Assembly (NCBI GenBank): GCA_964434285.1
Contig: CAYSUJ010000001.1
Span: 304,564-368,563, forward strand
Direction of reading: 5' to 3'
Source of the DNA: an uncultured Candidatus Saccharibacteria bacterium
Lineage (GTDB): Bacteria > Patescibacteriota > Minisyncoccia > Phycocordibacterales > UBA2100
Length of the DNA stretch: 64,000 nucleotides
Position numbers and translations under genes: made by a program. Below the pieces are notes generated by a model that saw only the letters and a program-made list of their open reading frames with translations, searched no databases and was not told the origin of the DNA. Every line of letters begins with the position of its first letter. Positions within the stretch are counted from its first letter, which is position 1. Positions 1 to 64,000 of this stretch are shown here, piece after piece.

Positions 1-2
1 AA

Positions 3-1532
3 ACGGCATTCGAGGGCGTCATTTCGTTCACGGTCATGATTGTGGGTGGTGCGCTCTTCGGACTCATCGTCGGCGGCGGTTTTTCGAAAATGATCGGCTG
101 GGCACGCTCCAGCGAGTCTGTATCCATTACGCTAACGCTTGTACTGGCTCACGTCACATTCCTGCTTTCAGAGTACATCTCCCACCACGCGCATATCGGT
201 AACTTCGAGGTCCACCTCTCAGCTATCACCGCAACAACGGTCGCTGCGATGGTCCTCGGTAATTACGGAAAGACAAAAATGCCTCTTCGTGCCGAGGAGT
301 TCGTGGAGAAGTTCTGGGGGCAGATGGCATTTCTTGCAAATTCGATCATCTTTGTCTTGATCGGAATGCTCGCGACGTCGCTTCCCTTTTCCTCCCCGGA
401 ACTTTTTGGACCTATCGTTATCGCCGTTCTCGTTGTCGCAGCGTCGCGCGCACTTTCCATTTATCCCGTCGTCGCGGGGTGGAACGCGTTTGCGCATGAG
501 GCGCGGCATATACCCCGCGCGTGGCAGCATCTGCTCGCGTGGGGATCTCTCCGAGGCGCACTCGCGGTCACTATGGCACTCCTCATTCCTACAACGCTCA
601 CCCTTCCCGAGTGGCAGCACGCTATGCCTATTTCCGAGGCTCTCCTCGCATTCACGACCGGGTGTATTTTCGTAACACTTTTCTTCAAAGCGACGACGAT
701 CGGCCCCTTGATGCATCGTCTTCGTGTCGGTCGCTTGAGTGAGATAGAAACGGCAGAATACGACGAGGCACGAGCGCTCGTGTATGCGCGCGTCCTCGCG
801 CGTCTCGCACGCTTTTTCGAAAAGAAATACATCCCCGAAGCGACATACAATGCCCTCCGGAATCACTACGAGGACCGCTTGCGGGTTTCGAGTGAAGAAT
901 GTGCGCAGGCCGGACGTGATGAAGCACTTGCCGAAGCCGCACTTCGCGTGTGGGTCTTGGGCATCGAGAAGGAGTCCTTAAAAGACCTTCTCCTCCACGG
1001 CGAAGTTTCAGAGCGCGTCTACAAGCGCATTGCGCACAAGCTTACGGTGCGCACCGAAGACGCGGAACGATATCTCAACTCGTCCGATATTCATATCAAC
1101 CACGCCGACGATATCTTTGAAAAAGCGGCGAGCATAGTGCGACGTCTCCTCGGAAGAGAGCCCGCCCCGCATGATCGCCTTGCAGAGGAATATATGTACT
1201 ACCGCGCCCTTGTTATCATCGCACACAAAGTCGAAAAGGAATTGTCTCGAATTAAGAGTGCTCGCTACGAGGGAGTATTCACCAAGACAACTCTCGAGAA
1301 CACCGAAGCAATTTACACAAGATTCAAGGCCGATGCGCGCGAAAAGATGGAGGCGGCTGAGAAGAAGGATCCGCAAACGACACAGGCACTCGCCACGCGC
1401 CTCGCTCATTGCGGCGTCCTCAAGGTGGAGGAGTATGTTCTTGACGACCTGCTCGAGCACGAAATGATCACGCCGAAAGTACGCGTGGCACTTGAAGAAG
1501 AGCTAGCGCGTGAGATCCGCGCACTCGCCTAG
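3..1532 (+). CDS. Na+/H+ antiporter (CPA1/NhaP-like) with C-terminal cytoplasmic domain; 5'-partial, the reading frame is open to the window edge
   Basis: Multi-TM N-terminal half (GGFSKMIGW..., LIGMLATSLPF...) typical of CPA1 exchangers, followed by about 250 aa of charged soluble domain. The frame continues upstream of the first ATG with no stop. Confidence 0.55.
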   Translation, partial: TAFEGVISFTVMIVGGALFGLIVGGGFSKMIGWARSSESVSITLTLVLAHVTFLLSEYISHHAHIGNFEVHLSAITATTVAAMVLGNYGKTKMPLRAEEFVEKFWGQMAFLANSIIFVLIGMLATSLPFSSPELFGPIVIAVLVVAASRALSIYPVVAGWNAFAHEARHIPRAWQHLLAWGSLRGALAVTMALLIPTTLTLPEWQHAMPISEALLAFTTGCIFVTLFFKATTIGPLMHRLRVGRLSEIETAEYDEARALVYARVLARLARFFEKKYIPEATYNALRNHYEDRLRVSSEECAQAGRDEALAEAALRVWVLGIEKESLKDLLLHGEVSERVYKRIAHKLTVRTEDAERYLNSSDIHINHADDIFEKAASIVRRLLGREPAPHDRLAEEYMYYRALVIIAHKVEKELSRIKSARYEGVFTKTTLENTEAIYTRFKADAREKMEAAEKKDPQTTQALATRLAHCGVLKVEEYVLDDLLEHEMITPKVRVALEEELAREIRALA

Positions 1533-1571
1533 AGTGCTTTTCTTTTCCCACTCCTGCGCTAGTATGCGCGT

Positions 1572-1877
1572 ATGAAATCCTTCGAGGTAAAGGGGAAAAT
1601 TTGGCGCTACGAAGACCCTTCCGGGCATACGGGCGGGTGGTTCTTTGTGTACGTCCCCCTTGCACTTTCACGTAAAATCAAAGACGCCACGCGTAATAAA
1701 AAGAAAGTGGGCTTCCAGTTCATCCGCGTCAAAGCAACGCTCGGCGAGACCACTTGGCGAACAGCCCTTTTCCCCACAAAAGACGGACCGTATCTGCTCG
1801 CCATCAAGGCCGATGTCAGGCGAAAGGAGAGTATTGGTGAGGGTGACAGCGTCAGCATCGCGTGTGTACTTGCTTAA
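1572..1877 (+). CDS. DUF1905-family small protein
   Basis: 101 aa; a GGWFFVYVP...KIKDAT motif closely resembles the DUF1905 fold family. Confidence 0.5.
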   Translation: MKSFEVKGKIWRYEDPSGHTGGWFFVYVPLALSRKIKDATRNKKKVGFQFIRVKATLGETTWRTALFPTKDGPYLLAIKADVRRKESIGEGDSVSIACVLA

Positions 1878-1932
1878 TGAGCCAATATACGACATAGTGC
1901 TGGCTGTCGTGTTCTAGCAACGGAGGAAATCA

Positions 1933-2214
1933 GTGACGTACTATCACATGACTAACTCAGATGCACCATACATTGGCGACAAAATCCTGCTTCGTAAAAT
2001 TCGCGAGGGATTTGTCCGAAACCCATCGACAGGGAAGATTTACTTCATTCGCGTCGAACATTCAAAGCAGAAAGCGTACCCAGTCCTTGCGAGCGGGATG
2101 GTTTCTCGCGAAGCGCTATCACTTCCAATGGACATGGTCGTAGAGCTGATGAATCCCGCCCGTCTTGGGATTCCCGCTGGTCCTATACCTTTCACGACCC
2201 AAACTACGCCCTAG
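1933..2214 (+). CDS. hypothetical protein
   Basis: 93-aa ORF followed by a bidirectional hairpin terminator; no recognisable domain. Confidence 0.3.
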   Translation: MTYYHMTNSDAPYIGDKILLRKIREGFVRNPSTGKIYFIRVEHSKQKAYPVLASGMVSREALSLPMDMVVELMNPARLGIPAGPIPFTTQTTP

Positions 2215-2230
2215 GGCTACGCGCGAAAAA

Positions 2231-2260
2231 AGAACGACCCGGACAACCGGGTCGTTTTAG
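2231..2260. terminator. bidirectional intrinsic terminator between the 1933-2214 ORF and rpoD
   Basis: gaacgacccgg-acaa-ccgggtcgtt stem-loop, A-run on the left and ttag/T-rich on the right; it overlaps the rpoD stop. Confidence 0.5.
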
Positions 2261-3498
2261 TATGATTTAAGCTGTTTAGCACGCTCATGAAAACGAATGC
2301 GCTCAAGCGCCTTCGCCTCAATCTGTCGAATGCGCTCACGGGTGACGCCGAATTCGCGCCCCACTTCTTCTAGTGTGAAGCAGATGCCCTCGTCGGTGAG
2401 ACCATTGCGCATTTCAAGAATCTTGCGCTCTTTGGGAGAGAGTTCGTCTAGGATCGCGCCCATTTGTTCGGAAAGAATGCGGCGTGAGGCGTCTTGATCC
2501 GGGCTTGAGATGGTTTCGTCGGCAATGAATGAGCCAAGGGTTGAACGCTCGTCGTCATCATCACCAACAGGGCTTTCAAGCGAAACGGTATCTTGGTTGA
2601 TCTTCTGAATCGTGTAAATCTTATCTACCTCCATACCCATTTCTGAAGCGATCTCTTCTGGGAGCGGATCGCGGCCGAGGTGCTGCGAAAGCTCGCGCAC
2701 CTTCTGCTTGTATTTTGCGATGGTTTCCACCATGTGCACCGGAATGCGGATGGTGCGGCTCTGATCAGCGAGCGCACGTGTAATCGCCTGGCGAATCCAC
2801 CAGGTAGCATAGGTTGAGAATTTAAAGCCCTTGGAGTGATCGAATTTGTCGACCGCCTTAAAGAGCCCGAGATTCCCCTCCTGAATGAGGTCGAGGAGGG
2901 TGAGATCGGGGCTGCGGTTTACGTATTTCTTCGCGATAGAAACCACGAGGCGGAGGTTGGAACGCGCAAGGATCGAGCGCGCCTCTTCGTCGCCATCGAG
3001 GATGCGCTGCGCAAGTTCACGCTCCATCGCGGCGTTCAAAAGCGGATACTGACCAATCTCACGCAGATACATCTGCACAGAGTCGTAGCTTGAATCCGAG
3101 CGGCGATGCTGCAGCTTCTTCTTCTCCAAGACTTCCGTCGCAGAGGTGTCCTCAAGCATGTTGCCACCTTCAAGGACGTCGATGCCGGCAGTGCCAAAGC
3201 GCTCATACATCTCTTCAAGAAGAAGCACATTGTCTTCGATGTGCGGAAACTCGCGCAGAATCTCGTCGTAAGTGACATAGCCGCGCTCGCGGCCAAGCGT
3301 GATAAGCCCCTGCATCTTCTGCTCATCTTTTGCGCCTCCGCGCGTAAGCGGCTTCACGTTTTTTGGAGCTGGCTTTTTCGCGCTGCGCGCCGCCGCCTGT
3401 GGCTTCACCTTTTTTGCCACCTTCTTTTTCGGTGCACGAGAAGCTTTGGGCTTTGCCTTCTTCACAGACTTCTTGACTTTTGTGCGCTTTTTTGCCAT
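2257..3498 (-). CDS. rpoD: RNA polymerase sigma-70 factor RpoD with a Lys-rich N-terminal tail
   Basis: Regions 2-4 are recognisable: [56 protein letters not shown]. The N-terminal 60 aa are K/A/P-rich. Confidence 0.9.
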
Positions 3499-3559
3499 GA
3501 GTTAAAAAATATGCAACAGCGACACCGCTGCCTATTCGCAGCGGTTACGTGGTGCTATT

Positions 3560-5254
3560 CTACCCTTCTTTGACGATTTTGGCAATCTGCCCTGTCAATA
3601 ACTTCCCTCGCTCAAGAAGCATCCTTATGTCGTCGCCCCCCGCGGCCTCGGCGCGGCGTAGAGCTTCTGCATTCTCTGCGAGCTCCGCGTCGAGACGCTC
3701 ACGGGTGAGTGTGCGAATAATAAGTGCGATATCACGCGAAAGCGCTTCGCTTTCACCATGCAGACGCTCGGCACCGAAGCGCAGGCTCTCCCGTTCGTTC
3801 TCAGGATGCGCACGCAACTGTGCAAAGCGCTCACTACCGATGGCTTCCTCAAGTTGTGCCGCGAACTTCTGCACATCGAGCCCCGGCTTCGCGAGCGATT
3901 CTTGCCAGAGGAGGAGGCCAAACGCCTGTTTCGCGCGTTCGTTCGTCTTCTTCTCATGCGGCTTGTCTACGGCCGGAGGTGTGAGAGGTGTTGCACGCGC
4001 GAGTTTCGTGCGCGCTTCGGCGATCGCTGCTTCCGAAACGCCCAAGCGCTTCGCGATGAGGCGCTCGTACTGCTCGCGCGCGATCGGACTCTGCACATCA
4101 AGAAGAAACGGGAGGATTGCCGCTTCCACCACTCTCCGAAATGCGTCAGGAGCTTTGGCACGTGCCTCAAGTGCATCGAGAAGAAACGCGATTACATCCT
4201 TCGCTTCGCGAATGCGAACTTTCCATGCCTCTGCCCCTTCCTTGGAAATGAGATCGGCAGGGTCAATTCCCTGTGGCAATTCCACTATCTTCACATTCAT
4301 GCCCTGCTGGAGCGCCGAGCGTGCGGCGCGCGCGGCGGCTTTCAAGCCCGCCTCATCGGCGTCAAGCGCAATGCACAGATTCTCGCTCATACGCTTCAAA
4401 AGTGCGGCGTGCTCGACGGTGAATGCCGTGCCCGATACCGCGACGGTGTTCGTCCAACCAGCTTGATGGGAGAGAATGAGATCAAGCTGACCCTCGACGA
4501 GGAGAGAGAAATCAATCCGCCGAATGCTCTGCTTTGCTCTGTCGAAGCCGTAGAGAATGCGTGATTTATGATACAGCGGCGTCTCAGGTGAATTTAAATA
4601 CTTCGGTGCGTCGGGATGCGCCTTCTCACCGAACGTGCGGCCGCTAAAGGCAACGACGCGCCCCGCGTTGTCTGCAATGGGAAACATCACACGATTACGA
4701 AACTTGTCCGTAAGTCCCCTATCGCCCTTCTTCGCGAGCCCCGCATCCACGATTTCCTTATCGCTGAATTTTTTCGAGCACAAATGATCCGAGAGATCCG
4801 TCCAACCGTCTCCCGCGTAGCCGATGCGAAACGCCGTGATGGTCGGCTTCTCCAACCCACGTCCCACAAGATACTTCTCCGCCTCCGCATTCATCTTCGA
4901 CATATAAAACAATGTCGCCGCTTCCATCGCGGCAAAAAGGCGATCCTTGTCGTCTTCCTTTTCTCCGCGCGTAAACACGAGTTCTACTCCCGCTCGCTCA
5001 GCAAGAATCTTCATCGCACCTTTGAAATCAAGCCCCTCTATCGCTTCTACGAATGAAAAAATGTCACCACCAACGCCGCAGCCGAAGCAGTGATATGTTC
5101 CGCGATCGGGAGAAACGATAAACGACGGCGTGCGCTCCGAGTGGAACGGACACCGCGCCCGCATGTTCTGCCCCGCCCGCTCCAACTTCACATATCCCGA
5201 AACCACATCGACGATGGAGAGACGATCTTTGATTTGCTGGACGGTGTCGGACAT
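3560..5254 (-). CDS. dnaG: DNA primase DnaG. The ORF track extends to 5305; the likely start is the internal ATG at 5254 (MSDTVQQIKDRL...)
   Basis: CHC2 zinc finger CPFHSERTPSF...HCFGCGVGGD and a Toprim region (LVEGQLDLI, DADEAG); classic dnaG-rpoD adjacency. Confidence 0.88.
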   Translation of the reverse strand: MSDTVQQIKDRLSIVDVVSGYVKLERAGQNMRARCPFHSERTPSFIVSPDRGTYHCFGCGVGGDIFSFVEAIEGLDFKGAMKILAERAGVELVFTRGEKEDDKDRLFAAMEAATLFYMSKMNAEAEKYLVGRGLEKPTITAFRIGYAGDGWTDLSDHLCSKKFSDKEIVDAGLAKKGDRGLTDKFRNRVMFPIADNAGRVVAFSGRTFGEKAHPDAPKYLNSPETPLYHKSRILYGFDRAKQSIRRIDFSLLVEGQLDLILSHQAGWTNTVAVSGTAFTVEHAALLKRMSENLCIALDADEAGLKAAARAARSALQQGMNVKIVELPQGIDPADLISKEGAEAWKVRIREAKDVIAFLLDALEARAKAPDAFRRVVEAAILPFLLDVQSPIAREQYERLIAKRLGVSEAAIAEARTKLARATPLTPPAVDKPHEKKTNERAKQAFGLLLWQESLAKPGLDVQKFAAQLEEAIGSERFAQLRAHPENERESLRFGAERLHGESEALSRDIALIIRTLTRERLDAELAENAEALRRAEAAGGDDIRMLLERGKLLTGQIAKIVKEG

Positions 5255-5337
5255 GCTGTGAGCATACCATTTTGCGTCCATCCGGACATGGATGATAGTA
5301 TGCACTCAGAATTCTTTAGGAAAAGAAAGGGTCGATA

Positions 5338-5580
5338 ATGACGCCAGAAAAAGTTACTCACATCATCGAGATGTACGAACAGCGGCTTCGAGCAAATCAT
5401 ATTGGGAAGAAAAGGATCGATCCAAGGCGCACGTTTGCCTCTCTCTCTAAGAAAGAAATGCTCGAACATGCACACTTTCTCTGCGATGGAGCGAAGGCAC
5501 TCTGCAAAGATCCAGAAAAGCAACGCAAGACCGGGAGCCATTTGACGGCCATTCAGATGTGCCTGAGTTTCGCGGGGTAG
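5338..5580 (+). CDS. hypothetical small protein (80 aa)
   Basis: aaagg RBS-like sequence upstream and a strong downstream terminator; no known domain. Confidence 0.3.
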   Translation: MTPEKVTHIIEMYEQRLRANHIGKKRIDPRRTFASLSKKEMLEHAHFLCDGAKALCKDPEKQRKTGSHLTAIQMCLSFAG

Positions 5581-5632
5581 TTTACCCTCGCAGAGCTGAT
5601 GGAGCATAATCGTCCGTCCGAAAACTAGCAAA

Positions 5633-5676
5633 GAACCGCTCGCCCCTTTCGGGACGAGCGGTTCTTCTCTTTTCCA
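5633..5676. terminator. GC-rich hairpin terminator with T-rich tracts on both sides, likely bidirectional
   Basis: gaaccgctcgccc-ctttc-gggacgagcggttc followed by ttctcttttcc on the + strand. On the - strand the reverse complement is followed by UUUGCUAGUUUU. Confidence 0.55.
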
Positions 5677-5701
5677 ACTACTACCACGAGGGGTGCAAGA
5701 C

Positions 5702-5804
5702 GGGAGGCAAAAATGTCTCACGAGGGACCCCGCAGCTGGCGAGGATGAGCCTGATTTGCAAGCATGCAAATCAGGTCTGCCCGAGGGAGAGATTTTTGCC
5801 TCCC
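5702..5804. repeat. nested-hairpin structured repeat, copy 1; second copy at 46034-46142
   Basis: Outer 18-bp stem gggaggcaaaaatgtctc/gagagatttttgcctccc. Conserved junction ACGAGGGACCCCGCAGCTGGCGAGGAT. Inner hairpin cctgatttgca-agc-tgcaaatcagg. Conserved CCCGAGGGAG. Between copies the stems are wholly different while the junctions are identical. Confidence 0.6.
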
Positions 5805-5815
5805 GCGAGCACCCC

Positions 5816-8800
5816 TTATCCAACCTTCTCCTCCTCCACCGGCGCCATCGCAGCTTCTGCCGCAGCGAGCTCATTCTGGAGCGCGGTAATCATCTCGTTC
5901 TTCTTGGAGCCTTTGTAGCCGGTTCCAGCCGGGATAAGGCGACCAATGATGACATTCTCCTTAAGACCAACCAGCCTATCCACAGAGCCAGAAACTGCCG
6001 CCTCTGCGAGCTTACGCGGCGTGTTCTGGAAGGAGATTGCCGAGAGGAATGACGCACGCGTGAGCGAGACTTCAGTGATACCGAGGAGCAGCTGTTTGCC
6101 TTTTGCAGGCTCCTTGCCCTCATCCTTCATCACTTTGTTGATGCGCTCGAACTCGAAGTCGGCAACGATTTCGCCTGCGGAGATGCCCGTGTCGCCCGAA
6201 TGCGTGACGGAGATACGGCTAAACATCTGCTTAACGATTATTTCCAAGTGCTTACGCGCAGTAGAGACACCCTGCAGCTCGTAGATGCGCGTAATTTCAG
6301 CGATCACATAATCCTGAGCACGCTCCTTACCTGCGAGCAAGAAGAGTTCATCGAGGTCTGCCGAACCATCCGTGAGGAAGTCGCCCTTCTTTACCGAATC
6401 CCCTGCCTTCACGAGCAGTGTACGAGCTGGAGGAATGCGATATTCGGTATCGCGCTTTGTCGATTTGCCCGTATCTGGCGTGATGATGAGCACCGTTTCC
6501 ATGCCATCCTTCGCGATGTCGGTAATGACGCCGTCGACGCGTGCAATAGCTGCGGGAGACTTCGGCATGCGCGTTTCGAAGACTTCTTCAACGCGCGGGA
6601 GACCCATGGTGATGTCACCGCCTGCTGTCGCCACACCGCCGGTGTGGAACGTACGCATGGTGAGCTGAGTACCCGGTTCACCGATAGCCTGTGCGGCAAC
6701 GACTCCGACAGCTTCCCCAAGATCAATAAGCTGACCGTTGGAGAGGTCAACGCCATAACACTTCTGACAGACACCACGCGCCACCTTACAGGTGATCGGT
6801 GATCGTACGAGTGCCTGCGCAGCGTCCGAAGCTTCGATTGCTCTTGCATCATCACGAGAGAGTAGTGTATTGCGCTTAAAGTTTACACCAGTTGCTTCAA
6901 TCGTCTCAGCGAGGACGCGGCCTGCAAGACGTCCAGCGAACGAATCGCCGAGCTCTTCCTTACCGGGGCGGGCAATGAGAATGCCCTCCTTTGTGCCACA
7001 ATCTTCCTCGAGCACCACAACGTCGTGTGCGACATCGAAGAGACGGCGCGTGAGATACCCTGCGCGTGCCGTGTTCAAGGCGGTGTCGGCGAGACCCTTA
7101 CGCGCACCGTGTGTTGAGGTGAAGTATTCGATTGGTGTGAGACCCTCCTTGAGAGAAGAGAGAATCGGGAATTCAATGACTTCTCCACGCGGGTTCGTGA
7201 TGAGACCCTTCATGCCTGCCATCTGGTGCAGCTGCACAACGGAACCACGAGCGCCAGAGGTGATCATGTTATGCACCGGACCCTTCGGATCCAGTGCTTC
7301 CACAACATGCTTGCGAAGTTCGCCGGATGCCTTTGCCCAGATCTCGATCGTTGCGCGTCGGCGCTCCTCGTCGGTAAGAAGACCGTTTTCGTAGTTTTCT
7401 CGCTCCTTCGCCACAGCTTCCTTCGCTTCGTCGACGAGTCCGTCTTTCATTTCAGGAACGTGGACGTCAGAGATTGACCACGTGATTCCCGCATGTGTTG
7501 CATACTTGAATCCGAAGTTCTTGATCTTGTCGATGATCGCTGGAATGCCGTCGAGCGAGTAGTGCGTCACGAGTTCGTGCACGAGTGCACCCATCTTCTT
7601 GTTCGTGATCTCGTCATTGAAGTACGGGAAGTCGCTCGGGAGTACAGAGTTGAAGAGGAGGCGCCCGACAGATGTCTCGAACGGCTTCCCCTCGAATCGC
7701 GCGTACTTCTTGTTTTCGGTCGGAAGAACCCAAATCTTGGCCCTGAGATCAACTGCACCAAAGTCGTGTGCGGTGATAGCCGCATTCGTCGAAGGATATG
7801 TCGTACCCTCGCCCTTTGAGCCGTCGATCATTCGAGTCATCCAGTAGCACCCAAGCACAATGTCGAGGAGCTTCGAAGCAACAACGACATCGCCCGAACC
7901 CGGCTTCAAGACGTTCTTGTTTGCCGACATGATCTTTGCTGCTTCCATTTGCGACTCTTCAGAGAGTGGCACGTGAATCGCCATCGCATCGCCGTCGAAG
8001 TCTGCGTTGTATGCAGGACAGACAAGCGGGTGGATCTGAAGCGCATTACCTTCGGTGAGCACTGGACGGAATGCCTGAATTGATTGGCGGTGAAGTGTCG
8101 GTGCGCGGTTCAAGAGCACGTGCTTACCCTTAATTGCTTCTTCGAGAATGGGCCAAACTTCCGGTGCCTCGTCTTCGATGAGACGACCCGCGCCACGAAT
8201 ATTGTATGCGTGTTCGCGCTGGAGGAGACCCTGAATCACAAACGGGCGGAACAACTCAAGTGCCATATGCTTCGGCACGCCGCACTCATCGAGCGCGAGG
8301 TGAGGCCCAACGACGATGACGGATCGACCTGAGTAGTCGACGCGCTTACCAAGAAGGTTCTGGCGGAGATACCCGTGCTTGCCCTTCAAGTAATCGGCAA
8401 GCGATTTGAGAGCACGGCGGCGTCCACCAAGAACGCCAAGGACACCTGCGCCACGACGCATGGAGTTGTCCAAAAGCGCGTCCACCGCTTCCTGAAGAAT
8501 ACGCTTTTCGTTGCGGAGGATGACGTCTGGCGCATGGATCGCAAGCAAGCGCTTCAAGCGATTGTTGCGGTTGATGACACGGCGGTAGAGATCGTTAAGA
8601 TCAGACGATGCGTGACGACCACCCTCGAGGGCGACCATCGGACGAAGTGCCGGAGGCACAACGGGAAGACGCGTGAGGAACATCCACTCCGGGCGCACGC
8701 CGGCACGATGCATCGCCTGTGCGAGGGCAAGTCGCTTGCGTACCTTGTCGCGCTCAGCGGCTGGGGCTTTATCATACTCAGCGGAAACATTTTGAATGAA

Positions 8801-9508
8801 TGCTGCAAGATCGAGCTTCTTCAAAATATTGTAGAGTGCCTCAGGACCGATTGCTGCGCGGAACATTGCACCGTATTTAACGGCGAAGAGGTGGTACGCC
8901 GCCTCATCGAGAACAGACCCTTCTACGATCGACTCGATATCCTTCTTTGCTTTTTGCGCGAGATCTTTAAGACGCGTCTTTTCTTCTGCCGTTGCTGACT
9001 TCTGCTTCATTTGGTACTCGTTCTCAAGGTCCTTCAAAAGGCGCGTACGCTCCGTCTCGTCAACCGACGTCACGATGTAGCCCGCAAAGTAGACGACTTT
9101 CTCAACTTCAGCTGAAGACAAACCAAGAAGAAGTGCAATGCGCGACGGAATGCCGCGAAGGAACCAAATGTGCGCGACCGGTGTCGCGAGATCAATGTGC
9201 CCCATGCGCTCACGGCGCACGATAGCGCGAGTAATTTCTACACCACACTTTTCGCAGACGATGCCGCGAAAGCGGATACCGCGGTATTTGCCGCAATAGC
9301 ATTCGTAATCCTTTTCAGGCCCGAAAACGCGCTCATCGAAGAGACCGTTCTTTTCCGGACGCTGTGTTCGGTAGTTGATCGTCTCTGGCTTTGTAATTTC
9401 GCCGTGTGACCATTCCTGGATGCGATCAGGGGAAGCGAGGCGCATTTCAATCGCCTCGAACTCCTGCGGGATCGAATCTTTTGTGCGGCGCTGTGTGTTT
9501 GTGCTCAT
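5816..9508 (-). CDS. rpoC: DNA-directed RNA polymerase beta' subunit
   Basis: Zn-binding [24 protein letters not shown] at the N-terminus, NADFDGD catalytic motif, 1230 aa. Confidence 0.95.
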
Positions 9509-9513
9509 AGGCG

Positions 9514-12500
9514 TTATGCGTCGTTATTCTCGCTTTTAAATTCCAAGTCGATGCCAAGCCCTCGCAGGTGTCGAACCAAGACGTTGAAGGTGGCTGGTGT
9601 GTTTGATTCTTTAATGCGCTCACCGGAAACGATGGCGTCGAATGCAGCGGAGCGTCCGAGGATATCGTCAGACTTATAGGTGAGAATTTCGCGAAGTGAG
9701 TGAGCGGCACCGTAGCCGAGGAACGCCCACACTTCCATTTCTCCAACGCGCTGACCACCGTTCTGCGCCTTACCGCCGAGTGGCTGCTGTGTGGTGAGGC
9801 TGTAGGGACCAATAGAGCGCATGTGGATCTTGTCTTCCACCATGTGGTGCAGCTTGAGCATGTACATCACACCGACCGAAACTGGTTGCGCAAACGCTTC
9901 GCCAGTTCGTCCGTCGAAGAGCACGCGCTTGCCGTCATCGCGGAAGCCTGCCTCCTTGAGTTCTGCCTTAATTTCATCTTCGGTTGCGCCTGCGAACGAT
10001 GGCACCACTGCCTGATAACCAAGCTCGGTTGCCGCGAGTCCCAAGTGAAGCTCGAGAATCTGTCCCAGGTTCATACGACTCGGCACGCCAAGCGGCGTGA
10101 GAATGATGTCGACCGGATTCCCTTCTGCGTCGAATGGCATATCTTCTTCAGGAAGCACGCGTGAGATGACACCCTTGTTACCGTGTCGCCCAGCGAGCTT
10201 ATCGCCGACAGACACAGTGCGGAGCTGTGCTACTTCCACGTGCACACGCTTAATGACACCACTCTCGAGAGAATCGCCGTTTTCGCGTGAGAATACTTTG
10301 ACCGAAATGACGCGACCGCGCTTTCCGCCCTCCATGCGCATTGAGGTGTCCTTCACGTCCTTTGCCTTCTCTCCGAAGATCGCGTGGAGAAGTCGCTCTT
10401 CTGGCGTGAGCTGCGTTTCCCCCTTCGGCGTTACTTTGCCGACGAGAATATCACCTGTTCGCACCTCTGCACCAATGCGGATAATGCCTTCTTCGTCGAG
10501 GTTTCTAAGCTTGAATTCAGAGACGTTCGGAATGTCGTGCGTTGTCACCTCAGGCCCAAGCTTGGTGTCACGCACCACACAGACGAACTCTTCCATATGA
10601 ATGGAAGTAAAGCGCGCTTCTTTTGCGAGCTTTTCAGAGATGATGATTGCGTCTTCGAAGTTCGCACCGGACCATGGAAGAAATGCGACACGCACGTTTT
10701 GTCCGATCGCAAGGTGACCGCGGTCGGATGTTGCAGAGTCGGCAAGCACGCTTCCCTTCTTCACCTTATCGCCCACAGAAACGGAAGGGCGCTGATGGAA
10801 GCACGTAAAGCCGTTTGTTCGAGAGAAATTAATGAGGTTATATTCCTTTGATTTTCCGTCTGCGTTCTTGACCTTGATTGTCTTTGCATCGACGGCAATC
10901 ACTTCTCCCGCTTCTTCAACAAGGAGCATACGCCCCGAATCGCGCGCAGCACTCTCTTCAATACCCGTTGCCACAACCGGCGCATCAGGAATGACGAGCG
11001 GCACCGCTTGCTTCTGCATGTTTGAACCCATGAGTGCGCGGTTTGCGTCGTCGTTTTCGACGAACGGAATGAGAGATGTTGCGACTGAGAACGGCTGATT
11101 CGTTGCGATTTCCATCAAATCCACGTCAGCACGCGCGACGATTGTTGGCTCGCCTTCTTTGCGCACCTCGACGACACTCGGAATGATCTTACCGTCTTCA
11201 TCGACGGGTGTCGCCGCGTGGGCGATCGCATGCATCTCTTCCTCAAGAGCATTCATATACACCACCTCTTTTGTCACCTTTCCTTTCTCCACTTTTGCAT
11301 ACGGAGTTTCGATGATGCCGAATTCGTTTGGGCGAGCATAGAGTGCCATGTGAAGCACGAGGCCGATGTTCTTACCTTCCGGGGTATGGATCGGACACAC
11401 GCGACCGTAGTGTGATGCGTGCACGTCGCGCACTTCAAGACCTGCGCGCTCAGAAACGAGTCCGCCGCGGCCGAGTGTCGAGAGCGTGCGGAGGTGTTCG
11501 ATCTCATCAAGCGAGTTGTACTGCTGCATAAGCTGGGAGAGCTGATCGGTCGTGAAGAACTCGCGAATCGCAGCCTGGAAAGGGCGCGGATTCACAAAGT
11601 TCACCGGGAGCGATGTCTCTGCTTCAACCATGGCCATACGATCCTGGATGTTACGCTTCATGCGCGAGAGGCCGATGCGCATGCGCTGTTCGAGCAGTTC
11701 ACCCACAAAACGAACGCGACGGAAGCCGAGGTGATCAATGTCATCCGGTTCTGCCTTTGGATCGTTATTCGATTGTGCGATGAGGGTGATGATGCGCGCG
11801 ATATCGTCGACAGAAAGCGTCGAGCGTGCGAGATCTTTCTCCGATGTCGGAAGACCGAAGCGTCGATTGAAGTGGAAGCGACCGACTTTTGAGAGGTCGT
11901 AGCGCTCTTCTGAAAGAAGTGAGGCAACGTGGTCGACCGCCGTATCTGCCGTTGCAATATCACCATCACGAAGGCGTCGGTAAATCTCCACTGCCGCCTC
12001 TGCGCTTGTCTTTGCGGTATCAACGGCAAGCGTTGCACGTACCGCAGCAAGGGCGTTTTCATCGCGGAAGTGCGTGAGAATCTGCGCATCGGTCGATGCG
12101 CCCAAGACGCGAAGGAGCGAGGTCACCGGGAAACGGCGCTTGCGATCCACTTTCACGTAAATGGCGTTATCCGCATCAGACTCGATCTCGATCCACACGC
12201 CACGAGACGGGATAATCTTCGCGGCAAAATAATTCACACCCTTCACGAGAACCGTCTCGAAGAAAACACCGTAGGAACGCGCAAGTTGTGGCACGACGAT
12301 ACGCTCAACGCCGTTGATGATGAAGGTCCCGTGCTTGGTCATCCACGGAAAATCTGCAATGAAGATCTCCTGGCTCTTCTCTGAACCCGTCGTCTTATTT
12401 TTAAGCGTCGCAGTCAACGAAAGTGGCGCTTCGTAGGTGCGCATCATGCGCTTTGCATATTCCTCATCGAATCGCACGGGGCCAAACGTGAAATCAGACA

Positions 12501-12687
12501 GTTCAAGCGTGAACTTCTTGCCCGCATGATCGGAAATGGGAGAAAATTCTTTAAAAACTCGAGCAGCACTCTCTCGAGCAAACTGTTCGAACGAATCAAC
12601 CTGCGACTCAACGAGATTCGGAAGCTCGACCAAAGGCTCACGGAATTTGCCGAAGTATTTCTTCGACAGGCGTTTTTGTTTTGCCAT
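9514..12687 (-). CDS. rpoB: DNA-directed RNA polymerase beta subunit
   Basis: Conserved beta-subunit blocks (GRHGNKGVISR, SLREILTYKSDD-like C-terminus), 1057 aa, immediately upstream of rpoC. Confidence 0.95.
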   Translation of the reverse strand: MAKQKRLSKKYFGKFREPLVELPNLVESQVDSFEQFARESAARVFKEFSPISDHAGKKFTLELSDFTFGPVRFDEEYAKRMMRTYEAPLSLTATLKNKTTGSEKSQEIFIADFPWMTKHGTFIINGVERIVVPQLARSYGVFFETVLVKGVNYFAAKIIPSRGVWIEIESDADNAIYVKVDRKRRFPVTSLLRVLGASTDAQILTHFRDENALAAVRATLAVDTAKTSAEAAVEIYRRLRDGDIATADTAVDHVASLLSEERYDLSKVGRFHFNRRFGLPTSEKDLARSTLSVDDIARIITLIAQSNNDPKAEPDDIDHLGFRRVRFVGELLEQRMRIGLSRMKRNIQDRMAMVEAETSLPVNFVNPRPFQAAIREFFTTDQLSQLMQQYNSLDEIEHLRTLSTLGRGGLVSERAGLEVRDVHASHYGRVCPIHTPEGKNIGLVLHMALYARPNEFGIIETPYAKVEKGKVTKEVVYMNALEEEMHAIAHAATPVDEDGKIIPSVVEVRKEGEPTIVARADVDLMEIATNQPFSVATSLIPFVENDDANRALMGSNMQKQAVPLVIPDAPVVATGIEESAARDSGRMLLVEEAGEVIAVDAKTIKVKNADGKSKEYNLINFSRTNGFTCFHQRPSVSVGDKVKKGSVLADSATSDRGHLAIGQNVRVAFLPWSGANFEDAIIISEKLAKEARFTSIHMEEFVCVVRDTKLGPEVTTHDIPNVSEFKLRNLDEEGIIRIGAEVRTGDILVGKVTPKGETQLTPEERLLHAIFGEKAKDVKDTSMRMEGGKRGRVISVKVFSRENGDSLESGVIKRVHVEVAQLRTVSVGDKLAGRHGNKGVISRVLPEEDMPFDAEGNPVDIILTPLGVPSRMNLGQILELHLGLAATELGYQAVVPSFAGATEDEIKAELKEAGFRDDGKRVLFDGRTGEAFAQPVSVGVMYMLKLHHMVEDKIHMRSIGPYSLTTQQPLGGKAQNGGQRVGEMEVWAFLGYGAAHSLREILTYKSDDILGRSAAFDAIVSGERIKESNTPATFNVLVRHLRGLGIDLEFKSENNDA

Positions 12688-12910
12688 GACGCGAATAGAT
12701 TACGCACAGAAACAAGCGGCTCCTTGAGCGCTTGTTTGTCTTTTAAAAATCTAGCAGAGCGTACCCTGAGGTTTTCGTAACTCAATCGCGTATCAAAAGT
12801 ACCCCTGCATTATAGAGCATCACGAAGGAGAGTCAAGAGGGAAACAAGGGGAAGAAATAGAGGTGCAGGCGTGTCCGCCTGCACCAAGTGTTGTGGGGTG
12901 CTCAGATCTC

Positions 12911-13102
12911 TCAACGCTTGAGCGGATCGTAGCGGTCCGGATGCGTTCCGTCATACTCGCCATGTTCGATCATGGCACCCCTCGCCCGCCGTGCCACATC
13001 GGGCCGGAGTTGGAGAGGTTGTTTACGAACGGGTCCCCGAGGAACCTCGTCGCTATACTCGTCATACGAACGCAATTCCTTTGACCGCCTTACTGTAGGC
13101 AT
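12911..13102 (-). CDS. hypothetical small charged protein (63 aa from the internal ATG; the ORF track extends to 13213)
   Basis: Strong SD acggaggg 7 nt upstream of ATG (MPTVRRSKELRSYDEY...). A TTGACA-like -35 lies further upstream on the same strand. No homology recognised. Confidence 0.25.
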   Translation of the reverse strand: MPTVRRSKELRSYDEYSDEVPRGPVRKQPLQLRPDVARRARGAMIEHGEYDGTHPDRYDPLKR

Positions 13103-13185
13103 TGAATTCCCTCCGTTAAGAGTTGTGCACACAACGACCCCACGCCGCTGTGTAGGTAGAGGGTACTCTTGATCCTTGATACCTG

Positions 13186-13860
13186 TCAACTGTCGAGCTG
13201 CTTTTTCTTCCACTCCTCGATCTTCGCATGGTGCCCCGATTTCAAGACCTCCGGCACTGGATATTTCTTCTTTTTCCAGACGAGGACATCAGGGCGTGTA
13301 TAGACGGCAGGAGACGCCGTCCGATTCTCTTCAAGCGAGTCCTTATCACCAAGAACCCCCTTCACATGTCGCGCAACAGCATCCACCACAATTGCCGCAG
13401 GAAGCTCACCACCGGTGAGAACATACGGCCCCACAGACACACGCTTCGCCTTGAGTATCTTCTCCACCCGCGCGTCAACCCCTTCATAGTGCCCCGCGAT
13501 CATGAGAATATGCTTCTTTTTCGCGAGCACTTTTGCCATCTTCGCGTCGAACATTGCTCCTGCGGGAGAGAAAAAGAGTGTCGTGATATCTGTTGTTTTT
13601 AGTTTTTTGTTTTTAGTTTTCTTGAGGGCTGCTTCAGCGGCACTCAAGACGTATTCCGGCGCAAGCACCATGCCGGGCCCTCCGCCATACGGTCTGCGAT
13701 CTATGCGTTCTTTGTAGCTCTTCGCAAAATCCTTCGGATTATACAAATGCACCTTAATTTTCTTATCCTCCTGCGCGCGTTTCAACATCGAGCTCGTGAA
13801 ATAGCCCTCAATCGATTCGGGAAACAGGGTCACGATGTGAAAATGGATCATTATTGACAT
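13186..13860 (-). CDS. trmD: tRNA (guanine37-N1)-methyltransferase TrmD
   Basis: MIHFHIVTLFPE...RRPYGGGPGMVL SPOUT motifs. Confidence 0.9.
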   Translation of the reverse strand: MSIMIHFHIVTLFPESIEGYFTSSMLKRAQEDKKIKVHLYNPKDFAKSYKERIDRRPYGGGPGMVLAPEYVLSAAEAALKKTKNKKLKTTDITTLFFSPAGAMFDAKMAKVLAKKKHILMIAGHYEGVDARVEKILKAKRVSVGPYVLTGGELPAAIVVDAVARHVKGVLGDKDSLEENRTASPAVYTRPDVLVWKKKKYPVPEVLKSGHHAKIEEWKKKQLDS

Positions 13861-13922
13861 AATAACAAATTCGTTATAGAAATCAAACAGACAAAAACTT
13901 CCTTCCCATCTGGAGGATTGCT

Positions 13923-14330
13923 ATGCTGAAAAAAGAAAAGCCAAACGAATTTGTCGCGAGACTCGCGCGCGCGAAGGGTCTGAAGATCAAAGATATCGCG
14001 GAGAGGTGCGGCATAGACCCCGTTGCTTTCCGAAAACGCATGAGTCGCAAAGTCTTCGCCGAAGAAGATTTCCCGAAGCTCGCTAAGGTGCTTGAGTGCA
14101 CCGAGGAAGAGCTTCGTGCACACTTCCGCTCATCGATCGTGCGCATGTATCACTTGCCGCACGGCGCAGAGTCGGTAGACATCATTGACATCGTTCGCGC
14201 CGTCGCATCAAGCGACGCGACGGCCTGCACCATTGAAGAGCTGGTCGACCTAATTCAGGTGAGATCAGCGATAGGGACGATGACGCCGGAGATTGTCCAC
14301 TCAGTCTTAAAAGCGTGGGGGGAGCAGTAG
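13923..14330 (+). CDS. putative HTH DNA-binding protein, divergent from trmD
   Basis: KGLKIKDIAERCGIDPVAFRKRMSRK resembles an XRE/Cro-type helix-turn-helix; 135 aa. Confidence 0.35.
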   Translation: MLKKEKPNEFVARLARAKGLKIKDIAERCGIDPVAFRKRMSRKVFAEEDFPKLAKVLECTEEELRAHFRSSIVRMYHLPHGAESVDIIDIVRAVASSDATACTIEELVDLIQVRSAIGTMTPEIVHSVLKAWGEQ

Positions 14331-14374
14331 AACTCGATCAAGAAATAGCTCGTCGCACGTTGCGGCGGGCTATT

Positions 14375-14701
14375 TTAGTTTCCACTCTTCAAATCCGCAA
14401 TCACGTCGTCAACAGTGCGATCTTTTGCGGCCTCAGCGTCAAAGTGCCGTTCTGAACCCTCGGGTTCCTCGATCTTCAAATTCACGCGCGCATCGTGCTT
14501 CATACCGACGACACGAAGGATGGTACGAATCGCTTTCGCCGTCGCACCCGAGCGACCGATTATCTTGCCCATGTCATCCTTATTGACCGTAAGCGTGAGA
14601 AGCACGCCCATCTCATCAACGACGCGAGTGATTTTCACATCCTGAGGGTTATCAACAAGCGAGGTGACTACGTACTCGAGAAACTTCTGATCGTTTTCCA
14701 T
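14375..14701 (-). CDS. KH-domain RNA-binding protein (YlqC/KhpA-like)
   Basis: VNKDDMGKIIGRSGATAKAIRTIL KH motif; conserved position between rpsP and trmD. Confidence 0.8.
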   Translation of the reverse strand: MENDQKFLEYVVTSLVDNPQDVKITRVVDEMGVLLTLTVNKDDMGKIIGRSGATAKAIRTILRVVGMKHDARVNLKIEEPEGSERHFDAEAAKDRTVDDVIADLKSGN

Positions 14702-14761
14702 GGCGGGTTTCCTAGTCAGTAATACGGAAATGGTGCGCTTTTATTGGCACCGCGTCAAGCC

Positions 14762-15145
14762 TTAAGCCTGCACAGGAGCAGCTTCTTCTGCAGGTGCCTC
14801 CGCTGCTGGTTCTGCCGCTGCTGCAGGAGCCTCGGATACTGGAGCCTCTGCAGCCAGTTCCTCCTTTTTCGGTACCGTCTTCTTGGGAAGCACATTTACC
14901 TTCTTGCCTGAAAGAATGCCCGCAGAAACGAGCATATTGTGCATGGTGCTACTTGCCTGTGCCCCATTCTTGAGCCAGTGTTTGATACGCTCTCCGTCGA
15001 GAACGCGCTCCTTGGTCTTTGGATTGTAGGAGCCGAGGATCTCGGTCGCACGGCCTGACTTAGGGCCATTCGTATGCTCGGTGACCACCACGCGATAAGA
15101 CGGGTTATTGGTACGGCCGGTGCGCTGTAATCGAATCTTTAACAT
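14762..15145 (-). CDS. rpsP: 30S ribosomal protein S16 with an Ala/Pro/Glu-rich C-terminal extension
   Basis: MLKIRLQRTGRTNNPSYRVVV...GSYNP signature. Confidence 0.9.
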   Translation of the reverse strand: MLKIRLQRTGRTNNPSYRVVVTEHTNGPKSGRATEILGSYNPKTKERVLDGERIKHWLKNGAQASSTMHNMLVSAGILSGKKVNVLPKKTVPKKEELAAEAPVSEAPAAAAEPAAEAPAEEAAPVQA

Positions 15146-15186
15146 GAGCCGAGAGTATAACAGGGCTTCCTCCTTGGGTCAAACTC

Positions 15187-17394
15187 CTATTTCGCTACCC
15201 GTTCGGCCTCCTCAAGCTTCACGGAAAGTATCTTCGACACCCCGTCCTGGCTCATGGTGATCCCGTAAAGCTCTCCTGCCGCGCCCATCGTCGCGCGGTT
15301 GTGGGTGATAACGATGAGCTGGCTCTTTTTTCCCAACTCAATAATCATGTCGGCGTAGCGTCGAGAGTTCGCCTCATCAAGCGCTGCGTCCGTCTCGTCA
15401 AGAATAAGAAACGGCGGCGGATTCACCTGTGACATCGAAAAAATGAGTGCGATTGAAGTGAGCGCACGCTCGCCGCCCGAGAGCACCTCCAGCCCGCGGA
15501 TCTTCTTGCGCGGGAGAGCAACATCAATGGAAAGCCCCGAGTATGTCTCCTCTCCATCATCAGTGTTACCCCCATCATTATCTCCATATTCTGAGCCATC
15601 CTGTGGAACAAGGCGACGCCTTGCGTCTTTTTCATCCACAAAAAGCTTCGCGTGTCCCCCGCCAAACAGTTTTACAAAGAATCCCCCAAGGGCTTCATTA
15701 ATGAGTTTGAGGCCGTCTTTAAAACGAGCGTCGATGGTTTCCTCAAGTTCGCCAATCAGATTCTTCAGCGCTGCTGCCGAATGCTCGAGATCCTGCAACT
15801 CCTTAGCGAGAAACGCATCGCGCTCGGTCGTCTGCTGATATTCTTTTTCAATTGCTTCCCCACCACCAACACCAGCTTCTTCAATCTTGATCTTAAAACG
15901 CTCGATCTCACGACGTCGCTTCTCTTGCTCGCGCCGCTCTTCAAGTAGAGCGCCTTCTGGCACCTCGTGCGTATTCCACCCTTCAAACGACGAACCGAGA
16001 AGCGCTATACCCTCGCGCACCTCCTCTTCAAATCGCCGCTTCTGCTCTGCCACATGTTCGTGCTCACTCTTGAGCGCAAACATCTTTGACTGCACTTCAC
16101 GAAGCTGCGCCTCAAACTGCACCTCCTCTCGCTCGGCATGGAATGCGGCCTCGCGCTCCTTCGAAATATGGACACGTACTTCTTCCAAAGCCTTTGCAAT
16201 GCGAGATTCCTCCGCTTCTGCTTTCTCAAGCGCCGCTGTAAGGCGGATCACCTCTTTGCGCGCCTCTTCGTTCGTGATTGGCGCTGCTCCGGAGAGTCCT
16301 TCGATAAATGCACGAATGCGCTCGCGAAGCTGGGATAACAGTGTCTTTACTCTTGCAATATCTGCAATGCCCTCCGCCTCTTCGATCGCCCCGGTAATCT
16401 CACGCACGAAATCACGCACGTGCGGAACCGGCACTACGTGCTCAACGGTTATCGCCGCCGCCTCCACGGCACCTTCCGCTCGCCCGAGATCACGCACTAA
16501 CAGTTCGCGCTTTCTACGCGCCTCGCTGAGTTCTCCCTGCAGCGTTTGTACCTGAGTGAGCAGTGGCGATTCTTTCTGATTCACATGTTTGACCGATCGT
16601 GCCCCCTGTAATTTGCTCTGGAGCTCGCGAATCTCTTTTTCGCGCTCATGCACGTCGTCATTTACACGCGTTGCTTCCGCAGTAAGCCACGCATTCTCAC
16701 GAGCCAGGTAATCAGCGAGCTTATGCGCCAGTTCAGCTTTCATTTCTCGCGCCTTCTCGATTTTTTCGACCTGCGCCTCAAGAAACTTCAGGTGTGGCGC
16801 AAGCTCCCGGCGGAGCGACTTCGTCTTATCAATATTCACCGCCGTTTCCTCAAGTTTGCGCTCGCTTTCGGCTTTTTTGTGCTGGTAGAGCTTCAGCCCA
16901 AGCGCATCTTCCACCATCTCACGCCGCTCACGGGGCGATGCATTCAAAATACGATCAGCCTCACCTTGCGAAATGATTTGATAGCCCGAGCCGCCGATGT
17001 TCGCGCCCGCAAGCAGGCGAATCACGTCTTTCAATCGCACCTGCGAGCCATTTAAAAGATACTCATTTGCTCCATCGCGATGCACGATGCGCTCCACGAC
17101 AACCTCTGAAAAATCGATGTCTAGAAGTCGTTTCGAGTTATCAAAGACGACACGCACCGCCGCACGATTCATGCGTGGAAGCGCGGGTGAACCGCCCCAA
17201 ATCAGGTCCTCGCCGCGCTTGGAACGCATGCTTTTCATCGACTGCTCGCCCAAAACAAACCGGAACCCTTCGGCTACATTCGACTTCCCCGACCCATTCG
17301 GACCCACAATTCCCGCAATACGCGAACCAAAAACAAGCTCGGTCTTCTTCCCGAACGATTTGAACCCCGTGAGCTCGATAGACTTGAGGTACAC
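15187..17394 (-). CDS. smc: SMC-like chromosome-partition ATPase, hinge-less and only about 736 aa. The ORF track extends to 17823; the likely GTG start at 17394 gives (M)YLKSIELTGFKSF
   Basis: N-terminal Walker A FKSF...GPNGSGKSN...LGEQS, long coiled-coil middle, C-terminal LSGGERALTSIALIFS signature, Walker B ILDETDAALD and D-loop. It sits in the conserved rnc...smc...rpsP neighbourhood. No hinge (GxxG/dimerisation) domain was found. Confidence 0.75.
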   Translation of the reverse strand: MYLKSIELTGFKSFGKKTELVFGSRIAGIVGPNGSGKSNVAEGFRFVLGEQSMKSMRSKRGEDLIWGGSPALPRMNRAAVRVVFDNSKRLLDIDFSEVVVERIVHRDGANEYLLNGSQVRLKDVIRLLAGANIGGSGYQIISQGEADRILNASPRERREMVEDALGLKLYQHKKAESERKLEETAVNIDKTKSLRRELAPHLKFLEAQVEKIEKAREMKAELAHKLADYLARENAWLTAEATRVNDDVHEREKEIRELQSKLQGARSVKHVNQKESPLLTQVQTLQGELSEARRKRELLVRDLGRAEGAVEAAAITVEHVVPVPHVRDFVREITGAIEEAEGIADIARVKTLLSQLRERIRAFIEGLSGAAPITNEEARKEVIRLTAALEKAEAEESRIAKALEEVRVHISKEREAAFHAEREEVQFEAQLREVQSKMFALKSEHEHVAEQKRRFEEEVREGIALLGSSFEGWNTHEVPEGALLEERREQEKRRREIERFKIKIEEAGVGGGEAIEKEYQQTTERDAFLAKELQDLEHSAAALKNLIGELEETIDARFKDGLKLINEALGGFFVKLFGGGHAKLFVDEKDARRRLVPQDGSEYGDNDGGNTDDGEETYSGLSIDVALPRKKIRGLEVLSGGERALTSIALIFSMSQVNPPPFLILDETDAALDEANSRRYADMIIELGKKSQLIVITHNRATMGAAGELYGITMSQDGVSKILSVKLEEAERVAK

Positions 17395-17401
17395 GTAGGT
17401 A

Positions 17402-19402
17402 TTGTATCGCACTAATACACACAACGACCCAGCAGCCGCCCGTCCACATTCGACCATCATGTACAATTCCCGCATGTCCATGGAAGGTGGCAAAAACGGG
17501 CCCAAGTCACCGCGCCCTACAATTCTCAAAAGCTTCGGAGAATTACCGACTGCTGAAAGGCCGCATAGAGGTCGCGCACACAAAAAAGAGCGACAGGCTG
17601 TAAGAAACGAAAAAGCATTTTCCCTCAAACGACTGACACAAGAAGCATCTGTGTTTAAGAATGAAATAGACAAGGAACTCAAGTCTATTTTGAGACGAGC
17701 AGGTATCGAGAACGGAGAAGTTGCTATTGAACTCCGTCGAGAAGAGATGCAATTTGAGATAGAAATCGATGTCGCAGATGTTTCTGTACCTGATGCATTC
17801 GACCTCGAGTACGCCGCCGACAAGATAAGGAATCATATTGAAAGCGACCCGCGAAATCCGCATAACATGACTGTCCTAGTGCGTATTTCGCGTGCAAGAG
17901 ACAAGAATCGAGAAGCTCTGGAACGGGGTCGCCCGGCTCCGCACCAGAATGTCGAAGCGCGCCGTGAGATGCTTCGGAAAGAGCTGGAGAGAATGCACGA
18001 TCTACTCGATAAACTCGCTGAACAGCTGGAACGCGACGGGTTTATGCCAAAAAAGGAAAAGCGAGAAATCTATTTCAGGACGTCTCGAACAAAAGAGGGA
18101 CAAGAAATCTACGAGGTCGCAATCGATAATGAGGACGCTCCGCAGTCCATCCAGAACACTGTGCAACGCCTCGCACTGATCGAAACACGTCTCCTCACGA
18201 GTACGCGTGTGCTCGTACAAACTGCCGACGGCAAAGTCGTTATTGAAAGTCGAGAGCTAGGTTCTCGAGTAGAAGGCACACCAGAAAAAGCAGGCGTTGC
18301 GAAAGAAAGTCTCGACAATTTGAAGGCGGAGATGTTCCCTAAGCTCCGATCTCGCTTAAAGGAGTTCGCACTCGCGGTCGGCACTTCCCCACTCAGTACT
18401 GTGGAGGAAAAAATGCTCGCCCGCATCGTATCCGTTCAGGTGATTGAAGCACTCGACGATATTCTTCGTCTCGAGAAAAGCTCTGGAAAAAAGGGAAAGG
18501 AACAGGCGCGCACTAACATGATCGGAGGAACAAACCTCTTCAATCGTCTTCAAAAACTCGCCCTCATCGATGAAACAGGATGCCAGGTCAACCCGGAAAA
18601 TATCGCGAAACATATCGCACACTATTTAGAATCCGGATCTGATGCGAAAGACAATTTCGTCATCGCCCTCCACAACATCTCCGCTCGTTTCCAAAAAGTG
18701 AACCGCGAACGCGCTTTTCCCCGCATCCGAGAGGAATTAGAGAAGAAAATGACTGAGCTCGGTCTCCGATTGGAGAATGCCGATATCCTAGAGGAAGAGC
18801 CGACGCCCGAAACCCCGTGGCGTCTCGCTCTGGGTATTCACCCCGACGCAGACGGCGAGGGTGTACCCACAATTCTCCGCCGACCACTGGGACCAAACCC
18901 CAACCCGGTTGTCACGGCAGAGTTCGCAGCGCTGCTGCGTGATATGGATAGCATAAAACAAATAGAAGCAACTGGTGGCGAAGCACCATCCCCTGCCTCA
19001 GAAACGATTGTTCCCACCCTAGAGGAGTTTGCATCTGATATCGAATCATTAAGTGCATCTGCGGAAACTTCTCGCGCAACAGAGAGTGAAGACGAGCGCA
19101 CCGGGGAATTAGAAAACTTGGTTGCGGCGTTACAAACGCAATTAACAAAGGCGAACGAATCATTCGCTGCGGCGCAAAGTGAGATTGAGACTTTGCGCAC
19201 GTTGTCAGAACAATCAGGCGATGCCCTTATCGATGCTCATGAAAAAATCACGTCGCTAACTGAAGATCTACAGCGCACGGAAGCTCAAAGAGTGCTTCTT
19301 GACGCGTTCGCGAATGAAATAAAAAGAATATCGGAAGACCCAAGGGCAATTCTTGAGATGACAAAAATTGTTGTTGAAGCTTTACGAGAAATTGAAAAAT
19401 GA
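17402..19402 (+). CDS. large hypothetical protein, highly charged and coiled-coil-rich (up to 666 aa; start uncertain)
   Basis: Long ORF in a visibly AT-richer stretch, with no recognisable catalytic motif. Its TGA stop overlaps the ATG of the next gene (ATGA at 19399-19402). Confidence 0.55.
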   Translation: MYRTNTHNDPAAARPHSTIMYNSRMSMEGGKNGPKSPRPTILKSFGELPTAERPHRGRAHKKERQAVRNEKAFSLKRLTQEASVFKNEIDKELKSILRRAGIENGEVAIELRREEMQFEIEIDVADVSVPDAFDLEYAADKIRNHIESDPRNPHNMTVLVRISRARDKNREALERGRPAPHQNVEARREMLRKELERMHDLLDKLAEQLERDGFMPKKEKREIYFRTSRTKEGQEIYEVAIDNEDAPQSIQNTVQRLALIETRLLTSTRVLVQTADGKVVIESRELGSRVEGTPEKAGVAKESLDNLKAEMFPKLRSRLKEFALAVGTSPLSTVEEKMLARIVSVQVIEALDDILRLEKSSGKKGKEQARTNMIGGTNLFNRLQKLALIDETGCQVNPENIAKHIAHYLESGSDAKDNFVIALHNISARFQKVNRERAFPRIREELEKKMTELGLRLENADILEEEPTPETPWRLALGIHPDADGEGVPTILRRPLGPNPNPVVTAEFAALLRDMDSIKQIEATGGEAPSPASETIVPTLEEFASDIESLSASAETSRATESEDERTGELENLVAALQTQLTKANESFAAAQSEIETLRTLSEQSGDALIDAHEKITSLTEDLQRTEAQRVLLDAFANEIKRISEDPRAILEMTKIVVEALREIEK

Positions 19403-22400
19403 CCATGGAAAATCCATTCCTAAAGCGCATCGAAGACCATTTGGATAGAATGCGCCAAGTCACCGCAAAAAACATGCTATCACAGGCACCAGCTGCAGAA
19501 GTGAAGCCTGTACGGCCCACGAACCCTCTTTTTGCAAATGCTCGCCCGCGCTCAATACACGAACCAACTCCTATAGAAGCGGCTGGGTTAGCTCATGCAC
19601 GAGAACAAGTCCAAAGCGCTCTCGAGAGCATTGCTCAAGATCCTCATTTTGTCGCTGAAGCTCTTGATCGTGCCCGCGCGACAATCGGTGTTCTTCCGAA
19701 GGATGATACTTTCAACGCAACCCAATTTGAGCAATATGGTAAACAACTCTCAGAGTTCCTCGCGACAAGCGATACCTCAAGTGAGGAAAAGAAAGTAATG
19801 GTTGAAGAGTGCGTTGCAGCAATCGCGACCGGGCAAGGCCTCGATTCTTTGCCCGATAACCTTGCAGCTCGATTCTTAAGCTCGCAAGGCGCGCTCACGA
19901 AGGAGGTGCTCCGGGCAGAAATGACACTTGAGGCACAGGATGAGATAACGAAACCTAATCCGCACGCGTACGCGGCGCGAGCTGCGCTAGTGTTTGGTGC
20001 CGCAGCGGGGAGTCTTCTTCTTGAGGTGGGCACGACGAAAACTGCGCTCATTCAGCTTATTGATATCTACGATCCGCCTGGAATAAAACAACTCGCATCT
20101 TTAATCGCGTCTCAGCTTGAATCATTCGGCTACGACAAACTTTCATCCGTATCCGCAGCTCGTCTCGGAGTTGCTTCGACCATCGCAGGAGGTATCGGAG
20201 GAACTCTCCTCGCAACAAAAGGTCTTAAAAAGTTAGGTCCGAAGGGGAAGGCGGCGATGTACACATCTCTTGGCGCTTCTCTCGGTCTAGGCTATCTCGC
20301 TCTTCAAAATTTCGTCGCCGATAACGCCGCTGTCGCTGAAATGGGGAAAGTGATATCAAGTGAATACAAGCCCATTGCTGAACAAGGACTCTCGGCGAAA
20401 GAAAAGCGACTTGCTGCTATCGAGAAAGCAAAACAGGCAGTGCTCGCTACCCTCGAGCAAGAGAGGAACCGCCCGGGCGCCACGGGATACGGGCACTTTG
20501 CAGCGTTTCTTGATCAGGGCCTCTCAGGAAAATACGATGCAGGCTCGTTTAAATCAGGCGCACCCCAAAAACACGCCGCACTCCAGGAATCGCTTAAGAA
20601 CTTGCGAGTAAAATATTTCCGCTCCGATGCCTTGGGCAACGGTTTGTTATCACTCCTAACTGGTGTGGATAATATTGATCTCACTACTGCCCCAGAAAGC
20701 GCCAAAGCTTTGGTAGCTATTGGTGAGGCCGCGGGGCAAACTAATTTATGGAGTGGGCTTGGGAAAGTTTTAAATCCCGTTGGAGGTGTCACGACACCAA
20801 CTGCCATGTACCAACAAGCCTCGTCTGTAACAGAAGCTTTTCGCGTAATGTTGAAGGCAGATCAAGAAAAAATGAATCGTGTTGCTAGTGGTGCCTCGGA
20901 TTGGCTTGATACCATGATTAAGGCTGCGGGAACTCAAGGAGCGGATGCAAAGCTAATTGCCTCGTTGCGCGATCTCAAGGCAACACTGGGTGCAAACCTC
21001 CGACCACTCGACGCGAGCGAAGGGACGATTACGGCGGCACTCGGAAAGTTGCCCAAACCGACGGGCAAATGGGTCGTCAGAGTTGGAGACACGGAGTTCG
21101 CGCAAATGCAAAAGACACTTGAAGGTACATTCTTCCAAACCGTTTTTGGGTTTGACCTTGTTAAGGACGATTCGTATAGAGCCTTTTACCGCGGCGGAAT
21201 CATCGGACTCCTGTTACTCTTCTTCCTGACTATTAACTACGGCTCCAAGCTCGGGACGAATGCACTATATAAACGTCGTGAGAATGAATTTGAAGGATCC
21301 TTGCAAGATGGAAGTAACGAGCTGAATGAAAAAGAAAGCACGCTTGCCTCAGGAATCGCGCGCTTTCTATTCGAAGCAAACAAGGAATTCGTTACTGCAT
21401 CACGATCACCTGAGTTGGCCGCGGTATTACCCGAGTCCGTTCTAACCATGTACGTACGTAGACGGTTGCGCGAGATGTTTTTAGAGGAACAACAAGCTGA
21501 ATCGCCTGACGACCTTGTGAGCAAGAATGATTCGTGGTCATGGCTTGTTCACGGGATCGTCTTCACTCGGACCCCTGACGATGTGCGCACATTTCTAGCA
21601 TACGCTAATTGGCTTGAAAAATTGACGAAAGACCTCGATACATCAAAAGGTGGTGAAAAACTTCAAGCGGTTGTCGGCGCCATATTCCCATCCTTTGATG
21701 CAGTCGTAAAAGCACGGCACGAATCCCAAAAACCGGGCGTAGATAAACCCGAAAAAATACGAGCGTTTAAGAACGAGCTACGAAAGTTACGCAAACAACA
21801 ACTTGAGAGCCTATATATTGCGCTCTCGGATCGCATCAAGGTGATTGAAAGCACTGAAAGCGCAACAGCTGAGAAACCACTGCGAGGAACCCCTCGACTG
21901 CGGCTCGATATCGACAACACCCGAACGATCGTGGAACCAGAACTCGTAATGCGAGCACTTTCTCACAGCCAGCACTCAAGTGAGTTAGAAGAAATTAGCG
22001 AAACATTACGCTATATCGAAAGCTTGGGCATTAAGCCTGACGCGAGCACTCGAGATGATCTCCGCATTGGACGATTCGATCTCGGACCTGTATTTGCCAT
22101 CCGCAATGAACTCCAGAGAATACGAGTGGCGAGTGCACTGGGAATTCCGGACGCAACTGGACAAAAGGAGGATTTTGAGCGATTTGATGCATATATGGCA
22201 GAAATCGCTGTATCTCTCAGAGAAGCGCGCGATGCGTCGCTTAAACAAGAAGCACTCCTCAGCCCGTATACGCCTGTTTTTGATTGGGAAGAGGGCGCAA
22301 AAGGCAAATTTACCGTACGAATCAGTCTGCACCCCGATACTGAGAGAATTGAAGATCCCGTGGCATCAATCACCTTCCCGGGCACAATACCCGATTTCGC

Positions 22401-22989
22401 AAAACCCGACCCTGCAGTTGCATCAGAGACATTAAGGGAGTGGCTCAAGCCGGGTAGCGATGCGGTACGCGGGCTGGTAGCACAAGAACGAAATACCCAT
22501 ATTAAAAAAGAAATTTCGTCACGACTCGCGACGTTGCGAAAGAAGAATAATGGCTCTCCTTCCATGCGAATCGTCGAATCATCAAGACCCATAGTTCTCG
22601 AAGCCGAAGCTATCTCAATTCAACAAGAGCTCGTTGTACTTCAAGAAATCGCCCGCGAACAGGAGTCTTCGATTCCTCTGGCAAAGCGAGGACTCCCCAT
22701 CCCAGAAGATAAGTATCGCGCGTTTATCGATCCAAACGAGTACACCAGCAACGCTCGAACGCTGGCACAGCTACCGGAACGATTCGGGGATCTACAGTCG
22801 CGTGAATGGCCTGATCGCACGTCCATCACATATAACCCAAATCTACGATCATTTGAAGTGCATATTCAAAAACAAAGGCAATTTACACCAGCAACTTCGG
22901 ACGGCATGAAAAGTACATTACCCCTTACATACACCACAAGAGATGTTGAAGACCTTCTCGGTAAGTATGGTTCACTACAGGAGAAATAG
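19399..22989 (+). CDS. giant hypothetical protein (1196 aa) with about four hydrophobic segments
   Basis: Translationally coupled to the upstream ORF. Hydrophobic stretches include AALVFGAAAGSLLL, GVASTIAGGIGGTLLA, LGASLGLGYLALQNFVA and GGIIGLLLLFFLTINYG. No known domain recognised. Confidence 0.6.
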   Translation: MTMENPFLKRIEDHLDRMRQVTAKNMLSQAPAAEVKPVRPTNPLFANARPRSIHEPTPIEAAGLAHAREQVQSALESIAQDPHFVAEALDRARATIGVLPKDDTFNATQFEQYGKQLSEFLATSDTSSEEKKVMVEECVAAIATGQGLDSLPDNLAARFLSSQGALTKEVLRAEMTLEAQDEITKPNPHAYAARAALVFGAAAGSLLLEVGTTKTALIQLIDIYDPPGIKQLASLIASQLESFGYDKLSSVSAARLGVASTIAGGIGGTLLATKGLKKLGPKGKAAMYTSLGASLGLGYLALQNFVADNAAVAEMGKVISSEYKPIAEQGLSAKEKRLAAIEKAKQAVLATLEQERNRPGATGYGHFAAFLDQGLSGKYDAGSFKSGAPQKHAALQESLKNLRVKYFRSDALGNGLLSLLTGVDNIDLTTAPESAKALVAIGEAAGQTNLWSGLGKVLNPVGGVTTPTAMYQQASSVTEAFRVMLKADQEKMNRVASGASDWLDTMIKAAGTQGADAKLIASLRDLKATLGANLRPLDASEGTITAALGKLPKPTGKWVVRVGDTEFAQMQKTLEGTFFQTVFGFDLVKDDSYRAFYRGGIIGLLLLFFLTINYGSKLGTNALYKRRENEFEGSLQDGSNELNEKESTLASGIARFLFEANKEFVTASRSPELAAVLPESVLTMYVRRRLREMFLEEQQAESPDDLVSKNDSWSWLVHGIVFTRTPDDVRTFLAYANWLEKLTKDLDTSKGGEKLQAVVGAIFPSFDAVVKARHESQKPGVDKPEKIRAFKNELRKLRKQQLESLYIALSDRIKVIESTESATAEKPLRGTPRLRLDIDNTRTIVEPELVMRALSHSQHSSELEEISETLRYIESLGIKPDASTRDDLRIGRFDLGPVFAIRNELQRIRVASALGIPDATGQKEDFERFDAYMAEIAVSLREARDASLKQEALLSPYTPVFDWEEGAKGKFTVRISLHPDTERIEDPVASITFPGTIPDFAKPDPAVASETLREWLKPGSDAVRGLVAQERNTHIKKEISSRLATLRKKNNGSPSMRIVESSRPIVLEAEAISIQQELVVLQEIAREQESSIPLAKRGLPIPEDKYRAFIDPNEYTSNARTLAQLPERFGDLQSREWPDRTSITYNPNLRSFEVHIQKQRQFTPATSDGMKSTLPLTYTTRDVEDLLGKYGSLQEK

Positions 22990-23000
22990 CCTCACAAACA

Positions 23001-23033
23001 AACAACGGCATCGTGCCGTTGTTGTTGATTATT
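23001..23033 (+). terminator. intrinsic terminator after the 1196-aa gene
   Basis: aacaacggca-tcg-tgccgttgtt followed by gttgattatt. Confidence 0.55.
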
Positions 23034-23234
23034 CTACCCGCTCCCAAAGAGTGCAAACAAAATAACACCGAAGACTACGGCAATCCAAGCAAAAGTGATG
23101 ACCCTACCTATGACACCTACTAAGTGCCGTGCTTTTTGCACGTCGCGCTGCTGTACCATTTGATGACTCCGTTTCTCCGGGGCGGGAACTTCTTTGTACA
23201 TCCTAGTTGCTACAACCCCACTGTCAACTACCAT
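23034..23234 (-). CDS. possible small membrane protein (66 aa)
   Basis: C-terminal hydrophobic helix IAVVFGVILFALF; overlaps the rnc stop by 7 nt; weak support. Confidence 0.2.
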   Translation of the reverse strand: MVVDSGVVATRMYKEVPAPEKRSHQMVQQRDVQKARHLVGVIGRVITFAWIAVVFGVILFALFGSG

Positions 23235-23914
23235 CCCCGTGTCGCAAGTGCCTTACCCGCCGCATCCTGTTCTGCCTCTTGTTTGGACTTTCCTTCGCCT
23301 AATGCTTGCTTCTCTTTGCCGAGAAAGACTGCAACCACAAATCGCTTGTCGTGATCGGGACCGCTTTGGTCACTCAACTCGTACGTAGGAGTGACTCCGA
23401 TTTTGTCTTGCGCCACTTCCTGCAACCGACTCTTCGCATCTTGCCAGAGACGCTTCTCGACAACCTCATCGGTTTTATGGAAGAGCTGAGCCTCAATAAA
23501 TGCGTATGATGCCTCATAGCCCTGATCGAGATAGATGGCACCAATCACCGCCTCAAAAGCGTTTGCAAGAATAATCTGGCGGGCGCGCCCAGTATCTTTT
23601 GCCTCACCACGCGAGAGAAGGAGAAAATCGTTCATGCCGAGCTTTGTCGCAGCATCAGAAATTGATTGCGTATTCACAAGAGCGGCGCGAAGTGAGGTGA
23701 GCTCACCCTCTGGTTTCTGCGGATATTTCTTATACAGAAACTCCGTCACAACGAGCTCCAACACCGCATCGCCCAAAAATTCCAAGCGCTCATTATGCTC
23801 GCGCCCCGGGGCACGATTTTCATTGAGGTAGGATCTATGGGTAAACGCTGTCTCTAACAATCGCTTATCCTTAAATCCAACACTGATTTTTTGTTCAAAT
23901 GGACCAAAGTCCAT
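23228..23914 (-). CDS. rnc: ribonuclease III
   Basis: ERLEFLGDAVLELVVTEFLY catalytic signature plus a C-terminal dsRBD. Confidence 0.9.
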   Translation of the reverse strand: MDFGPFEQKISVGFKDKRLLETAFTHRSYLNENRAPGREHNERLEFLGDAVLELVVTEFLYKKYPQKPEGELTSLRAALVNTQSISDAATKLGMNDFLLLSRGEAKDTGRARQIILANAFEAVIGAIYLDQGYEASYAFIEAQLFHKTDEVVEKRLWQDAKSRLQEVAQDKIGVTPTYELSDQSGPDHDKRFVVAVFLGKEKQALGEGKSKQEAEQDAAGKALATRGW

Positions 23915-23929
23915 GGCGGTACCTTACTA

Positions 23930-24847
23930 TTATTTTGCTTTCTGCGCCAGCACATTAATGGCAGGAATAATGATTTTCAGCGTATCGTCGTAAAAATTTA
24001 AAGAACCCACCTGCGAGAGCGGGAACCATTGCGCGTCGTCGAGACCACCAGATGAGCCGAGTGTGATATCTGCAAAGGGAGACTCTGCAAGGAAGTAGGT
24101 GACGCGTTTGCGCTTTTTCCCCCCTTTGATTTCCGAGTCATTCGCCGTGTATTCATTCACACCAAGTTGTTGCTTGATTTCGATATCAAGTCCAAGCTCT
24201 TCTTTAATTGCGCGTCTCGTTCCCTCTTCAAGCGATTCGCCTTCTCGAATCTTTCCCTTCGATATCGTCCAGTGACCAAAAATGTCGTGCACAAACGCAA
24301 GGTACGTCTCCCCTTCATGCTTCGCGAAGACAACCGCACCCGCGAGATGCTCGACTGGCATCTTGCCAATGCCCTGCCCGCCAGGGCCGGACTTACGCGC
24401 ACTTCCCTCATTTTTTCCCGGTTCCCCGAGCTCAATATAAACGGCGCCGAGGACGCCGTTTATAAAGCGCCCCGAAGAGTTTGATCCGAAATTTTTTGCG
24501 AGCTCAATGGCCTCATTGATGGCGACCTTGGCCGGCACCTGCGTTCTGTCAGCAAAAAGAAGTTCGCAGAGTCCGAGGCGGAGAATGTTGCGGTCTATCG
24601 CAGCTATTTTTTCGAGCGGCCATTCGGGTGCCGCTTTTTCTATCACAGTATCGATCTCTTTCTGTTTCGCAATGACGGTCTTCAGTAATTCCGTCATGAA
24701 GGGCATGTCGTTGTCTCGAGCACCAAATTCTTTTGAGTACTCGGCGAGCCGCTGCGAACCCTCTTCGAGATTCATTGCATTTTGAGCGGAGTCTCTTTCA
24801 AAGAGAACCTGAAGAACAACCGAGCGTGCGAGGTGGCGATTGGCCAT
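23930..24847 (-). CDS. nusB: NusB antitermination factor fused to a C-terminal Nudix hydrolase domain
   Basis: N-terminal 145 aa NusB (RHLARSVVLQVLFE...VAINEAIELAKNFG...FINGVLG). A Gly-rich linker leads to a Nudix box GKIREGESLEEGTRRAIKEELGL. Confidence 0.75.
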   Translation of the reverse strand: MANRHLARSVVLQVLFERDSAQNAMNLEEGSQRLAEYSKEFGARDNDMPFMTELLKTVIAKQKEIDTVIEKAAPEWPLEKIAAIDRNILRLGLCELLFADRTQVPAKVAINEAIELAKNFGSNSSGRFINGVLGAVYIELGEPGKNEGSARKSGPGGQGIGKMPVEHLAGAVVFAKHEGETYLAFVHDIFGHWTISKGKIREGESLEEGTRRAIKEELGLDIEIKQQLGVNEYTANDSEIKGGKKRKRVTYFLAESPFADITLGSSGGLDDAQWFPLSQVGSLNFYDDTLKIIIPAINVLAQKAK

Positions 24848-24858
24848 ACGCTAGTGAG

Positions 24859-24888
24859 CCATAAAGAACAAAGAGCCCATATGGGCTC
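24859..24888 (-). terminator. terminator hairpin after rpmF (perfect palindrome tgagcccatatgggctca)
   Basis: The stem-loop is followed on the - strand by UUUGUUCUUUAUGG. Confidence 0.5.
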
Positions 24889-24916
24889 ATCGTACCACGT
24901 AGTGCGCAAGGCAAAC

Positions 24917-25180
24917 CTACTCGGCTGTGGATTCCTTGGGTGTTGCCTGACCACTTGCCTTCAGTGCCTTTTCGCGGCGCTTCATGCGACGCGCCGTGCG
25001 CTTTGCACGAGCTTCGACGTCAATAACCTGCTTACCGCGGTACATACCCGTGATCGGATTTGCGCGATGACTGAGAAATGAGTTCCCCGCCGCATCCTTG
25101 GAGATATGCGTGGAAGACAAAGCGTGGTGACTTCGGCGTTTTGCTGTTTGCGACCGGTTTCGGCGCATTCGGACTACCAT
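24917..25180 (-). CDS. rpmF: 50S ribosomal protein L32. The likely start is the ATG at 25180; the ORF track extends to 25243
   Basis: RRSHHAL and GMYRGKQVI match the L32 signatures RRSHDAL and GYYRGRKVI; C-terminal basic extension; TATAAT and RBS upstream. Confidence 0.7.
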   Translation of the reverse strand: MVVRMRRNRSQTAKRRSHHALSSTHISKDAAGNSFLSHRANPITGMYRGKQVIDVEARAKRTARRMKRREKALKASGQATPKESTAE

Positions 25181-25243
25181 GGAGCCATTATAACCTAAAA
25201 CATCCCCAAAGCAAACGGCGGCCTTGGGGGCCGCCGAGTTCAC

Positions 25244-25498
25244 CTACGAGCGAGAAACGCTGGAATTCACCACCCTCTCCCGTACCCTGAGTGCCAAATC
25301 GCCCCCACTGTATTTTGAGAGGAAATGGCTTGCGCCATTACAAAGCTCACCTTTGCCAATTTGGCAGAAACCACCAGCACCCTTTTTGGTTTTAGCGTTT
25401 CGACTGCAAAAGGCGCAGATCGCTGGCTGAACCTCGCTTGGCGACATAACCTCGCCGAACGTGCTTCTCAGCTTTCTGACAACACATTTGTTATTCAC
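25244..25498 (-). CDS. hypothetical Cys-containing small protein upstream of rpmF (possibly a DUF177/YceD remnant)
   Basis: 84 aa with CxxC-like spacing (CAFC...C...C). This position is often occupied by yceD. Weak. Confidence 0.2.
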   Translation of the reverse strand: MNNKCVVRKLRSTFGEVMSPSEVQPAICAFCSRNAKTKKGAGGFCQIGKGELCNGASHFLSKYSGGDLALRVRERVVNSSVSRS

Positions 25499-25555
25499 AA
25501 TACCCTCCGCGGATTAGTGTTGCAGACTCCACCCTACACCCATATTAGCCCCTAA

Positions 25556-26158
25556 TCAAGCGTAGGCTGTCAAGAACGTTTTGCGGTGTATGAGGGGTAG
25601 TAGGCCATGCTGTCGGATAGCCAGCGTGTGGGCAGCAGTGCCATATCCCTTATGCTGCGCGAAGCCGTATCGGTTATGCGCCTCGGAGAGCTCCTCCATA
25701 TGCATGTCGCGCGTCACCTTCGCAATCATCGAAGCGAACGATATGGCGGGAATCGTCTCGTCGCCGCGGACGAATGATTCCTGCTCCCACTCCGATGAAA
25801 CTGAAAGCCCCGCGTCCAAGAGCACCTTCACACGCGCGGGACCAATACCCAGCCGCTGCACCGCTATCGCCGCAGCCTCGCGCGCCGCGTTCGCGATACC
25901 AATCATATCGATGACTTCTGCCTCGACGAGTGCATGCGCGTGGCGCAAGCGCCCATGATTCACTATGGCGCTATACAACACCTGTCGCTGTTGCGCAGAA
26001 AGTTGTTTTGAATCGCGAAGTTTGGGCACGCCGCGCTTGGTGATAAGTGCGAACACTTCACACCAGTCGAAATCTGCTGGATAGAGAACGGCACCGACAC
26101 ACACAGGACCGGCGAGTGCACCCCGCCCAGCCTCATCAACGCCGATGTACCACTGCAC
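25556..26158 (-). CDS. rnhB: ribonuclease HII. The ORF track extends to a TTG at 26206; the likely start is nearer VQWYIGVDEAGRG
   Basis: IGVDEAGRGALAGPV active-site motif; RNase H fold length. Confidence 0.85.
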   Translation of the reverse strand: MQWYIGVDEAGRGALAGPVCVGAVLYPADFDWCEVFALITKRGVPKLRDSKQLSAQQRQVLYSAIVNHGRLRHAHALVEAEVIDMIGIANAAREAAAIAVQRLGIGPARVKVLLDAGLSVSSEWEQESFVRGDETIPAISFASMIAKVTRDMHMEELSEAHNRYGFAQHKGYGTAAHTLAIRQHGLLPLIHRKTFLTAYA

Positions 26159-26205
26159 CTCCCAACAATAGCAACGGGAAGCACCCCATGACTGAGAAAT
26201 CCCCA

Positions 26206-26921
26206 ACCATGTAGGACACGCCGTGTCCTACATTTCGATCCTTATACTCTCCTCTGTAAGTGAAGGCGTATTGATCAGGGCTGCAATTTCGATGCGTTGG
26301 TTTTTTGCGCTCCCTAGGAGCGCTTTTAGAACACGATTATCGATGACTGAAGGGAAATTTCTCTCACCCATATAATCAAGATAACTACTCCATCGATACT
26401 CATGGAGGTACGCAAGAGCATCCGACACCTTTTTTACATTTCCCTGTCTCCATTCGGGCATCGAAAAATCCAGTGGGTTAAGGTGTATGTAGTATGGTAT
26501 GTAGTTGAAATGCGCATCGCGCTGAAGGTGTATTTTTTTAAAGACACCCTGCCAAAGCACGCCACTACGCGAATACTTTTCGTTGAAATATTTTGCATAT
26601 CCCATGCCTAACTTTTGAGCAAAACGAGAAACATACACCGCATCGTCATCGACCGGAGAAAGAAGGAGGTGGTAATGATTGTCCATCAGACACCATGCAT
26701 GAATGTGCACGAGGCGTTTATGATTTCTATCTCTACGCTCTCGCACATGTCTATGGGCCACTATTTTCTGATTATTAAGTTCATACAAGTCGCTTACGAA
26801 TCGAGCCCGATCCCCATCGTCGAGCACAATTTTTCTTTTTTCTACGCCCCTGTTGAGAATGTGATAAAAATCCATGATTCACTTAACTGTACCATGTAGG
26901 ACACGCCGTGTCCTACATGGT
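26206..26921. mobile_element. IS200/IS605-like (RAYT-like) unit: a Y1 HUH transposase gene bounded by identical perfect palindromes
   Basis: accatgtaggacacgccgtgtcctacat at 26206-26233 and the same sequence extended to a 31-bp palindrome at 26891-26921. The tnp stop codon lies inside the left palindrome. Confidence 0.7.
26228..26875 (-). CDS. Y1 (HUH) tyrosine transposase, IS200/RAYT family
   Basis: FYHILNRG N-terminus, HUH motif HAWCLMDNHYHLLL, and a downstream Tyr-containing YRWSSY region; 215 aa. Confidence 0.75.
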   Translation of the reverse strand: MDFYHILNRGVEKRKIVLDDGDRARFVSDLYELNNQKIVAHRHVRERRDRNHKRLVHIHAWCLMDNHYHLLLSPVDDDAVYVSRFAQKLGMGYAKYFNEKYSRSGVLWQGVFKKIHLQRDAHFNYIPYYIHLNPLDFSMPEWRQGNVKKVSDALAYLHEYRWSSYLDYMGERNFPSVIDNRVLKALLGSAKNQRIEIAALINTPSLTEESIRIEM

Positions 26922-26953
26922 CGAGGCAAGCGCCGCCTTATATAATCCTCGAC

Positions 26954-29900
26954 ATGGCCATGCAACGCTTTGCCCATCTGCATACCCATTCTCATTACTC
27001 CCTCCTCGAGGCGCTCCCCAAAATCGAAGAACTCATAGAGGCCGCAAAAGCAGACGGGCATGAGGCGCTCGCACTGACGGACGCCGGCAACATGTACGGC
27101 GCGATCGAGTTTTATAAAGCAGCAAAGGCGGCGGGGATAAAGCCTATTATTGGTGTCGATTTCTTCGTCGCACCGCGCACACGACACGATAAAGAACATC
27201 GTGTCGATGATCGCCCTTCCAGACTAGTACTTCTTGCAAAGGATATCACTGGCTATAAAAATCTCATCGAACTCGTCTCGATATCGTTCCTTGAGGGCTT
27301 CCACTTCCGCCCGCGGATCGATCGTGAACTCGTGGTCGCGCATCAGAAGGGACTCATCGCCATCCTTCCCTCGATTGAAGGCGAGCACGCAATTCATCTG
27401 AGTGACACCATGCCCGATAAAGCGGACGAATCGCTCGCATTTTACGCAAAGACGTTTGGCTCCGATCTCTTTCTCGAAATTTCGCATCACCCCGAGATCG
27501 AGCGGCACATGGATATGCAGAAAAAAGCGATCGATATGGCCCATGCAAAACAGATTCCACTGATCGCTGCGCAGGACGTCTACTATCTCAAGAAAGAGGA
27601 CGCCCTCGCACGAGAAATGGTGGACAAAATAAGAACGGGCGGCACGCTCGATCGAGAATTTGGTGCAAGTGTAGGCGATTTTTCTTTTATAACGGCCGCA
27701 GACGCCACAAAATTCTTTAAAGACACACCTCAAGCACTCGAAAACATTGGGCGCATAATTGACGCATGCAACATCGAGCTCGATCTCGGCAAATGGGTTT
27801 TCCCGGCAATCAAAGTCGAGAACGGTTCGTATGACGACGCGCTCCGAGAGCTCGCCTACAGGGGTTTTGTATCTCGCGGGTTGGAAAAAACACCCGAACT
27901 CCGCGAGCGCCTCGATTACGAGCTCTCTGTCATCGCAAAAAAGGGTTACTCTCCCTACTTTCTTGTCGTATCCGACCTTCTCCACTTTGCACATGAGCAC
28001 GGCATCCTCACGAACATCCGCGGCTCTGTCGCGGGTTCGCTCGTGACATATCTTTCCCACATCACAAACGTGAATCCGATAGAATACGGACTCCCCTTTG
28101 AGCGATTCCTGAATCCCGAGCGCCCCTCAGCGCCGGACATCGACATGGACTACGCCGATAATCGACGTGACGAGATGATCGCCTACGCGCGGCAGAAATA
28201 CGGCGAAGATCACGTGGCGCAAATAGGCACCTTCGGCACCATGATGGCACGCGCGGCCGTGCGCGACGTCTCACGCGCACTCGGCCACAGCTACGGCACC
28301 GGTGATCGCATCGCGAAGATGATCCCCTTCGGCAAACAGGGATTCCCCGTCACAATCGACAGCTCGCTCCAAGAAGTGCCCGAACTCGCGGAGGCCTACA
28401 AAAAAGACCCGGATGCCCGCGAGATTCTCGATATGGCACGCAAGGTGGAAGGCAACGCGAGGCACGTGGGTGTACACGCAGCGGGCGTCGTGATTGCACC
28501 AACACCCGTCACCGATTTCGTTCCCATTCAGCTCGACCCAAAGGGCGGCAAAATCATCACGCAGTACGACATGCATGCGGTGGAAGACGCGGGCCTCTTG
28601 AAGTTCGACTTCCTCGGACTCACCAACCTCTCCACACTCGCCGACGCGCGCGACCGCGTAAAGACGCGCCGCGGTATTGAAATAGATTTCGACAACCTGC
28701 CACTCGACGACCAAAAAACCTTCGATATGCTCTCCCGAGGCGAAACGCTCGGCGTCTTCCAGCTCGCGGGCGGCGGCATGACAAACCATCTGGTGGAACT
28801 CAAACCCTCAGTGATTCACGACATCAACGCTATGGTCGCCCTCTATCGCCCCGGTCCAATGAACTTCATTCCGCAATACATCGAACGCAAACACGACCCG
28901 CGGAAAGTCGTGTATCTCGACCCGCGCCTCGAACCGATTCTCAAGAAATCATACGGCGTCATCACCTATCAGGACGACGTTCTTCAGATCGCGATCCAGT
29001 TCGCTGGCTACTCATGGCTCGAGGCCGACAAGTTCCGCAAAGCGATGGGTAAAAAGATTCCGGCGGAAATGGCCGCGCAGAAAGAAAAGTTTACGAAAGG
29101 CTGTCTTGATATCGGCAAGATGCGCCCAGACGTGGTTCAGAAGCTCTGGGAGCAGATCGAAACCTTCGCTGCCTATGGCTTCAACAAAGCGCACGCGGCA
29201 TCCTATGGCCGCCTCGCCTATGAGACCGCCTATATGAAAGCGAATTACCCAGTGGATTACATGGCAGCAGTGCTCACCTCAGACGCAGGTGACGTCGACA
29301 AAATCGCGGAAGTCGTAGCCGAGTGCAAACGTATGAAGCTCACCATCCTCCCACCCCTCGTGAATGAAAGCCGCGGCACCTTCACGGTGATGGATGATAC
29401 AACAATCCGTTTTGGTTTGTACTCAATCAAGAATTTCGGCACGGGCATCGCAGATTCCATCATTGCCGAGCGCGAAAGCGTCGGGAAGTTCACCTCGATA
29501 GCTGATTTCCTCGCCCGCATTGGTGACAAAAATCTCAATAAGAAATCATTAGAAGCCCTCATCATGTGCGGCGCGCTCGACGACCTCGCACCCGAAGGAG
29601 GCGGGCGCAACACGCTCCTGAAAAATATCGAACTTCTCCTCACCTATCGCAAAGAAAGCCAAAGTGCACCCGTCGGGCAGGATTCACTCTTCGGCGCTTC
29701 GGTATCAAGTGCGCGCGCGGACCTCAGGCTTCCTGAGGAACAGCCAGCGACACAAGAAGTAAAATTAAAGTGGGAAAAGGAACTCCTCGGGTTCTATGTT
29801 TCTGGCCACCCGCTCGACAAGCACGCAGCCGTGCTCGCTCGCCAGAAAATGAACATCCCGCAGATGAAGGAGCGCTTCCCGCGAGGTGTGGAAACAGTCA

Positions 29901-30130
29901 TCGGCGGCATGTTGGAATCAACCCAACCCATTCTTACGAAAAAAGGCGAGCGCATGCTCTTCGGTCGCCTGGCTGATCAAGCAGGCTCGACAGAAATCGT
30001 CGTTTTCCCGAGCACACTTTCAGAAGCACCGACCATGTTCAACCCCGGCGCCTGTCTTATGCTCAAAGGAAAATTCAACGATCGAAACGGCGAGGCGAGT
30101 TTTGTAGTGGAAAAGGCGAAGGCGCTGTAA
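26954..30130 (+). CDS. dnaE: DNA polymerase III alpha subunit (short form, 1058 aa)
   Basis: PHP domain HLHTHSHYSLLEAL at the N-terminus, polymerase core and a C-terminal OB region. Confidence 0.9.
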   Translation: MAMQRFAHLHTHSHYSLLEALPKIEELIEAAKADGHEALALTDAGNMYGAIEFYKAAKAAGIKPIIGVDFFVAPRTRHDKEHRVDDRPSRLVLLAKDITGYKNLIELVSISFLEGFHFRPRIDRELVVAHQKGLIAILPSIEGEHAIHLSDTMPDKADESLAFYAKTFGSDLFLEISHHPEIERHMDMQKKAIDMAHAKQIPLIAAQDVYYLKKEDALAREMVDKIRTGGTLDREFGASVGDFSFITAADATKFFKDTPQALENIGRIIDACNIELDLGKWVFPAIKVENGSYDDALRELAYRGFVSRGLEKTPELRERLDYELSVIAKKGYSPYFLVVSDLLHFAHEHGILTNIRGSVAGSLVTYLSHITNVNPIEYGLPFERFLNPERPSAPDIDMDYADNRRDEMIAYARQKYGEDHVAQIGTFGTMMARAAVRDVSRALGHSYGTGDRIAKMIPFGKQGFPVTIDSSLQEVPELAEAYKKDPDAREILDMARKVEGNARHVGVHAAGVVIAPTPVTDFVPIQLDPKGGKIITQYDMHAVEDAGLLKFDFLGLTNLSTLADARDRVKTRRGIEIDFDNLPLDDQKTFDMLSRGETLGVFQLAGGGMTNHLVELKPSVIHDINAMVALYRPGPMNFIPQYIERKHDPRKVVYLDPRLEPILKKSYGVITYQDDVLQIAIQFAGYSWLEADKFRKAMGKKIPAEMAAQKEKFTKGCLDIGKMRPDVVQKLWEQIETFAAYGFNKAHAASYGRLAYETAYMKANYPVDYMAAVLTSDAGDVDKIAEVVAECKRMKLTILPPLVNESRGTFTVMDDTTIRFGLYSIKNFGTGIADSIIAERESVGKFTSIADFLARIGDKNLNKKSLEALIMCGALDDLAPEGGGRNTLLKNIELLLTYRKESQSAPVGQDSLFGASVSSARADLRLPEEQPATQEVKLKWEKELLGFYVSGHPLDKHAAVLARQKMNIPQMKERFPRGVETVIGGMLESTQPILTKKGERMLFGRLADQAGSTEIVVFPSTLSEAPTMFNPGACLMLKGKFNDRNGEASFVVEKAKAL

Positions 30131-30283
30131 AAAGAAAAAGAGAAAAAGAGTTGGACGAGATGCAATCCAACTCCCCTCGACACATTCCACTGCGCTTTAG
30201 CATCTCACGACAGTGGAGCGTCGGACGATACTTACATACGATGAGCTTTTGTCAACGATACTGGAGAATGCTAGGATTCGCGC

Positions 30284-31528
30284 ATGTCCGAACACGAAAT
30301 GAGCGAACGCGACCACAAGCGGCTCGGGAAGGAGCTCGATCTCTTCACCTTCTCTGATTCAGTTGGTAAGGGTCTCCCCCTCTACACGCCGAGGGGTGCC
30401 GCAATCTATCGCGAGCTTGAGAAATTCGTTCTTGAGGAAGAAACGAAGCGCGGCTACCAGCATGTTAAGACGACCGACATCGCAAAGCTCGATCTCTATC
30501 GCAAGAGCGGTCACTACCCTCACTACCAGGAATCCATGTACGCACCAATCGTAATTGATGATGAAGAATACATGCTCCGCCCGATGACTTGCCCCCATCA
30601 TTTTGAACTCTTCCTCTCACGCCCTCGCAGTTATCGCGAACTTCCGATCCGCTTTGCAGAACTCTCACAGCTCTACCGCTATGAACAATCGGGTGAACTT
30701 ATGGGACTTATCCGCACGCGCAGTTTCTGTCTTGCCGACGCCCATGTCATTTGTGCAACCGAAGAACAGGCAGTGCAAGAAGTCGGTCGTGCACTCGACT
30801 TGATCGAAGACATGACGAAAGTTTTTGGTCTTTCCCTCGGCACTGACTACCGATATCGTCTCTCTCTTGGCGATCGGGCGAACACGGAAAAATACTATAA
30901 AAATGACGCTGCCTGGGAAAAAGGTGAGGATCTCTTGCGTCAACTACTGGTCTCTCGTGGCTCACAGTTCGAGGAAGCGAAGGGAGAGGCCGCATTTTAT
31001 GGTCCGAAAATCGATATCCAGATGAAAAACGTGAATGGTAAAGAGGATACGGCGTTCACCGTGCAATACGATTTCTGCATGCCGGATCGCTTTGATCTCA
31101 ACTACACCGGTGAGGATGGCAAACCGCATCGCGTATTCGTCGTCCACCGCTCATCGATCGGTGCAATCGGCCGCATCATGGCATTTCTCATCGAGAAGTA
31201 TGCCGGTGCCTTTCCCACCTGGCTCTCGCCGGTACAGGTAAAAGTGCTTCCTATTTCCGAAAAGCATGTGGAGTATGCGCGTGGTGTCTTTGACCGCCTC
31301 TTGCAGAGCGGCGTGCGTGCGGAGCTTGATATATCGAACGAGTCACTCGGCAAAAAGGTGCGCAATGCAAAGGTTGAAAAAGTGCCCTATGTGCTCGTCA
31401 TCGGCGACGCAGAGGTTGAGGCAAGCACTGTCACCGTGGAGCATCGCGAAAAAGGCAAGCTCGGCGCGCAGAAGACGGAAGACTTTTTGTCCACACTCCT
31501 TGAGGAGATTCGCGAGCGTAAGAGCTAG
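30284..31528 (+). CDS. thrS: threonyl-tRNA synthetase, catalytic plus anticodon-binding domains only (no TGS or editing domains)
   Basis: The protein starts directly at RDHKRLGKELDLF and carries the class II motifs YRKSGHYPHYQESMY and LRPMTCPHHF; 414 aa versus about 640 for canonical bacterial ThrRS. Confidence 0.8.
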   Translation: MSEHEMSERDHKRLGKELDLFTFSDSVGKGLPLYTPRGAAIYRELEKFVLEEETKRGYQHVKTTDIAKLDLYRKSGHYPHYQESMYAPIVIDDEEYMLRPMTCPHHFELFLSRPRSYRELPIRFAELSQLYRYEQSGELMGLIRTRSFCLADAHVICATEEQAVQEVGRALDLIEDMTKVFGLSLGTDYRYRLSLGDRANTEKYYKNDAAWEKGEDLLRQLLVSRGSQFEEAKGEAAFYGPKIDIQMKNVNGKEDTAFTVQYDFCMPDRFDLNYTGEDGKPHRVFVVHRSSIGAIGRIMAFLIEKYAGAFPTWLSPVQVKVLPISEKHVEYARGVFDRLLQSGVRAELDISNESLGKKVRNAKVEKVPYVLVIGDAEVEASTVTVEHREKGKLGAQKTEDFLSTLLEEIRERKS

Positions 31529-31660
31529 AATGCAGTCATGGCAACTACAGATTATCTTGAGAAAGCTCTTGAAGACTTGAAATATTTCAAGAACGAGCTT
31601 GCGAAAAAACTAGAAGAGATAGATAAAAGATTAAAGGGTCTTGAGAGCAAGTAACCAACC

Positions 31661-31691
31661 AAAAACCGCCCGAAGGCGGTTTTTGGTTTCC
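31661..31691. terminator. bidirectional intrinsic terminator between thrS and the convergent surface-protein gene
   Basis: aaaaaccgcc-cgaa-ggcggttttt with an A-run on the left and ggtttcc on the right. Confidence 0.6.
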
Positions 31692-31708
31692 CTACAAGGA
31701 GAAGAATA

Positions 31709-32575
31709 TCACGAGAAGATGGAGCGAATTGCACGCATCTGGTTGTGCATAGCCGTCTTCACTTCACCCACGAACGAGAGTCGCATCACACCCGCCTGAT
31801 AGACAAGAAGATAGCCACCAGCAAGTGCGAAGGCAAGAAGCGCTGCCCAGTAGAGCATGTTCCCCGCTGAGCCGAAATCAATGCCTGTGTACGGAATCTG
31901 CGAGAGCGAGATGTACGGATAGCTCGCGCTGAATTGCTGATACTGCGGATACTGGTAGCTTGGGTATTGGTAGTTCGGATACTGGTAGTTGTACGAACCC
32001 GTGCCAGAAACGAACACCTCACATGACTGTGATTCGCCGTTGCCGTAGACAGTGAGGGTGAAGGTGCGGTCGTAGAGTGTTGAGACTGTCTGCGAGCCCC
32101 GCACTGGCACAGTGCCAACGCCCGAGAGATGTGCCGAACTTGCGTTCGAACTATTCCAGCGAAGGATCGCTCCACCGTTCCAGGTCTCCTCACGATAGAT
32201 CGAGCAGCCAGGTTCATCGTCATAGGAATTTCCATGACTGTAGCCGCGTACCTCAACGTCGGTCTCGCAAGAACCCGTGCCGCGATTGTTTTCGACAGTG
32301 AGCTTGAAGGTTGTATCTTCATCAACATACACCGTGCGCGAGCCGTGCGTGTTTACGTCGCCAATGTCTTCAATCCAGGCGTCGTCAGCATTATCAGAAC
32401 CCCAGGTGAGCACGACGGCACCGCCTTCATAGACGCTGTCGGGGCGTGCTGAGATCCAGCATGTCGCGTCCTCATCGTCATTGTTCGTATCATGCGAGGC
32501 GAACGCCGGCATAGCGCTCCCAAAGAGGACGAACGCCATGAGTGCAAACGCTGCTAACTGTGTTTTATAGGTCAT
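31709..32575 (-). CDS. secreted surface protein with two repeated beta-rich modules and a C-terminal IPYTG motif plus TM anchor
   Basis: Signal peptide MTYKTQLAAFALMAFVLFGSAMPAFA; two paralogous about 70-aa modules; LSQIPYTGIDFG followed by the hydrophobic helix YWAALLAFALAGGYLLV and a basic tail. Confidence 0.6.
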   Translation of the reverse strand: MTYKTQLAAFALMAFVLFGSAMPAFASHDTNNDDEDATCWISARPDSVYEGGAVVLTWGSDNADDAWIEDIGDVNTHGSRTVYVDEDTTFKLTVENNRGTGSCETDVEVRGYSHGNSYDDEPGCSIYREETWNGGAILRWNSSNASSAHLSGVGTVPVRGSQTVSTLYDRTFTLTVYGNGESQSCEVFVSGTGSYNYQYPNYQYPSYQYPQYQQFSASYPYISLSQIPYTGIDFGSAGNMLYWAALLAFALAGGYLLVYQAGVMRLSFVGEVKTAMHNQMRAIRSIFS

Positions 32576-32697
32576 AGATGTTTGTAGGGATTAGTAATAT
32601 CTGTACTCTGCTTCGGAAACGGCCGCTTTGCAAGCTTTTGCAAAGCGGCCGTCCCGTTTCACTTTTGGAGCGGCCGCGAGGCCTTTCGGGCGGCGGC

Positions 32698-33951
32698 TTA
32701 GCTGCGGTTAATCACGATGCGGGGCATCGAGCCATCGTGTGCCTTCACGATAGCCATCGAATCGTTCGTGCCCGCGCTCTTTCGGAGCGAAGCGACGATC
32801 GGAGCAACACGAGCCTCTGCTGCACGGAGCGCTGCGGCTTCCTTCTCGACGAGAATCGGTGCCTTAGGAGCAACAACTGCAGGAAGTGGCTTCTGTGTGC
32901 GCTTCGGGAGCATAGTGCCTGCGAAGGCGAACGCACCACCGCGGTAGTAGATCATGAGATAACTACCAGCGAATGCGAAAGCGATAAGAGCAGCCCAGTA
33001 GAGCGCGTTACCGATAGGACCAAGATCGAAGCCTGTGTATGGAATCTGGGTAAGAGACACATACGGCTGCTGCACAACTGGCGGAATGTAGACCGGCGGC
33101 TGCACAGGAGGCGTGTAGGTGTAGCCCTGGACGGTCGTTGAGCAGGTTGCGCTCGTGCCATTGTAACCATAGACGGTAAGCGTGTAGGTCGTCGTGTAGC
33201 CAGGATAGACCGTACGAGAACCTGAGACTTCAACAGAACCGACGTTCGAGAGGTATGCGCTCGATGCGTTCGTCGAAGACCATGAGAGGTATGCACTGTT
33301 GTTTCCGTAGTTGTAGTGACCACCCGAGAGTGCGTGGTTGATTGTGCAGTACGGAGCAGGATAGGTCTGGACGACAGGCACCTGCGGAGTCGCAACAACG
33401 ATAGAGGTGTTACCGCTATTGTAGTTGTTGAAGCTGTCTCGGATTGAGTTGTCGATGTTCGTCACGTTGTTCACGTTGGTGTTTGTCACCGTGTTGCTAT
33501 TGTAGTTCGAAGACGAACCGCCGGTAGAACGTGGTGGTTGGCTGTAGGATGGCACCCACGTGCTGTATCCCATGCCGTAGTTGCTGCCATAACTTCCGCC
33601 GCAGTATGATCCACAGCCGTAGTCGTACAAGGGAGTGTAGTAGTCGTAGCCCGCATCGTAGCCATAGTATCCGGCATCATAGCCTTCGTACCCAGCATCG
33701 TAGCCGTAATAGCCACTGTCGTAACCATTGTCGCCCCAAGAGCCAGCGTCATAGCCACCACCCCATAGGCCAGAGTCATAGCCAGTATCGGACCAAAGGC
33801 TGTCGCCGTTATACCCACCATCACCCCAGTAGCCACCATCGTAGCCGCCTTCGTACCAAAGATCTGCGGATGCAGAACCAGGAACAACGACACCTGCGAA
33901 GATGATGAAAACTGCGAGCACTTTAACGATACCGAGTGTATAAGAATTCAT
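32698..33951 (-). CDS. secreted Gly/Tyr-repeat and Asn-rich surface protein with an IPYTG motif plus TM anchor. The ORF track extends to 34356; the likely start is the ATG at 33951
   Basis: Signal peptide MNSYTLGIVKVLAVFIIFAGVVVPGSASA. GYDxGY repeats. One module paralogous to the neighbouring gene (LSWSSTNASSAYLSNVG...TLTVYGYNG). Pro-rich stalk. LTQIPYTGFDLG plus TM and a about 100-aa tail. Confidence 0.6.
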   Translation of the reverse strand: MNSYTLGIVKVLAVFIIFAGVVVPGSASADLWYEGGYDGGYWGDGGYNGDSLWSDTGYDSGLWGGGYDAGSWGDNGYDSGYYGYDAGYEGYDAGYYGYDAGYDYYTPLYDYGCGSYCGGSYGSNYGMGYSTWVPSYSQPPRSTGGSSSNYNSNTVTNTNVNNVTNIDNSIRDSFNNYNSGNTSIVVATPQVPVVQTYPAPYCTINHALSGGHYNYGNNSAYLSWSSTNASSAYLSNVGSVEVSGSRTVYPGYTTTYTLTVYGYNGTSATCSTTVQGYTYTPPVQPPVYIPPVVQQPYVSLTQIPYTGFDLGPIGNALYWAALIAFAFAGSYLMIYYRGGAFAFAGTMLPKRTQKPLPAVVAPKAPILVEKEAAALRAAEARVAPIVASLRKSAGTNDSMAIVKAHDGSMPRIVINRS

Positions 33952-34042
33952 AATATTATTACGACTACCAATAAAATTTTTATAATGCAAGAGGGTAAGA
34001 AGTTGAGGAGGGGTACTTGCGCAAGCGCGTTCCCCCGTCCCC

Positions 34043-34390
34043 TCACGATGCATCGTAGCCCCGCTTCGGCTTCTGCGGCGGCACCTCGCGATGCTGCCAC
34101 TTGCCGGCCGAGTTCGGCGCGACAGCTGCGTCAGCCTCGTCATCGCAGGTCTTTTGGACCTGAACGAACTGCGGTGTGTTTTTCGGACACCACATTTTCG
34201 GCTTCCCCGGGAACTGCGGGTGGTCCGTGCGAACCATGCAGTCCGGGGCGACTCGTGCGAGGCACTTCGCCGCGGCATTGCCCCAGGCGATCTCGCCCGG
34301 AGAAAGCTCCTGGGCAGCCGCAGAGGTGGCGAGCAGCGATGCAATCGTGATAGCAAGAAAGATCCTCATCGGATTCTCCTTGTTGTGCAT
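34043..34390 (-). CDS. small secreted Cys-containing protein
   Basis: Signal peptide MRIFLAITIASLLATSAAAQ and four Cys; 115 aa. Confidence 0.4.
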   Translation of the reverse strand: MHNKENPMRIFLAITIASLLATSAAAQELSPGEIAWGNAAAKCLARVAPDCMVRTDHPQFPGKPKMWCPKNTPQFVQVQKTCDDEADAAVAPNSAGKWQHREVPPQKPKRGYDAS

Positions 34391-34613
34391 GACGACCCCG
34401 TTGTCATGCGGTGTGAATGATCAATTACGGGGCATATACGCACCGTTTTTCGATGCAGACATGCCCTGTTCCGAACTGAAGTTTCGGAATTTTCGTAAAG
34501 AGCCGAAGGAGCAGATTTACCAAGTCATACTAGCACATATAAACCATTTGTCAATACCCCTCTCTAGGTTCAAAATAAGCCTTGAAACCGGGGTTTTATT
34601 GTACACTTCTGAT

Positions 34614-35588
34614 ATGAATTTAGACCGTCGTGATTTTTTAAGAAAGGCCGCTGCGGCATTGGCCGGGGCTACAGTATTAGGCGAAAATACAGAATCCGCT
34701 GAAGTCTTAAAGTATGTATCGAGTGAGTTATCCCCTGAAAGTATTTCCGCGCATAAGGAACGAGCTATCCGCACGTTGATGAAAAGCATCCCCCAGTCGC
34801 GTAAGTTCGATTATCTAAGGGCATACGAACCCTATCTGAAACACGAATCTCAAATGTATATACCCGGTCCGCAAGAGATAGGCACGGTTACAAAGAAATC
34901 TGGCAATGAATTCAATGCGTGGTGTGCATCACTACCGACGAACGGTCATGGTCTGTTCATTTTTGCAGATGCTCAAGGTGGAAAGAGAATGCAGCGGATG
35001 TATGTTCTAAAACGTACACGAAACAGCCAAATTCAATTTATAAAGGCATACAAGGTCTCACTCTCACGAGAAGGCTTCGGGAATGAGAAAGACTCAAGTA
35101 AAACCCCGCTTAGTGAACATACAATTCAGAGTAAAACCATTGGAAGATTCGGCGAACTGGTTTCGAAGAAGAAAACCCATAAGGACGATGAGAGGCTTTT
35201 CAAACACGCCAGAATTGAAGGGAAGGACCACTGGTTTGTGAATAGTTTTGGATATGAAAAAGATAATGAGCTCGCGGAGGTGGTAACGCATGAATTTCTT
35301 CTCGTCGGCCCCACAACCGGCGCCGATCGAGGCGTGAGAATTCATGGCACGAATCGTTCGGGCGGCCTCGGGGAGCGAAATGAGTGGATATCATATCTCG
35401 ACGGCGAAAGCTTAAGCACAGCGTGTATACGAATGTCGAATGTTGATGTGGCTGATCTGAACTTGAACAAATTTGCAGACAGGGGTGTTACCGTTTTTAT
35501 TTATGCAACGCCTGAGGCTGAAAGTGCTATTACGAGATTTACTGGCGACAATCCAGCCGGTCGCTGGAACCCTAACGATTATAAATAA
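34614..35588 (+). CDS. Tat-signal L,D-transpeptidase (YkuD family). The ORF track begins at 34176; the likely start is the ATG at 34614
   Basis: Twin-arginine signal MNLDRRDFLRKAAAALAGATVLG. Catalytic motif IHGTN...STACIRMSNVDVADL matching HG-(S/T)xGC(I/V)R. The gene looks AT-richer than its neighbours. Confidence 0.6.
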   Translation: MNLDRRDFLRKAAAALAGATVLGENTESAEVLKYVSSELSPESISAHKERAIRTLMKSIPQSRKFDYLRAYEPYLKHESQMYIPGPQEIGTVTKKSGNEFNAWCASLPTNGHGLFIFADAQGGKRMQRMYVLKRTRNSQIQFIKAYKVSLSREGFGNEKDSSKTPLSEHTIQSKTIGRFGELVSKKKTHKDDERLFKHARIEGKDHWFVNSFGYEKDNELAEVVTHEFLLVGPTTGADRGVRIHGTNRSGGLGERNEWISYLDGESLSTACIRMSNVDVADLNLNKFADRGVTVFIYATPEAESAITRFTGDNPAGRWNPNDYK

Positions 35589-35608
35589 TCTTCCATATAT
35601 AAAGTTTC

Positions 35609-35647
35609 GAGCGGATTCTCGAGATGAGAATCCGCTCGTTTCTGCTT
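35609..35647 (+). terminator. intrinsic terminator after the L,D-transpeptidase gene
   Basis: gagcggattctc-gagat-gagaatccgctc followed by gtttctgctt. Confidence 0.55.
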
Positions 35648-35960
35648 ACTGGATCGGCTCGCACCAGCAGGGCTTGCCGGGCAGGGGAACTCGTGCGAAT
35701 CCCTCGATGCACGGCCGGCACTGCGGCACATGCATGGTGGGCATTGCACGGTGCCGCGGACGGTACGTATGGTGACGATGTCCGTGGTGCCCGCGCGAGG
35801 TTCCGAAATGGAACCTGATCTCAGGACGCCGCGGCGTGCAGAACGTATACAGTGTCACCCCGCTGCGGCCGTAGTGTGGATCGCACTGCCCAGCCTCGGC
35901 GGCACCCGTGATGACGCCGACGAACATGAGGGCGAGAACCAGTGAAAGAACCTTGGTCAT
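35646..35960 (-). CDS. secreted Cys/His-rich small protein carrying one CxPC...PCWC module
   Basis: Signal peptide MTKVLSLVLALMFVGVITGAAEA; His-rich run HHGHRHHTYRPRH; QCRPCIEGFARVPLPGKPCWCEP. Confidence 0.55.
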   Translation of the reverse strand: MTKVLSLVLALMFVGVITGAAEAGQCDPHYGRSGVTLYTFCTPRRPEIRFHFGTSRGHHGHRHHTYRPRHRAMPTMHVPQCRPCIEGFARVPLPGKPCWCEPIQ

Positions 35961-36084
35961 TTCGTCTCTCCTTCTTTCAATGTTGAATTACGATGACCTG
36001 AAAAGGCACTCCTTTCAGCTCATAACAATTCCGAAGAAGGATTGTGGAGCAGGCATAGCGACGAGCGAATGCCTGCTCCAAGCT

Positions 36085-36600
36085 TCAATCAGGACTACAC
36101 CAGCAGGGCTGTCCGGGCTTCGGGTTATGCGAATAGCCCTGTCTGCACGGCTTGCAGCGAGAGCCCGCTGAAGCGTGTTCGCCACTCTCCCCTGTCCACT
36201 CACACCAACAGGGCGAACCCGGCCGTGGCCAGTGCACAAATCCGTGGGCACACGGCTTGCAGCGCCTGCTCGAAGATGCAGCACCCAACGGCTCCCGATG
36301 CTGAGGACCTGACCGACGCGGCATCACCTGCGTTGAAGCAGGCGCGCCAGGACGCTGGTAAATCTGGTCTCCCCGAGTGTCCTCAGTAGTCTCACTGAGG
36401 ATCTTTCCGTCGGCATTGAAAATCGTTACACGAATTTCGTTGCCGACCTCTTGGGTAACCATCTTACCGCCGCCAGGCAGCGCGACCGTTGTCATGTGCC
36501 CATTTCTCTCGGGCCCAGATGGCCGCATCCAGTCTTCATTGCCACACCCAGCGAGAGCCAGGAGCGCAACAAAAACGGTTGCGACAAGCAGTTTTTTCAC
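36085..36600 (-). CDS. lipoprotein with two tandem CxPC...PCWC modules
   Basis: Lipobox LLALAGC; RCKPCAHGFVHWPRPGSPCWCEW and RCKPCRQGYSHNPKPGQPCWCSP. Confidence 0.6.
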   Translation of the reverse strand: MKKLLVATVFVALLALAGCGNEDWMRPSGPERNGHMTTVALPGGGKMVTQEVGNEIRVTIFNADGKILSETTEDTRGDQIYQRPGAPASTQVMPRRSGPQHREPLGAASSSRRCKPCAHGFVHWPRPGSPCWCEWTGESGEHASAGSRCKPCRQGYSHNPKPGQPCWCSPD

Positions 36601-36671
36601 CTCTGCCTCCTTCTTTCAATTAAATGTACTCGCCCTTTCCTAAGAAAAAGGCTTGGATTAATGATATCATG

Positions 36672-36711
36672 TATTTTAAAAAAGTCAAGACAGCCTGAGA
36701 GGGCTGCCTTG
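36672..36711 (-). terminator. terminator after the 36738-37172 gene
   Basis: caaggcagccctctcaggctgtcttg hairpin followed by ACUUUUUUAAAAU on the - strand. Confidence 0.45.
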
Positions 36712-36737
36712 TAGTTTGCATCGCTGTAAGCTTTCCG

Positions 36738-37172
36738 TTACTCCCCACGACACGGTCGACGAAAGCTCCCCCTCCCTTCTGAGTCTCGCGAAAATATTGC
36801 CGTACACTGAGGTACGATAACGCTTTCCCGCACAGAATCATTTCCAGGAGCATGGTTGCCCTTCGTATCAGCCGATGCCGACGGAGGTGGAGTCGTTGTT
36901 TTCGCTGGCCCTGCCGGCGGAGTCGTCGATTTCGAATCATCACGCGGACCCGGAGGAGGTGGTTCCTCCCGCTTTGCGGGTGGGAGGGTCAACTCCTCTT
37001 TCGGACTGAACTGCGGGAGTGGGGACGGAGCGTTTGTCGCCTCCTGCTTTCCAGCTGGGGTGTGCACGTTCGGGTTGTCGAAGATGTAGATATACCCGAG
37101 CACGAGTACGATAAGAACAACCTTGATCGCGAGCAGAGTTTTTACCACTTTTCTCAGCACGATACCCTCCAA
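36738..37172 (-). CDS. Pro-rich membrane-anchored protein
   Basis: N-terminal TM LLAIKVVLIVLVLGYIYIF, then a P/T/S-rich extracellular region. Confidence 0.4.
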   Translation of the reverse strand: MEGIVLRKVVKTLLAIKVVLIVLVLGYIYIFDNPNVHTPAGKQEATNAPSPLPQFSPKEELTLPPAKREEPPPPGPRDDSKSTTPPAGPAKTTTPPPSASADTKGNHAPGNDSVRESVIVPQCTAIFSRDSEGRGSFRRPCRGE

Positions 37173-37270
37173 TGAGCTGTTGCTGAATCTGGAATGTATT
37201 ATAGAACATAATTACATAAAAACAAGGGGCGACCACAGCCGCCCCTTGCGATTACACCAGCGCCTGCGTC

Positions 37271-37690
37271 TCAACGAACATTTTTCATCTCATCCGTGAG
37301 GAGGAGCTGCCGAGTGACGATCGCGACGATGCCGATCAGATCGATGAGAACGATGACGACCAAAATCCCGAAACTTACCCACTGAAATGGGGAAAGAACG
37401 GTCTTGCCGTAAAAGGCCGCCGCTGTCACCCAGAGCAACGCATACCCCGGGATGTGCGAGATGAAGGTCTCGATCGCGAGATAGAACGGCGAAGGCGTCT
37501 GGTCGGCGAGCACCAGAGTGCTTTCCAACGCGAGGTAGATGAATGAGATCACGAGAACCACTCCGATCCCAATGAGCGTGCCGTATTCACCAGCAGGTTG
37601 ATACCCCGGCCTTCCAAGAAAGAAAGCTAGAATTGCAACCGCAAGCACGACCGATCCAAGATCGGACATGAGATTGATTGACTTTCTCAT
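37271..37690 (-). CDS. small polytopic membrane protein (about 4 TM). The ORF track extends to 38209, but that extension overlaps a better ORF
   Basis: The start was chosen at the ATG at 37690 (MRKSINLMSDLGSVVLAVAILAFFLG...); hydrophobic throughout. Confidence 0.4.
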   Translation of the reverse strand: MRKSINLMSDLGSVVLAVAILAFFLGRPGYQPAGEYGTLIGIGVVLVISFIYLALESTLVLADQTPSPFYLAIETFISHIPGYALLWVTAAAFYGKTVLSPFQWVSFGILVVIVLIDLIGIVAIVTRQLLLTDEMKNVR

Positions 37691-37812
37691 GAAAGTCTCC
37701 TTTGGGTTTCGACCCAGTCGTACTGAGCCATCGCAACCATACGCCACCACCGCTAGAGCGTCAACATAAAAAGCGGGGTCGAAGACCCCGCTTACTCTCT
37801 TTTGCACGCACT

Positions 37813-38109
37813 TCACCCGGAGAAGCCACGCTTCCCCGTCCAGATCTCCCACCACATTTTCCAGTCGCTCTTGAACGAGAGCCACCACGAATGCGTGAAG
37901 GAGGCCGGCTTGTTGCCCTCGAACAGATGCCCCGTGAACGCGAAACCGTAGCCGGCTACAAGCGCCCAGAGCAACGGAGCGAGTGTCTGCGTCATAAACG
38001 CATAGCCGATGCAAAGAACGGCGATATTGAGGCCGAACCAGTGCAAGAAGCGACACACGGGATGCGAATGTTGCGAGAGATAAAATGGATAGAACTCTTT
38101 GAGCGTCAT
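37813..38109 (-). CDS. DUF962 (Mpo1-like) family membrane protein
   Basis: FYPFYLSQHSHPVCRFLHWFG resembles the DUF962 motif; 98 aa, 2-3 TM. Confidence 0.4.
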   Translation of the reverse strand: MTLKEFYPFYLSQHSHPVCRFLHWFGLNIAVLCIGYAFMTQTLAPLLWALVAGYGFAFTGHLFEGNKPASFTHSWWLSFKSDWKMWWEIWTGKRGFSG

Positions 38110-38202
38110 TGCTTCCTCCTGTTATTCCGGCCCTTTTGGGCACTGCACGGACTATACGGCGAGGACAGCGCATGTCAAACACTCGGGGATTGAATGTCTG
38201 AC

Positions 38203-38224
38203 TTTTCAAACCATGGTTTGAAAA
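38203..38224. promoter_or_regulatory. 22-bp perfect palindrome ttttcaaaccatggtttgaaaa between the sortase stop and the DUF962 gene start
   Basis: Exact dyad symmetry. Candidate operator or bidirectional terminator, though no clear U-tract on either side. Confidence 0.3.
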
Positions 38225-38236
38225 GTTAGACGAGAG

Positions 38237-38902
38237 CTAGAGCTCGTACGAGCCGATGAGTTCGGCGTTTACAACAAAGCGTGACGATTTTGATGTGAGC
38301 GTGTCACAGGTGACGATCGTGAGGCGGTTGCCTTCGCGCGAGAGATCGATAATGCCTTCTTCGGCGTTCACTGTCTTTACTGAGAGTACGCGATACGTAA
38401 AAGTCTTCCCGCCTCCATCCACCTCAATCACATCTCCGGCTTCGAGTTCGGGAATGCGGTTGAACGCTTTGTACATTTGGTTGTGCACGACCGGCAGATG
38501 CGAGGAGTGACCGAAGAGGAGCACGTTCCCTTTTTCACCGAGGAGTGCGGAATCGACGTAGCGGGCCGGGCCGTCTTTTAGATACTCATCAAGCTTCGCA
38601 ATGTCGCGCGTATCGGGATTCGAGAGTGGAAGATTGAGATCAATGGCGGAAATACGCACGCGCGTCGGTAAAACGCCTTGCACGTCCTCCTCCACCGGTT
38701 CTGGCGCAGCTGCTTCCTGCGCGGCAATTTCTTCTCCAAGCTCAGGAAGTTCTGCGATGGAAACGACGCGACGCGGCTCAGTTCCATCAATGTAATACGG
38801 AACAAAACCAACGGAACTCGCGGCGGAGAGCGCCAAAAAGAAAACGACCACACTCGTAGCGAGGAAGACCGAGAATGGCGGCTTGGTAGGAGTGTTTTTC
38901 AT
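38237..38902 (-). CDS. sortase-family transpeptidase. The likely start is the ATG at 38902; the ORF track extends to 39007
   Basis: N-terminal TM, LLFGHS His, LTIVTCDT Cys motif and downstream SRFVV Arg. Confidence 0.75.
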   Translation of the reverse strand: MKNTPTKPPFSVFLATSVVVFFLALSAASSVGFVPYYIDGTEPRRVVSIAELPELGEEIAAQEAAAPEPVEEDVQGVLPTRVRISAIDLNLPLSNPDTRDIAKLDEYLKDGPARYVDSALLGEKGNVLLFGHSSHLPVVHNQMYKAFNRIPELEAGDVIEVDGGGKTFTYRVLSVKTVNAEEGIIDLSREGNRLTIVTCDTLTSKSSRFVVNAELIGSYEL

Positions 38903-39183
38903 CTCGTTAGAGATAGGAAGCGCTTCAATCGGTTCTTTATATAACGCTTTCCCATACCAGATTTTAAGTATATTTCTCTCGACCTTGCATCGGACTCGTT
39001 CCGACACATTTCATAATAAATTATCTCGAACGGACCACGATGCTTTGTCGAAACGTTCGTGCCTCGACTATGTTCCAAGAAGCGCTTCCGCAAATCGTTC
39101 GTTGATCCCGTGTACATCTTCCCATCTTTCAAGCTACGAAGCACATACACATACCAGCTCGCATAATCTCTAACGGGATTCAC
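38899..39183 (-). CDS. GIY-YIG nuclease-superfamily small protein (start uncertain; GTG candidates at 39183 and 39258)
   Basis: WYVYVLRSLKDGKMYTGSTNDLRKRFLEH GIY-YIG motif; the stop overlaps the sortase start. Confidence 0.6.
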   Translation of the reverse strand: MNPVRDYASWYVYVLRSLKDGKMYTGSTNDLRKRFLEHSRGTNVSTKHRGPFEIIYYEMCRNESDARSREIYLKSGMGKRYIKNRLKRFLSLTR

Positions 39184-39211
39184 GTCTATATTGTGCCGTA
39201 ACTCTGTACTC

Positions 39212-39239
39212 TTGTCAATCCCGCAGAGTGTGGTATAAA
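39212..39239 (+). promoter_or_regulatory. sigma70-like promoter for the CARDB gene
   Basis: TTGTCA-N16-(tgg)TATAAA, 7 nt upstream of an aaagg RBS and ATG. Confidence 0.4.
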
Positions 39240-39245
39240 GGCGGC

Positions 39246-40205
39246 ATGAGCGACTCACACGAGAGCCAGAGCCCCGGCCTTCTGGCGAATATTCTAGCGG
39301 TTGCCGGCTTTATTATCCTTATCGTCATAATCGTTTGGGGTGCGTATCATCTTCTCCGACTTACAGGAGCAGGGATCTCTTCCCTCTTCTCGAGCGCGGG
39401 AACGGAAATTAAAATCACGACACCGACGACACCGGTTGAATCAGGCAAGGCATTCCCTCTCGCATGGGATTACACGCCGAGCGAAGCCGGAAGCTTCGCG
39501 GTTTTGTATCAGTGCAAAACAGGATTCCGATTTGAGACCAACGCTCCAGCGCGTGCTGCGCTTCCTTGCGGAAACGCGATCACCGTGGGTGCAGATAAAA
39601 CCATCAACCTCGTCCCTGTGCTCTCGGGCACGACGACCATGGACATACCTGTCTCAGTCGTCTTCGTCCCAGCGGCCACGAGTTCGACGGAACGCCCCCA
39701 GGGTGCAACAACCGTAAAGGTGAATGCAGTCTCTGGCACAGCGGCAACTACGACGACAAAGCCAACCACAAACGCTAAGCCAGCGGCCGCAGCTCCTCGC
39801 CCTGCTGGAAAGCCCGATCTCTCAGTTCGCATCCTTTCGGTGGGCACGGTGAACGCTGTTTCCGGCATGATAGAAAATCGCTATCCTGGTCCTGAAGAAA
39901 TTGCTGCCGTACAATTTGACGTCGCAAACAATGGCACGGGCTCGACCGGAAGCTACTCGTTCACAGTGAATCTCCCTGTGCAGGGCGGGTACGTCTACAC
40001 CTCGCCCACACAAAGCTCTCTCACGCCAGGGTCGCACATCGTGAACACACTTCGCTTCAAGCCGGTCCAGAGCGGCGGCGGTACGGTCACAATCTCTGTT
40101 GACCCGTACGGCACAGTATCTGAATCAAACGAAAGTAACAATACGGGCGCCATCTTCATCGGCGCACCTGTGTGGAGCGGTTTGTACGCACCGTACGTGT
40201 ACTAG
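39246..40205 (+). CDS. N-terminally anchored surface protein with a C-terminal CARDB-like domain
   Basis: TM LLANILAVAGFIILIVIIVWGAY; Thr/Ala-rich linker; C-terminal ...FDVANNGTGSTGSYSF...DPYGTVSESNESNNTGAIF resembling CARDB. Confidence 0.55.
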   Translation: MSDSHESQSPGLLANILAVAGFIILIVIIVWGAYHLLRLTGAGISSLFSSAGTEIKITTPTTPVESGKAFPLAWDYTPSEAGSFAVLYQCKTGFRFETNAPARAALPCGNAITVGADKTINLVPVLSGTTTMDIPVSVVFVPAATSSTERPQGATTVKVNAVSGTAATTTTKPTTNAKPAAAAPRPAGKPDLSVRILSVGTVNAVSGMIENRYPGPEEIAAVQFDVANNGTGSTGSYSFTVNLPVQGGYVYTSPTQSSLTPGSHIVNTLRFKPVQSGGGTVTISVDPYGTVSESNESNNTGAIFIGAPVWSGLYAPYVY

Positions 40206-41296
40206 CGATTCTCTTTGATCCGCGTAACCCAGCCCGGCGCCTCACTAAGCGACCGGGCTTTGTTACAGGCATCTTTTAGAACGTCAACGCCTTGCACAAA
40301 CCCCATAGCTGAGGAAAGGCCTTTCTGTTGAGTGTTTGGCACACTACTCCAATGGACAGTGCCAAAAAAGGGACCGCTGGCGCGATAGCCACCACGAACC
40401 CACGGTGCAACAACTGCACCCGACATCCCTTGTGCTGGCAAGGTGCCGTCATCATTCTTTGTTGCATCTCCGGGTTGCAGCGGCATCATGAAAGTGGATG
40501 CGAATTGAGAGCTGAGCCAGTCACGCGCATCCGGAGAAGTCTTGAATATTTTTTGATACAGGATGGGAGACATTTTGATTAGAAAAGAGATGCGCATAAG
40601 GGGCTTCCCTAGGCGCTTGCCCTGCAATACAACCATCTTGCCCTGAACATCTTTATCCGACAGAGAAGTATCAAGCGTGAGTGCAGGCCCCCTGTAATGC
40701 GGCTCGTATCGCACCGCAATATCCGCCACGTTGTAACCGGGAGTAAAGAATTGATTCTCTTCAAGTTTCCCCTCGACACAGTGTTTTGCGGTCGCAAAAA
40801 AACTTTCTCCGTTTAACGCAACATGATACCCGCCGCAATGGCTCTCTTTGACGCCACCGTCTTTCAGACGCGCATGAAACTTAACTGAAGTTGCACCGTG
40901 GAAATGGCTGAGTGGCGGCACCTTGCGCCGAAGGGTCTCTGTTTGGTCGCCGTACATGTCCGGAAAATGCTGTGCAACTTCAAGGTGTTCTATTACGCGG
41001 TTGATATAGCGCAAAACCCGGCCAGCGGCTTCAAGCGAAGAATTAGGATCATCAAAAATGCGCGAATACCTGCCGCCCGGCGCGAGTCCGTTTTCCACAT
41101 CACGTATTGCCTCATCGAGCCCCTCGGGACTCACAACCATCTCTGGGCGAGTTTTTGCATGCACACTTTCGCTGTGACGAAGATCACCCTTCGTCTGAGC
41201 CTGGACGTCGGGTGCACCAGAAAGTGCTGCGGCTGCCACCGCTGCACGAAATGCATTGCGAACAGTTTTTCTCTTTGAAAGTCTATCAAGACCCAT
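40202..41296 (-). CDS. secreted trypsin-like serine peptidase (putative)
   Basis: Signal peptide; TAKHC (His), DIAV (Asp) and QGMSGAVV (GxSG Ser) in the expected order. Confidence 0.4.
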   Translation of the reverse strand: MGLDRLSKRKTVRNAFRAAVAAAALSGAPDVQAQTKGDLRHSESVHAKTRPEMVVSPEGLDEAIRDVENGLAPGGRYSRIFDDPNSSLEAAGRVLRYINRVIEHLEVAQHFPDMYGDQTETLRRKVPPLSHFHGATSVKFHARLKDGGVKESHCGGYHVALNGESFFATAKHCVEGKLEENQFFTPGYNVADIAVRYEPHYRGPALTLDTSLSDKDVQGKMVVLQGKRLGKPLMRISFLIKMSPILYQKIFKTSPDARDWLSSQFASTFMMPLQPGDATKNDDGTLPAQGMSGAVVAPWVRGGYRASGPFFGTVHWSSVPNTQQKGLSSAMGFVQGVDVLKDACNKARSLSEAPGWVTRIKENR

Positions 41297-41304
41297 CGCG
41301 GTAA

Positions 41305-43329
41305 TTATATATCAAGCGTCGCCTCCTTGGCGTTCGATTGTATGAATGTCTTTCGGGATGAGACGTCGGTACCCATGAGGATGTCGAAGGTGCGATCGGC
41401 ATCTTGTGCGTCCTCAATTGAAACGAGTTTAAGAACGCGGCGAGCGGGATCCATGGTGGTTTCCCACAATTCCTCTGGATTCATTTCTCCGAGACCCTTG
41501 TAGCGTTGGACAGAAATTTTTGGAGTGCGTTTTGCTTTCGTTTCAACCTCAGCTTCCTCCTCCTCTTCAGAAATATTCTCTTCGGATTCAAGCGGGATAT
41601 CCGCGCCAGCAACCTTCTTCTTCTCGTCGTCGGAATATGCATAGTGCACCTCCTTCCCTTTCTTGATTTTGTAGAGCGGCGGTTGCGCAATGAAGAGGTA
41701 CCCCCCTTCAATGATTTGGCGGAAATGGCGGAAGAAAAGCGTGAGAAGGAGCGTGCGGATGTGCGCACCGTCCACGTCGGCATCGGTTGCGATGATGATC
41801 TTGTGGTAGCGCAGTTTTTCTGGTGAGAATGCGTCGCCGATACCGGTACCCATCGCAACAATGAGCGCCTTGATTTCGTCAGAGGAAAGCATGCGATCGA
41901 GACGTGCGCGCTCGACGTTCAAGATTTTTCCGCGGAGTGGGAGGATTGCCTGTGTACGGCGATCACGCCCTTGTTTTGAACTACCTCCCGCTGAATCTCC
42001 CTCCACAATAAAGACTTCGGCCTCTTCCGGATTGCGAACCTGACAATCGGCGAGCTTACCCGGAAGCGAGAGGCCTTCAAGTGCACCTTTGCGCAGCACG
42101 GATTCTTTCGCGGCTTTCGCCGCTTTGCGCGCCTTCATGGCGAGGGTTGCCTTGCCGATGATCGCTCGCATGTCGTCGGGATGTTCTTCCAAGAAGGTGC
42201 TGAACGCCTCGGCGAAGACCGTTTCTGTCGCACCGCGCGCTTCGACGGAGCCAAGCTTGCCTTTCGTTTGCCCTTCAAACTGGATTTCTCTGAGCTTCAC
42301 AGAAACGACCGCTGTGAGACCTTCGAGAACGTCGTCTCCGGTGAATGAGTCGCCCTCTTTGCCATTTCCGCTCTTTGCGGCGTTATTGAGTGTACGCGTG
42401 AGTGCGGTTTTGAAGCCCGTGATATGTGTGCCGCCCTCGGCGTTATAAATATTGTTCGCAAATGCAGAGACGCGTGAAGAGATGTCGTCGACGTACTGCA
42501 GGGCCACTTCAACCATCACATCATCTTGCTCTTTCTCGACGTAGAAGATGTTTTTATGCACGGGAGTCTGGTGGCGATTTTGGAACGAGACGAGAGATTT
42601 GAGACCGCCTTCGAAGTAGAACGTGGTTGATGGCGCATCAATTCCGAGATCGCGTAGGTAGATCGTTTCCGTGTCATCAAACTTCGCAGCTTCTCGGAGA
42701 TCTAAGACCGTGATGCGAAGTCCCTTCACGAGATATGCCTGCTGACGGAGATGCGCGACAACGGTGTCATAGCTGAATTCGGTGCCTTCTTTGAAGATCT
42801 CGGCGTCTGGTGCGAAGGTGATGATGGTTCCCGTTGCTTTCGAGGCACCTTCTTTCTTCGTTTTACCAACGGGCTTTCCGCCGTTCTTGTATTCTTGGAC
42901 GTGCCTGCCACCGTCGCGGTGCACTTCCGCGCGCACATGTGTCGAGAGCGCGTTCACGACGGACACACCGACGCCGTGCAGACCGCCAGAGACTTTGTAG
43001 CCTTCACCACCGAACTTACCACCGGCGTGGAGCACCGTGAGCACGGTTTCGAGTGCAGAAACCTTCGTCTTCGGATGGATATCAACGGGGATTCCGCGAC
43101 CATTATCGGCGACACGCACACGGTTCCCGGGGAGAAGCGCGACTTCAATATCATTTGCAAAGCCACCCATCGCCTCGTCGCGTGAGTTGTCGAAGACTTC
43201 CCAGATAAGGTGGTGAAGGCCGCTGGGGCCCGTGGTACCGATGTACATGCCCGGGCGGCGACGTACCGCCTCAAGCCCCTCCAAGACCGTAATATCAGCC
43301 GCCCCGTAGGAGCTTTTCTTTTCTGCCAT
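41305..43329 (-). CDS. gyrB: DNA gyrase subunit B (or ParE); compact 674-aa form
   Basis: GHKL ATPase motifs (LHHLIWEVFDNSRDEA, DNGRGIPVD), Toprim (EGDSAGGS) and the C-terminal tail. Confidence 0.85.
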   Translation of the reverse strand: MAEKKSSYGAADITVLEGLEAVRRRPGMYIGTTGPSGLHHLIWEVFDNSRDEAMGGFANDIEVALLPGNRVRVADNGRGIPVDIHPKTKVSALETVLTVLHAGGKFGGEGYKVSGGLHGVGVSVVNALSTHVRAEVHRDGGRHVQEYKNGGKPVGKTKKEGASKATGTIITFAPDAEIFKEGTEFSYDTVVAHLRQQAYLVKGLRITVLDLREAAKFDDTETIYLRDLGIDAPSTTFYFEGGLKSLVSFQNRHQTPVHKNIFYVEKEQDDVMVEVALQYVDDISSRVSAFANNIYNAEGGTHITGFKTALTRTLNNAAKSGNGKEGDSFTGDDVLEGLTAVVSVKLREIQFEGQTKGKLGSVEARGATETVFAEAFSTFLEEHPDDMRAIIGKATLAMKARKAAKAAKESVLRKGALEGLSLPGKLADCQVRNPEEAEVFIVEGDSAGGSSKQGRDRRTQAILPLRGKILNVERARLDRMLSSDEIKALIVAMGTGIGDAFSPEKLRYHKIIIATDADVDGAHIRTLLLTLFFRHFRQIIEGGYLFIAQPPLYKIKKGKEVHYAYSDDEKKKVAGADIPLESEENISEEEEEAEVETKAKRTPKISVQRYKGLGEMNPEELWETTMDPARRVLKLVSIEDAQDADRTFDILMGTDVSSRKTFIQSNAKEATLDI

Positions 43330-43405
43330 AGCCTGAGGATTATATCAGAAAAAGGGTATTTCCAGAAGCAAGTTATCCTATTTTAAGGGGCTCTGTTGAG
43401 CCACT

Positions 43406-45199
43406 TTAGCGCACCTCAAAGCCATGTTCCGTAACTGCCGCATACACTGCATCCATATGCGGTTTTACTTCGTCGTCAGTGAGTGTTTTTTCGAATGATT
43501 GGAAGACGAGTCGAAGAGCGAGTGAACGACGACCATGTTTAGGGCTCACGAATTCATCAAGTACGTCAATACGTTGTAACAAATTACCCGCATGAGATTC
43601 TACGAAATCATAAGCTTCTCCAGCATCTTTCATGCTTGGGGGAACCCACATTGAAATATCGCGCGTAATGGAAGGAAATCGAGAGAAGGGCTGATAGCGT
43701 TCGGTCGCTGAGAGTGGTAGGGTTTCGTACATATCAGTGTTCCTTACATACATCGAGAGCGGATCCTCCTTTGCCGATTCTGTCTCACTCACAATCCGCG
43801 CCATAACCTTTTCTTCACCACCCGTCCATACCGTCCCAATTTCAAAGATTTTTACTTCCTTGAGACCGAGTAAATCTTTGTTCTGAACATTTTTTTTCAG
43901 AGCTTCGTTCAGACCATGCGTGAGCGTGGAGCGAAGATATGGTCGTACGCTGTCCACTTTATTCAAAACTGCACGTTCGCCCTCATCCTGAAAGACTGAG
44001 GTAATGACTTCAGAGTAGCCGAGTGCGGTGAGCTCTTCGCGCACGCGCTCTGACGCAGCAAAATTTTGATTTACGGGGACGACATCGGAAAGAGTTGGTA
44101 GCTCGTGAGCAGGCACTGAGTCGTAGCCGATGATACGCCCCACTTCTTCCACAAGGTCTTCGGATATTTCCAAATCCAGTCGTTCGAAAGGTACGATGAC
44201 GGAGAATGAATCCCCCGCTATCCGGTGAGCAAAGCCAAGACGCGTAAAGACATCCGCGACCTGCTCGCGCGAAAGTGAAAGGTCAAGGGTATTGTTGATG
44301 TGAGCGAGCGAGATTTCGAGCTCTCGCTTCTCCGCAGGCTGAGGGTACGCATCGACGAACCCTACAATTTCCCCGCCCGCGAGTTTAACGATGAGATCCG
44401 CAGCCGCGCGCATACCGTAGGCGGCAAGCTCGGGAGAAATCACTTGTTCAAAGCGCTGCGAAGCGTCAGTGCGGAGACCGAGCGCCTTTGCAGTCTTGCG
44501 TACCGACGCGCCGTCGAAATTCGCACTCTCAAGGATGATATGGGTTGTCGCTTCCGTAATGCCAGCTGCCTCCCCACCCTTCACGCCTGCCACTCCAATC
44601 CCCACATCCGCATGCTTGTCTGCGATCACAAGCATGTCAGACGTAAGCGTGTATTCTTTCGCGTCGAGGGCGAGAATTTTTTCGCCTTCTTTTGCACGGC
44701 GAATCTCTATCGCATTGGCATCACCCCTTGCCGCGAGCTTCGCCGTATCGAATGCATGGAGCGGCTGGCCAATGTTGAACATGACAAAGTTCGTCGCATC
44801 GACGACGTTGTTGATGGATTTTTGGCCCATTGCTGCGAGTCTTTCTATGAGCCATGACGGCGATGGACCAACATGCACGCCCTTGATGACCCCGCCGATA
44901 TAGCGAAGACATCGTTCGTCCTCGATGTGCACTTTCAAAGCACCTGTCTGTGGTAACTGCGGCTTCTCTGCCAAGGGGTCGCTTGCGAGTGGAACATTAA
45001 GAATAGCGGAAACCTCCCTCGCAATGCCGCGATACGAGAGACAGTCGTGCCCGCGATTCGGTGTAATTTTGACGTCTAGTATGTCGCCCTCAACCGATTC
45101 AATTTCGAAAGCATGGAATGTGAGTGCGTCTGCGAGTTCCTGTGTACTCGGAAGCGGTACTTCGAAATATTTCTGAAGCCAGTCGCGAGAGATTTTCAT
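43406..45199 (-). CDS. pheT: phenylalanyl-tRNA synthetase beta subunit (short form). The start was chosen at the ATG at 45199; the ORF track extends to 45361
   Basis: MKISRDWLQKYFEV N-terminus, B3/B4, B5 and catalytic-like domains; immediately downstream of pheS. Confidence 0.85.
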   Translation of the reverse strand: MKISRDWLQKYFEVPLPSTQELADALTFHAFEIESVEGDILDVKITPNRGHDCLSYRGIAREVSAILNVPLASDPLAEKPQLPQTGALKVHIEDERCLRYIGGVIKGVHVGPSPSWLIERLAAMGQKSINNVVDATNFVMFNIGQPLHAFDTAKLAARGDANAIEIRRAKEGEKILALDAKEYTLTSDMLVIADKHADVGIGVAGVKGGEAAGITEATTHIILESANFDGASVRKTAKALGLRTDASQRFEQVISPELAAYGMRAAADLIVKLAGGEIVGFVDAYPQPAEKRELEISLAHINNTLDLSLSREQVADVFTRLGFAHRIAGDSFSVIVPFERLDLEISEDLVEEVGRIIGYDSVPAHELPTLSDVVPVNQNFAASERVREELTALGYSEVITSVFQDEGERAVLNKVDSVRPYLRSTLTHGLNEALKKNVQNKDLLGLKEVKIFEIGTVWTGGEEKVMARIVSETESAKEDPLSMYVRNTDMYETLPLSATERYQPFSRFPSITRDISMWVPPSMKDAGEAYDFVESHAGNLLQRIDVLDEFVSPKHGRRSLALRLVFQSFEKTLTDDEVKPHMDAVYAAVTEHGFEVR

Positions 45200-45212
45200 A
45201 GACGTCCTAGAT

Positions 45213-46022
45213 TTAAAATTGATTGACGAACCGCAGATCAGCAGAGTGCATAAGACGAATATCGTCAATTCCCCAGCGAAGCATGGCGAGGCGATCGAGC
45301 CCCATACCGAAGGCAAAGCCATGATACTTTTCCGAGTCGATCCCGGCATTTTTGAGCACATTGGGATGTATCATCCCCGCACCCATCATTTCAATCCACT
45401 TGTCACGAAGTTTCTCGGGAACGTGTTCGCCCACGAGACGCATATCCACCTCGACCGACGGCTCAGTAAACGGGAAGAAGCTTGGGCGAAATCGAATCTC
45501 AACCGATGCGCCTTTAAAAAGTTCCTTGAAAAATCGTTCAAGCGTTCCCTTCAGGTGCGCCATCGTAATGTCTTCGCCGACGGCAAACCCCTCGATTTGG
45601 AAAAACTCCGCCTCGTGCGTCATATCGGTTGCTTCGTTTCGGAAGACTTTCCCGGGCACGATGACGCGATACGGTGGCATAACGCCTTTTTTCACTTGTT
45701 CCTCCATATAGCGGATTTGTACCGGTGAGGTGTGCGTGCGAAGAACTTTCCCCGGTTCGTCCTTGATGAAAAAGGTATCCTGCATGTCGCGAGCTGGGTG
45801 GTTTTTCGGCACATTGAGCGCATCGAAATTATGCCACTCGTCTTCGAGGAGTGGCCCCTCCGCAAACACGAATCCCATACGGGAGAATATGTGATTTGCC
45901 TCACGGATGAGGCTTGAGATGGGGTGTATGTGCCCTCGTTGCATACACGAGAGTATACCCCCACACTTATTTTCCTGAAAGAAAATAAATGTGGGGGGTA
46001 TAGCGTTTCCTTCTCCAGCCAC
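45213..46022 (-). CDS. pheS: phenylalanyl-tRNA synthetase alpha subunit (catalytic core only)
   Basis: Class II motifs FFQIEGFAV and GFAFGMGLDRLAMLRWGIDDIRL. Confidence 0.85.
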   Translation of the reverse strand: MAGEGNAIPPTFIFFQENKCGGILSCMQRGHIHPISSLIREANHIFSRMGFVFAEGPLLEDEWHNFDALNVPKNHPARDMQDTFFIKDEPGKVLRTHTSPVQIRYMEEQVKKGVMPPYRVIVPGKVFRNEATDMTHEAEFFQIEGFAVGEDITMAHLKGTLERFFKELFKGASVEIRFRPSFFPFTEPSVEVDMRLVGEHVPEKLRDKWIEMMGAGMIHPNVLKNAGIDSEKYHGFAFGMGLDRLAMLRWGIDDIRLMHSADLRFVNQF

Positions 46023-46033
46023 TAACCAACTGA

Positions 46034-46142
46034 GAGAAATGCGGGGAGTACCTCACGAGAGGCCCCGCAGCTGGCGAGGATCTGCCCGTTTTTCAAGCTT
46101 GAAAAACGGGTTTACCCGAGGGAGGTACTCCCCGCATTTCTC
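46034..46142. repeat. nested-hairpin structured repeat, copy 2, in the 12-nt-spaced leader of pheS
   Basis: Outer 21-bp stem gagaaatgcggggagtacctc/gaggtactccccgcatttctc; conserved ACGAGAGGCCCCGCAGCTGGCGAGGAT; inner hairpin cccgtttttcaagc/gcttgaaaaacggg; conserved CCCGAGGGAG. Confidence 0.6.
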
Positions 46143-46145
46143 CCA

Positions 46146-46970
46146 CTACAACCCCCCCACTTCGTAAAGTGCTTCCCCGGATTTGATGATGAGTGCCCCG
46201 TCAATAATGCGCATGTCCGTTTTTTCTGCACCATAGATTTGAGCAGCGATTGGCGTCGCACGAATATCAATCTCAGCAAAATAAATGCCGCCCTCTTTCG
46301 TGCGGTAGACGACACCACTTCCAAAGAAGCGCGCATCAATCGCCTCGCCCCCGAATCGCTTTATCGAAACCTCAGATTCGCAGAGAGACGGACTCGGACA
46401 AAAAGCGGCCGGCGGTTGTCCGTCTTCCGTCCAACGTGCGAGCACGTCACCGTCTTCAAGGACAAGCGTCACACCGCCTCGCTCGTCGAGCGGCAGTGTT
46501 GTGGTGGCCGTTGATGTCGCAAAGGCAGCGCGCATAGTTGTGTTCAGTGCCTCCGACACAATGCGCGTCCCGGTCGCAGAACCCGAAAGAACGAGCTCGG
46601 TGAGCGTTATTTCTTCAGGAAGCAACACGGCGTCGGCACTCGTGACGAGCTGCGGCTCGACGATGAGTATTCTTCTCCATGGTCGCGCTCCGTCTCGCTC
46701 AACCCGAACCGCATACGCGGCAGGAGCAAGATCATCGACGTAAAACGAGCGCTGAAGAAAACCAGTCTCACCAATCCGTTCGTCGTCGACAATAACGCGC
46801 GCATCAGGGTATGGCACCGAAATGTAAATACCGCCCGTTTTTACGATTCCGACGCCCGGTTCGAAACGCCATCCATCCGCATAGAAAATCGTAATGGGAA
46901 GACCAACGACAAAAATCAGCGAGAATACAGTGAGATACAAACGACGGCGAGAGCGTGGGAGAGGTTCCAT
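46146..46970 (-). CDS. membrane-anchored hypothetical protein. The likely start is the ATG at 46970; the ORF track extends to 47012
   Basis: N-terminal TM LYLTVFSLIFVVGLPITIFY then a soluble domain; directly downstream of the GT2 gene. Confidence 0.45.
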   Translation of the reverse strand: MEPLPRSRRRLYLTVFSLIFVVGLPITIFYADGWRFEPGVGIVKTGGIYISVPYPDARVIVDDERIGETGFLQRSFYVDDLAPAAYAVRVERDGARPWRRILIVEPQLVTSADAVLLPEEITLTELVLSGSATGTRIVSEALNTTMRAAFATSTATTTLPLDERGGVTLVLEDGDVLARWTEDGQPPAAFCPSPSLCESEVSIKRFGGEAIDARFFGSGVVYRTKEGGIYFAEIDIRATPIAAQIYGAEKTDMRIIDGALIIKSGEALYEVGGL

Positions 46971-46971
46971 A

Positions 46972-48555
46972 CTATGTGCTCGCACGACTCTTCGGCGTGA
47001 CCCAAAAACCAAGATAGCGTCCGGTCATGAGGCGGAACTGCGATTCAAGCCCGGGAATAGAGCTAAAAATGATCATGGTGAACGGTACGAGTATCCACTG
47101 TAACACCATGAGCGCGTGGCGGTATCGCGGTATGTGCGCAGGGCGTTCAGGTAATAGGTACATGCAAATAGCGGCAGAAACAACGAGACCAAACATCGCA
47201 AGCGTGAGAAACGAACGAGCAATGAGAGGCAAATTGTGTGAGAGAACCGTCGTATTGAAGGCGGTACCCCCGACAAGGAGCGGGAGCCATCCGACGGAGA
47301 AGAGAATGATTGGGTGTGTCGCGAGTGACCAAAATCCCTCGATTTGTACGAGCGATGCGCGGATACGCTTACCGAGTGGTATTCGCTTGTTTTTATAACT
47401 CACCCAGAGGATGTAGGCGATGTTTTCTGCGCCATAGGTCCAGCGGCGGTGCTGCTTGTAAATATTCTTTACGGTACCCAGGAAGGTAGGAGCAACATTT
47501 GCATCCATGGACACCGGATATGCCATCGGAACAACGTGGTAGTCGCCGTCGAAGCGCGCAAACATATTCCAAAAAATGCGCGAATCTTCGGAAACAACAT
47601 TGCGCTGCCAATAACCGGCCTCGTGGAGAGATTTAAAAATGACTGCGTGCGATGAAAAGGTGGCCAGCTTCTCCGGGCGCTCTTGCTGTATCATCTGCCA
47701 AAAAGAACTTGAGTATGCGATGACACGAGAAAGCAACGGCGCCTCCCAGATGTTGTTGTGATACAGGGGGACCGGCTGAAATGACGTGCGCTCAGGGTTC
47801 GGAGAGGAGAGCACATGCCAGGTGAGGCACGCGAAATACTGTGGGTACACCACCGTGTCGGAATCAAACGCAGAGACAACCACGTGTTCATAGGGAAGAC
47901 TGTGCTTGTCGAGTATGTATTTTCGGGCTTCTTCCGCCGCGTAGGAGAGGTTTGATCCCTTCCCCGGAATGTCACCCGGAAGGCCGTCCGGATGAACAGT
48001 CACGAGAATGTCGAGGAAGCGGTCCGCGTATTCTTCCTGCAAACGTCGCGCAGTTGCATGATGCTCCTCACCTGCACGTGCTTCTGCCGCAATCACGACC
48101 GCGATAGTTTTCGGATCCCAGTCGGCGTGAGCGAGCGCGTCGATCGATTCCTTCAAGACCTCATACGGCTCGTCATAAAAGGGAAACATGACGAGGTGGA
48201 TAAGGTACGGCTCAGCGCGTGCAGGCACATGCGGCAGATCGTGTAATCTCTCGCGCCAGTTCACCTGCATGTTGTGACGCATGCGTTTGAAGTTGTAACG
48301 CAAGTGTACCGAGAGATAGGCAGTTTTAAAGAGCCAGTACGCAGCAAAGACAATCGTGAGATATGCCGCCCACACGGGCTTGCGAAACGAGAGGAAGATG
48401 AGGATGGCGAGGGTCCCGTAAGACAGGACGCCAGGTAGTATCTCAAAGGCTCTGAAGAGCATACGCTCGCGACCGATGAGATCAGTCGCGCGAGCGATGT
48501 GGAGATAGGAGTATTCTGAAGGAAGTTGGGAGCTGGAAGTGTGTAGCTCTTTCAT
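46972..48555 (-). CDS. family-2 glycosyltransferase, processive membrane type (CesA/NodC-like)
   Basis: DSD DxD motif, QHRRWTYGAE (QxxRW) motif and multiple TM helices at both ends. Confidence 0.7.
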   Translation of the reverse strand: MKELHTSSSQLPSEYSYLHIARATDLIGRERMLFRAFEILPGVLSYGTLAILIFLSFRKPVWAAYLTIVFAAYWLFKTAYLSVHLRYNFKRMRHNMQVNWRERLHDLPHVPARAEPYLIHLVMFPFYDEPYEVLKESIDALAHADWDPKTIAVVIAAEARAGEEHHATARRLQEEYADRFLDILVTVHPDGLPGDIPGKGSNLSYAAEEARKYILDKHSLPYEHVVVSAFDSDTVVYPQYFACLTWHVLSSPNPERTSFQPVPLYHNNIWEAPLLSRVIAYSSSFWQMIQQERPEKLATFSSHAVIFKSLHEAGYWQRNVVSEDSRIFWNMFARFDGDYHVVPMAYPVSMDANVAPTFLGTVKNIYKQHRRWTYGAENIAYILWVSYKNKRIPLGKRIRASLVQIEGFWSLATHPIILFSVGWLPLLVGGTAFNTTVLSHNLPLIARSFLTLAMFGLVVSAAICMYLLPERPAHIPRYRHALMVLQWILVPFTMIIFSSIPGLESQFRLMTGRYLGFWVTPKSRAST

Positions 48556-48573
48556 ACTGTCATTATAACCCTG

Positions 48574-48646
48574 AGCCGCCTCCCGGACTTGAACCGGGGA
48601 CCTTCTCTTTACAAAAGAGTTGCTCTACCAACTGAGCTAAGGCGGC
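48574..48646 (-). tRNA. tRNA-Thr (anticodon UGU)
   Basis: Reverse complement GCCGCCTTAGCTCAGTTGGTAGAGCAACTCTTTTGTAAAGAGAAGGTCCCCGGTTCAAGTCCGGGAGGCGGCT. 7-bp acceptor stem, GTTCAAGTCC T-arm, anticodon loop UUUGUAA. No encoded CCA. Confidence 0.85.
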
Positions 48647-48655
48647 GTGTCGGTA

Positions 48656-49057
48656 CTATAGCTGAGATGCGTCGTCTCCGCCATTACCGTTTTTATGTTC
48701 TATAACCTGCTTTAAGAACTGTGATTTCGTTTCTCGCCGCTCAAACGATCGCTTGTGTGAGACAAAATCAGCAAGGAGGTGTGCCTGCTCTGCTGAAACG
48801 CGCGCAAGACGCGCATAAGAAAGTGCAGCGCTTCCCACGATACGACGAACAATACGCGTTGTGAGGAGCGGGAGTCTGGAAATGTACCATTCAAGAACTA
48901 ATATCACCCACTTGATCTGGAGAGCGAAATCGTCTGCACGGTCACGCCACGGAGCGCGCACCGCGCTCGGATAAGCCATTTCGCGTATCTTTATGGCAAA
49001 AAGAATGATGATACCGAAGAGAGTGAGCCCGAAAATGACGAATGCCGTGATAGGCAT
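48656..49057 (-). CDS. hypothetical membrane protein
   Basis: Two N-terminal TM helices; 133 aa. Confidence 0.35.
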   Translation of the reverse strand: MPITAFVIFGLTLFGIIILFAIKIREMAYPSAVRAPWRDRADDFALQIKWVILVLEWYISRLPLLTTRIVRRIVGSAALSYARLARVSAEQAHLLADFVSHKRSFERRETKSQFLKQVIEHKNGNGGDDASQL

Positions 49058-49061
49058 ACGA

Positions 49062-49643
49062 TTATTTTACCGAAAGACGCTCCATCCGCACCACTTCTAT
49101 TTTCTCACCAAATTTCTGGACACCACCTTCGATGAGCTGGCGAATGGAAATATCACCGTTTTTCACGAATGGCTGGTCGAGGAGCACTTTCTCCTTCACG
49201 AAGGCGTCGAGTTTCCCCTGGATCACTTTCTCACGCATTTCTTCTTTGACACTCGCCGCTTCTTCGGTGAAGACTTCGCGTGCTTTTGCTATATCTGACT
49301 CCTTAACCTGCTCCTTCGCAATAAATTCAGGACGCATCGCGGCAACGTGCATCGCGATGTCGTAGGCAATCTGCTGAAATTCTGGATTACGCGAGACGAA
49401 ATCCGTTTCGCAGGCGAGTACGACTGCTCCCACAACCTGCCCACCTGCGTGCGTGTATGCGGCTGCAACACCTGCACCGAGCTCACGGTCTGCCTTTTTG
49501 CCAGCACCTGCGGCTGCAATCTTGCGCAGGATGACAATCGCTTTTTCCATGTCTCCCCCTGCTTCCTCAAGTGCCTTCTTACACTGCATCACAGAAACGC
49601 CAGTTTCGTCGCGCAGCGCCTTTATTTCTTCAGTTGTTGCCAT
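49062..49643 (-). CDS. tsf: elongation factor Ts (short, 193 aa)
   Basis: MATTEEIKALRDETGVSVMQCKKALEEAGGDMEKAI UBA-like N-terminus. Confidence 0.85.
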   Translation of the reverse strand: MATTEEIKALRDETGVSVMQCKKALEEAGGDMEKAIVILRKIAAAGAGKKADRELGAGVAAAYTHAGGQVVGAVVLACETDFVSRNPEFQQIAYDIAMHVAAMRPEFIAKEQVKESDIAKAREVFTEEAASVKEEMREKVIQGKLDAFVKEKVLLDQPFVKNGDISIRQLIEGGVQKFGEKIEVVRMERLSVK

Positions 49644-49755
49644 AGATAAAAATGTTCAATTATCAATTTACAATGCTCAATCAATGATCAACGTCCTAAT
49701 TTTCAATAGAGCAAGTGTACCACTCTTTTGAAAATTGATAATTGGTCATTGAAAA

Positions 49756-50454
49756 TTATTTGCTTACTTTCTTCCCCTCGGCAATCGCATTCCCAATTTC
49801 ACCAACAACGAGGCCGATTGAACGCACCGAAGTGTCGTTGCCAGGAATCGGATACTGTACCAAAGAGAAATCGCAATCGGAACTTGCGAGCGCAATGACG
49901 GGAATTTTCATCTGATTCGCTTCGTTCGCGGCAGTTTTCTCATGGCGCGGATCGACGACGAAAAGTGCCGCTGGAAGATCCTTCATGCTGACGATGCCGC
50001 CAAATCGCGCCGTGAGCTCGTCGATCTCGCGATCAATCATAAGGCGCTCGCGCTTCGTGTACTTTGAGAGGTCGCCCGATTCGCGATCAGCCATGAGTTT
50101 CTCAAGGCGCTCGATGCGCTTTCGGATGTTCTTAAAATTCGTCAGTGTCCCGCCAATCCAACGACCCGCGACGTGTGGTGCGCCAACGCGCTCCGCGGTG
50201 CTCTTTACCGCACTCTGCGCCTCGTGCTTACCGCCGACGAAGAGGATGGTCTTCCCGCTCTGTGCGAGTCCGGCAACAAACGCGCGCGCATCCGAAAGAC
50301 GCTTGTGAGTCTGTTCGAGATCGAAGATATCAGTGCGATCCTTGGTATCAAAAAGGAATGGTGCGGAAGAAGGATTGCGGCGGGTGCGAGTATAGCCGAC
50401 GTGTGTGCCTGCGTCGTAAAGGCTTTTGATATCAGCGGTTGCGATATTTGACAT
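49756..50454 (-). CDS. rpsB: 30S ribosomal protein S2
   Basis: HVGYTRTRRNP...ILFVGGKHEA and typical S2 length and order. Confidence 0.9.
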   Translation of the reverse strand: MSNIATADIKSLYDAGTHVGYTRTRRNPSSAPFLFDTKDRTDIFDLEQTHKRLSDARAFVAGLAQSGKTILFVGGKHEAQSAVKSTAERVGAPHVAGRWIGGTLTNFKNIRKRIERLEKLMADRESGDLSKYTKRERLMIDREIDELTARFGGIVSMKDLPAALFVVDPRHEKTAANEANQMKIPVIALASSDCDFSLVQYPIPGNDTSVRSIGLVVGEIGNAIAEGKKVSK

Positions 50455-50499
50455 GTAGCGAGGATACTAGCAGGAAAGCCATTTTTGGGCAAGCTGAAT

Positions 50500-50528
50500 T
50501 TGACATGTATCAAATATGGATGTATTAT
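50500..50528 (+). promoter_or_regulatory. near-consensus sigma70 promoter TTGACA-N17-TATTAT upstream of the 50573 ORF
   Basis: -35 hexamer at 50500-50505, -10 hexamer at 50523-50528, and an agggag SD before the ATG at 50573. Confidence 0.5.
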
Positions 50529-50572
50529 GCTATCAGACTTCAAAGGTAAATCCGCAGTAGGGAGATACGCCA

Positions 50573-50842
50573 ATGAATGCTTCATACGTCCTGGAGCCGG
50601 AATTCAAGATGACGGCCGTCGAACGCAAGCTTGCCACGGAAGCCCTAGCGGAACACAAAATCCGCAAAAACGCTGAAGTCAGCGTGGAACGTCCCCGGGA
50701 CATCAAGGCTGGTGAAGATCGTGATTCCAAGGGACGCTTTGTGCGCTGCTTCGAGATTCGTGGTGGCGACTTCGACATCCTCGTCTTCTACAACAAACGC
50801 GAGAATTGGAACTCAATCAGCTGGAATGCTGATAACGAGTAA
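50573..50842 (+). CDS. hypothetical small protein (89 aa)
   Basis: Good promoter, SD and terminator context; no domain recognised. Confidence 0.45.
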   Translation: MNASYVLEPEFKMTAVERKLATEALAEHKIRKNAEVSVERPRDIKAGEDRDSKGRFVRCFEIRGGDFDILVFYNKRENWNSISWNADNE

Positions 50843-50867
50843 CAAGTCGAGGAAACAATTGTACAAG

Positions 50868-50898
50868 GTGCCGGTGAAGTAGCCGGCACTTTTTTATT
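50868..50898 (+). terminator. intrinsic terminator for the 50573 ORF, overlapping the convergent prfA stop
   Basis: gtgccggtgaagtagccggcac followed by ttttttatt. Confidence 0.6.
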
Positions 50899-51874
50899 CC
50901 TCCTCCGAAACCTCTCCACCCTCCGCTTTTTCGAGAGCCTCCAGAATCGGCACAAGGCGACCCGCCATAATACCCTCCAAATTGGACCAGTTTTCCTTTA
51001 TGCGGTGGTCGGTGACGCGATCCTGTGGGAAATTGTAGGTGCGAATCTTCTCTGAACGATCACCGGTCCCTACCTGCTGCTTTCTGTCGGCGGCGCGAGC
51101 ACGGTCGTCTTCTTCGTCCTTCTTCTGCTGGAGTCGGGAAAGCAGCAATTTCATCGCGCGCTCTTTGTTCGCCTGCTGTGAGCGCTCGACGGTGCAGCGC
51201 ACATCGATACCCGTCGGTTTGTGGATGATACGCACCGCGGTCTCGACCTTGTTCACGTTCTGTCCACCTGCCCCACCTGAGCGCGATGTTTCTATCTCAA
51301 GGTCAGACGGATTGATTTCTATTTTTGTGCGCTTGTAGATTGGCATGATGGCGACTGAAGCCGTGGAGGTATGGATTCTTCCCTGTTTTTCCGTCGCAGG
51401 AATGCGCTGAACTCGGTGCACACCAGTTTCGTATTGGAGCGTTTTAAAGACATCCTCGCCTTTTATTTCAAATTGAGCCTCTTTGATGCCGCCGAGCTCT
51501 GCACGAGATTCACTGAGCTTATTCGCCTTCCATCCCCGAATCTGCGCGTATTTGAGATACATTTGCGCAAGCTCCTCGGCAAAGAGAGACGCTTCTTCCC
51601 CACCCACTCCTGCGCGTACCTCCAGTACGATTTCGTTCGGCCACTCACGCTCATTGGGGTCCCCCACGATTTTCACCATCTGCTCAATGATTTGATCTTT
51701 TTGATTTTCAATATCATTTACCTCCTTCTCAGCAAGTTCTTTCATGGAGGGGTCTATTTCTAGGAGTTCTCGCGCATCTTTCTCAGCTTGCAGGAGCTTC
51801 TTCCACTCGAGAACCAAAAAACCGACGCGATGATCCTCCGCGTAGTCCTCCGGATTCAAGATGGGCTCGGTCAT
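50894..51874 (-). CDS. prfA: peptide chain release factor 1. The likely start is the ATG at 51874; the ORF track extends to 51985
   Basis: GGQ motif [19 protein letters not shown] and the PAT tripeptide (RIPATE), as in RF1 rather than the RF2 SPF. Confidence 0.85.
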
Positions 51875-51889
51875 GGCAATAAGTATACG

Positions 51890-51916
51890 CCGAACCCCGC
51901 GTGGGGCGGGGTTTCG
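51890..51916 (-). terminator. hairpin between rpmE and prfA
   Basis: gaaccccgc-gtgg-ggcggggtttc GC-rich stem-loop just downstream of the rpmE stop. Confidence 0.4.
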
Positions 51917-51929
51917 TTCGGCACTATCG

Positions 51930-52181
51930 TTATTTCTTCTTGGAAGCGCGCGCCTTAAATTTCTCGACACGACCCGCGGTGTCAATCGTCTTCGACTGGC
52001 CGGTGTAGAACGGGTGCGATGCGCTTGAGATTTCTACCTGGAACACAGGGTATTCTTTGCCATCTTCCCACTTGTCCATTTTGTCGGTCTTTACGGTGGA
52101 ACCAATGAGAAAACGCGCCCCCGAGGAGGTGTCTTCAAAGATGACGTGGCGGTAGTCTTCCGGGTGCAGCTCTTTTTTCAT
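51930..52181 (-). CDS. rpmE: 50S ribosomal protein L31 (type B, no Cys ribbon)
   Basis: [21 protein letters not shown]...HPFYTG matches L31 and lacks the CxxC pairs. Confidence 0.85.
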
Positions 52182-52191
52182 GTGGTGTGTT

Positions 52192-52241
52192 TATATCAAA
52201 ATAAGGAAGAAGCCGCAAGGTTGTGTACCAACCCTGCGGCT
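52192..52241 (-). terminator. terminator after the 52277-52555 small membrane gene
   Basis: Reverse complement agccgcagggttggtacacaaccttgcggct followed by UUCUUCCUUAUUUUGAUAU. Confidence 0.45.
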
Positions 52242-52276
52242 CTGTCGCCGCCTCACAAGGAGACGACGGTTTGTCG

Positions 52277-52555
52277 CTATTCTTCGAAGTTTGCGATGAT
52301 GTCCCGCCTCAAGAGAGTCAAGAGCGCCAGATCAACGAAAGTTACTCCGCCGACCATCATCGCGTTTACGGAGTTGGCATTATCGAACAACCAAAGCCCC
52401 CAAATGACGAAGACCCCGGACACAACGGCAACACCCCGCTGCCGGGACCAAATGGTCTCAGCAGACTCCGGGTTTGCATCCCCGAAGAAGGATGCGAGAG
52501 AGTAAAGATGAAAGAAGACAAATGTGATTATGATGATCACGAAGCTAAAGATCAT
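52277..52555 (-). CDS. small two-TM membrane protein (92 aa)
   Basis: Hydrophobic helices FSFVIIIITFVFFHLYSL and VAVVSGVFVIWGLWLF; own terminator. The + strand ORF 52223-52735 looks non-coding. Confidence 0.4.
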   Translation of the reverse strand: MIFSFVIIIITFVFFHLYSLASFFGDANPESAETIWSRQRGVAVVSGVFVIWGLWLFDNANSVNAMMVGGVTFVDLALLTLLRRDIIANFEE

Positions 52556-52597
52556 TTCCTTTCTCCGCTGCTGCCTCGCGCAACTGCGTTAATTAAA

Positions 52598-53863
52598 TCA
52601 TCTTTCTTCAATAATGTCAATCTCTTTTTGGAATTTGTCCGCGAGCCCCATCACCCCGTCGCCATAGAAGGCATAGGCGGGTTTGTTGGCATTGCCCCAA
52701 CCGGCGAAGTAGCGGAGTGCCGCAAGGCGCTCTGAGGCTCGGGTGCCGGCGTCCGCCCCATTGTCGGCCATAAGGAGTCCCGAAGCGAAAATAGCAGTGC
52801 GCGCATCCCACGGGTTAGGCGGATTGCTTCCTGTGATTTGCCCAATGCGTTCCTTATACATGACCCACGTGGAAGGAATGAACTGTGCTGGCCCCATAGC
52901 CCCACCCCATCCATACCAAGGCTTTTTTGAAACTTTCTGCTGATCCGGATCGAGCCCCAGCTCCTCCATCAAGGTCTTAAAGACCGGCACATCGCGCGTT
53001 GGATGCATGTCGGTCTTCCAATTACCAGTACCAACATTCTCACCCAGGTTCGATTCCTGTGCAAGGACACCGAGGATGAGCGCTGGACGCACTCCCGTCG
53101 CCGCTGATGCCTCCTTTGCATATTCGTATGCTTTACCAAACGGGATTGCGCCGGAATCGCGAAGTTCGAAAAGTCGCGCTCGAATCTCGTTTGCCGTTTT
53201 TGTCTGTTCAGTGATTGTGCGTTGATACACACTTTCTTCCCCTTTCGCGAGCTTTACGAGACCCTGCTTCTCACCCTCCACGCGCTCCAATGAGCGCTGT
53301 TGGAGGACTTGCAGTTGTCGAAGCTCTTCTTCTTCCTGCTGCTGTGTAAACAGCGCCTCTTTGCGATCGGCAAGGTCATCGCGTGCAATCGCCATTTCTT
53401 TAAAAGCGGTATCAAGCGCTTCTTGCACGGTTTGGAAATTATCGACTTCTACGAAAAGATCAGAAAGTGAGCCGTTGAGAACGAGTTCTACGAGAGTAGT
53501 GTCGTCAATCTCTCTCGTTCGGCGAATCATCTGTGCAACCGAAACCTGCCCTTCTACAACTTTGGCGTCCAATATTTTGATTGCCGCCTCTTTGTCTGTA
53601 ATTCCGTCAGTCAGGCGTTTGATGGCAAGATTGCGTTGGCGGATTCCCAATTGCGCTTCTCTTATCTCGCCATCAAGGATCGCTACATCGCGCTCAAGCG
53701 ACTGTCGTTCGGCCTGCTTTCCGGCGAGGGCGGATTTATTTTGAGCAATCTCCTTTTCGACCTGTGCAAGTTCCTGTTCAAGCTTGGCGCGCTCCTCTGG
53801 CGTTAGCGCTGCATGAAGGGTCATTGGTAGCAGTAACAAAACCAACAAGAGTAGTTGTCGCAT
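52598..53863 (-). CDS. secreted coiled-coil protein with a C-terminal MltB-like lytic transglycosylase domain. The likely start is the ATG at 53863
   Basis: Signal peptide MRQLLLLVLLLLPMTLHA; long coiled coil; ILGVLAQESNLG and WYGWGGAMGPAQFIPSTW (SLT_2-like). Confidence 0.65.
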   Translation of the reverse strand: MRQLLLLVLLLLPMTLHAALTPEERAKLEQELAQVEKEIAQNKSALAGKQAERQSLERDVAILDGEIREAQLGIRQRNLAIKRLTDGITDKEAAIKILDAKVVEGQVSVAQMIRRTREIDDTTLVELVLNGSLSDLFVEVDNFQTVQEALDTAFKEMAIARDDLADRKEALFTQQQEEEELRQLQVLQQRSLERVEGEKQGLVKLAKGEESVYQRTITEQTKTANEIRARLFELRDSGAIPFGKAYEYAKEASAATGVRPALILGVLAQESNLGENVGTGNWKTDMHPTRDVPVFKTLMEELGLDPDQQKVSKKPWYGWGGAMGPAQFIPSTWVMYKERIGQITGSNPPNPWDARTAIFASGLLMADNGADAGTRASERLAALRYFAGWGNANKPAYAFYGDGVMGLADKFQKEIDIIEER

Positions 53864-53901
53864 ACCCTGGTCAGTATACCCCACTAAGTGCCGGAGACCC
53901 A

Positions 53902-54300
53902 TTATGTCTTCGACGAAGAGATGTCGAGCTCCTTACGAACAACCTCGACAACTTCTGAAGGAATCATACTCGCCTTAACAATGTAACGGTGCGCCCCTAA
54001 TTCTTCAGCGTGTTTTTGATCTACCTCCGTGCTCTGATTCGTAAGCGCAATAAGCCGGGCAGATCCAACAAGGTTCTCTTCTTGAAGATGACTCAGAAAA
54101 GCAAAGCCGTCTTCTCCCGGCATCGAAATGTCAAAAAGAATGGCGTCGGGTCTCTCCCCAGCACGAAGCGCCTGAAGCGCCTCTTCCACAGAGAAGCAAG
54201 AGACCACGGAAAAGCCTTCCTGTGAGAACTTGAGCGCGTACATGTCTAACAAAAATTTGTCGTCGTCAAGCAGAAGCACCTTTTTCCCAGTATCCGTCAT
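53902..54300 (-). CDS. single-domain response regulator (CheY/PilH-like receiver). The likely start is the ATG at 54300
   Basis: KKVLLLDDDKFLLDMY...AILFDISMPGEDG...ALT...KHAEELGAHRYIVK receiver motifs. Confidence 0.7.
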   Translation of the reverse strand: MTDTGKKVLLLDDDKFLLDMYALKFSQEGFSVVSCFSVEEALQALRAGERPDAILFDISMPGEDGFAFLSHLQEENLVGSARLIALTNQSTEVDQKHAEELGAHRYIVKASMIPSEVVEVVRKELDISSSKT

Positions 54301-54313
54301 AAATGGTTGTAAT

Positions 54314-56074
54314 TCACTCGATCGTATTAGTTGATTCAGACTCTTCAGAAGAACTTGACTCCTCACTTTCAACCTCCGCAGAAGGCCCCTTTTGCTCGCC
54401 CCCTTCCTCAGTTTCATCTCCGAGAAGGAGAGGGCTCAATGTGTTAACTTCCGAAAAAGGAACCCTTCCTGCGAACGCTTTGATTATAGCATCCTCGCGC
54501 ATTGTGCGCATACCCTGCTGTCGTGCAGCAGCCCACAATTTTGAATCAACAGGATTCGTGAGAATTATTTTCTCGATTTCACTTGACATTTCCAGTACCT
54601 CAAACACTGCCGCTCGGCCACGCATACCAGTAGGACATGAAGCACTCCTCTCCGGCTCGTACACGTTCTCTGGTATGGGGAATCGATAATGCGATGGCAT
54701 CGTAGCCAGATCGCGCTCAACCGCCATGCGATCTCCATTTGAAAGTGGCACTGACTTTCCTGTCCCGTCGCAGAGCGTCCGCACTAAGCGCTGTGCCATC
54801 GAAAGAATGAGCGTTGAAGGAATGAGGTATGGTTCGACGCCCATATCGATAAGACGCGGTATCGTTCCCACAGCATCATTCGTGTGAATAGTTGAGAGCA
54901 CGAGGTGACCGGTGAGTGCAGCCTGCATGGCAAGCTTCGCGGTTTCACCATCACGAATCTCGCCCACCATTATGATATCGGGATCCTGGCGGAGTGTGGT
55001 ACGCAAACCGTTTGCGAATGTGTAGCCGATTTCGGGACGCACCTGCGATTGAATAATGCCTTCGACATGGTACTCGATAGGATCTTCGAGCGAAAGTACA
55101 TTTTGATGCTCACGATCAAGCTCAGCCAGCATTGAATAGAGTGTGGTTGATTTACCGGAACCAGTAGGACCTGAAATGAGAATAAGGCCATGAGGGCGGT
55201 CAATCGCCTCTCGAATGAGACGAAGATCGCGTTCGGAAAGTCCAAGATCGCCAAGCGGAATAAATCCCTGATCGCGGTCGAGAATACGCATCACCACCTT
55301 TTCCCCCATGTAGGTTGGAAAGGTGGAAACACGAAAATCAATTTGACGGTCATTGAATGAGGCAGAAAATCGTCCATCCTGCGGCTTTCGTCTCTCATCA
55401 AGTCGAATGGATGAGAGCACTTTTACACGCGCGATGATGGCGCGGTGCGTCTCCGATGGCAAAACAACACTCGTGTGAAGTTCGCCATCAACACGATAAC
55501 GCACACGCACGCCAGCGGTCGTTGGTTCAATATGAATATCTGAGGCCTTGCCATCGATAGCATATCGCAGAATCGTCGAAACAATCTTGATTGCGGGTGC
55601 ATCTTCGCGAATGGTCGTCTCACCACTGCCACCACCTCCGCTCGCCAAGGAACCAAGTTCCAATAGATCCTCCTCATCTGAAAAAGCGCTCGAACTATCC
55701 TTTTCTTTACTCGCACGATCGTCTCCAGAGTGGAGATCGGAAAGAGCGCGATCAACATCGCCACCCAACCCTCGATACATTTGGATAATCTTATCAATAT
55801 CCGCATCGGAAACTTTAAATAACTTAAAAGGCATGCCCGTTTTCCGAGCAATGAAATTGAGTGCATCAATTGCTGCGATATTGTCGGGATCAACGACGCC
55901 CATTTCAAGCACGCCCTCATTAACCGCGAGCGGTGCAAACCGATAGTGTTGCGCCGACTCCTCAGGAATATATTTGAGGACGTCGTACGGGATTTTACTT
56001 GAACCAAGTGAACGTTCTGGTATTCCTGAAGAAGTGCCAATCGCCTGGCTGCGCTGGTCATTCGCAGTGGGCAT
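54314..56074 (-). CDS. pilB: type IV pilus assembly ATPase PilB/GspE with an acidic Ser/Glu-rich C-terminal tail
   Basis: GSPII_E N-terminal domain; Walker A LISGPTGSGKSTTL; Asp box, Walker B, His box; tetracysteine-free C-terminus ending ESEESSSSEESES. Confidence 0.85.
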   Translation of the reverse strand: MPTANDQRSQAIGTSSGIPERSLGSSKIPYDVLKYIPEESAQHYRFAPLAVNEGVLEMGVVDPDNIAAIDALNFIARKTGMPFKLFKVSDADIDKIIQMYRGLGGDVDRALSDLHSGDDRASKEKDSSSAFSDEEDLLELGSLASGGGGSGETTIREDAPAIKIVSTILRYAIDGKASDIHIEPTTAGVRVRYRVDGELHTSVVLPSETHRAIIARVKVLSSIRLDERRKPQDGRFSASFNDRQIDFRVSTFPTYMGEKVVMRILDRDQGFIPLGDLGLSERDLRLIREAIDRPHGLILISGPTGSGKSTTLYSMLAELDREHQNVLSLEDPIEYHVEGIIQSQVRPEIGYTFANGLRTTLRQDPDIIMVGEIRDGETAKLAMQAALTGHLVLSTIHTNDAVGTIPRLIDMGVEPYLIPSTLILSMAQRLVRTLCDGTGKSVPLSNGDRMAVERDLATMPSHYRFPIPENVYEPERSASCPTGMRGRAAVFEVLEMSSEIEKIILTNPVDSKLWAAARQQGMRTMREDAIIKAFAGRVPFSEVNTLSPLLLGDETEEGGEQKGPSAEVESEESSSSEESESTNTIE

Positions 56075-56077
56075 AAA

Positions 56078-56422
56078 TTAGTTTTGGTCTACCGAGGATG
56101 TCGTGGTAGCCGCCTGCCGAGGTGTCGTTGTTCCCGTTCGCGCAATCGGTAAGAATGGATTCGGACGCCCCACCGGTTCGGGAGTGATCTGCGTACCAGT
56201 GTCGACAAGTTGTAGAAAGGCTGGGTCAGTCAGTATGGTACCCGCAAGTGAGATAGTTCTGAGTTGCAGAAGTGTCTCAATAACCTCCTTATCCTCTGTC
56301 CCTTGAATAGTCAGATCTTCCGTCGTTAAGAGCGGCACCGAAGCAGTGTCACGCAAAAATACGTACCAACCAAGGAAGGCGGCAACAACACTTCCGAGCA
56401 CAATGATGATTTTGGATGGCAT
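56078..56422 (-). CDS. membrane-anchored hypothetical protein (PilP-position)
   Basis: N-terminal TM then a soluble region; sits between the PilO-like gene and pilB. Confidence 0.35.
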   Translation of the reverse strand: MPSKIIIVLGSVVAAFLGWYVFLRDTASVPLLTTEDLTIQGTEDKEVIETLLQLRTISLAGTILTDPAFLQLVDTGTQITPEPVGRPNPFLPIARTGTTTPRQAATTTSSVDQN

Positions 56423-56431
56423 AGGTGCGAA

Positions 56432-56998
56432 TTATTTGAGCCAGTAGGTGCGGAGCGTCACATCGAATCGATATACGGGTTCGTTACTCTGTGCAGAAGT
56501 GTCAGGATCCATAGAGAGCTCTACTAAGTCGACGACACGCAAGCTATCTTCGAGCGCTTGCATAAACTCAACGAATTGAGGATACGACCCTCCGGTTGCG
56601 AACTTTAGTGTGAGTGACCCTGTTGGACTCTCATCAGCTCCAATAACGGCCACATCGGTTGCAATGGGAACCAGTCCCTGCGCATCGATGACGACGTTTT
56701 GCAGCGCAAAACCATACTTCGAGGCAAGGGTATCGAGGTCAAGAACCAGTCGTACGTTATCGACATGATCCGGCAACAGCTTTCGCAAGCGCTCAATATC
56801 AGCGGGATTAAACGCATTGTAGCGAGAAAGTAGTTGCTGCTTCAGGCGCTGAAGTTCATCGGCTTTTGAAAGTGCTGCATCGTACTGCGCGATATCCTCT
56901 TGCGTCGACCGCATGCTGTCATACGCAGGTTTTGTGTAGTAGAGAAACAAAGCAATGGAGCCTATGAACAGCAGGAGTGTAAAGAGTATGCGTGTCAT
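56432..56998 (-). CDS. PilO-like type IV pilus assembly protein
   Basis: N-terminal TM, coiled coil and a C-terminal alpha/beta region; right size and gene order. Confidence 0.45.
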   Translation of the reverse strand: MTRILFTLLLFIGSIALFLYYTKPAYDSMRSTQEDIAQYDAALSKADELQRLKQQLLSRYNAFNPADIERLRKLLPDHVDNVRLVLDLDTLASKYGFALQNVVIDAQGLVPIATDVAVIGADESPTGSLTLKFATGGSYPQFVEFMQALEDSLRVVDLVELSMDPDTSAQSNEPVYRFDVTLRTYWLK

Positions 56999-57681
56999 AG
57001 TGATGGCTGATTGCTCGCATCTGACCGCGGTGAAGGAGAAGCTTCAAAAGGCGATAATTCCGACGATGCTTCCTGAGGCGTGGACGGAGCGACAACATCA
57101 ACAGAGCGATATCTCAATTTCTCAGGATCAACGAGCGCTACAAAGTCAAAACGGACCCCTTCTGTTGTTCGATTGATGTTAGAGAAAATGGGGTTCACGA
57201 TGAGGCCACTTTTAGAGAGAAGATCGGCCTGGAGAGCAATCGAGTTGACACTTTGAGCGAGGCCCTGCATTGTCACATCCATTTCTCGTTCGTTCTGAGC
57301 AACGAAACTGAAATTTGAAAACGACACCGTCTGGAGTGTTAATTGTTGTAGTAGATAGAAAATGTCAGAGGGCGAAGTGTGGTTGCCCAAAACAACGTCG
57401 GCAGCTTTCATGCGGTCATCGAGCCGCGTGAGCTCGGCAATCAGTGCCGGCTCAAACGCCTCTTTTGCTCGCTGGAGCTGCGCCCGCTTGCTCTCGGCGG
57501 CCGTTGTTAAATATTGGATATAGAGGAATACACCAACAGCAAGCACGACCGATGCAAAAAAGAAAACGAACCCAGCAAGTAATGCCAAGTCGGCACCCCC
57601 CTTGCGATCGCGGCGCGCACCCATGGAGGGCGAAGAAATCGGTGCTTGTGGTATGAATGAAGAACGAATGTTTGATTCCAT
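56995..57681 (-). CDS. PilN-like type IV pilus assembly protein
   Basis: Short cytoplasmic N-terminus, TM, then a periplasmic coiled-coil domain; 4-nt overlap with the next gene. Confidence 0.45.
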   Translation of the reverse strand: MESNIRSSFIPQAPISSPSMGARRDRKGGADLALLAGFVFFFASVVLAVGVFLYIQYLTTAAESKRAQLQRAKEAFEPALIAELTRLDDRMKAADVVLGNHTSPSDIFYLLQQLTLQTVSFSNFSFVAQNEREMDVTMQGLAQSVNSIALQADLLSKSGLIVNPIFSNINRTTEGVRFDFVALVDPEKLRYRSVDVVAPSTPQEASSELSPFEASPSPRSDASNQPSL

Positions 57682-57702
57682 AGAAAGTCCCTATACTTTC
57701 TC

Positions 57703-58854
57703 TTATCCCTTCCGGAGCTCGCGCAATGCAAGCCCCACAGGCACTGCAAAACCCGGGCCAATTGCCTGGAGAACTTGATCTAGAAATGCAGGCGCCTCAG
57801 TACGACCGAATGGATTTGCAATTTCAACCTGCGCATTTAAAGCCTGATTTGCAAACGCCTGCAACCCGGGCAACGACGCTCCTCCTCCGGAAAGCAGTAC
57901 GTGCGAAACATCCTTATTGTATCGCTTCCCGTAGCTCAATAGTACCCTATCTACCTCTCCAAAGAGGCGCTCGAGTGTGGATAGGAGCGACTGCTTAACC
58001 TTGTCATTCTCGTCGACTGAAAATGCCGAAGAACTCGTAAGGCCACGCTCACGCTTGATTCGCTCTGCCTTGTCGAAATCCCAAGAAAGTGAACGTGCGA
58101 GGGTTTCTGTCATCTGCTGACCGCCTATTGTCGCGAGGTGCGTCATGCGCACGACGCCGCGCTCGACCACATACATCTTCGTAGTCGAAGCGCCAAGATC
58201 AATAACAAGGACGGGCGCGATGCCGTGTCCAAGGGAACTTCGTATAGCACTGAAGATCTCAATCTCATAGAAATGAGTGGAGAGCCCTGCACCAGTCGCG
58301 ATCGTTTGGTAATTCCGCACCGTATCATTGTGAATCGCGACAAGGAGCACTTCCTGCCCCTTGCTCTGCAACGCCGTTTTTCCCTGTATGCGATCGAAAG
58401 CGGCATCGGTTGCCTCCTCTGGGGGGATCACAAACCAATCAAGCATTACTTCGGAGACCTGCACAGGAATATACTTTCGCGCTTCGATCGGGATCATTTG
58501 TTTCAAGTGCTCAGGATCAGTTTTAGGGAGATCCAGAATAGAAACGAGGCTCGAAGAAAAGGGGATCGATATTCCCGCCGATTTAGCGGTTACATTCGCT
58601 TCGCGCATCAGATCCAGAAGTGCCTCAGTAAGCGTCTCCGGCGAAAGCTTTACCGCCTTCCCCACCGACTCTTTCGCGTACGGACCAAGCGCGATCTCGC
58701 CATAAGTTTCCAAAACAGCAGCACCGTGCGCCGAGCGCAGCTGTACCACTTTCGCAGAAGCGGCACCAATATCAACGCCAACAACACTGCTCTCGGAGGT
58801 TCCGGTCAGTGCACCAGTTAACTTTTGCGCAAGCGTCCCTAGCGATAGCGCCAT
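57703..58854 (-). CDS. pilM: PilM (actin-like type IV pilus assembly ATPase)
   Basis: VVGVDIGAASAKVVQL N-terminal phosphate-1 motif, FtsA/actin fold length, followed by pilN/O-like genes. Confidence 0.7.
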   Translation of the reverse strand: MALSLGTLAQKLTGALTGTSESSVVGVDIGAASAKVVQLRSAHGAAVLETYGEIALGPYAKESVGKAVKLSPETLTEALLDLMREANVTAKSAGISIPFSSSLVSILDLPKTDPEHLKQMIPIEARKYIPVQVSEVMLDWFVIPPEEATDAAFDRIQGKTALQSKGQEVLLVAIHNDTVRNYQTIATGAGLSTHFYEIEIFSAIRSSLGHGIAPVLVIDLGASTTKMYVVERGVVRMTHLATIGGQQMTETLARSLSWDFDKAERIKRERGLTSSSAFSVDENDKVKQSLLSTLERLFGEVDRVLLSYGKRYNKDVSHVLLSGGGASLPGLQAFANQALNAQVEIANPFGRTEAPAFLDQVLQAIGPGFAVPVGLALRELRKG

Positions 58855-58869
58855 GACTCCAGTATATCA

Positions 58870-59193
58870 CTACAAAGCATCAATCTTCGCTGCAATGATA
58901 AAGTCATTCTCCGAAAGCCCCTGCACGGCATGGGTGGAAAGTTCAATTTCAACGTGCCCCCAGGAAAGCGAGATGTCTGGGTGGTGCCCTTCGTCTTCGG
59001 AAAGTGCGGCAACTTTCGCGACGAAATCAAATGCGTGCTTAAAATCGGGAAATTTGAATTCTTTTGAGATCGCGCGGGCGCCCGGCCAGAGCGTCCAGCC
59101 GGAAATACTTTTGAAAAGCGCCTCGGCCTGCTGCACCGGAAGCGGTGGACCGCCGACTTCACAGGGTATGCACTTTTTCTGCGTCAAATCCAT
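58870..59193 (-). CDS. pterin-4a-carbinolamine dehydratase (PCD/DCoH)
   Basis: EDEGHHPDISLSWGHVEIELSTH matches the PCD signature. Confidence 0.75.
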   Translation of the reverse strand: MDLTQKKCIPCEVGGPPLPVQQAEALFKSISGWTLWPGARAISKEFKFPDFKHAFDFVAKVAALSEDEGHHPDISLSWGHVEIELSTHAVQGLSENDFIIAAKIDAL

Positions 59194-59207
59194 GTGATAA
59201 TCGTAGC

Positions 59208-59873
59208 ATGCTCCGCCTCTTCAGGGAGGTTGCGAATTTTTTCCAGAGCGCGCTTGATATCGTATTGCCACGCAAGGAGCGTGCTGTCCGCACATCTGGA
59301 TACACGAGTGAGACACTCCCCATCTCCCCGCTCGCGCAAATATATGGCGGCGTTTCTATCACCTCTCTCCTTTCCTATCAAAACCAGGCGGTCGAAGATT
59401 GCATCCGTGCACTCAAATACGACGCCTCCACAGCTGCGGCGAATATACTCGCCGAGATCCTTGCAGAATATCTTCGCGAAGAAATCGCTCAGATCCGGGC
59501 ATTTAGTGCACAGCCTGTTTTGCTGGTACCCATTCCACTTCATACGCGCCGATTCCGTGAACGCGGCTTCAATCAAGTGGCGCTCGTCCTTGAGCGTTTG
59601 CCAAAAGAATTTCATGACGGCGAGCTCGCGACACTCGCATTCAGCATCATCGCACGCGTACGCGAAACCGCGCCACAAACACGCCTCCCGCGTGCCGAAC
59701 GTTTGGAGAACGTGAAAAACGCGTTTGCACTTGCTGAGAGCGATGCCGCACAACATTCCCACATAATTTTGATCGACGACGTGACAACGACGGGCGCGAC
59801 GCTTTTTGAAGCGTCGCGCCCGCTTGAGCGCATTCACGCATCATTTACCTTAATCGCACTTGCGCGAGCCTAA
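59208..59873 (+). CDS. ComF family phosphoribosyltransferase-like protein. The likely start is the ATG at 59208; the ORF track begins at 59145
   Basis: LVPIPLHTRRFRERGFNQVALV and IILIDDVTTTGATL PRTase motifs. Confidence 0.65.
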   Translation: MLRLFREVANFFQSALDIVLPRKERAVRTSGYTSETLPISPLAQIYGGVSITSLLSYQNQAVEDCIRALKYDASTAAANILAEILAEYLREEIAQIRAFSAQPVLLVPIPLHTRRFRERGFNQVALVLERLPKEFHDGELATLAFSIIARVRETAPQTRLPRAERLENVKNAFALAESDAAQHSHIILIDDVTTTGATLFEASRPLERIHASFTLIALARA

Positions 59874-59926
59874 GCACGCGATATGAAAAGTGGCCGCACG
59901 TATACTCGCGCGGCCGCTCGTATCAC

Positions 59927-60139
59927 TCAGAGTTTTGTCCACTCTCCTGCAGGAATTTCGGCACTCGCGTTCGACGAGCGCGACGAGAGAACAAGCGCTC
60001 CGTTCGCCAGAACGAGCCACTCAATGCGCCCGTCTTTCGGCGGATCCTTCTGGAATTCGAGACAACTCCGAAGACCAGCCTCCGTGAGACGGTGTGTTTT
60101 ATCGAGAACGAATTCTTTGTGGTCTTTGCCCTGTTCCAT
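59927..60139 (-). CDS. possible small protein (70 aa)
   Basis: ggag 8 nt before the ATG; no homology recognised. Confidence 0.2.
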   Translation of the reverse strand: MEQGKDHKEFVLDKTHRLTEAGLRSCLEFQKDPPKDGRIEWLVLANGALVLSSRSSNASAEIPAGEWTKL

Positions 60140-60183
60140 TCGATAGTCTCCAAGCTATGACGACTATTTAGACTATGCGCGCA

Positions 60184-60873
60184 TTAAGCATTTTGCGCAA
60201 GCAGCCGACCCAGATGTTCCACCAACTCATCCGAAGAACTCGCCCACATAGGCGCTTTACTTTTCACTGCCTCGCGCACGACATTTGCCCCGAATCCGAC
60301 AAACATATCGACGGCACCCGCGGTGTATGCTGCGAGATCATTGGCCCCGTCGCCGACAAGCACCGCATAGGCTATGTCATCTCGCGCCCGTACGACTTGG
60401 ATCGCAGCCGTCTTCCCTGAATCGGTCCACAGCAAACTGCTCTCGAGCGGATGCACGAATGTACCGTGCGTATCGAACACGGGAATATTGGTGAGCACTC
60501 TCTCTTCAGGAACGTGAAGCGCGCGCGCTGTTGGGGCAACCGATTCACGAAAGCCGCCACTCACGATGTAGGTACGAGTGCCACTCTGCTCGAGCTCCGC
60601 AAAGACATCCTGCATGCCCGTTGTTATGTGTTTTTTCAGTTCCTTGCCAACAATCTCAAAGTCAGTGCATGCCAGCGAGATCGTGGCGAGCCGCTTCGTC
60701 ACCGACTGCGTAAAGGGAAGTTTTCCCTCCATACCAAGATTCGTTATCTCCTCGATCTCCCGTACGACGCGGTCGCGCTCAGGATGTGTTGCGAGTGCGT
60801 ACGCAATCGTCTCGTCCAGAGATTCCTTTGTCACGACAGTCGAATCAAAATCAAAAAGGACAGCTCTCATCAC
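60184..60873 (-). CDS. HAD-superfamily hydrolase, phosphoserine phosphatase-like
   Basis: LFDFDSTV motif I, SGGF motif II region, GDGANDL motif IV. Confidence 0.6.
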   Translation of the reverse strand: MMRAVLFDFDSTVVTKESLDETIAYALATHPERDRVVREIEEITNLGMEGKLPFTQSVTKRLATISLACTDFEIVGKELKKHITTGMQDVFAELEQSGTRTYIVSGGFRESVAPTARALHVPEERVLTNIPVFDTHGTFVHPLESSLLWTDSGKTAAIQVVRARDDIAYAVLVGDGANDLAAYTAGAVDMFVGFGANVVREAVKSKAPMWASSSDELVEHLGRLLAQNA

Positions 60874-60948
60874 GCGATATTAGCGCATGATTCTAACCTT
60901 CGCCATTACGTGAAGAACAAGACACTTTATGATAGTCTTCTCTCACAC

Positions 60949-61040
60949 GGAGAGGTGGCTGAGTGGTCGAAAGCGGCACGGTGCTAACGTGTTAGGCGGG
61001 TAAAACTGTCTCCAGGGTTCGAATCCCTGCCTCTCCGCCA
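60949..61040 (+). tRNA. tRNA-Ser (anticodon GCU) with a long variable arm and encoded CCA
   Basis: GGAGAGG acceptor stem, anticodon loop GUGCUAA, about 20-nt variable arm, GGTTCGAATCC T-arm, CCA. Confidence 0.85.
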
Positions 61041-61101
61041 GTGATTTTAGGGCTTAGATAAAGATGTTTTAGAACAGGGGATTGAGGGGATTCGAACTTA
61101 C

Positions 61102-61620
61102 ATGAACAGCATTCAAACAACAGACGAATATCTCGACTTGGTTGATTAACACGATCAAGTTATTGGGAAGAAAAAGCGATCGGAAGTATATGCCGAACAT
61201 CTGTCGAATTTTCGAGTTGTAAATGCGTTTGTTGTAAATTCCAAAGGCGAGATTTGGATACCAAGACGAGCTGCGAATAAAAGAATCTTCCCGCTCTGTT
61301 TAGACATGAGCATGGGAGGCCATGTAGAAAGTGGAGAAACTTACGAACAGACGCTTAAGCGCGAGACACAAGAAGAACTCAATATTAATACTGATCAGGC
61401 TCAAGTGCGTCTGCTCGGACATCTCACTCCTTAAAAAGATGGAGTCTCTGCTTTTATGAATGTGTACGAAATTAAGGTGGAAGAAGCTCCTGATTACAAC
61501 AAAGACGATTTTATCGAGTATTTTTGGCTCGCACCAAAAGCCTTATATGAAAGAATTGCTCAGGGAGAAAAAACCAAGGGAGACCTACCGACCCTCGTAA
61601 AAACCTTTTATGATGTCTAA
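61102..61620 (+). pseudogene. Nudix hydrolase pseudogene (in-frame TAA at 61147-61149 plus a frameshift near 61430)
   Basis: Nudix box MGGHVESGETYEQTLKRETQEELN is readable. Both halves are under 60 aa, so absent from the ORF track. The region is AT-rich. Confidence 0.55.
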
Positions 61621-61780
61621 ACAAGTAAAAAAGAGTGTAAATATCTGGCCTGAACGTCTTGCAGAGCTTCGCCGAGTAACCATCATCGAATCTGCTAGTG
61701 CATCCACTCGTCTTGAAGGTTCAAAGCTTTCCGACAAAGAAGTCGGACAGATCGCTAATATTGTTTTTGGGCAAAAGTAG
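61613..61780 (+). pseudogene. Fic/DOC-family N-terminal fragment (55 aa)
   Basis: IESASASTRLEGSKLSDKEV contains the Fic inhibitory-helix-like (S/T)xxxE(G/N) motif. There is no downstream Fic core. Confidence 0.35.
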
Positions 61781-62210
61781 GGATTTCGAAAAGCTCTGGC
61801 TTTTCTCGATATATTCGTCTGAGATTCCGTATGATCTTATCAATCTGACTGAAATTGAGCCGCTTCGGTTCTAATTTCGGGACACCGCCACCGCAAAAAT
61901 AACGAGCGCAAAGCGCAGCTTTGCGCGACTATATTTTTGCAGGAAGAGGCAGGGATTCGAAGGCGAGCCCGAGGATCCGTTCAGCAGAACGGATCGGGCG
62001 AGCGTGATCAGGCGGAGAAAAATTGTGACGACAATTTTTCGAGCGCTTGACCGAATCTCACCACTTCACGCTAGGGATTCGAAAGGCGGAGCGATGTTTT
62101 GCGAGTATGCAAAACCCCGCCTGCCGGCAGGCGCGTGCCAGGTTCGTGCGGCATAAAGTGCGGCGGCACTTTTGAACGTCTGACCGAGTCCCCACCTCTT
62201 CGCAAAACTA
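61781..62210. repeat. ORF-free array of tandem degenerate units, each starting agggattcgaa(a/g)ggcg and packed with perfect hairpins
   Basis: Units begin at about 61953 and 62076 (agggattcgaaggcgag / agggattcgaaaggcggag) and end ctgaccga.tc.cacc.cttc.c. Hairpins include gatccgttc/gaacggatc, gaaaaattgtg/acaatttttc, gttttgc/gcaaaac and cgcctgccggcaggcg. Confidence 0.5.
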
Positions 62211-62215
62211 CGCTG

Positions 62216-62470
62216 TTATTTCTGCTTCCACCGCGGAGCGAATCGCGCAATGAATGCAAATAGGTGTGCTTTAAATACATTTTCTCCCCGCGCGGTAATA
62301 GCCGCAATCATCGCCTTTTTAAACCCCGCGTAATCAGTCCCCTCGTAACGCAGTCTCTGCTCTGAAAAACAATACGAGCAATATTTTTCATGCTCGCGTG
62401 CTGGGCCTTTCGGATCTTTCGAAAACGGCATCAGGCAACTTTCACACATGCCCGAGAGCGGCTGTCCCAT
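62216..62470 (-). CDS. zinc-ribbon domain protein (Zn_ribbon_2-like)
   Basis: CESC...YCSYC paired CxxC near the N-terminus; 84 aa. Confidence 0.5.
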   Translation of the reverse strand: MGQPLSGMCESCLMPFSKDPKGPAREHEKYCSYCFSEQRLRYEGTDYAGFKKAMIAAITARGENVFKAHLFAFIARFAPRWKQK

Positions 62471-62473
62471 AAA

Positions 62474-62812
62474 CTACGGCAACACTTTCCCGATTAGCCA
62501 CGAGATCAGTGAAAGTACGATCGCCCCGAGAAGTGCGGGCACAAATCCATCGACATCAAACCCGGGCACTATGAGCTCCATGCCCCAGAAGAGTAGTGCA
62601 TTGAGTACGAACGAGAACAACCCGAGTGTCACGATCGTGAGCGGGAGCGTGAGAACCTGTAAGACGGGGCGGATCACAGAAACAACAACCGACCACACAA
62701 GACTCACCAAAAGGAGTGTCACCCATCCATCAGCAACCGAAATGCCTGGCACAAGATTGACAGTTAAATACACCGCCACAGCTACAGCAAGAATCCGTAA
62801 TATGAAGTTCAT
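62474..62812 (-). CDS. DUF360/YvlD-like (phage holin family 4-like) membrane protein
   Basis: Four hydrophobic helices; the PGFDVDGFVPALLGAIVLSLISWL motif is typical of DUF360. Confidence 0.5.
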   Translation of the reverse strand: MNFILRILAVAVAVYLTVNLVPGISVADGWVTLLLVSLVWSVVVSVIRPVLQVLTLPLTIVTLGLFSFVLNALLFWGMELIVPGFDVDGFVPALLGAIVLSLISWLIGKVLP

Positions 62813-62875
62813 ACATGTAGTATGGCAAAGAAAAAACCCTGCGCAACCAGGGTTCTTTCTCGACTTGCATCCGGA

Positions 62876-62998
62876 CTACATCGACTCCTCAACTTCCTCC
62901 CCGGAATCACCGTCTCCCTCTTCATCGGTATCAACTTCTTCTGCCATCTCGTCGATAGCATTTGGATCCAACACCGAATCATCGTGGTCATCACTCAT
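62876..62998 (-). CDS. possible very acidic micro-protein (39 aa from the internal ATG; the ORF track extends to 63172)
   Basis: MSDDHDDSVLDPNAIDEMAEEVDTDEEGDGDSGEEVEESM; weak support. Confidence 0.15.
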   Translation of the reverse strand: MSDDHDDSVLDPNAIDEMAEEVDTDEEGDGDSGEEVEESM

Positions 62999-63131
62999 AG
63001 GCCCGTACCGTTTACTGGTAAACACCGCTATCGTAACGGGCGTAGGATTACATGCAAGTGGACAAGGTTGTTGAAATTGTGGATAAAAAAAACATCCTCG
63101 CGTAACATACGTCACCCGGTACAATACCGGT

Positions 63132-64000
63132 ATGTATCCCGATGACGAAATCGCGCACCACTTTCGACTCATGGCGCCACAGGTTAGCGCATTACGCCGG
63201 CTTGAAATATATACTATTCGCGATCTTCTCTATCATTTCCCCTCCCGATTCGAGCGCGCAGGGTCATCCGGCACCACTAGCACTCTCGTCCCGGGCGCGA
63301 AGGTGACGCTTATGGGCGAGCTCGGAAAGCTCGAAGCGAAAAAACTCTGGAGGAGCCGTCGCGCGGCAACCGAGGGATGGTTTTCAGACGCGCACGGCAA
63401 GGTGAAGGTAATGTGGTTTAACCAACCCTACATCGCAAAGATGGCGCCCCAGGGCATGTTGGTCAAACTGACGGGCACTGTGGGCGGCTCGACAGATCGC
63501 CCCTACATCTCAAACCCAGAAGTCGTTGCACTCCCCGCAGGTACGGTTGTCGAAGAAGGTCTTTTTGAATCTCCTAGCACCTCACCCCTAGAACCTAGCA
63601 CCTCTCTTTTCCCCATCTACCCCGAAACGCGCGGCATCACCTCCAAGTGGTTTTATCACGCTCTGAAGCGTATCTTCAGCGCCCGCGCGCACGAGCATAT
63701 TCTCGACCCGCTTCCCGAGGATATCCGCACTCGCTATCACTTGCCCGACATCGCAACGTCGCTCATCTACATGCACACACCGGAGGATGAGAAGCACACC
63801 GTCGCGGCACGCAAGCGTTTCGCGTTTGAAGAGATATTCTCGATCCATGTAGCGCGCGCGCGCGAACGCGCTGAAAACACATTACAACCATCATTCCGCC
63901 TCGAAGAGGCGCGCGCGCTCGCAGAACGCTTTCTCGATGCCGCACCGTTTACACCAACTGGCGCGCAGCGTCGAGCAGTACGCGAGATCACACTCGACAT
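63132..64000 (+). CDS. recG: ATP-dependent DNA helicase RecG, N-terminal part; runs off the window end
   Basis: RLEIYTIRDLLYHFPSRFE wedge-domain signature and FTPTGAQRRAVREI before the helicase core. Not in the ORF track because no stop lies inside the window. Confidence 0.7.
   Translation, partial: MYPDDEIAHHFRLMAPQVSALRRLEIYTIRDLLYHFPSRFERAGSSGTTSTLVPGAKVTLMGELGKLEAKKLWRSRRAATEGWFSDAHGKVKVMWFNQPYIAKMAPQGMLVKLTGTVGGSTDRPYISNPEVVALPAGTVVEEGLFESPSTSPLEPSTSLFPIYPETRGITSKWFYHALKRIFSARAHEHILDPLPEDIRTRYHLPDIATSLIYMHTPEDEKHTVAARKRFAFEEIFSIHVARARERAENTLQPSFRLEEARALAERFLDAAPFTPTGAQRRAVREITLD

Follow-up and report, generated by a model that had tools for sequence, protein, structure and literature searches.

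Two loci downstream of minus-strand genes belong to a modular family of dispersed hairpin repeats in Kaiserbacteria/Paceibacteria-like Patescibacteria

Introduction

ERIC, Correia and REP-type repeats are the described systems closest in kind to the element reported here. Cleavage of ERIC and Correia hairpins by RNase E or RNase III alters how stable the flanking mRNA is. REPs are present in hundreds of copies of ~35 nt, each with a GTAG foot and a conserved stem; they are transcribed and stabilise the upstream mRNA, and their hairpins are recognised in the folded state and cut at short CT-containing motifs beside the foot. The genomes of CPR/Patescibacteria are tiny and are thought to be poor in repetitive or regulatory non-coding DNA. 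To our knowledge, almost nothing is known of the RNA biology of this group.

We have analysed two loci in a 64-kb stretch of DNA, referred to here as the window. They are best understood as members, of apical type A1, of a family of dispersed hairpin repeats with a modular build, so far seen exclusively in Kaiserbacteria/Paceibacteria-like CPR. Like ERIC (IRU), Correia (NEMIS), BOX and RUP elements, the family is dispersed in transcribed intergenic and 3'-UTR space, and its members are of similar size and consist of one long hairpin. As in the ERIC/Correia group, variants arise through insertion at set internal points (type D being type B with ~110 nt added), and close relatives differ in the presence or absence of the element. 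In that group the arms are the conserved part, whereas here the arms vary (identity 0.54) and it is the foot motif and the cap that are conserved; the family also differs in occurring in a CPR taxon and in showing no TA-type target duplication. Like REP/BIME and REPIN (RAYT) elements, its members are extragenic palindromes, mostly right after stop codons, and CUC-G...U-CUC at their foot is comparable to the cut motifs of REPs. Unlike REPs, they have no GTAG but a CGCUC-GCGG foot, a length of 105-225 nt, a variable stem and a large asymmetric cap with a three-way junction, and no RAYT gene was seen. What is new relative to ERIC, Correia and REP-type repeats is thus the inverted pattern of conservation, with a free stem and a conserved foot and cap, together with exchangeable apical modules.

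Results

Two copies of a capped hairpin on the minus strand

Copy 1 (5690-5815) and copy 2 (46031-46145) lie on the minus strand where an earlier note on this DNA had placed them, and each is ~105-120 nt long. The window contains one 19-mer, CCCCGCAGCTGGCGAGGAT, at 5728-5746 and again at 46063-46081 and nowhere else, with 0.02 occurrences expected by chance. The 27-nt segment that the note had reported as shared, with two variable positions, was recovered at 5720-5746 and 46055-46081, where the copies indeed differ at 2 positions, and so was the second shared segment, CCCGAGGGAG, at 5780-5789 and 46116-46125. In an inverted-repeat scan the two copies are the two longest spaced inverted repeats of the window, with arms at 5701-5726/5780-5805 in copy 1 (85% complementary) and at 46031-46054/46122-46145 in copy 2 (96% complementary). 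On either strand the elements fold much more stably than shuffled sequences, with z values of -6.5 to -9.8.

Both copies fold into a long outer stem, P1, with a three-way junction on top. The cap above P1 consists, in order, of a 4x4 pyrimidine internal loop (CCUC/UCGU), a 3-bp helix (P1a, GGG/CCC) and the three-way junction. The P1 arms of the two copies are only 0.43 identical. The outer stem, which the note had described as pairing perfectly, has one C·C mismatch in copy 1. The inner hairpin, P2, had been described as entirely different in sequence and as 11 bp long in one copy and 14 bp in the other. In both copies we find a stem of 11 bp closed by a 4-nt loop; 8 of the 11 stem positions are identical, and the other three pairs are changed on both sides. 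Nor is the conserved 27-mer an unpaired joiner; it contains a third hairpin, P3 (CCUCGC-CAGCU-GCGGGG on the minus strand), which makes the junction a three-way one.

Copy 1 follows rpoC (ORF 5816-9508; Pfam RNA_pol_Rpb1_1-5), whose stop codon TAA (5816-5818) is 9 nt from the stem. Read along the minus strand, the 5' basal flank GGGGUGCUC (5807-5815) includes ...GCUC- of the family motif, and the GGGGUGC within this flank is paired with 5690-5696. It is followed by the P1 5' arm GCGGGAGGCAAAAAUCUCUC (5787-5806), defined by folding and by the inverted repeat, the 5' strands of the top internal loop (CCUC, 5783-5786) and of P1a (GGG, 5780-5782), the 4-nt joiner CAGA (5776-5779), P2 with its loop UGCU (5750-5775), the joiner CUCAU (5745-5749) and P3 (5728-5744), which has one U·G pair on this strand. 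The element then closes with the joiner U (5727), the 3' strands of P1a (CCC, 5724-5726) and of the top loop (UCGU, 5720-5723), the P1 3' arm GAGACAUUUUUGCCUCCCGU (5700-5719), again defined by folding and the inverted repeat, and the 3' basal flank CUUGCACCCC (5690-5699), in which the family motif -CUCGCU reads CUUGCA.

Copy 2 abuts the stop codon TAG (46146-46148) of a 288-aa ORF (46146-47012) that has no Pfam match, so that the distance from stop codon to stem is 0 nt. The note's statement that both copies lie within 15 nt of a minus-strand stop codon is therefore correct. The P1 5' arm (46122-46145) leads into the top loop CCUC (46118-46121), P1a GGG (46115-46117), the joiner UAAA (46111-46114), P2 with its loop AGCU (46085-46110), which is a perfect 26-nt palindrome, the joiner CAGAU (46080-46084) and P3 (46063-46079), which has the same sequence as in copy 1. 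The joiner C, the P1a 3' strand CUC and the loop strand UCGU occupy 46055-46062 and the P1 3' arm 46031-46054. The CGCUC/CUCGCU basal motif is absent from copy 2. A readthrough or recoding signal was considered at the two stop codons and rejected, since the extensions that it would produce, GVLAGGKNLSLGQT and WEKCGEYLPRVNPFFKLEKRADPRQLRGLS, each up to its stop, are unrelated and the shared core is read in different frames.

A family restricted to Patescibacteria

Exact-word scans and a covariance model brought together ~30 relatives of the hairpin, all from Patescibacteria (Kaiserbacteria/Paceibacteria-like) MAGs. In an exact 18-mer scan of one genome per species (185,579 species), 48 loci were found. 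Seven of these are true homologues, and every one comes from a Patescibacteria MAG (Paceibacterota, Kaiserbacteria, Minisyncoccia). We discarded the remaining 41, which are fortuitous matches within genes of G+C-rich genomes. Scanning metagenomes with a 23-mer brought in 11 more loci. The covariance-model scan for more copies proposed in the note was productive: model R1 yielded 18 distinct close copies (type A) and, when applied to the rpoC-orthologous loci of related genomes, recovered divergent members too. In the window itself no copy was found beyond the two with the covariance model at E<=10, the pattern CCTCRGG...CCCTCG, a basal-motif scan or the inverted-repeat scan. The RpoC protein of the window is 100% identical to one NCBI protein and 80-95% identical to many Kaiserbacteria proteins.

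No Rfam 15 family was matched, whether hammerhead, twister, twister-sister, pistol, hatchet, SRP, RNase P, 6S, tmRNA or any riboswitch; the note had likewise made no match to the hammerhead, twister, SRP, RNase P, tmRNA or 6S consensus. Rfam 15 at the gathering threshold returned 2 tRNAs and nothing else for the whole window, and no match for 127 kb of related loci. At E<=10 the two copies gave only chance matches of the miRNA-hairpin type, far below gathering, and a type D element gave nothing meaningful at E<=5. ARAGORN found tRNA-Thr (48573-48646) and tRNA-Ser (60949-61040) in the window and no tRNA-like or tmRNA fold at the hairpins. The 18-mer had 0 matches in viral contigs, and copy 1 had no blastn match among 50,697 phage and 72,556 plasmid records. 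Searches of the literature on structured RNAs, ribozymes and palindromic repeats of CPR did not turn up such an element and led only to group I introns in tRNAs and TIGR-Tas arrays. We thus found no earlier description of the family in Rfam 15 or in the searchable literature.

Helices are maintained by compensatory change, with no overall preference for G·U over A·C

That the helices keep their structure through compensatory change, as first proposed from the two copies, is borne out by the family. In the 18 distinct type A copies, 95.3% of cells are standard pairs, compared to 78.9% in shuffled controls and 38-52% with slid partners. Double changes, affecting both sides of a pair, are seen at 14 of 14 pairs in P1 and 7 of 11 in P2, 21 pairs in all. 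Of the 20 P1 pairs of two orthologous elements located after nusG (loci L028 and L051), 7 have changed between the two, each time with compensation. P1a is GGG/CCC in type A, GGGUC/GACCC in type B and GAAC/GUUC in type C, and P3 of type B is CUCUCGC...GCGAGAG, in which the sense-strand U·G is replaced by U-A and one C-G by U-A. The invariance of P3 and P1a within type A exists because the search words forced it. Kissing of the loops of P2 (AGCU) and P3 (CAGCU) was rejected, as copies with UGCU or CUGC loops and the type B elements show no matching change.

The mismatches were used to ask which strand folds. With a 14-bp model of upper P1 together with P2, all of the 19-20 mismatches in type A are A·C on the sense strand and none is G·U, which suggested that the antisense strand is the functional one. 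This assignment dissolved once whole stems and all types were counted: on the sense strand, the whole of P1 contains 20 G·U pairs, 11 of which are basal or foot G·U, and 17 A·C mismatches. A mismatch 5-7 bp below the internal loop is present in 12 of the 18 type A copies. P3 has its U·G pair on the sense strand. Comparison of minimum free energies of the two strands gave a mixed result, with A1 copies folding better on the sense strand and A2 copies better by 7-18 kcal/mol on the antisense strand.

These data bear on the proposal that the element is an antisense small RNA gene read from the plus strand of the window. The 19-20 A·C mismatches in upper P1 and P2 of type A would then be G·U pairs, the internal loops would be purine-rich (ACGA/GAGG) and could form tandem G·A pairs, and the better antisense folding of the A2 copies would be accounted for. 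Against this, the asymmetry is gone over the whole of P1, P3 would acquire a C·A mismatch, the A1 copies fold better on the sense strand, and no plus-strand promoter-like site is located next to either window copy. We regard an antisense RNA as highly improbable. A helix under RNA selection on one strand would usually not show A·C about as frequently as G·U. Since a preference for G·U is absent, hairpin-templated correction of the DNA could account for the covariation, just as selection on RNA could.

Conserved foot, free stem and exchangeable caps

The most widely shared feature of the family is the foot motif 5'-CGCUC-GCGG...CCGU-CUCGCU-3', present in ~20 of 27 elements across types. Above it, P1 ranges from 18 to 45 bp and retains pairing alone, while the apical modules (types A-D) measure 67-190 nt. 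The elements are 105-225 nt long. Within the 18 type A copies the mean identity is 0.54 in P1 (minimum 0.21), 0.65-0.90 in core segments left free by the search, and 1.00 in P3, a value fixed by the search.

The earlier note had considered the junctions invariant and had named non-conserved junctions in further copies as evidence against its interpretation. Such variation is what we observe. In the 18 close copies J1 positions 22-24, J2/3 and J3 vary, and more distant relatives have different cores. The positions of type A that are invariant without having been forced by the search are C25, GGG, A30, A32, GCU of the P2 loop, C59 and U63; invariance of P3 and part of J3 was required by the search words. 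In the A2 subfamily UUCCGGG...CCCUCCA replaces CCCUCGGG...CCCUCGU. Type B elements (L062, L065, L063 after rpoD and L067 after the PDDEXK protein gene) differ from type A in P2 and P3, and type C elements (L063, L067 and L069 after rpoC, L071 after the PDDEXK gene) have a larger and different interior. Type D (L045, L058 and L071 after rpoC) corresponds to type B with an insertion of ~110 nt that is flanked by a CUCA...CUCA pair. In L070 the internal loop is altogether absent.

Comparison of orthologous sites shows that the apical module is swapped while the stem base stays. The window and L063 have the stem base CGGGAGGCA in common, L065 (type B) and L067 (type C) the P1 sequence GCGGCAGCGGGGCA.AUGC, and L067 (type B) and L071 (type C) the sequence CGGGUGG at the post-PDDEXK site. 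The idea that each genome has one cap type, as expected of lineage-specific co-evolution, was rejected, because L063, L067 and contig Ga0163153_10000193 carry two or three types each.

The conserved cap raises the question of whether the three-way junction is itself a functional RNA, for example a self-cleaving ribozyme of a new kind, a riboregulator that binds a ligand or a protein, or a small RNA freed from the 3' UTR when P1 is cleaved. The hammerhead ribozyme and the purine riboswitch likewise have covarying, variable helices around a junction with some invariant nucleotides. The covarying helices and the junction and loop nucleotides that are invariant without search forcing agree with this idea, as do the transcribed position after rpoC and the multiple genomic contexts, which are typical of small self-cleaving ribozymes, and a long P1 would suit a double-strand RNase as a substrate. 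In contrast to hammerhead and purine riboswitch, the family has none of their core consensus sequences and no Rfam match to any ribozyme or riboswitch even at E<=10, lies 3' rather than 5' of genes, lacks loop-loop covariation between P2 and P3, and has its junction module exchanged at orthologous sites for unrelated-looking ones. The absent internal loop of L070, the antisense and promoter-region copies described below, and the fact that P3 and part of J3 are invariant only through the search words also speak against a functional RNA in the cap, and we consider it unlikely.

The same architecture, with a conserved foot, a stem conserved in structure only, a variable and sometimes branched tip and a mostly fixed orientation 3' of ORFs, is found in integron attC sites. 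An attC-like site for site-specific recombination was nevertheless rejected from its gene context and missing core sites, and we think it the least credible of the readings. There are no RYYYAAC/GTTRRRY core sites (R''/R' consensus) on either strand of the sequences, the feet being GCUCG/UCUCGC; the neighbours are housekeeping genes of the core set whose synteny is conserved, and not cassettes; and no integrase gene lies nearby.

Position relative to genes and terminators

About 20 elements are on the sense strand of the upstream gene, with the foot 0-25 nt past the stop codon. Among the upstream genes are those for RpoC, RpoD, NusG (three times), a KH protein (KhpA-like), a PDDEXK protein, Ddl, an S41 peptidase, a peptidoglycan-hydrolase-like protein and an FtsB-like protein. 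Three copies are antisense: L053/54, where AlaRS is on the opposite strand and its stop codon abuts the 3' arm of the element; L004, with MurJ and SNase on the opposite strand; and L050, with a SET and a DUF2878-like gene there. One further copy (L055) is located between divergent YqeY and RmuC genes, upstream of a likely promoter. The minus strand carries 30 of the 38 long ORFs of the window, so that sense orientation is confounded by a strong gene-strand (replication) bias.

A canonical intrinsic terminator (5630-5667, minus strand) lies ~25 nt past copy 1 and is conserved after rpoC in relatives. With this separate terminator beyond it, copy 1 is placed inside the rpoC 3' UTR and is not itself the terminator, and the post-rpoC hairpin is almost certainly transcribed as part of this UTR. 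The one terminator predicted inside copy 1 (5734-5719) consists of 6 bp matched within P3/J3 and does not involve the stem of the element.

The earlier note had judged the element to be neither a simple REP nor a terminator, and we agree that it is neither a classical REP nor a canonical terminator. A lineage-specific, possibly bidirectional transcription terminator would fit the position of the hairpin, which is where terminators usually sit. It would also fit the A2 subfamily, in which runs of A and of U stand at the foot of the stem on either strand (U-runs at the foot are confined to A2 relatives), and L063, where a type B element occupies the post-rpoD place that in relatives holds canonical terminators. 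Neither window copy is followed by a U-tract, however, and a consensus scan detected no terminator-like site where the two stems end; the orthologues of copy 1 also have their own canonical terminator, and ordinary short terminators serve most genes of the window. For the window copies the missing U-tract and the separate terminator led us to reject this reading, and for the family we consider it very unlikely.

Copies are gained, lost and remodelled between relatives

The 64-kb window has two copies, MAG H52-bin124_1 has at least three, and four were found on contig Ga0163153_10000193 or close to it. The A2 subfamily has been amplified recently: at loci that are unrelated, both within one MAG and in other MAGs, its unit of ~135 nt retains an identity of at least 93%. 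The post-rpoC site lies in conserved synteny (smc-rpsP-khpA-trmD-rpoB-rpoC-dnaG-rpoD), and its content changes from genome to genome: type A in the window, type B in L062 and L065, type C in L063, L067 and L069, type D in L071, and nothing in L068, L070 and L072. In the closest relative (L060/L061), whose rpoC is 95% identical to that of the window, the post-rpoC hairpin has been lost while the flanks are kept, the sequence reading ...GACUCG-CCUUUCUG-UCUCG... followed by the same terminator as in the window. CUC(G) direct repeats flank the foot of the hairpin, and L060/L061 retain both, 8 nt apart, so that this site looks like the product of an internal deletion and not like a virgin site.

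The family thus behaves as a repeat: it has been copied to unrelated loci, is lost in close relatives and has its apical module swapped. It shows near-identical copies at unrelated loci and presence/absence polymorphism between relatives, as dispersed repeats do. Terminal inverted repeats conserved between copies, as in MITEs, were not seen, with the inner arms within A2 as a partial exception. Stems for RNase III processing and rRNA intervening sequences offer a parallel, having a long stem with variable apical cargo and occurring sporadically and strain-dependently at a fixed site; intervening sequences lie inside rRNA helices, whereas the hairpin family follows protein-coding genes. No Y1/HUH or other transposase was found among the called genes with Pfam families in ~350 kb of related loci, no called gene of the genome fragments L060-L072 belongs to PF01797 (RAYT, Y1_Tnp), and no partner protein for the hairpin family was found.

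This behaviour does not support a ribozyme- or riboswitch-like element, the reading favoured earlier, given copies after many unrelated genes, gain and loss between close relatives and exchange of the apical domain, four antisense or divergent copies, and no G·U preference on either strand. A REP/MITE-like structured repeat fits the evidence better than a riboswitch or a ribozyme. The other proposal made at that time, a protein-recognised element, may hold.

The turnover could also be that of a purely selfish palindrome acting at the level of DNA, whose single-stranded hairpin would be cut at the CTC motifs of the foot by a trans-acting HUH/Y1 enzyme (RAYT, IS200/IS605-type or similar), with the complementarity of the stem upheld by hairpin-templated repair or template switching and not by selection on RNA. 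Such an element would fit the lack of a preference for G·U over A·C on either strand. It would be consistent with the CUC(G) direct repeats at the foot and the CUCA...CUCA pair around the insertion of type D, with presence and absence between close relatives and swapped apical modules, with the recent amplification of A2, and with the antisense and divergent intergenic copies, and the orientation bias could stem from the replication strand. It is opposed by the lack of a Y1/HUH or other transposase in the ~350 kb searched and by arms that differ between copies, unlike the ends of REPs, REPINs and MITEs. What is more, the 'empty' L060 site keeps both flank motifs and a clean target-site duplication was not demonstrated, and neither the close placement behind stop codons nor the asymmetric cap with its conserved sequence would be explained. 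We therefore treat a purely selfish DNA element as a serious possibility, albeit a doubtful one.

Discussion

The analysis presented here allows us to propose how the hairpins might act. In our preferred explanation, to which we give about an even chance, the modular dispersed repeats are transcribed together with the upstream gene as 3'-UTR hairpins, have a role in the stability or processing of the mRNA, and spread as DNA. The repeat unit comprises the basal motif, the long stem P1 conserved in pairing only, and an exchangeable apical module. As RNA, such a very stable 3'-UTR hairpin could be a barrier to 3' exonucleases, a processing site for a double-strand RNase, or both, by analogy with REP, ERIC and Correia elements; it is the position of the hairpin that suggests this role. 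The conserved cap may be a protein-binding or a folding module. Spread and homogenisation at the DNA level could proceed by mobilisation in trans, or by template switching or gene conversion between copies.

Several observations count against this explanation. Three copies are antisense and L055 is divergent, A·C is about as frequent as G·U in P1, and the sense orientation is confounded with the replication-strand bias. The stem arms are not conserved between copies, unlike those of MITEs and REPs, and neither a transposase nor a partner protein was found.

The swapping of caps also admits a division of labour, in which the foot motif and the structure-only stem would be a landing or processing scaffold after stop codons and caps A-D would be functional RNAs exchanged as cassettes, for example a new ribozyme class or 3'-UTR small RNAs released by cleavage of the stem. 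We think it improbable that scaffold and cargo are separated in this way.

The family may reach tens of copies per ~1-Mb genome, a figure extrapolated from 1-2 copies per 24-64 kb and not counted. If the hairpins act as RNA, they would represent a lineage-specific shaping of the 3' ends of core transcripts (rpoBC, rpoD, nusG). If they act as DNA, they would point to a new hairpin-recognising mechanism of mobilisation or gene conversion in CPR. In either case, they provide a ready marker of strain-level variation in these uncultured organisms.

Stem and Cap Details of the Element Family

Within the long stem (P1) of the modular hairpin repeat, a mismatch is found 5-7 bp beneath the top internal loop, at pairs 15-17, in 12 of the 18 distinct copies with a type A cap (alignment A4). 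Most of these mismatches are A·C or C·A, while C·C and U·U also occur; in copy 1, which lies 3' of rpoC, the mismatch is a C·C at about 5791/5715. The stems that share this position are otherwise unrelated in sequence, and the mismatch is a conserved imperfection of the type A copies.

Type B-like caps contain a conserved domain of ~110 nt (UUGCGCGACCCCGCCUCG...CCGGCCUUGCGACGGGG.CCC.ACCCC.UCUCAC), with CUCA direct repeats on both sides. Among the loci from related Patescibacteria, this domain is located within 7006-7206 of L045 and 1151-1350 of L058 (both minus strand), within 13714-13918 of L071 (plus strand), and in part of 13704-13925 of L069. It has no Rfam match.

Other Palindromes and Hairpins

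Between copy 2 and pheS (45925-46010) there are two more hairpins, reading CCCCCCACAUUUAUUUUC-UUUCAG-GAAAAUAAGUGUGGGGG and UAUACUCUCGUGUAUGCAACGAGGGCACAUACACCCC on the minus strand, which may represent a pheS leader. They had no Rfam match at E<=10. A perfect 15-bp hairpin, ACGGCCGCUUUGCAA nnnn UUGCAAAGCGGCCGU, is positioned 3' of a gene end at 32619-32652. Its upper stem and loop resemble hairpin P2 of the element's cap, and its match to the covariance model of the element is weak (14.9 bits).

The window also has an A+T-rich long inverted repeat (49651-49750), and others are present in relatives (L070 9920-10000, L065 4094-4186, L063 4529-4626, and L069 3618-3696). Two types, AAUUUUCAAU... 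and GUAUCAA..., recur in the intergenic spacers of relatives, between rpoB and rpoC and 3' of rpsP, and look like further hairpin-repeat families. A near-perfect 24-nt palindrome with 1-nt spacing (26882-26930), placed exactly between a minus-strand ORF ending at 26878 and a plus-strand ORF starting at 26900, looks like an operator.

Neighboring Genes

Gene orientation in the window is strongly biased: the minus strand carries 30 of the 38 long ORFs. The order smc-rpsP-KH-trmD-rpoB-rpoC-dnaG-rpoD is common to the Kaiserbacteria-like relatives, and rpoBC is without rplJL upstream. In L070, a reverse transcriptase gene (RVT_1, 526 aa; 19693-21273) directly follows rpoD on the opposite strand.

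A canonical intrinsic terminator (5630-5667, minus strand), consisting of a 17-bp stem, a GAAA loop, and a U-rich tail, lies ~25 nt downstream from copy 1, and is also kept 3' of rpoC in L060, L063, L065, and L067.

In L059, the ddl reading frame enters the element (~900-925, minus strand). The final ddl codons (UCU CGC GGG UAG) are made up of the foot motif and the first part of P1; therefore, the stop codon of ddl is supplied by the element.

What the first reader, a model, noticed from the sequence alone, without database searches (positions are those of the whole stretch)
15187..17394. Housekeeping-position SMC that is only about 736 aa and has no hinge domain
The gene sits in the canonical rnc...smc...rpsP context and has textbook SMC head motifs (FKSF, GPNGSGKSN, LGEQS; LSGGE, ILDETDAALD). 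The coiled coil between the head halves is about 450 aa, and I find no hinge/dimerisation domain signature, only a short non-helical turn (ITVEHVVPVPHVRDFV...). Canonical SMC is about 1150-1200 aa with a hinge. A hinge-less, RecN-sized SMC at the housekeeping locus is unusual and raises the question of how it dimerises or loads DNA. The ScpA/ScpB partners are not in this window.
Basis: partly seen in the sequence, partly recalled or inferred. Interest (0 to 1): 0.55.

Follow-up and report, generated by a model that had tools for sequence, protein, structure and literature searches.

The report
Hinge-less half-length housekeeping SMC
This gene is the normal chromosome-organising SMC ATPase of an ultrasmall (CPR/Patescibacteria) bacterium, but it has lost the hinge domain and the outer half of its arm, and some close relatives carry a Rad50-like zinc-hook motif at the same tip.

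Summary
Window 15187-17394 (- strand, GTG start) encodes a 735-aa protein with complete SMC ATPase heads. It scores 540.9 bits against TIGR02168, and its best solved relative is the B. subtilis Smc head (E 3e-86). It lies in the conserved nusB-rnc-smc-rpsP-KH-trmD locus.

No hinge is detectable by Pfam or by profile-profile alignment, and the structure model shows none. Positive controls of 982-1191 aa all score for the hinge. Canonical positions ~313-874 (distal arm plus hinge) are replaced by ~100 residues. These form a conserved double loop and a 20+20-residue helical hairpin.

This is the norm for the lineage. More than 150 clusters at 50% identity from Kaiser-, Nomura-, Azam-, Vogel- and Uhrbacteria are 600-810 aa and hinge-less.

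In 45 relatives the hairpin tip is replaced by an invariant CxxC-[GA]-Q motif, such as CPVCGQ. At least one of these sits in the same locus.

My reading is an orthologous "mini-SMC" that dimerises through its tip. Tip dimerisation and ScpAB partnership are inferred, not shown.

A hinge-less SMC clade was reported in marine Actinobacteria in 2025. I found no description for Patescibacteria and none of a natural SMC with a hook-like tip.

The parts
15187..17394 (-). smc gene: 735 codons plus stop, GTG start
   Evidence: Translation. N-terminus aligns with MYLK/MxLK of 138 homologues. SMC_N 6e-64. TIGR02168 540.9 bits.
16894..17394 (-). N-terminal head half (residues 1-167). Includes Walker A GPNGSGKS (17281-17304), Q-loop ISQGE (16960-16974), and head DNA-binding residues R57/K59/R60 (17215-17226) and R120/K122 (17029-17037)
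   Evidence: Aligns residue for residue with the B. subtilis Smc head 5xg3. Invariant columns. K60/R120/K122 are the B. subtilis head DNA-binding residues (bioRxiv 10.1101/495820). Coordinates.
16459..16893 (-). N-terminal arm helix (residues 168-312), homologous to canonical arm positions ~168-312. Ends in the family-wide motif R-x-L-G-R-[LIV]-E-G (LGRAEG, 16471-16488)
   Evidence: AF2 helices 168-273 and 277-312, pLDDT >85. hhalign 1-316 = canonical 1-312. G304, E307 and G308 are present in 121-124 of 139 sequences.
16270..16458 (-). Tip module replacing distal arm and hinge (residues 313-375): loop 313-322 with V321-P322, helix 323-341 (16372-16428), turn 342-345, helix 346-365 (16300-16359), loop 366-375
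   Evidence: AF2 full length and fragment model with pLDDT 95 on the two helices. More conserved than the flanking arm. Heptad hydrophobics plus extra semi-conserved hydrophobic positions 330, 336, 352 and 364. No homology to the hinge.
15664..16269 (-). C-terminal arm helices (residues 376-577) with the joint-like break at 471-486 (15937-15984). Residues ~421-577 are homologous to canonical ~875-1030
   Evidence: AF2 helices 376-470, 487-507 and 512-577. hhalign. Best Foldseek match is 5xei, Smc head+coiled coil+joint, 1.6e-27.
15190..15663 (-). C-terminal head half (residues 578-735). Includes signature LSGGE (15469-15483), Walker B/D-loop FLILDETDAALD (15376-15411), H-loop ITHNR (15295-15309), and a variable acidic insert at residues ~588-618
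   Evidence: Insert: low pLDDT, gap against canonical SMC, 34% gaps among close homologues.
14762..15145 (-). rpsP directly downstream, followed by KH (14375-14701) and trmD (13186-13860): the conserved housekeeping context
   Evidence: Translations. Same order in related loci, with Pfam labels there.
23228..24847 (-). rnc (23228-23914) and nusB-NUDIX (23930-24847), the conserved upstream neighbours. Here they are displaced from smc by two inserted ORFs
   Evidence: Pfam. rnc is adjacent to smc in 15 related loci.

Best explanation
This is the orthologous, probably sole, housekeeping SMC of a Candidatus Kaiserbacteria-like (Paceibacteria, CPR) bacterium. An ancestral internal deletion removed the distal ~55% of the arm and the whole hinge. 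What remains is two intact ATPase head halves, the neck, the joint, about 145 residues of arm (~21 nm, against ~47-50 nm in B. subtilis), and a new closed tip. The tip is a conserved pair of loops followed by a short helical hairpin.

Shown here: SMC identity of the heads, retention of all ATPase motifs and of the head DNA-binding residues, absence of the hinge, conserved synteny, and wide conservation of this architecture.

Inferred: two protomers join through their tips. In this protein that would be hairpin to hairpin, probably as a four-helix bundle. In relatives whose tip is a single CxxC motif it would be through a shared zinc ion. The arms would align into a short rod. The heads would engage with ATP and clamp DNA. 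The complex would act as a small Smc-ScpAB-type DNA translocase or loop extruder on a genome of roughly a megabase or less.
For: Heads:
- TIGR02168 540.9 bits, against 43 bits for Rad50 and 33 bits for RecN.
- phmmer to the B. subtilis Smc head gives 3e-86. The best Foldseek match is Smc head+joint, 1.6e-27.
- Walker A/B, Q-loop, signature, D-loop and H-loop are invariant across 139 relatives.
- R60, R120 and K122 match the B. subtilis DNA-binding triple K60/R120/K122.

Hinge loss:
-, the last with positive controls.

Orthology:
- The order dnaE/rnhB/nusB/rnc/smc/rpsP/KH/trmD is conserved in up to 16 loci.

Conservation:
- The 150 best 50%-identity cluster representatives are all 604-782 aa and mostly align end to end.
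- A second, Uhrbacteria subfamily (32% identity) is also hinge-less.

Tip as a functional and dimerising element:
- The tip is better conserved than the flanking arm.
- It has extra semi-conserved hydrophobic positions beyond a/d.
- The tip model rises from pLDDT 62-78 in the full-length model to ~95 in the fragment model.
- 45 relatives replace the hairpin by an invariant C-x-x-C-[GA]-Q motif. They keep SMC-type heads scoring 540-562 bits on TIGR02168. One of them, P0223, was confirmed in the same locus.
- One CxxC supplies only two zinc ligands, so a complete site needs two protomers. No second conserved Cys or His pair was seen near the tip.

Precedent:
- In B. subtilis the hinge can be swapped for the Rad50 zinc hook, and arms can be shortened in steps of about 91 aa (PMC5344682).
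Against: - No dimer model or experiment exists. The structure tool predicts monomers only.
- The fragment model looks like a plain extended helical hairpin. Its best structural matches are generic (TM ~0.6, E>0.08).
- ScpA and ScpB were not found in the window, nor in about 330 kb of flanks from 23 related genomes. The query sequences were validated. The rest of these genomes could not be searched.
- The Rad50_zn_hook Pfam model matches only weakly (E 0.034 in one member, fewer than 3 of 45).
- The mean arm length (about 173-205 aa, depending on where the tip is counted) only roughly matches the 163-aa minor mode or the value 344-2x91.
- The protein falls just below the curated TIGR02168 cut-off.
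Confidence: 0.6

Rival explanations
1. The tip does not dimerise. The protein is a single-armed SMC whose only protomer contacts are ATP-dependent head engagement, possibly with a kleisin bridge. The tip would be merely a stable cap, or a binding site for DNA or a partner.
For: The AF2 monomer and fragment models give a self-contained helical hairpin. No hinge-like basic channel is present; net charge of the tip helices is -3 and +3.
Against: The tip is conserved above the flanking arm and has a widened hydrophobic stripe. Relatives substitute a single invariant CxxC, which cannot complete a zinc site within one chain. Every characterised SMC/Rad50/RecN-type protein has a constitutive dimer contact distal to the heads (established knowledge of these families).
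Confidence: 0.2
2. The short protein has changed role. It would act as a Rad50/RecN-like DNA repair or tethering ATPase rather than a chromosome-folding motor. These genomes may lack ScpAB.
For: The architecture (heads, short arm, closed or hook-like tip) resembles Rad50, SbcC and RecN. No ScpA or ScpB was seen in any sequence I could read. Authors of the marine hinge-less clade also raised a change of function (PMC12153180).
Against: Heads, neck and joint are SMC-type and strongly conserved. Rad50 and RecN models score 10-fold lower. The gene keeps the ancestral smc position. No Mre11/SbcD-like nuclease gene lies beside it. The head DNA-clamp residues used by Smc-ScpAB are retained.
Confidence: 0.12
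3. It is a paralogue, and a canonical full-length SMC is encoded elsewhere in the genome.
For: Only 64 kb of a contig of at least 405 kb could be read.
Against: It occupies the orthologous rnc-smc-rpsP slot in every related genome examined. None of 360 listed homologues from three searches carries PF06470. SMC duplication in prokaryotes is said to be undescribed (PMC12153180).
Confidence: 0.05
4. It is an assembly or annotation artefact: an internally deleted or chimeric gene.
For: None beyond the metagenomic origin of the sequence.
Against: The same architecture appears in hundreds of independent assemblies from NCBI, JGI, ENA and Logan, down to 29-40% identity, with an intact frame and a conserved tip.
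Confidence: 0.01

Closest known systems
Canonical bacterial Smc of Smc-ScpAB (B. subtilis type, TIGR02168)
   Same: Head sequence and fold, all ATPase motifs, head DNA-binding residues, neck and joint, the proximal ~145 residues of arm, and the genomic position next to rnc.
   Different: No hinge domain. The arm is about half as long. The tip is a loop-hairpin module with no detectable homology to any part of canonical SMC. The protein scores just under the curated family cut-off. Partners were not identified.
Hinge-less SMC clade of marine Actinobacteria (Sussfeld et al. 2025, PMC12153180)
   Same: SMC-type heads with a coiled coil closed at the far end, no hinge, no CxxC, apparently not accompanied by a regular SMC, known from metagenomes only.
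   Different: A different phylum, so probably an independent loss. I could not obtain those sequences, so relatedness is untested. The family described here is far larger and includes CxxC-tipped members.
Engineered Mini-Smc and Smc(Zh) of B. subtilis (Burmann et al. 2017, PMC5344682; Tatebe et al. 2020, PMC6969161)
   Same: Shortened arms, and replacement of the hinge by an unrelated dimerisation module (the Rad50 zinc hook), both compatible with function.
   Different: Those are laboratory constructs and still have arms of at least ~250 aa. Here the change is natural, fixed in a whole lineage, and the arms are shorter.
Rad50/SbcC
   Same: Heads joined by an antiparallel coiled coil that ends in a small tip. 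Relatives of this protein carry a CPxCG-type motif like the zinc hook.
   Different: The window protein has no cysteine at all. Its heads are SMC-type, not Rad50-type. There is no Mre11/SbcD neighbour.
RecN
   Same: A short-armed SMC-like ATPase without a hinge that dimerises through the far end of its coiled coil.
   Different: RecN models score 33 bits against a cut-off of 408. RecN is about 550 aa with a different head subtype and a different genomic context.

Membership tests
Bacterial SMC (Smc-ScpAB; TIGR02168 SMC_prok_B) | Bipartite ABC-type head with Walker A, Q-loop, signature motif, Walker B, D-loop and H-loop | tested here: met
   All motifs are present and invariant in 139 relatives. 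The head aligns with B. subtilis Smc at 3e-86.
Bacterial SMC (Smc-ScpAB; TIGR02168 SMC_prok_B) | Whole-protein score at or above the curated equivalog cut-off | tested here: not met
   540.9 bits against a cut-off of 567.35. The matched stretch shown covers model positions 1-306.
Bacterial SMC (Smc-ScpAB; TIGR02168 SMC_prok_B) | Central hinge (dimerisation) domain, PF06470 | tested here: not met
   No hit at E<=1. Not among the families hit by 2 or more of 67 relatives at E<=0.1. Absent in 7 distant short relatives, while canonical controls of 1191, 1035 and 982 aa score 8e-35 to 1e-24. hhalign confidence is 0 over the middle region.
Bacterial SMC (Smc-ScpAB; TIGR02168 SMC_prok_B) | Long intramolecular antiparallel coiled coil with a head-proximal joint | tested here: met
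   AF2 pLDDT 87.5 with paired helices and a break at 471-486. Best Foldseek hit is 5xei, head+coiled coil+joint. The length is about half the canonical value.
Bacterial SMC (Smc-ScpAB; TIGR02168 SMC_prok_B) | Conserved chromosomal position downstream of rnc | tested here: met
   rnc-smc adjacency in 15 related loci, and rpsP-KH-trmD downstream. In the window rnc is displaced by two inserted ORFs.
Bacterial SMC (Smc-ScpAB; TIGR02168 SMC_prok_B) | Kleisin ScpA and ScpB encoded in the genome | not testable with these tools
   Not found in the window or in flanks of 23 related loci (queries validated). The rest of the genomes could not be fetched.
Rad50/SbcC | CxxC zinc hook at the coiled-coil apex | tested here: not met
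   The window protein has no cysteine. By contrast, 45 relatives have an invariant CxxC-[GA]-Q at the tip.
Rad50/SbcC | Rad50-type head (NCBIfam Rad50 equivalogs) and an adjacent Mre11/SbcD nuclease gene | tested here: not met
   Rad50 models score 41-43 bits against cut-offs of 700-1087. No nuclease neighbour in the window or related loci.
RecN | TIGR00634 score at or above the cut-off | tested here: not met
   33.5 bits against 407.85.
MukB / MksB / JetC / Lamassu LmuB | Family-specific head and hinge profiles, with an operon encoding MukEF/MksEF/JetAB or LmuA | tested here: inconclusive
   No MukB chain among the PDB hits. Only a weak MukB N-terminal Pfam match, in 9 of 67 relatives (E>=0.005). 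No such partner genes are adjacent. PADLOC models were not run.
Hinge-less SMC clade of marine Actinobacteria (PMC12153180) | SMC-type head, no hinge, no CxxC, not accompanied by a regular SMC; monophyletic near Actinobacteria | tested here: inconclusive
   The first three features match. The taxon names here are Patescibacteria, not Actinobacteria.

The most novel reading that the evidence does not exclude
Paceibacteria and related CPR lineages may run chromosome organisation with a natural 'mini-SMC' that has no hinge. Its dimerising tip would be evolutionarily interchangeable: a helical hairpin in this genome and a Rad50-like zinc hook in Vogelbacteria-type relatives. That would make the family a natural bridge between SMC and Rad50 architectures. 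It would also be proof in nature that neither the hinge fold nor a ~50-nm arm is needed for the housekeeping SMC function.
Probability: 0.45. Interest if true: 0.8.

Novelty: new variant of a known kind. Interest (0 to 1): 0.68.

Why it matters
The hinge is treated as a defining and essential part of SMC proteins, serving as dimerisation site, DNA-binding site and proposed gate. Arm length is thought to be tightly tuned.

Here a large bacterial radiation appears to have dispensed with the hinge and half the arm in its housekeeping SMC. Relatives show two different tip solutions, one of them like a zinc hook. This is the natural counterpart of engineered B. subtilis constructs.

It offers small, simple proteins for structural and single-molecule work on what the hinge and arm length actually contribute. 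It also bears on genome annotation: NCBI labels most of these proteins only "AAA family ATPase". And it bears on how ultrasmall cells with genomes of roughly a megabase or less organise their DNA.

Tried and rejected
1. Direct-coupling analysis on 384 family members, to read tip contacts. The top pairs were all gap-rich loop columns, so it was uninformative.
2. Search for ScpA and ScpB:
   - Pfam on about 51 window ORFs.
   - Visual inspection of the translated neighbour ORFs of related loci.
The one weak hit was EF-Ts.
   - A motif regex.
   - Nothing was found. The recalled queries were later validated against PDB ScpA and ScpB (1.7e-63 and 2.8e-61).
3. Extending the window's own contig. The NCBI gene call is not indexed, and only a 3-kb Logan contig was returned.
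4. Foldseek of the tip fragment against PDB. There were no significant matches, only generic long helical hairpins.
5. Pfam Rad50_zn_hook on the CxxC relatives. The match is sub-threshold.
6. The idea that the tip is a hinge remnant. Rejected, because hhalign confidence is 0.
7. His-based metal binding at VEHVVPVPHV. Rejected, because the His residues are not conserved outside the Kaiserbacteria-like close relatives.
8. Literature searches for hinge-less or short SMC in CPR found nothing.
Full report
**The gene**

The minus-strand ORF ending at 15187 is listed from an upstream TTG. Homologues all begin MxLK. The GTG at 17394 gives (M)YLKSIELTGFKSF and a 735-aa product.

- Pfam places SMC_N across residues 2-721 (6e-64). 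It gives no SMC_hinge even at E<=1.
- NCBIfam gives 540.9 bits for TIGR02168, bacterial SMC. This is just under the 567.35 cut-off. The matched stretch shown covers model positions 1-306.
- Rad50 models reach 43 bits and RecN reaches 33 bits.
- The best solved relative is the B. subtilis Smc head (5xg3, 3e-86). The alignment runs residue for residue over 1-210 and 611-732.

**Context**

rpsP, a KH protein and trmD follow directly downstream. rnc (23228-23914) and a nusB-NUDIX fusion lie upstream. They are separated from smc by two + strand ORFs (17402-19402 and 19399-22989) with no Pfam match.

Twenty-three related loci were fetched from GTDB species genomes. Their recurrent order is dnaE / rnhB / nusB / rnc / smc / (RNase R-like gene on the opposite strand) / rpsP / KH / trmD. 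rnc abuts smc in 15 of them. A relative at 87% identity has three different unknown ORFs between rnc and smc. That gap is therefore a variable insertion spot.

The gene is the positional orthologue of smc.

**No hinge, and what replaced it**

AlphaFold2 with a 139-sequence alignment gives pLDDT 87.5. The predicted elements are:

| Residues | Element | pLDDT |
|---|---|---|
| 168-273, 277-312 | N-arm helices | high |
| 313-322 | loop | 41 |
| 323-341, 346-365 | tip helices | 62-78 |
| 366-375 | loop | about 56 |
| 376-470, 487-507, 512-577 | C-arm helices, with a break at 471-486 | high |

The whole model matches Smc head+coiled coil+joint best (5xei, 1.6e-27).

I ran a profile-profile alignment of the family against 36 canonical SMCs taken from the fetched loci. 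Residues 1-316 align confidently with canonical 1-312. Residues ~421-735 align with canonical ~875-1188. In between, confidence is zero. Canonical positions ~313-874, the distal arm and the hinge, are thus replaced by about 100 residues.

The break point carries a near-invariant family motif, R-x-L-G-R-[LIV]-E-G (G304, E307, G308). Its last Gly aligns with a semi-conserved Gly of the canonical arm, present in 21 of 36 sequences.

Hinge controls:
- SMC_hinge scores 8e-35, 1e-24 and 6e-30 in canonical proteins of 1191, 1035 and 982 aa.
- It is absent from seven distant short relatives.
- It is not among the families hit by two or more of 67 diverse relatives at E<=0.1.

A second model of residues 270-420 alone gives pLDDT 89.3, with about 95 on the two tip helices. 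Its only structural neighbours are generic long helical hairpins and Smc arm segments (TM ~0.6, E>0.08). The tip is therefore an extended closed hairpin, not a globular domain.

**Breadth**

- The 120 closest clusters (67-90% identity) are 678-756 aa. Three intein-bearing ones of about 1070 aa are the exception. Names given by sources are Candidatus Kaiserbacteria, Paceibacterota and Minisyncoccia.
- An exhaustive search of 1.84 billion cluster representatives returned, as its best 150, only proteins of 604-782 aa. Most align end to end at 40-68% identity.
- Further names are Nomurabacteria, Pacebacteria, Azambacteria, Parcubacteria and Patescibacteria group.
- An Uhrbacteria protein at 32% identity seeds another 120 clusters of 620-812 aa without a hinge.
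- These distant members keep a hydrophobic-Pro-hydrophobic-Pro motif at the entry to the tip: VVPVP here, WAPLPL in Uhrbacteria.

The short form is the rule in this radiation. I could not retrieve SMCs from other Patescibacteria classes, so the age of the hinge loss is open.

**The tip**

- Among close relatives the tip is better conserved (0.80-0.86) than the arm around it (0.4-0.65).
- Both tip helices have a regular a/d heptad.
- They also have semi-conserved hydrophobic residues next to the core (positions 330, 336, 352, 364). Such positions are rare in the main arm. This fits an extra packing surface.

The strongest comparative clue came from a cysteine check. The window protein has none. 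But 45 of 507 fetched family members replace the hairpin by a single motif with invariant C, C and Q. Six of these are among the 150 unbiased representatives. Their median length is 709 aa, against 743 aa for the rest. The motif takes the forms CPYCGQII, CPVCGQLV, CGACGQVI and CIYCAQVV. It lies 14-27 residues after the LGRLEG motif.

- These proteins score 540-562 bits on TIGR02168 and at most 71 bits on Rad50 models.
- The Vogelbacteria example sits in the same nusB-rnc-smc-RNase R-rpsP-KH-trmD locus. A second hook-type locus that was read (P0398) keeps only the RNase R-like neighbour.
- The motif resembles the Rad50/SbcC zinc hook (CPxCG). Pfam support is sub-threshold: E 0.034 in one member, and fewer than 3 of 45 members.
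- One CxxC provides two zinc ligands, so a full site needs two chains. This is an inference.
- In a neighbour-joining tree of heads, the CxxC forms fall into four groups interleaved with hairpin forms. That means either several switches or poor resolution.

**Mechanism**

Shown:
- The ATPase is intact.
- The arginine at position 57 is invariant.
- R60, R120 and K122 correspond to B. subtilis K60, R120 and K122. Those are the residues whose triple mutation cripples head DNA binding and growth.
- Neck and joint are retained and are the best conserved arm segments.

Inferred:
- Tip-to-tip dimers form a short rod. The arm would be about 21 nm, plus a 3-nm hairpin, assuming 0.148 nm per residue.
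- ATP-driven head engagement clamps DNA.
- A kleisin bridges the heads.

Burmann et al. showed three relevant things in B. subtilis (PMC5344682):
- The hinge fold is irrelevant, because Smc with a Rad50 zinc hook supports growth.
- Functional arm lengths recur with a period of about 91 aa.
- Natural arms cluster at 238, 341 and 515 aa, with a possible minor mode at 163 aa.

Their survey located arms between head and hinge, so hinge-less proteins would have been missed. The mean arm here, about 173-205 aa depending on how the tip is counted, is only roughly at 344-2x91. I do not lean on that.

**What is not settled**

- ScpA and ScpB were not found in the window or in about 330 kb of related flanks. 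The searches used validated queries. Whole genomes were out of reach.
- A second full-length SMC elsewhere cannot be formally excluded. Synteny argues against it. So does the absence of any hinge-bearing protein among 360 listed homologues.
- Dimerisation could not be modelled.

**Prior knowledge**

One paper reports a monophyletic "hinge-less" SMC clade in marine metagenomes, assigned to Actinomycetes. It has no CxxC, and the authors call it a new kind of biology (PMC12153180).

I found nothing on hinge-less SMC in CPR/Patescibacteria, and nothing on natural SMCs with a hook-like tip. The library does not cover most subscription journals.

**Verdict**

The feature is a natural hinge-less, half-armed SMC. 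It is standard for its lineage, so the novelty lies at the level of the family, not of this genome.

It is a new variant of a known kind. Its interest is raised by the CxxC-tipped relatives.

Noticed in passing
Related proteins P0223, P0144, P0163, P0196, P0224, P0234, P0395-P0429 and others; loci L084 987-3095, L085 6001-8109, L082 6001-8142: 45 members of the same short-SMC family carry an invariant C-x-x-C-[GA]-Q motif (for example CPVCGQ, CPYCGQ) at the arm tip in place of the helical hairpin. It looks like a Rad50/SbcC zinc hook on SMC-type heads. The Vogelbacteria example is in the same housekeeping locus.
   Followed up: partly
Related proteins P0056, P0072, P0092 (~1070 aa): An intein of about 340 aa is inserted inside the Walker A loop (GPNGSGK | C...HN | S). 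It carries a NYN-type domain where a homing endonuclease would be expected.
   Followed up: partly
window 17402-22989 (+): Two large ORFs (666 and 1196 aa) with no Pfam match sit between rnc and smc on the opposite strand. They overlap by 4 bases. In 15 related loci rnc abuts smc. A relative at 87% identity has three different unknown ORFs there (L086 3777-6482). The gap is therefore a variable insertion spot.
   Followed up: partly
window 15541-15633 (-), residues ~588-618 of the SMC: A variable Asp/Gly/Glu-rich insert lies in the C-terminal head half. It is absent from canonical SMC, has low model confidence, and shows 34% gaps even among close relatives.
   Followed up: no
loci L001, L003, L004, L006, L007, L009, L084, L082 (between smc and rpsP): An RNase R/RNase II-like gene of about 640 aa lies on the opposite strand between smc and rpsP in many relatives. 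It is missing at that position in the window.
   Followed up: partly
window 23930-24847 (-): NusB is fused to a NUDIX hydrolase domain (305 aa). The same fusion is seen in relatives (L085, L086).
   Followed up: no
window 26228-26875 (-); L084 3167-3835: An IS200-like Y1 transposase ORF is present in the window. A similar gene lies directly downstream of the hook-type smc in a Vogelbacteria contig.
   Followed up: no
window 14762-15145 (-): Ribosomal protein S16 carries a C-terminal tail of about 40 aa rich in Ala, Glu and Pro. Relatives have S16 proteins of 113-188 aa.
   Followed up: no
window 54314-58854 (-), 38237-40205: A type IV pilus-like cluster is present (T2SSE ATPase, response regulator, PilO-like, PilM), together with a sortase and a CARDB-domain protein. 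This is typical CPR surface machinery.
   Followed up: no
loci L001, L002, L007, L010, L011, L014, L016: MAG record titles such as 'uncultured Candidatus Saccharibacteria', 'Bdellovibrionales' or 'Gammaproteobacteria' label contigs whose smc gene (and, in L001, L002 and L007, whose synteny) is of the Paceibacteria short type. These are probably mislabelled bins.
   Followed up: no

Follow-up and report, generated by a model that had tools for sequence, protein, structure and literature searches.

In Parcubacteria, NusB carries a second, covalently attached domain. The stretch of DNA that we analysed, 64 kb in length and hereafter called the window, encodes on its minus strand (23930..24847) a complete open reading frame of 305 codons and a stop codon, whose product joins NusB to a Nudix domain. 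This NusB-Nudix fusion is of ancient origin and occurs generally in Parcubacteria (Paceibacteria, CPR), a radiation of bacteria with tiny genomes. The residues of the Nudix domain predicted to stack a purine and to bind phosphates are essentially invariant among the fusions, while the catalytic Nudix box varies. Such a conservation pattern suggests that selection retains the domain above all for the binding of a nucleotide or an RNA 5' end, and not necessarily for cleavage. The explanation that best accounts for the whole, which we put forward tentatively and at somewhat less than an even chance, is that the NusB-tethered Nudix domain serves as a ligand or 5'-end binding module for which hydrolysis is optional. 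We found no description of the fusion in the literature on NusB with Nudix domains, on NusB in Parcubacteria or on Nudix proteins in the Candidate Phyla Radiation. As databases annotate this architecture as 'NusB' only, studies that rely on annotation do not see the extra domain.

Reality and conservation of the fusion gene

The frame runs from an ATG at 24847-24845 to a stop codon at 23932-23930 and contains no internal stop. It encodes NusB (residues 1-140), a disordered linker (residues 141-162) and the Nudix domain (residues 163-305), and a Pfam scan of the protein yields only the NusB and NUDIX domains, without a winged-helix DNA-binding domain. An earlier note on this DNA had read NusB and Nudix in one frame, and the single uninterrupted 305-aa frame confirms it; the linker GKNEGSARKSGPGGQGIGK and the box GKIREGESLEEGTRRAIKEELGL that it quoted are identical on re-reading. 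It was also right that a second Nudix open reading frame in the window, at 61102-61620, is a pseudogene, as two in-frame stops are found there. No second NusB-like open reading frame is present within the 64-kb window.

The same note had raised the question of a frameshift or stop at the junction, and had proposed to look for the fusion in related genomes. Relatives of the gene are found in at least 508 species-representative genomes, and the best 80 are full-length; in addition, each of three protein searches returned both domains in 120/120 of the matches listed. The architecture is found across Parcubacteria lineages, with carriers labelled Kaiser-, Nomura-, Giovannoni-, Niyogi-, Vogel- and Tagabacteria. 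That two separate genes were joined by a frameshift, an overlooked stop codon or a chimeric assembly is an extremely improbable alternative. It could be argued from contig L081, which belongs to a metagenome-assembled genome and has both halves annotated as separate genes, but this split amounts to one in-frame TAA at the Tyr137 codon, and the rest of the frame is continuous. Because the same frame is unbroken in the independently assembled best 80 of the at least 508 related loci, and in each of the 360 protein clusters listed, we rule out a sequencing or assembly artefact, and with it a frameshift or stop at the junction.

Other candidate explanations of the architecture were also discarded. 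L081, whose gene order around rpmF is the same as in the window, is the sole 'split' found, and its single TAA inside a continuous fusion frame does not make it an unfused ancestral gene pair. As for an internal start at Met163, Shine-Dalgarno-like motifs are scarce before both M1 (2/68) and M163 (11/68), and Met163 is not conserved in divergent fusions. Stand-alone relatives with a canonical box might have given a clue to the origin of the Nudix half, but their contexts are uninformative: one (P0160) is surrounded by integrase, methylase and replication-like genes, and two others (P0178 and P0232), on contigs that measure about 1 kb, have no nusB in their vicinity.

The fusion gene belongs to a conserved cluster in the order rnhB-rpmF-nusB::nudix-rnc, all on the minus strand in the window. 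The rnc gene for RNase III (23228..23914; Pfam Ribonucleas_3_3 and dsrm) starts 15 nt downstream of the fusion gene, with which it is probably co-transcribed, and has a homologue in 78/80 syntenic loci. Immediately upstream lies rpmF for ribosomal protein L32 (24917..25180; Pfam Ribosomal_L32p; 74/80 loci), preceded by rnhB for RNase HII (25556..26206; Pfam RNase_HII; 61/80 loci). A putative terminator-like hairpin with a T-tract (24863..24888, minus strand) was picked up in the gap between rpmF and the fusion gene by a consensus scan only. With dN/dS of about 0.07 for NusB, about 0.12 for Nudix and about 0.49 for the linker, values that are only rough because dS is saturated, purifying selection is seen to act on both domains in these comparisons, with the linker relaxed.

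The NusB half and the linker

Near-universal in bacteria, NusB is the factor that binds BoxA RNA and NusE in the complex for rRNA antitermination and maturation, and is normally a bare RNA-binding adaptor. The description of NusB as normally a stand-alone protein nevertheless needs qualification, in that a NusB-like domain is also the N-terminal module of the rRNA methyltransferase RsmB, matches to which appeared in our NCBIfam scan.

By family and by conserved residues, the first 140 residues (24428..24847, minus strand) are a bona fide NusB and a predicted binder of BoxA RNA and NusE. The Pfam profile PF01029 matches residues 7-136 (E 7.5e-33, 114 bits against a cut-off of 23.1), and the NCBIfam model TIGR01951 for nusB reaches 121.2 bits against a cut-off of 88.35. 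AlphaFold2 (AF2) models this half as seven helices with a pLDDT of about 90, and Foldseek matches it to 3R2C_B (TM 0.87, rmsd 2.0 A), and to 1TZV and 1EYV as well. Alignment equates two residues with BoxA contacts of the Aquifex protein, F128 with F122 and D85 with E81, and F16 with Y18 of Escherichia coli, an aromatic residue of the NusE interface. In the fusion alignments F128 is invariant (37/37) and D85 is at least 90% conserved. On these grounds, the NusB half looks fully functional.

The Gly/Lys/Pro-rich linker (residues 141-162; 24362..24427, minus strand) varies in length and sequence, as its alignment columns show, and residues 143-161 are modelled with a pLDDT below 50 in a full-length prediction of pTM 0.48. 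It starts with a G-E-P-G-K motif (residues 141-145; 24413..24427, minus strand): in an alignment of 100 sequences G141, E142, P143 and K145 are invariant and G144 is conserved to at least 90%, and G-E-P is also invariant in a further alignment. In alignments with the Aquifex and Thermotoga maritima NusB proteins, the motif is absent from their C-termini. For both the window protein and the P0250 type of fusion, AF2 predicts no interface between NusB and Nudix (pTM 0.48-0.50); the models presented here thus show two domains that are folded and independent of each other.

The Nudix pocket and the catalytic box

The C-terminal domain (residues 163-305; 23933..24361, minus strand) is a Nudix domain of the ApnA-hydrolase/aq_158 type. 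PF00293 matches residues 188-281 (E 2.6e-13, 50.6 bits against a cut-off of 21.1), and the AF2 model and its Foldseek matches agree on the alpha/beta/alpha Nudix fold. A profile search of the PDB is led by Aquifex aq_158 (3I7U, E 6e-21), followed by CT771, Ndx1, NUDT2 and 1KT9, and 3I7U is also matched by Foldseek with a TM of 0.87 and an rmsd of 2.5 A; the Nudix domains of NrtR and AraR are found in both kinds of searches. By profile and model, the domain is placed in the ApnA-hydrolase group with aq_158 as its closest solved relative. In work from 2026, aq_158 was found to remove 5' triphosphates, as well as many caps, from RNA in vitro (PMC13145063), which makes a link of the fused Nudix domain to RNA 5' ends plausible.

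The tyrosine that confers ApnA specificity contacts the adenine (human Y87 in 1XSC numbering; PMC5389931). In the profile alignment Y233 corresponds to this residue and Y286 to its C-terminal aromatic partner. Together with W193, T194, K197 and W274, they are kept by 33-36 of the 37 divergent representatives. In two of the sampled clades all six pocket residues are found in 120/120 sequences, and in a third, where both tyrosines reach 119/119, in 116-119 of 119. On a tree of 81 species they undergo no change.

The box itself tells a different story. In the window it spans residues 198-220 (24188..24256, minus strand) and has G198, E204, R212, E216 and E217. It reads G-x5-E-x7-R-A-I-x-E-E-x-G-L against the canonical GX5EX7REUXEEXGU, and a single residue is missing, the 'RE' glutamate, replaced by Ala213 (codon GCA, 24209..24211, minus strand). 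The earlier note had overlooked this substitution. The position is equivalent to E53 of RppH, whose Nudix motif spans residues 38-60, which makes E53 the 'RE' glutamate, and to E58 of human NUDT2, as deduced from the chain numbering in the alignment and from the title of entry 4IJX (E58A). The RppH-E53A variant is catalytically inactive and fails to complement (PMC6061791). The E51A mutant of aq_158 is also inactive (PMC13145063); the corresponding residue of the fusion, E217 (E50 in Ndx1), is unchanged among the 81 species.

Among these 81 close species, the tree implies at least nine independent changes at the 'RE' site, which is occupied by K, E, A, S, V or I in the fused family, and only 2-3 changes each at E204, R212 and E216, which are nearly invariant in the clade of the window. 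At a larger scale, all four glutamates of the box are kept in only 6/37 divergent fused representatives. A canonical box is found in 8/51 fused against 24/32 unfused cluster representatives (Fisher p = 1e-7, with kinship ignored), and in well-sampled clades it is fully canonical in 54-66% of the fusions. Many fused lineages devoid of two to four of the glutamates retain the domain, its predicted fold and the pocket; P0250 and its relatives form one such eroded lineage, which is stable and for which a Nudix fold is still predicted. The alignments and tree presented here show that the catalytic glutamates have been lost repeatedly across the fused family and appear dispensable to it. A box without its catalytic glutamates had been named beforehand as the finding that would speak against the enzyme interpretation. 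This applies in part, because of Ala213 in the window and of the repeated losses across the family.

Possible functions and relation to known systems

The earlier interpretation, that the fusion puts an RppH-like pyrophosphohydrolase on the antitermination complex, fares unevenly. The covalent fusion is real and conserved and the link with RNA 5' ends is plausible, but the RppH-like activity as stated does not hold: the RppH equivalog models (PRK00714/TIGR02705) give at best 20 bits against a cut-off of 118, Ala213 occupies the place of E53, and glutamates are lost repeatedly while the pocket is invariant. In the explanation that we prefer, the selected function would be the capture of a purine-nucleoside polyphosphate ligand. 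The likeliest one would be the 5' end, with its triphosphate or Np4 cap, of the nascent pre-rRNA leader, which NusB already holds at BoxA, so that the leader may be gripped at two points, close to the future site of RNase III action. The ability to hydrolyse it to a 5' monophosphate would be an optional extra of ancestral origin, kept where the box is canonical; since Ala213 is the equivalent of RppH-E53A, turnover by the window copy is predicted to be weak or absent. Two precedents count in favour of this explanation, namely the genetic link between nusB and rnc in E. coli and SuhB, an enzyme-fold partner of the Nus factors that probably does not act primarily as a phosphatase (PMC4807359). 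We infer the RNA 5'-end target only from the homology with aq_158 and the NusB context, and the pocket would accommodate free ApnA or ATP just as well. The proportion of canonical boxes in the well-sampled clades counts against our explanation. The near-invariance of E204, R212, E216 and E217 in the clade of the window also fits an active metal-dependent enzyme with a dispensable 'RE' glutamate.

One can indeed envision that catalysis is what selection maintains, with NusB bringing to the transcription complex an active pyrophosphohydrolase that converts 5'-triphosphate or capped nascent RNA to 5'-monophosphate RNA and does not need the 'RE' glutamate in this subfamily. We regard this as rather unlikely. 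The in vitro RNA 5' pyrophosphatase activity of the closest solved homologue, the location next to rnc, the unchanged E217 with just 2-3 changes at E204, R212 and E216, and the canonical box of over half of the sampled fusions are consistent with it. Nevertheless, the window copy has the equivalent of an RppH mutation that is inactivating in vitro and in vivo, also the position hit by the E58A substitution of NUDT2 (4IJX), the scores are well under the cut-offs for RppH equivalogs, and lineages that have lost two to four glutamates keep the domain, its predicted fold and its pocket. Alternatively, the Nudix domain might bind, and in some lineages hydrolyse, a free signal such as Ap4A or another ApnA, ATP or a related alarmone, and thereby tune NusB or clear non-canonical initiating nucleotides locally, in analogy to NrtR-type regulators, in which a degenerate Nudix domain senses the effector for a nucleic-acid-binding protein. 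ApnA are the classical substrates of the subfamily, the pocket is conserved and the catalytic residues eroded, the NrtR and AraR Nudix domains are among the Foldseek and profile matches, and there are documented cases of Nudix domains that regulate transcription without acting as enzymes (PMC5389931). A disordered linker and two domains with no predicted interface are a poor basis for allostery, however, and we find this possibility unlikely.

We consider it quite improbable that the Nudix domain only plays a structural role or mediates protein contacts within a Nus complex specific to Parcubacteria, with no relevant small-molecule or RNA-end ligand. SuhB, an enzyme fold working with Nus factors, would be a precedent, and the eroded box and the invariant GEPGK of the linker are in line with such a role, but at the sequence level the invariant residues align with the adenine-stacking and phosphate-binding sites of ApnA hydrolases and do not form a new surface patch. 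As for the preferred explanation, a ligand or 5'-end binding module, it is tempting to extend it to a more specific model, which we consider doubtful: the Nudix domain would act as a 5'-end reader and not as an enzyme, clamping the triphosphate or Np4-capped terminus of the pre-rRNA as NusB-NusE hold BoxA. The leader would thereby be fixed at two points on the elongating polymerase, and the 16S processing stem organised for the co-encoded RNase III. If this is true, the fusion would be the first elongation or antitermination factor known to sense RNA 5'-end chemistry, and a natural series from active enzymes to pseudo-enzymes would exist inside one orthologous family.

Parcubacteria are a vast and little-understood radiation, and their NusB has permanently gained a domain that is related, among characterised proteins, most closely to one that edits RNA 5' ends. 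Should the Nudix domain bind or process the nascent rRNA 5' end, the chemistry of that end would be tied to the Nus-dependent folding of rRNA and to its processing by RNase III. To our knowledge, such a connection is not known in model bacteria. The hundreds of orthologues, with boxes ranging from canonical to fully eroded around an invariant pocket, also represent a natural experiment well adapted to telling binding and catalysis apart in Nudix proteins.

The systems closest to each half help to place the fusion. With Aquifex aeolicus NusB, solved in complex with NusE and BoxA (3R2C), it shares the all-helical fold, the Phe stacking on U8 of BoxA, the acidic residue by which U8 is recognised and the aromatic residue of the NusE interface, but the solved NusB proteins lack the C-terminal linker with its invariant GEPGK and the 143-residue Nudix domain. 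The latter is colinear over its whole length with aq_158, an Ap4A hydrolase also named 'Omnivore RNA pyrophosphatase' (3I7U/3I7V), Thermus thermophilus Ndx1, Chlamydia CT771, human NUDT2 and the Nudix domain of mycobacterial MutT1/Rv2985, and has in common with ApnA hydrolases the WT/S-x-x-KG motif, the specificity tyrosine and the C-terminal aromatic residue. It differs from them in being joined to NusB, in its 'RE' position, which is Ala in the window and unconstrained in the family, and in that many fused homologues are devoid of most catalytic glutamates. With RppH (E. coli NudH or the Bacillus subtilis YtkD type), it shares the Nudix fold and the proposed target, the polyphosphate end of RNA, but it scores far under the equivalog cut-offs and the window protein is a natural counterpart of E53A.

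NrtR and AraR, like many of the fusions, combine a degenerate-box Nudix domain that retains its pocket with a nucleic-acid-binding transcription factor; the window copy is missing only one box residue. In contrast with those regulators, the partner in the fusion is the RNA-binding NusB and not a winged-helix DNA binder, the Nudix domain is of the ApnA and not of the ADP-ribose type, and roughly half of the fusions retain a canonical box. Covalent delivery of an enzyme to rRNA by an RNA-binding module of the NusB fold has a precedent in the 16S rRNA methyltransferase RsmB/Sun, in which the NusB-like domain is a paralogue linked to a methyltransferase, whereas the fusion combines the orthologous NusB with Nudix. 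Finally, SuhB of the E. coli rrn antitermination complex also has the fold of an enzyme and cooperates with Nus factors during rRNA maturation, but it is a separate polypeptide with an inositol monophosphatase fold and has no kinship in sequence or fold with the Nudix domain of the fusion.

Reality and spread of the NusB-Nudix fusion

The nusB::nudix gene (23930-24847, minus strand) is a single uninterrupted ORF of 305 codons, from ATG to TAA. Its product contains a Pfam NusB domain at residues 7-136 (E 7.5e-33) and a Pfam NUDIX domain at residues 188-281 (E 2.6e-13), both well above the curated cut-offs, and it scores 121 bits with the NusB equivalog TIGR01951 of NCBIfam, whose cut-off is 88. 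The in-frame fusion proposed in the earlier note is thus confirmed, and the linker and the 23-residue box that it quoted are found in the sequence exactly as written. A stop or frameshift at the junction, which the same note had considered, is absent. With each species represented by a single genome, at least 508 loci encode a relative; the best 80 of these cover residues 1 to 300-305 in the same continuous frame, with 60-83% identity.

The survey of related genomes suggested in that note gave a consistent picture. Three protein searches with at least 8000 candidates each were performed with the window protein, a profile of 37 divergent fusions, or P0250, a highly divergent member, as the query, and in each of them both Pfam domains are present in 120/120 of the matches listed. 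Among the source names of those matches are Candidatus Kaiserbacteria (the group to which the window belongs), Nomura-, Giovannoni-, Niyogi-, Vogel- and Tagabacteria, Paceibacter, and a 'Parcubacteria group bacterium GW2011' genome. Given this range of names, the fusion is general in Parcubacteria/Paceibacteria. When the representatives of 50%-identity clusters were searched exhaustively with the Nudix half, 1048 matched. A NusB domain accompanies the Nudix domain in 60 of the best 150; full-length fusions account for 36 of these 60, with Nudix-half identity down to about 26%. In the source annotations, the fusion proteins are just called 'transcription antitermination factor NusB'. Full-text literature searches (NusB and Nudix; NusB and Parcubacteria; Nudix and Candidate Phyla Radiation) returned no account of this architecture, and as far as we could find the combination has not been described or studied before.

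Two features of the database records deserve mention. Many loci, including L003, L012, L013 and L017, carry a Kaiserbacteria-type gene (65-81% identity) in species-representative records titled 'uncultured Candidatus Saccharibacteria', which is probably a labelling artefact of third-party assemblies. In a metagenome contig (L081, JACCDV010735530.1, 542-1459), the fusion gene is split by one in-frame TAA at the codon of the invariant Tyr137; the frame is otherwise continuous and the rpmF-nusB-nudix-rnc order is that of the window. This TAA may have arisen by nonsense mutation or by a sequencing error, or it may be read through.

Domain architecture and closest relatives

AlphaFold2, run with a 100-sequence alignment, predicts two domains with confidence (mean pLDDT 86): residues 5-140 form a seven-helix NusB domain, and residues 165-304 an alpha/beta Nudix domain. 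As the pLDDT of the linker (143-161) is below 50 and the pTM of the whole model is 0.48, no fixed mutual orientation of the domains is predicted. Foldseek aligns the NusB half with NusB of Aquifex as it appears in complex with NusE and BoxA (3R2C_B; TM 0.87, rmsd 2.0 Å). For the Nudix half, the best hit is aq_158, the Aquifex aeolicus Ap4A hydrolase (3I7U; TM 0.87, rmsd 2.5 Å), followed by mycobacterial MutT1/Rv2985, Ndx1, CT771 and NUDT2. Pairwise dN/dS values over 81 species, which are rough since dS is saturated, are about 0.07 (NusB), 0.12 (Nudix) and 0.49 (linker). Both domains are under selection and the linker is a tether. A G141-E-P-G-K145 motif (24413-24427, minus strand) directly follows the last NusB helix, where the predicted disordered linker begins. 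It is the same in all 100 fusions aligned, apart from G144 (conserved in at least 90%), and the solved NusB proteins in our alignments lack it. It could serve as a short linear motif recognised by a binding partner.

In Aquifex NusB, F122 stacks on U8 of BoxA and E81 reads that base, while Y18 of E. coli NusB lies at the NusE interface (PMC3177189). They align with F128 (invariant in 37/37 divergent fusions), D85 (conserved in at least 90%) and F16 of the fusion, respectively. Because the BoxA- and NusE-contact positions are kept, we conclude from these alignments that the NusB half should work as a NusB.

A profile of the 37 fused Nudix domains was compared with solved structures. It matched the Aquifex Ap4A hydrolase best (E 6e-21), then CT771 (9e-16), the Ap6A hydrolase Ndx1 (4e-14), the human and C. 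elegans Ap4A hydrolases (about 1e-12 and 9e-12) and Dcp2 decapping enzymes (about 1e-10). The specificity of ApnA hydrolases is set by an adenine-contacting tyrosine, Y87 of the human enzyme in 1XSC numbering (PMC5389931). Y233 of the fusion aligns with it, and Y286 aligns with a C-terminal aromatic residue. We take the latter to complete the adenine stacking pair in the NUDT2 and C. elegans structures. RppH models match the fusion protein weakly; the best of them reaches 20 bits, where the cut-off is 118. The protein thus belongs to the NusB family and to the ApnA-hydrolase branch of the Nudix superfamily, and RppH membership is excluded. We conclude that the fusion is real, ancient and under selection, and that it joins an orthologous NusB to an ApnA-hydrolase-type Nudix domain by a flexible tether; that an artefact lies behind it is vanishingly improbable.

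Two other Nudix genes were noted. P0160, an unfused relative of the fused domain with a canonical box (L083, logan SRR22388351_56690, 4001-4453), neighbours integrase, DNA methylase and replication-like protein genes, suggesting that mobile elements also carry members of this subfamily. In the window, a second Nudix ORF (61102-61620, plus strand) follows tRNA-Ser (60949-61040). It has a canonical RE..EE box but no match to the HMM of the NusB-linked family, and its two in-frame stops indicate either a pseudogene, as previously proposed, or sequencing errors.

Catalytic box and ligand pocket

Aligned with the GX5EX7REUXEEXGU motif, the window box reads G198, E204, R212, A213, E216, E217, G219 and L220. 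Of the catalytic glutamates on which the earlier note made its reading depend, E204, E216 and E217 are thus present, but the Glu of 'RE' is replaced by Ala213, and the protein lacks the complete box of catalytically competent Nudix hydrolases. Position 213 corresponds to E53 of E. coli RppH, in which the motif occupies residues 38-60. The standard dead mutant of RppH, E53A, shows no activity in vitro and does not complement in vivo (PMC6061791). Position 213 also corresponds to E58 of human NUDT2, which was crystallised as the E58A mutant (4IJX). Among 81 species-level relatives, this position holds Lys in 42, Glu in 34, Thr in two, and Ala and Ser in one each. On their neighbour-joining tree it changed at least nine times, against a median of four for Nudix-domain sites; E217 and the pocket residues did not change.

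Among the matches listed, grouped in 90%-identity clusters, the box is canonical in 79/120 close relatives, 65/120 profile matches and 75/119 P0250-like proteins. All four box glutamates are found in 6 of the 37 divergent full-length representatives, and two or fewer in 20. Where the box region is covered, 8/51 NusB-fused versus 24/32 unfused representatives have a canonical box (Fisher p = 1e-7, phylogeny ignored), and several of the unfused exceptions resemble fragments of fusions. As for the pocket, W193, T194, K197, Y251, W274 and Y286 are each present in 36/37 divergent representatives, D188 in 35/37 and Y233 in 33/37 (F in three more). In the three larger sets of matches listed, D188, W193, K197, Y233, W274 and Y286 are found in 120/120, 120/120 and 119/119 proteins, and T194 in 116/119 of the P0250-like set. 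P0250 and its relatives (63-65% identity), including that of the GW2011 genome, keep box erosion as a stable trait, and the predicted fold of P0250 is still NusB, linker and Nudix (pLDDT 87). In terms of sequence conservation, the ligand-pocket residues are thus more constrained than the catalytic ones, specifically in the fused state.

Gene neighbourhood and possible function

The fusion gene is part of a four-gene cluster on the minus strand, with rnhB (25556-26206), rpmF (24917-25180) and, after a 15-nt gap, rnc (23228-23914). In the best 80 of the at least 508 loci, it is flanked by homologues of rnc (78/80), rpmF (74/80) and rnhB (61/80). Consensus matching predicts a terminator-like hairpin between rpmF and nusB::nudix (24863-24888, minus strand) and a bidirectional one between rnc and a convergent 1196-aa ORF (23001-23023, both strands); the 22800-26400 region contains 17 terminator-like sites versus a mean of 4.0 in shuffled sequence. 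In E. coli, rnc mutations suppress the rRNA maturation defects and cold sensitivity of nusB mutants (PMC4807359), and hence the nusB::nudix-rnc adjacency unites two pre-rRNA processing partners. Elsewhere, the window is a normal stretch of housekeeping chromosome (rpoD, dnaG, rpoBC, smc, dnaE, gyrB, pheT, pilus genes and a release factor gene), and no second NusB is encoded within these 64 kb. An IS200-like Y1 transposase ORF between rnhB and dnaE (26228-26875, minus strand) has a homologue in just 6/80 syntenic loci and is therefore probably a strain-specific insertion. Two large overlapping ORFs (17402-19402 and 19399-22989, plus strand; 666 and 1196 aa) run convergently towards the end of the cluster that holds rnc, without Pfam matches or detected homologues in the 80 syntenic loci.

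Our tentative inference is that the Nudix domain binds a purine-nucleoside polyphosphate and that binding is the function under selection. The 5' end of nascent pre-rRNA would be the most likely ligand, since NusB sits on the rRNA leader, RNase III is encoded next door and the closest characterised relative is an RNA 5'-end pyrophosphatase. According to a 2026 report, aq_158 generates 5' monophosphates in vitro from RNA with triphosphate, diphosphate, m7G, NAD, FAD, Np4 or sugar-capped 5' ends, and the E51A mutant, used as the control, is inactive (PMC13145063). E217 of the fusion aligns with E51 in the structure-profile alignment. Hydrolysis would then be an ancestral activity, expendable in many lineages, and little or no enzymatic activity would be expected of the window copy. 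We favour this composite reading tentatively, at somewhat short of even chances.

The obligatorily active, RppH-like enzyme of the earlier note appears unlikely. Activity on RNA 5' ends does have a counterpart in aq_158, the clade to which the window belongs still conserves four of the five key box residues tightly, and over half of the sampled fusions have a canonical box; nevertheless, the low RppH score and the E53A-equivalent Ala213 speak against it. Slightly less probable still is a sensor or hydrolase of free nucleotides, ApnA or ATP, in the manner of NrtR regulators, and a purely structural, SuhB-like role of the Nudix domain is improbable. The fusion is clearly functional and occurs widely, and our preferred reading, pre-rRNA 5'-end binding, would tie recognition of RNA 5' ends to Nus-dependent maturation of rRNA in a specific and testable way.

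Each element of this arrangement has a conceptual precedent. In RsmB a NusB-like domain is joined to an rRNA-modifying enzyme, in NrtR and AraR a non-catalytic Nudix effector domain is joined to a nucleic-acid binder, and SuhB is an enzyme fold in the service of Nus factors. Dcp2 has the same order as the fusion protein, namely helical domain, hinge and Nudix domain. In Foldseek, the whole predicted structure (m6131120eb368) aligns with Dcp2 (PDB 6AM0, 5J3T) over 260-267 columns with an rmsd of 13-15 Å and is not superposable; judging from this model, the likeness to Dcp2 would be an architectural parallel only.
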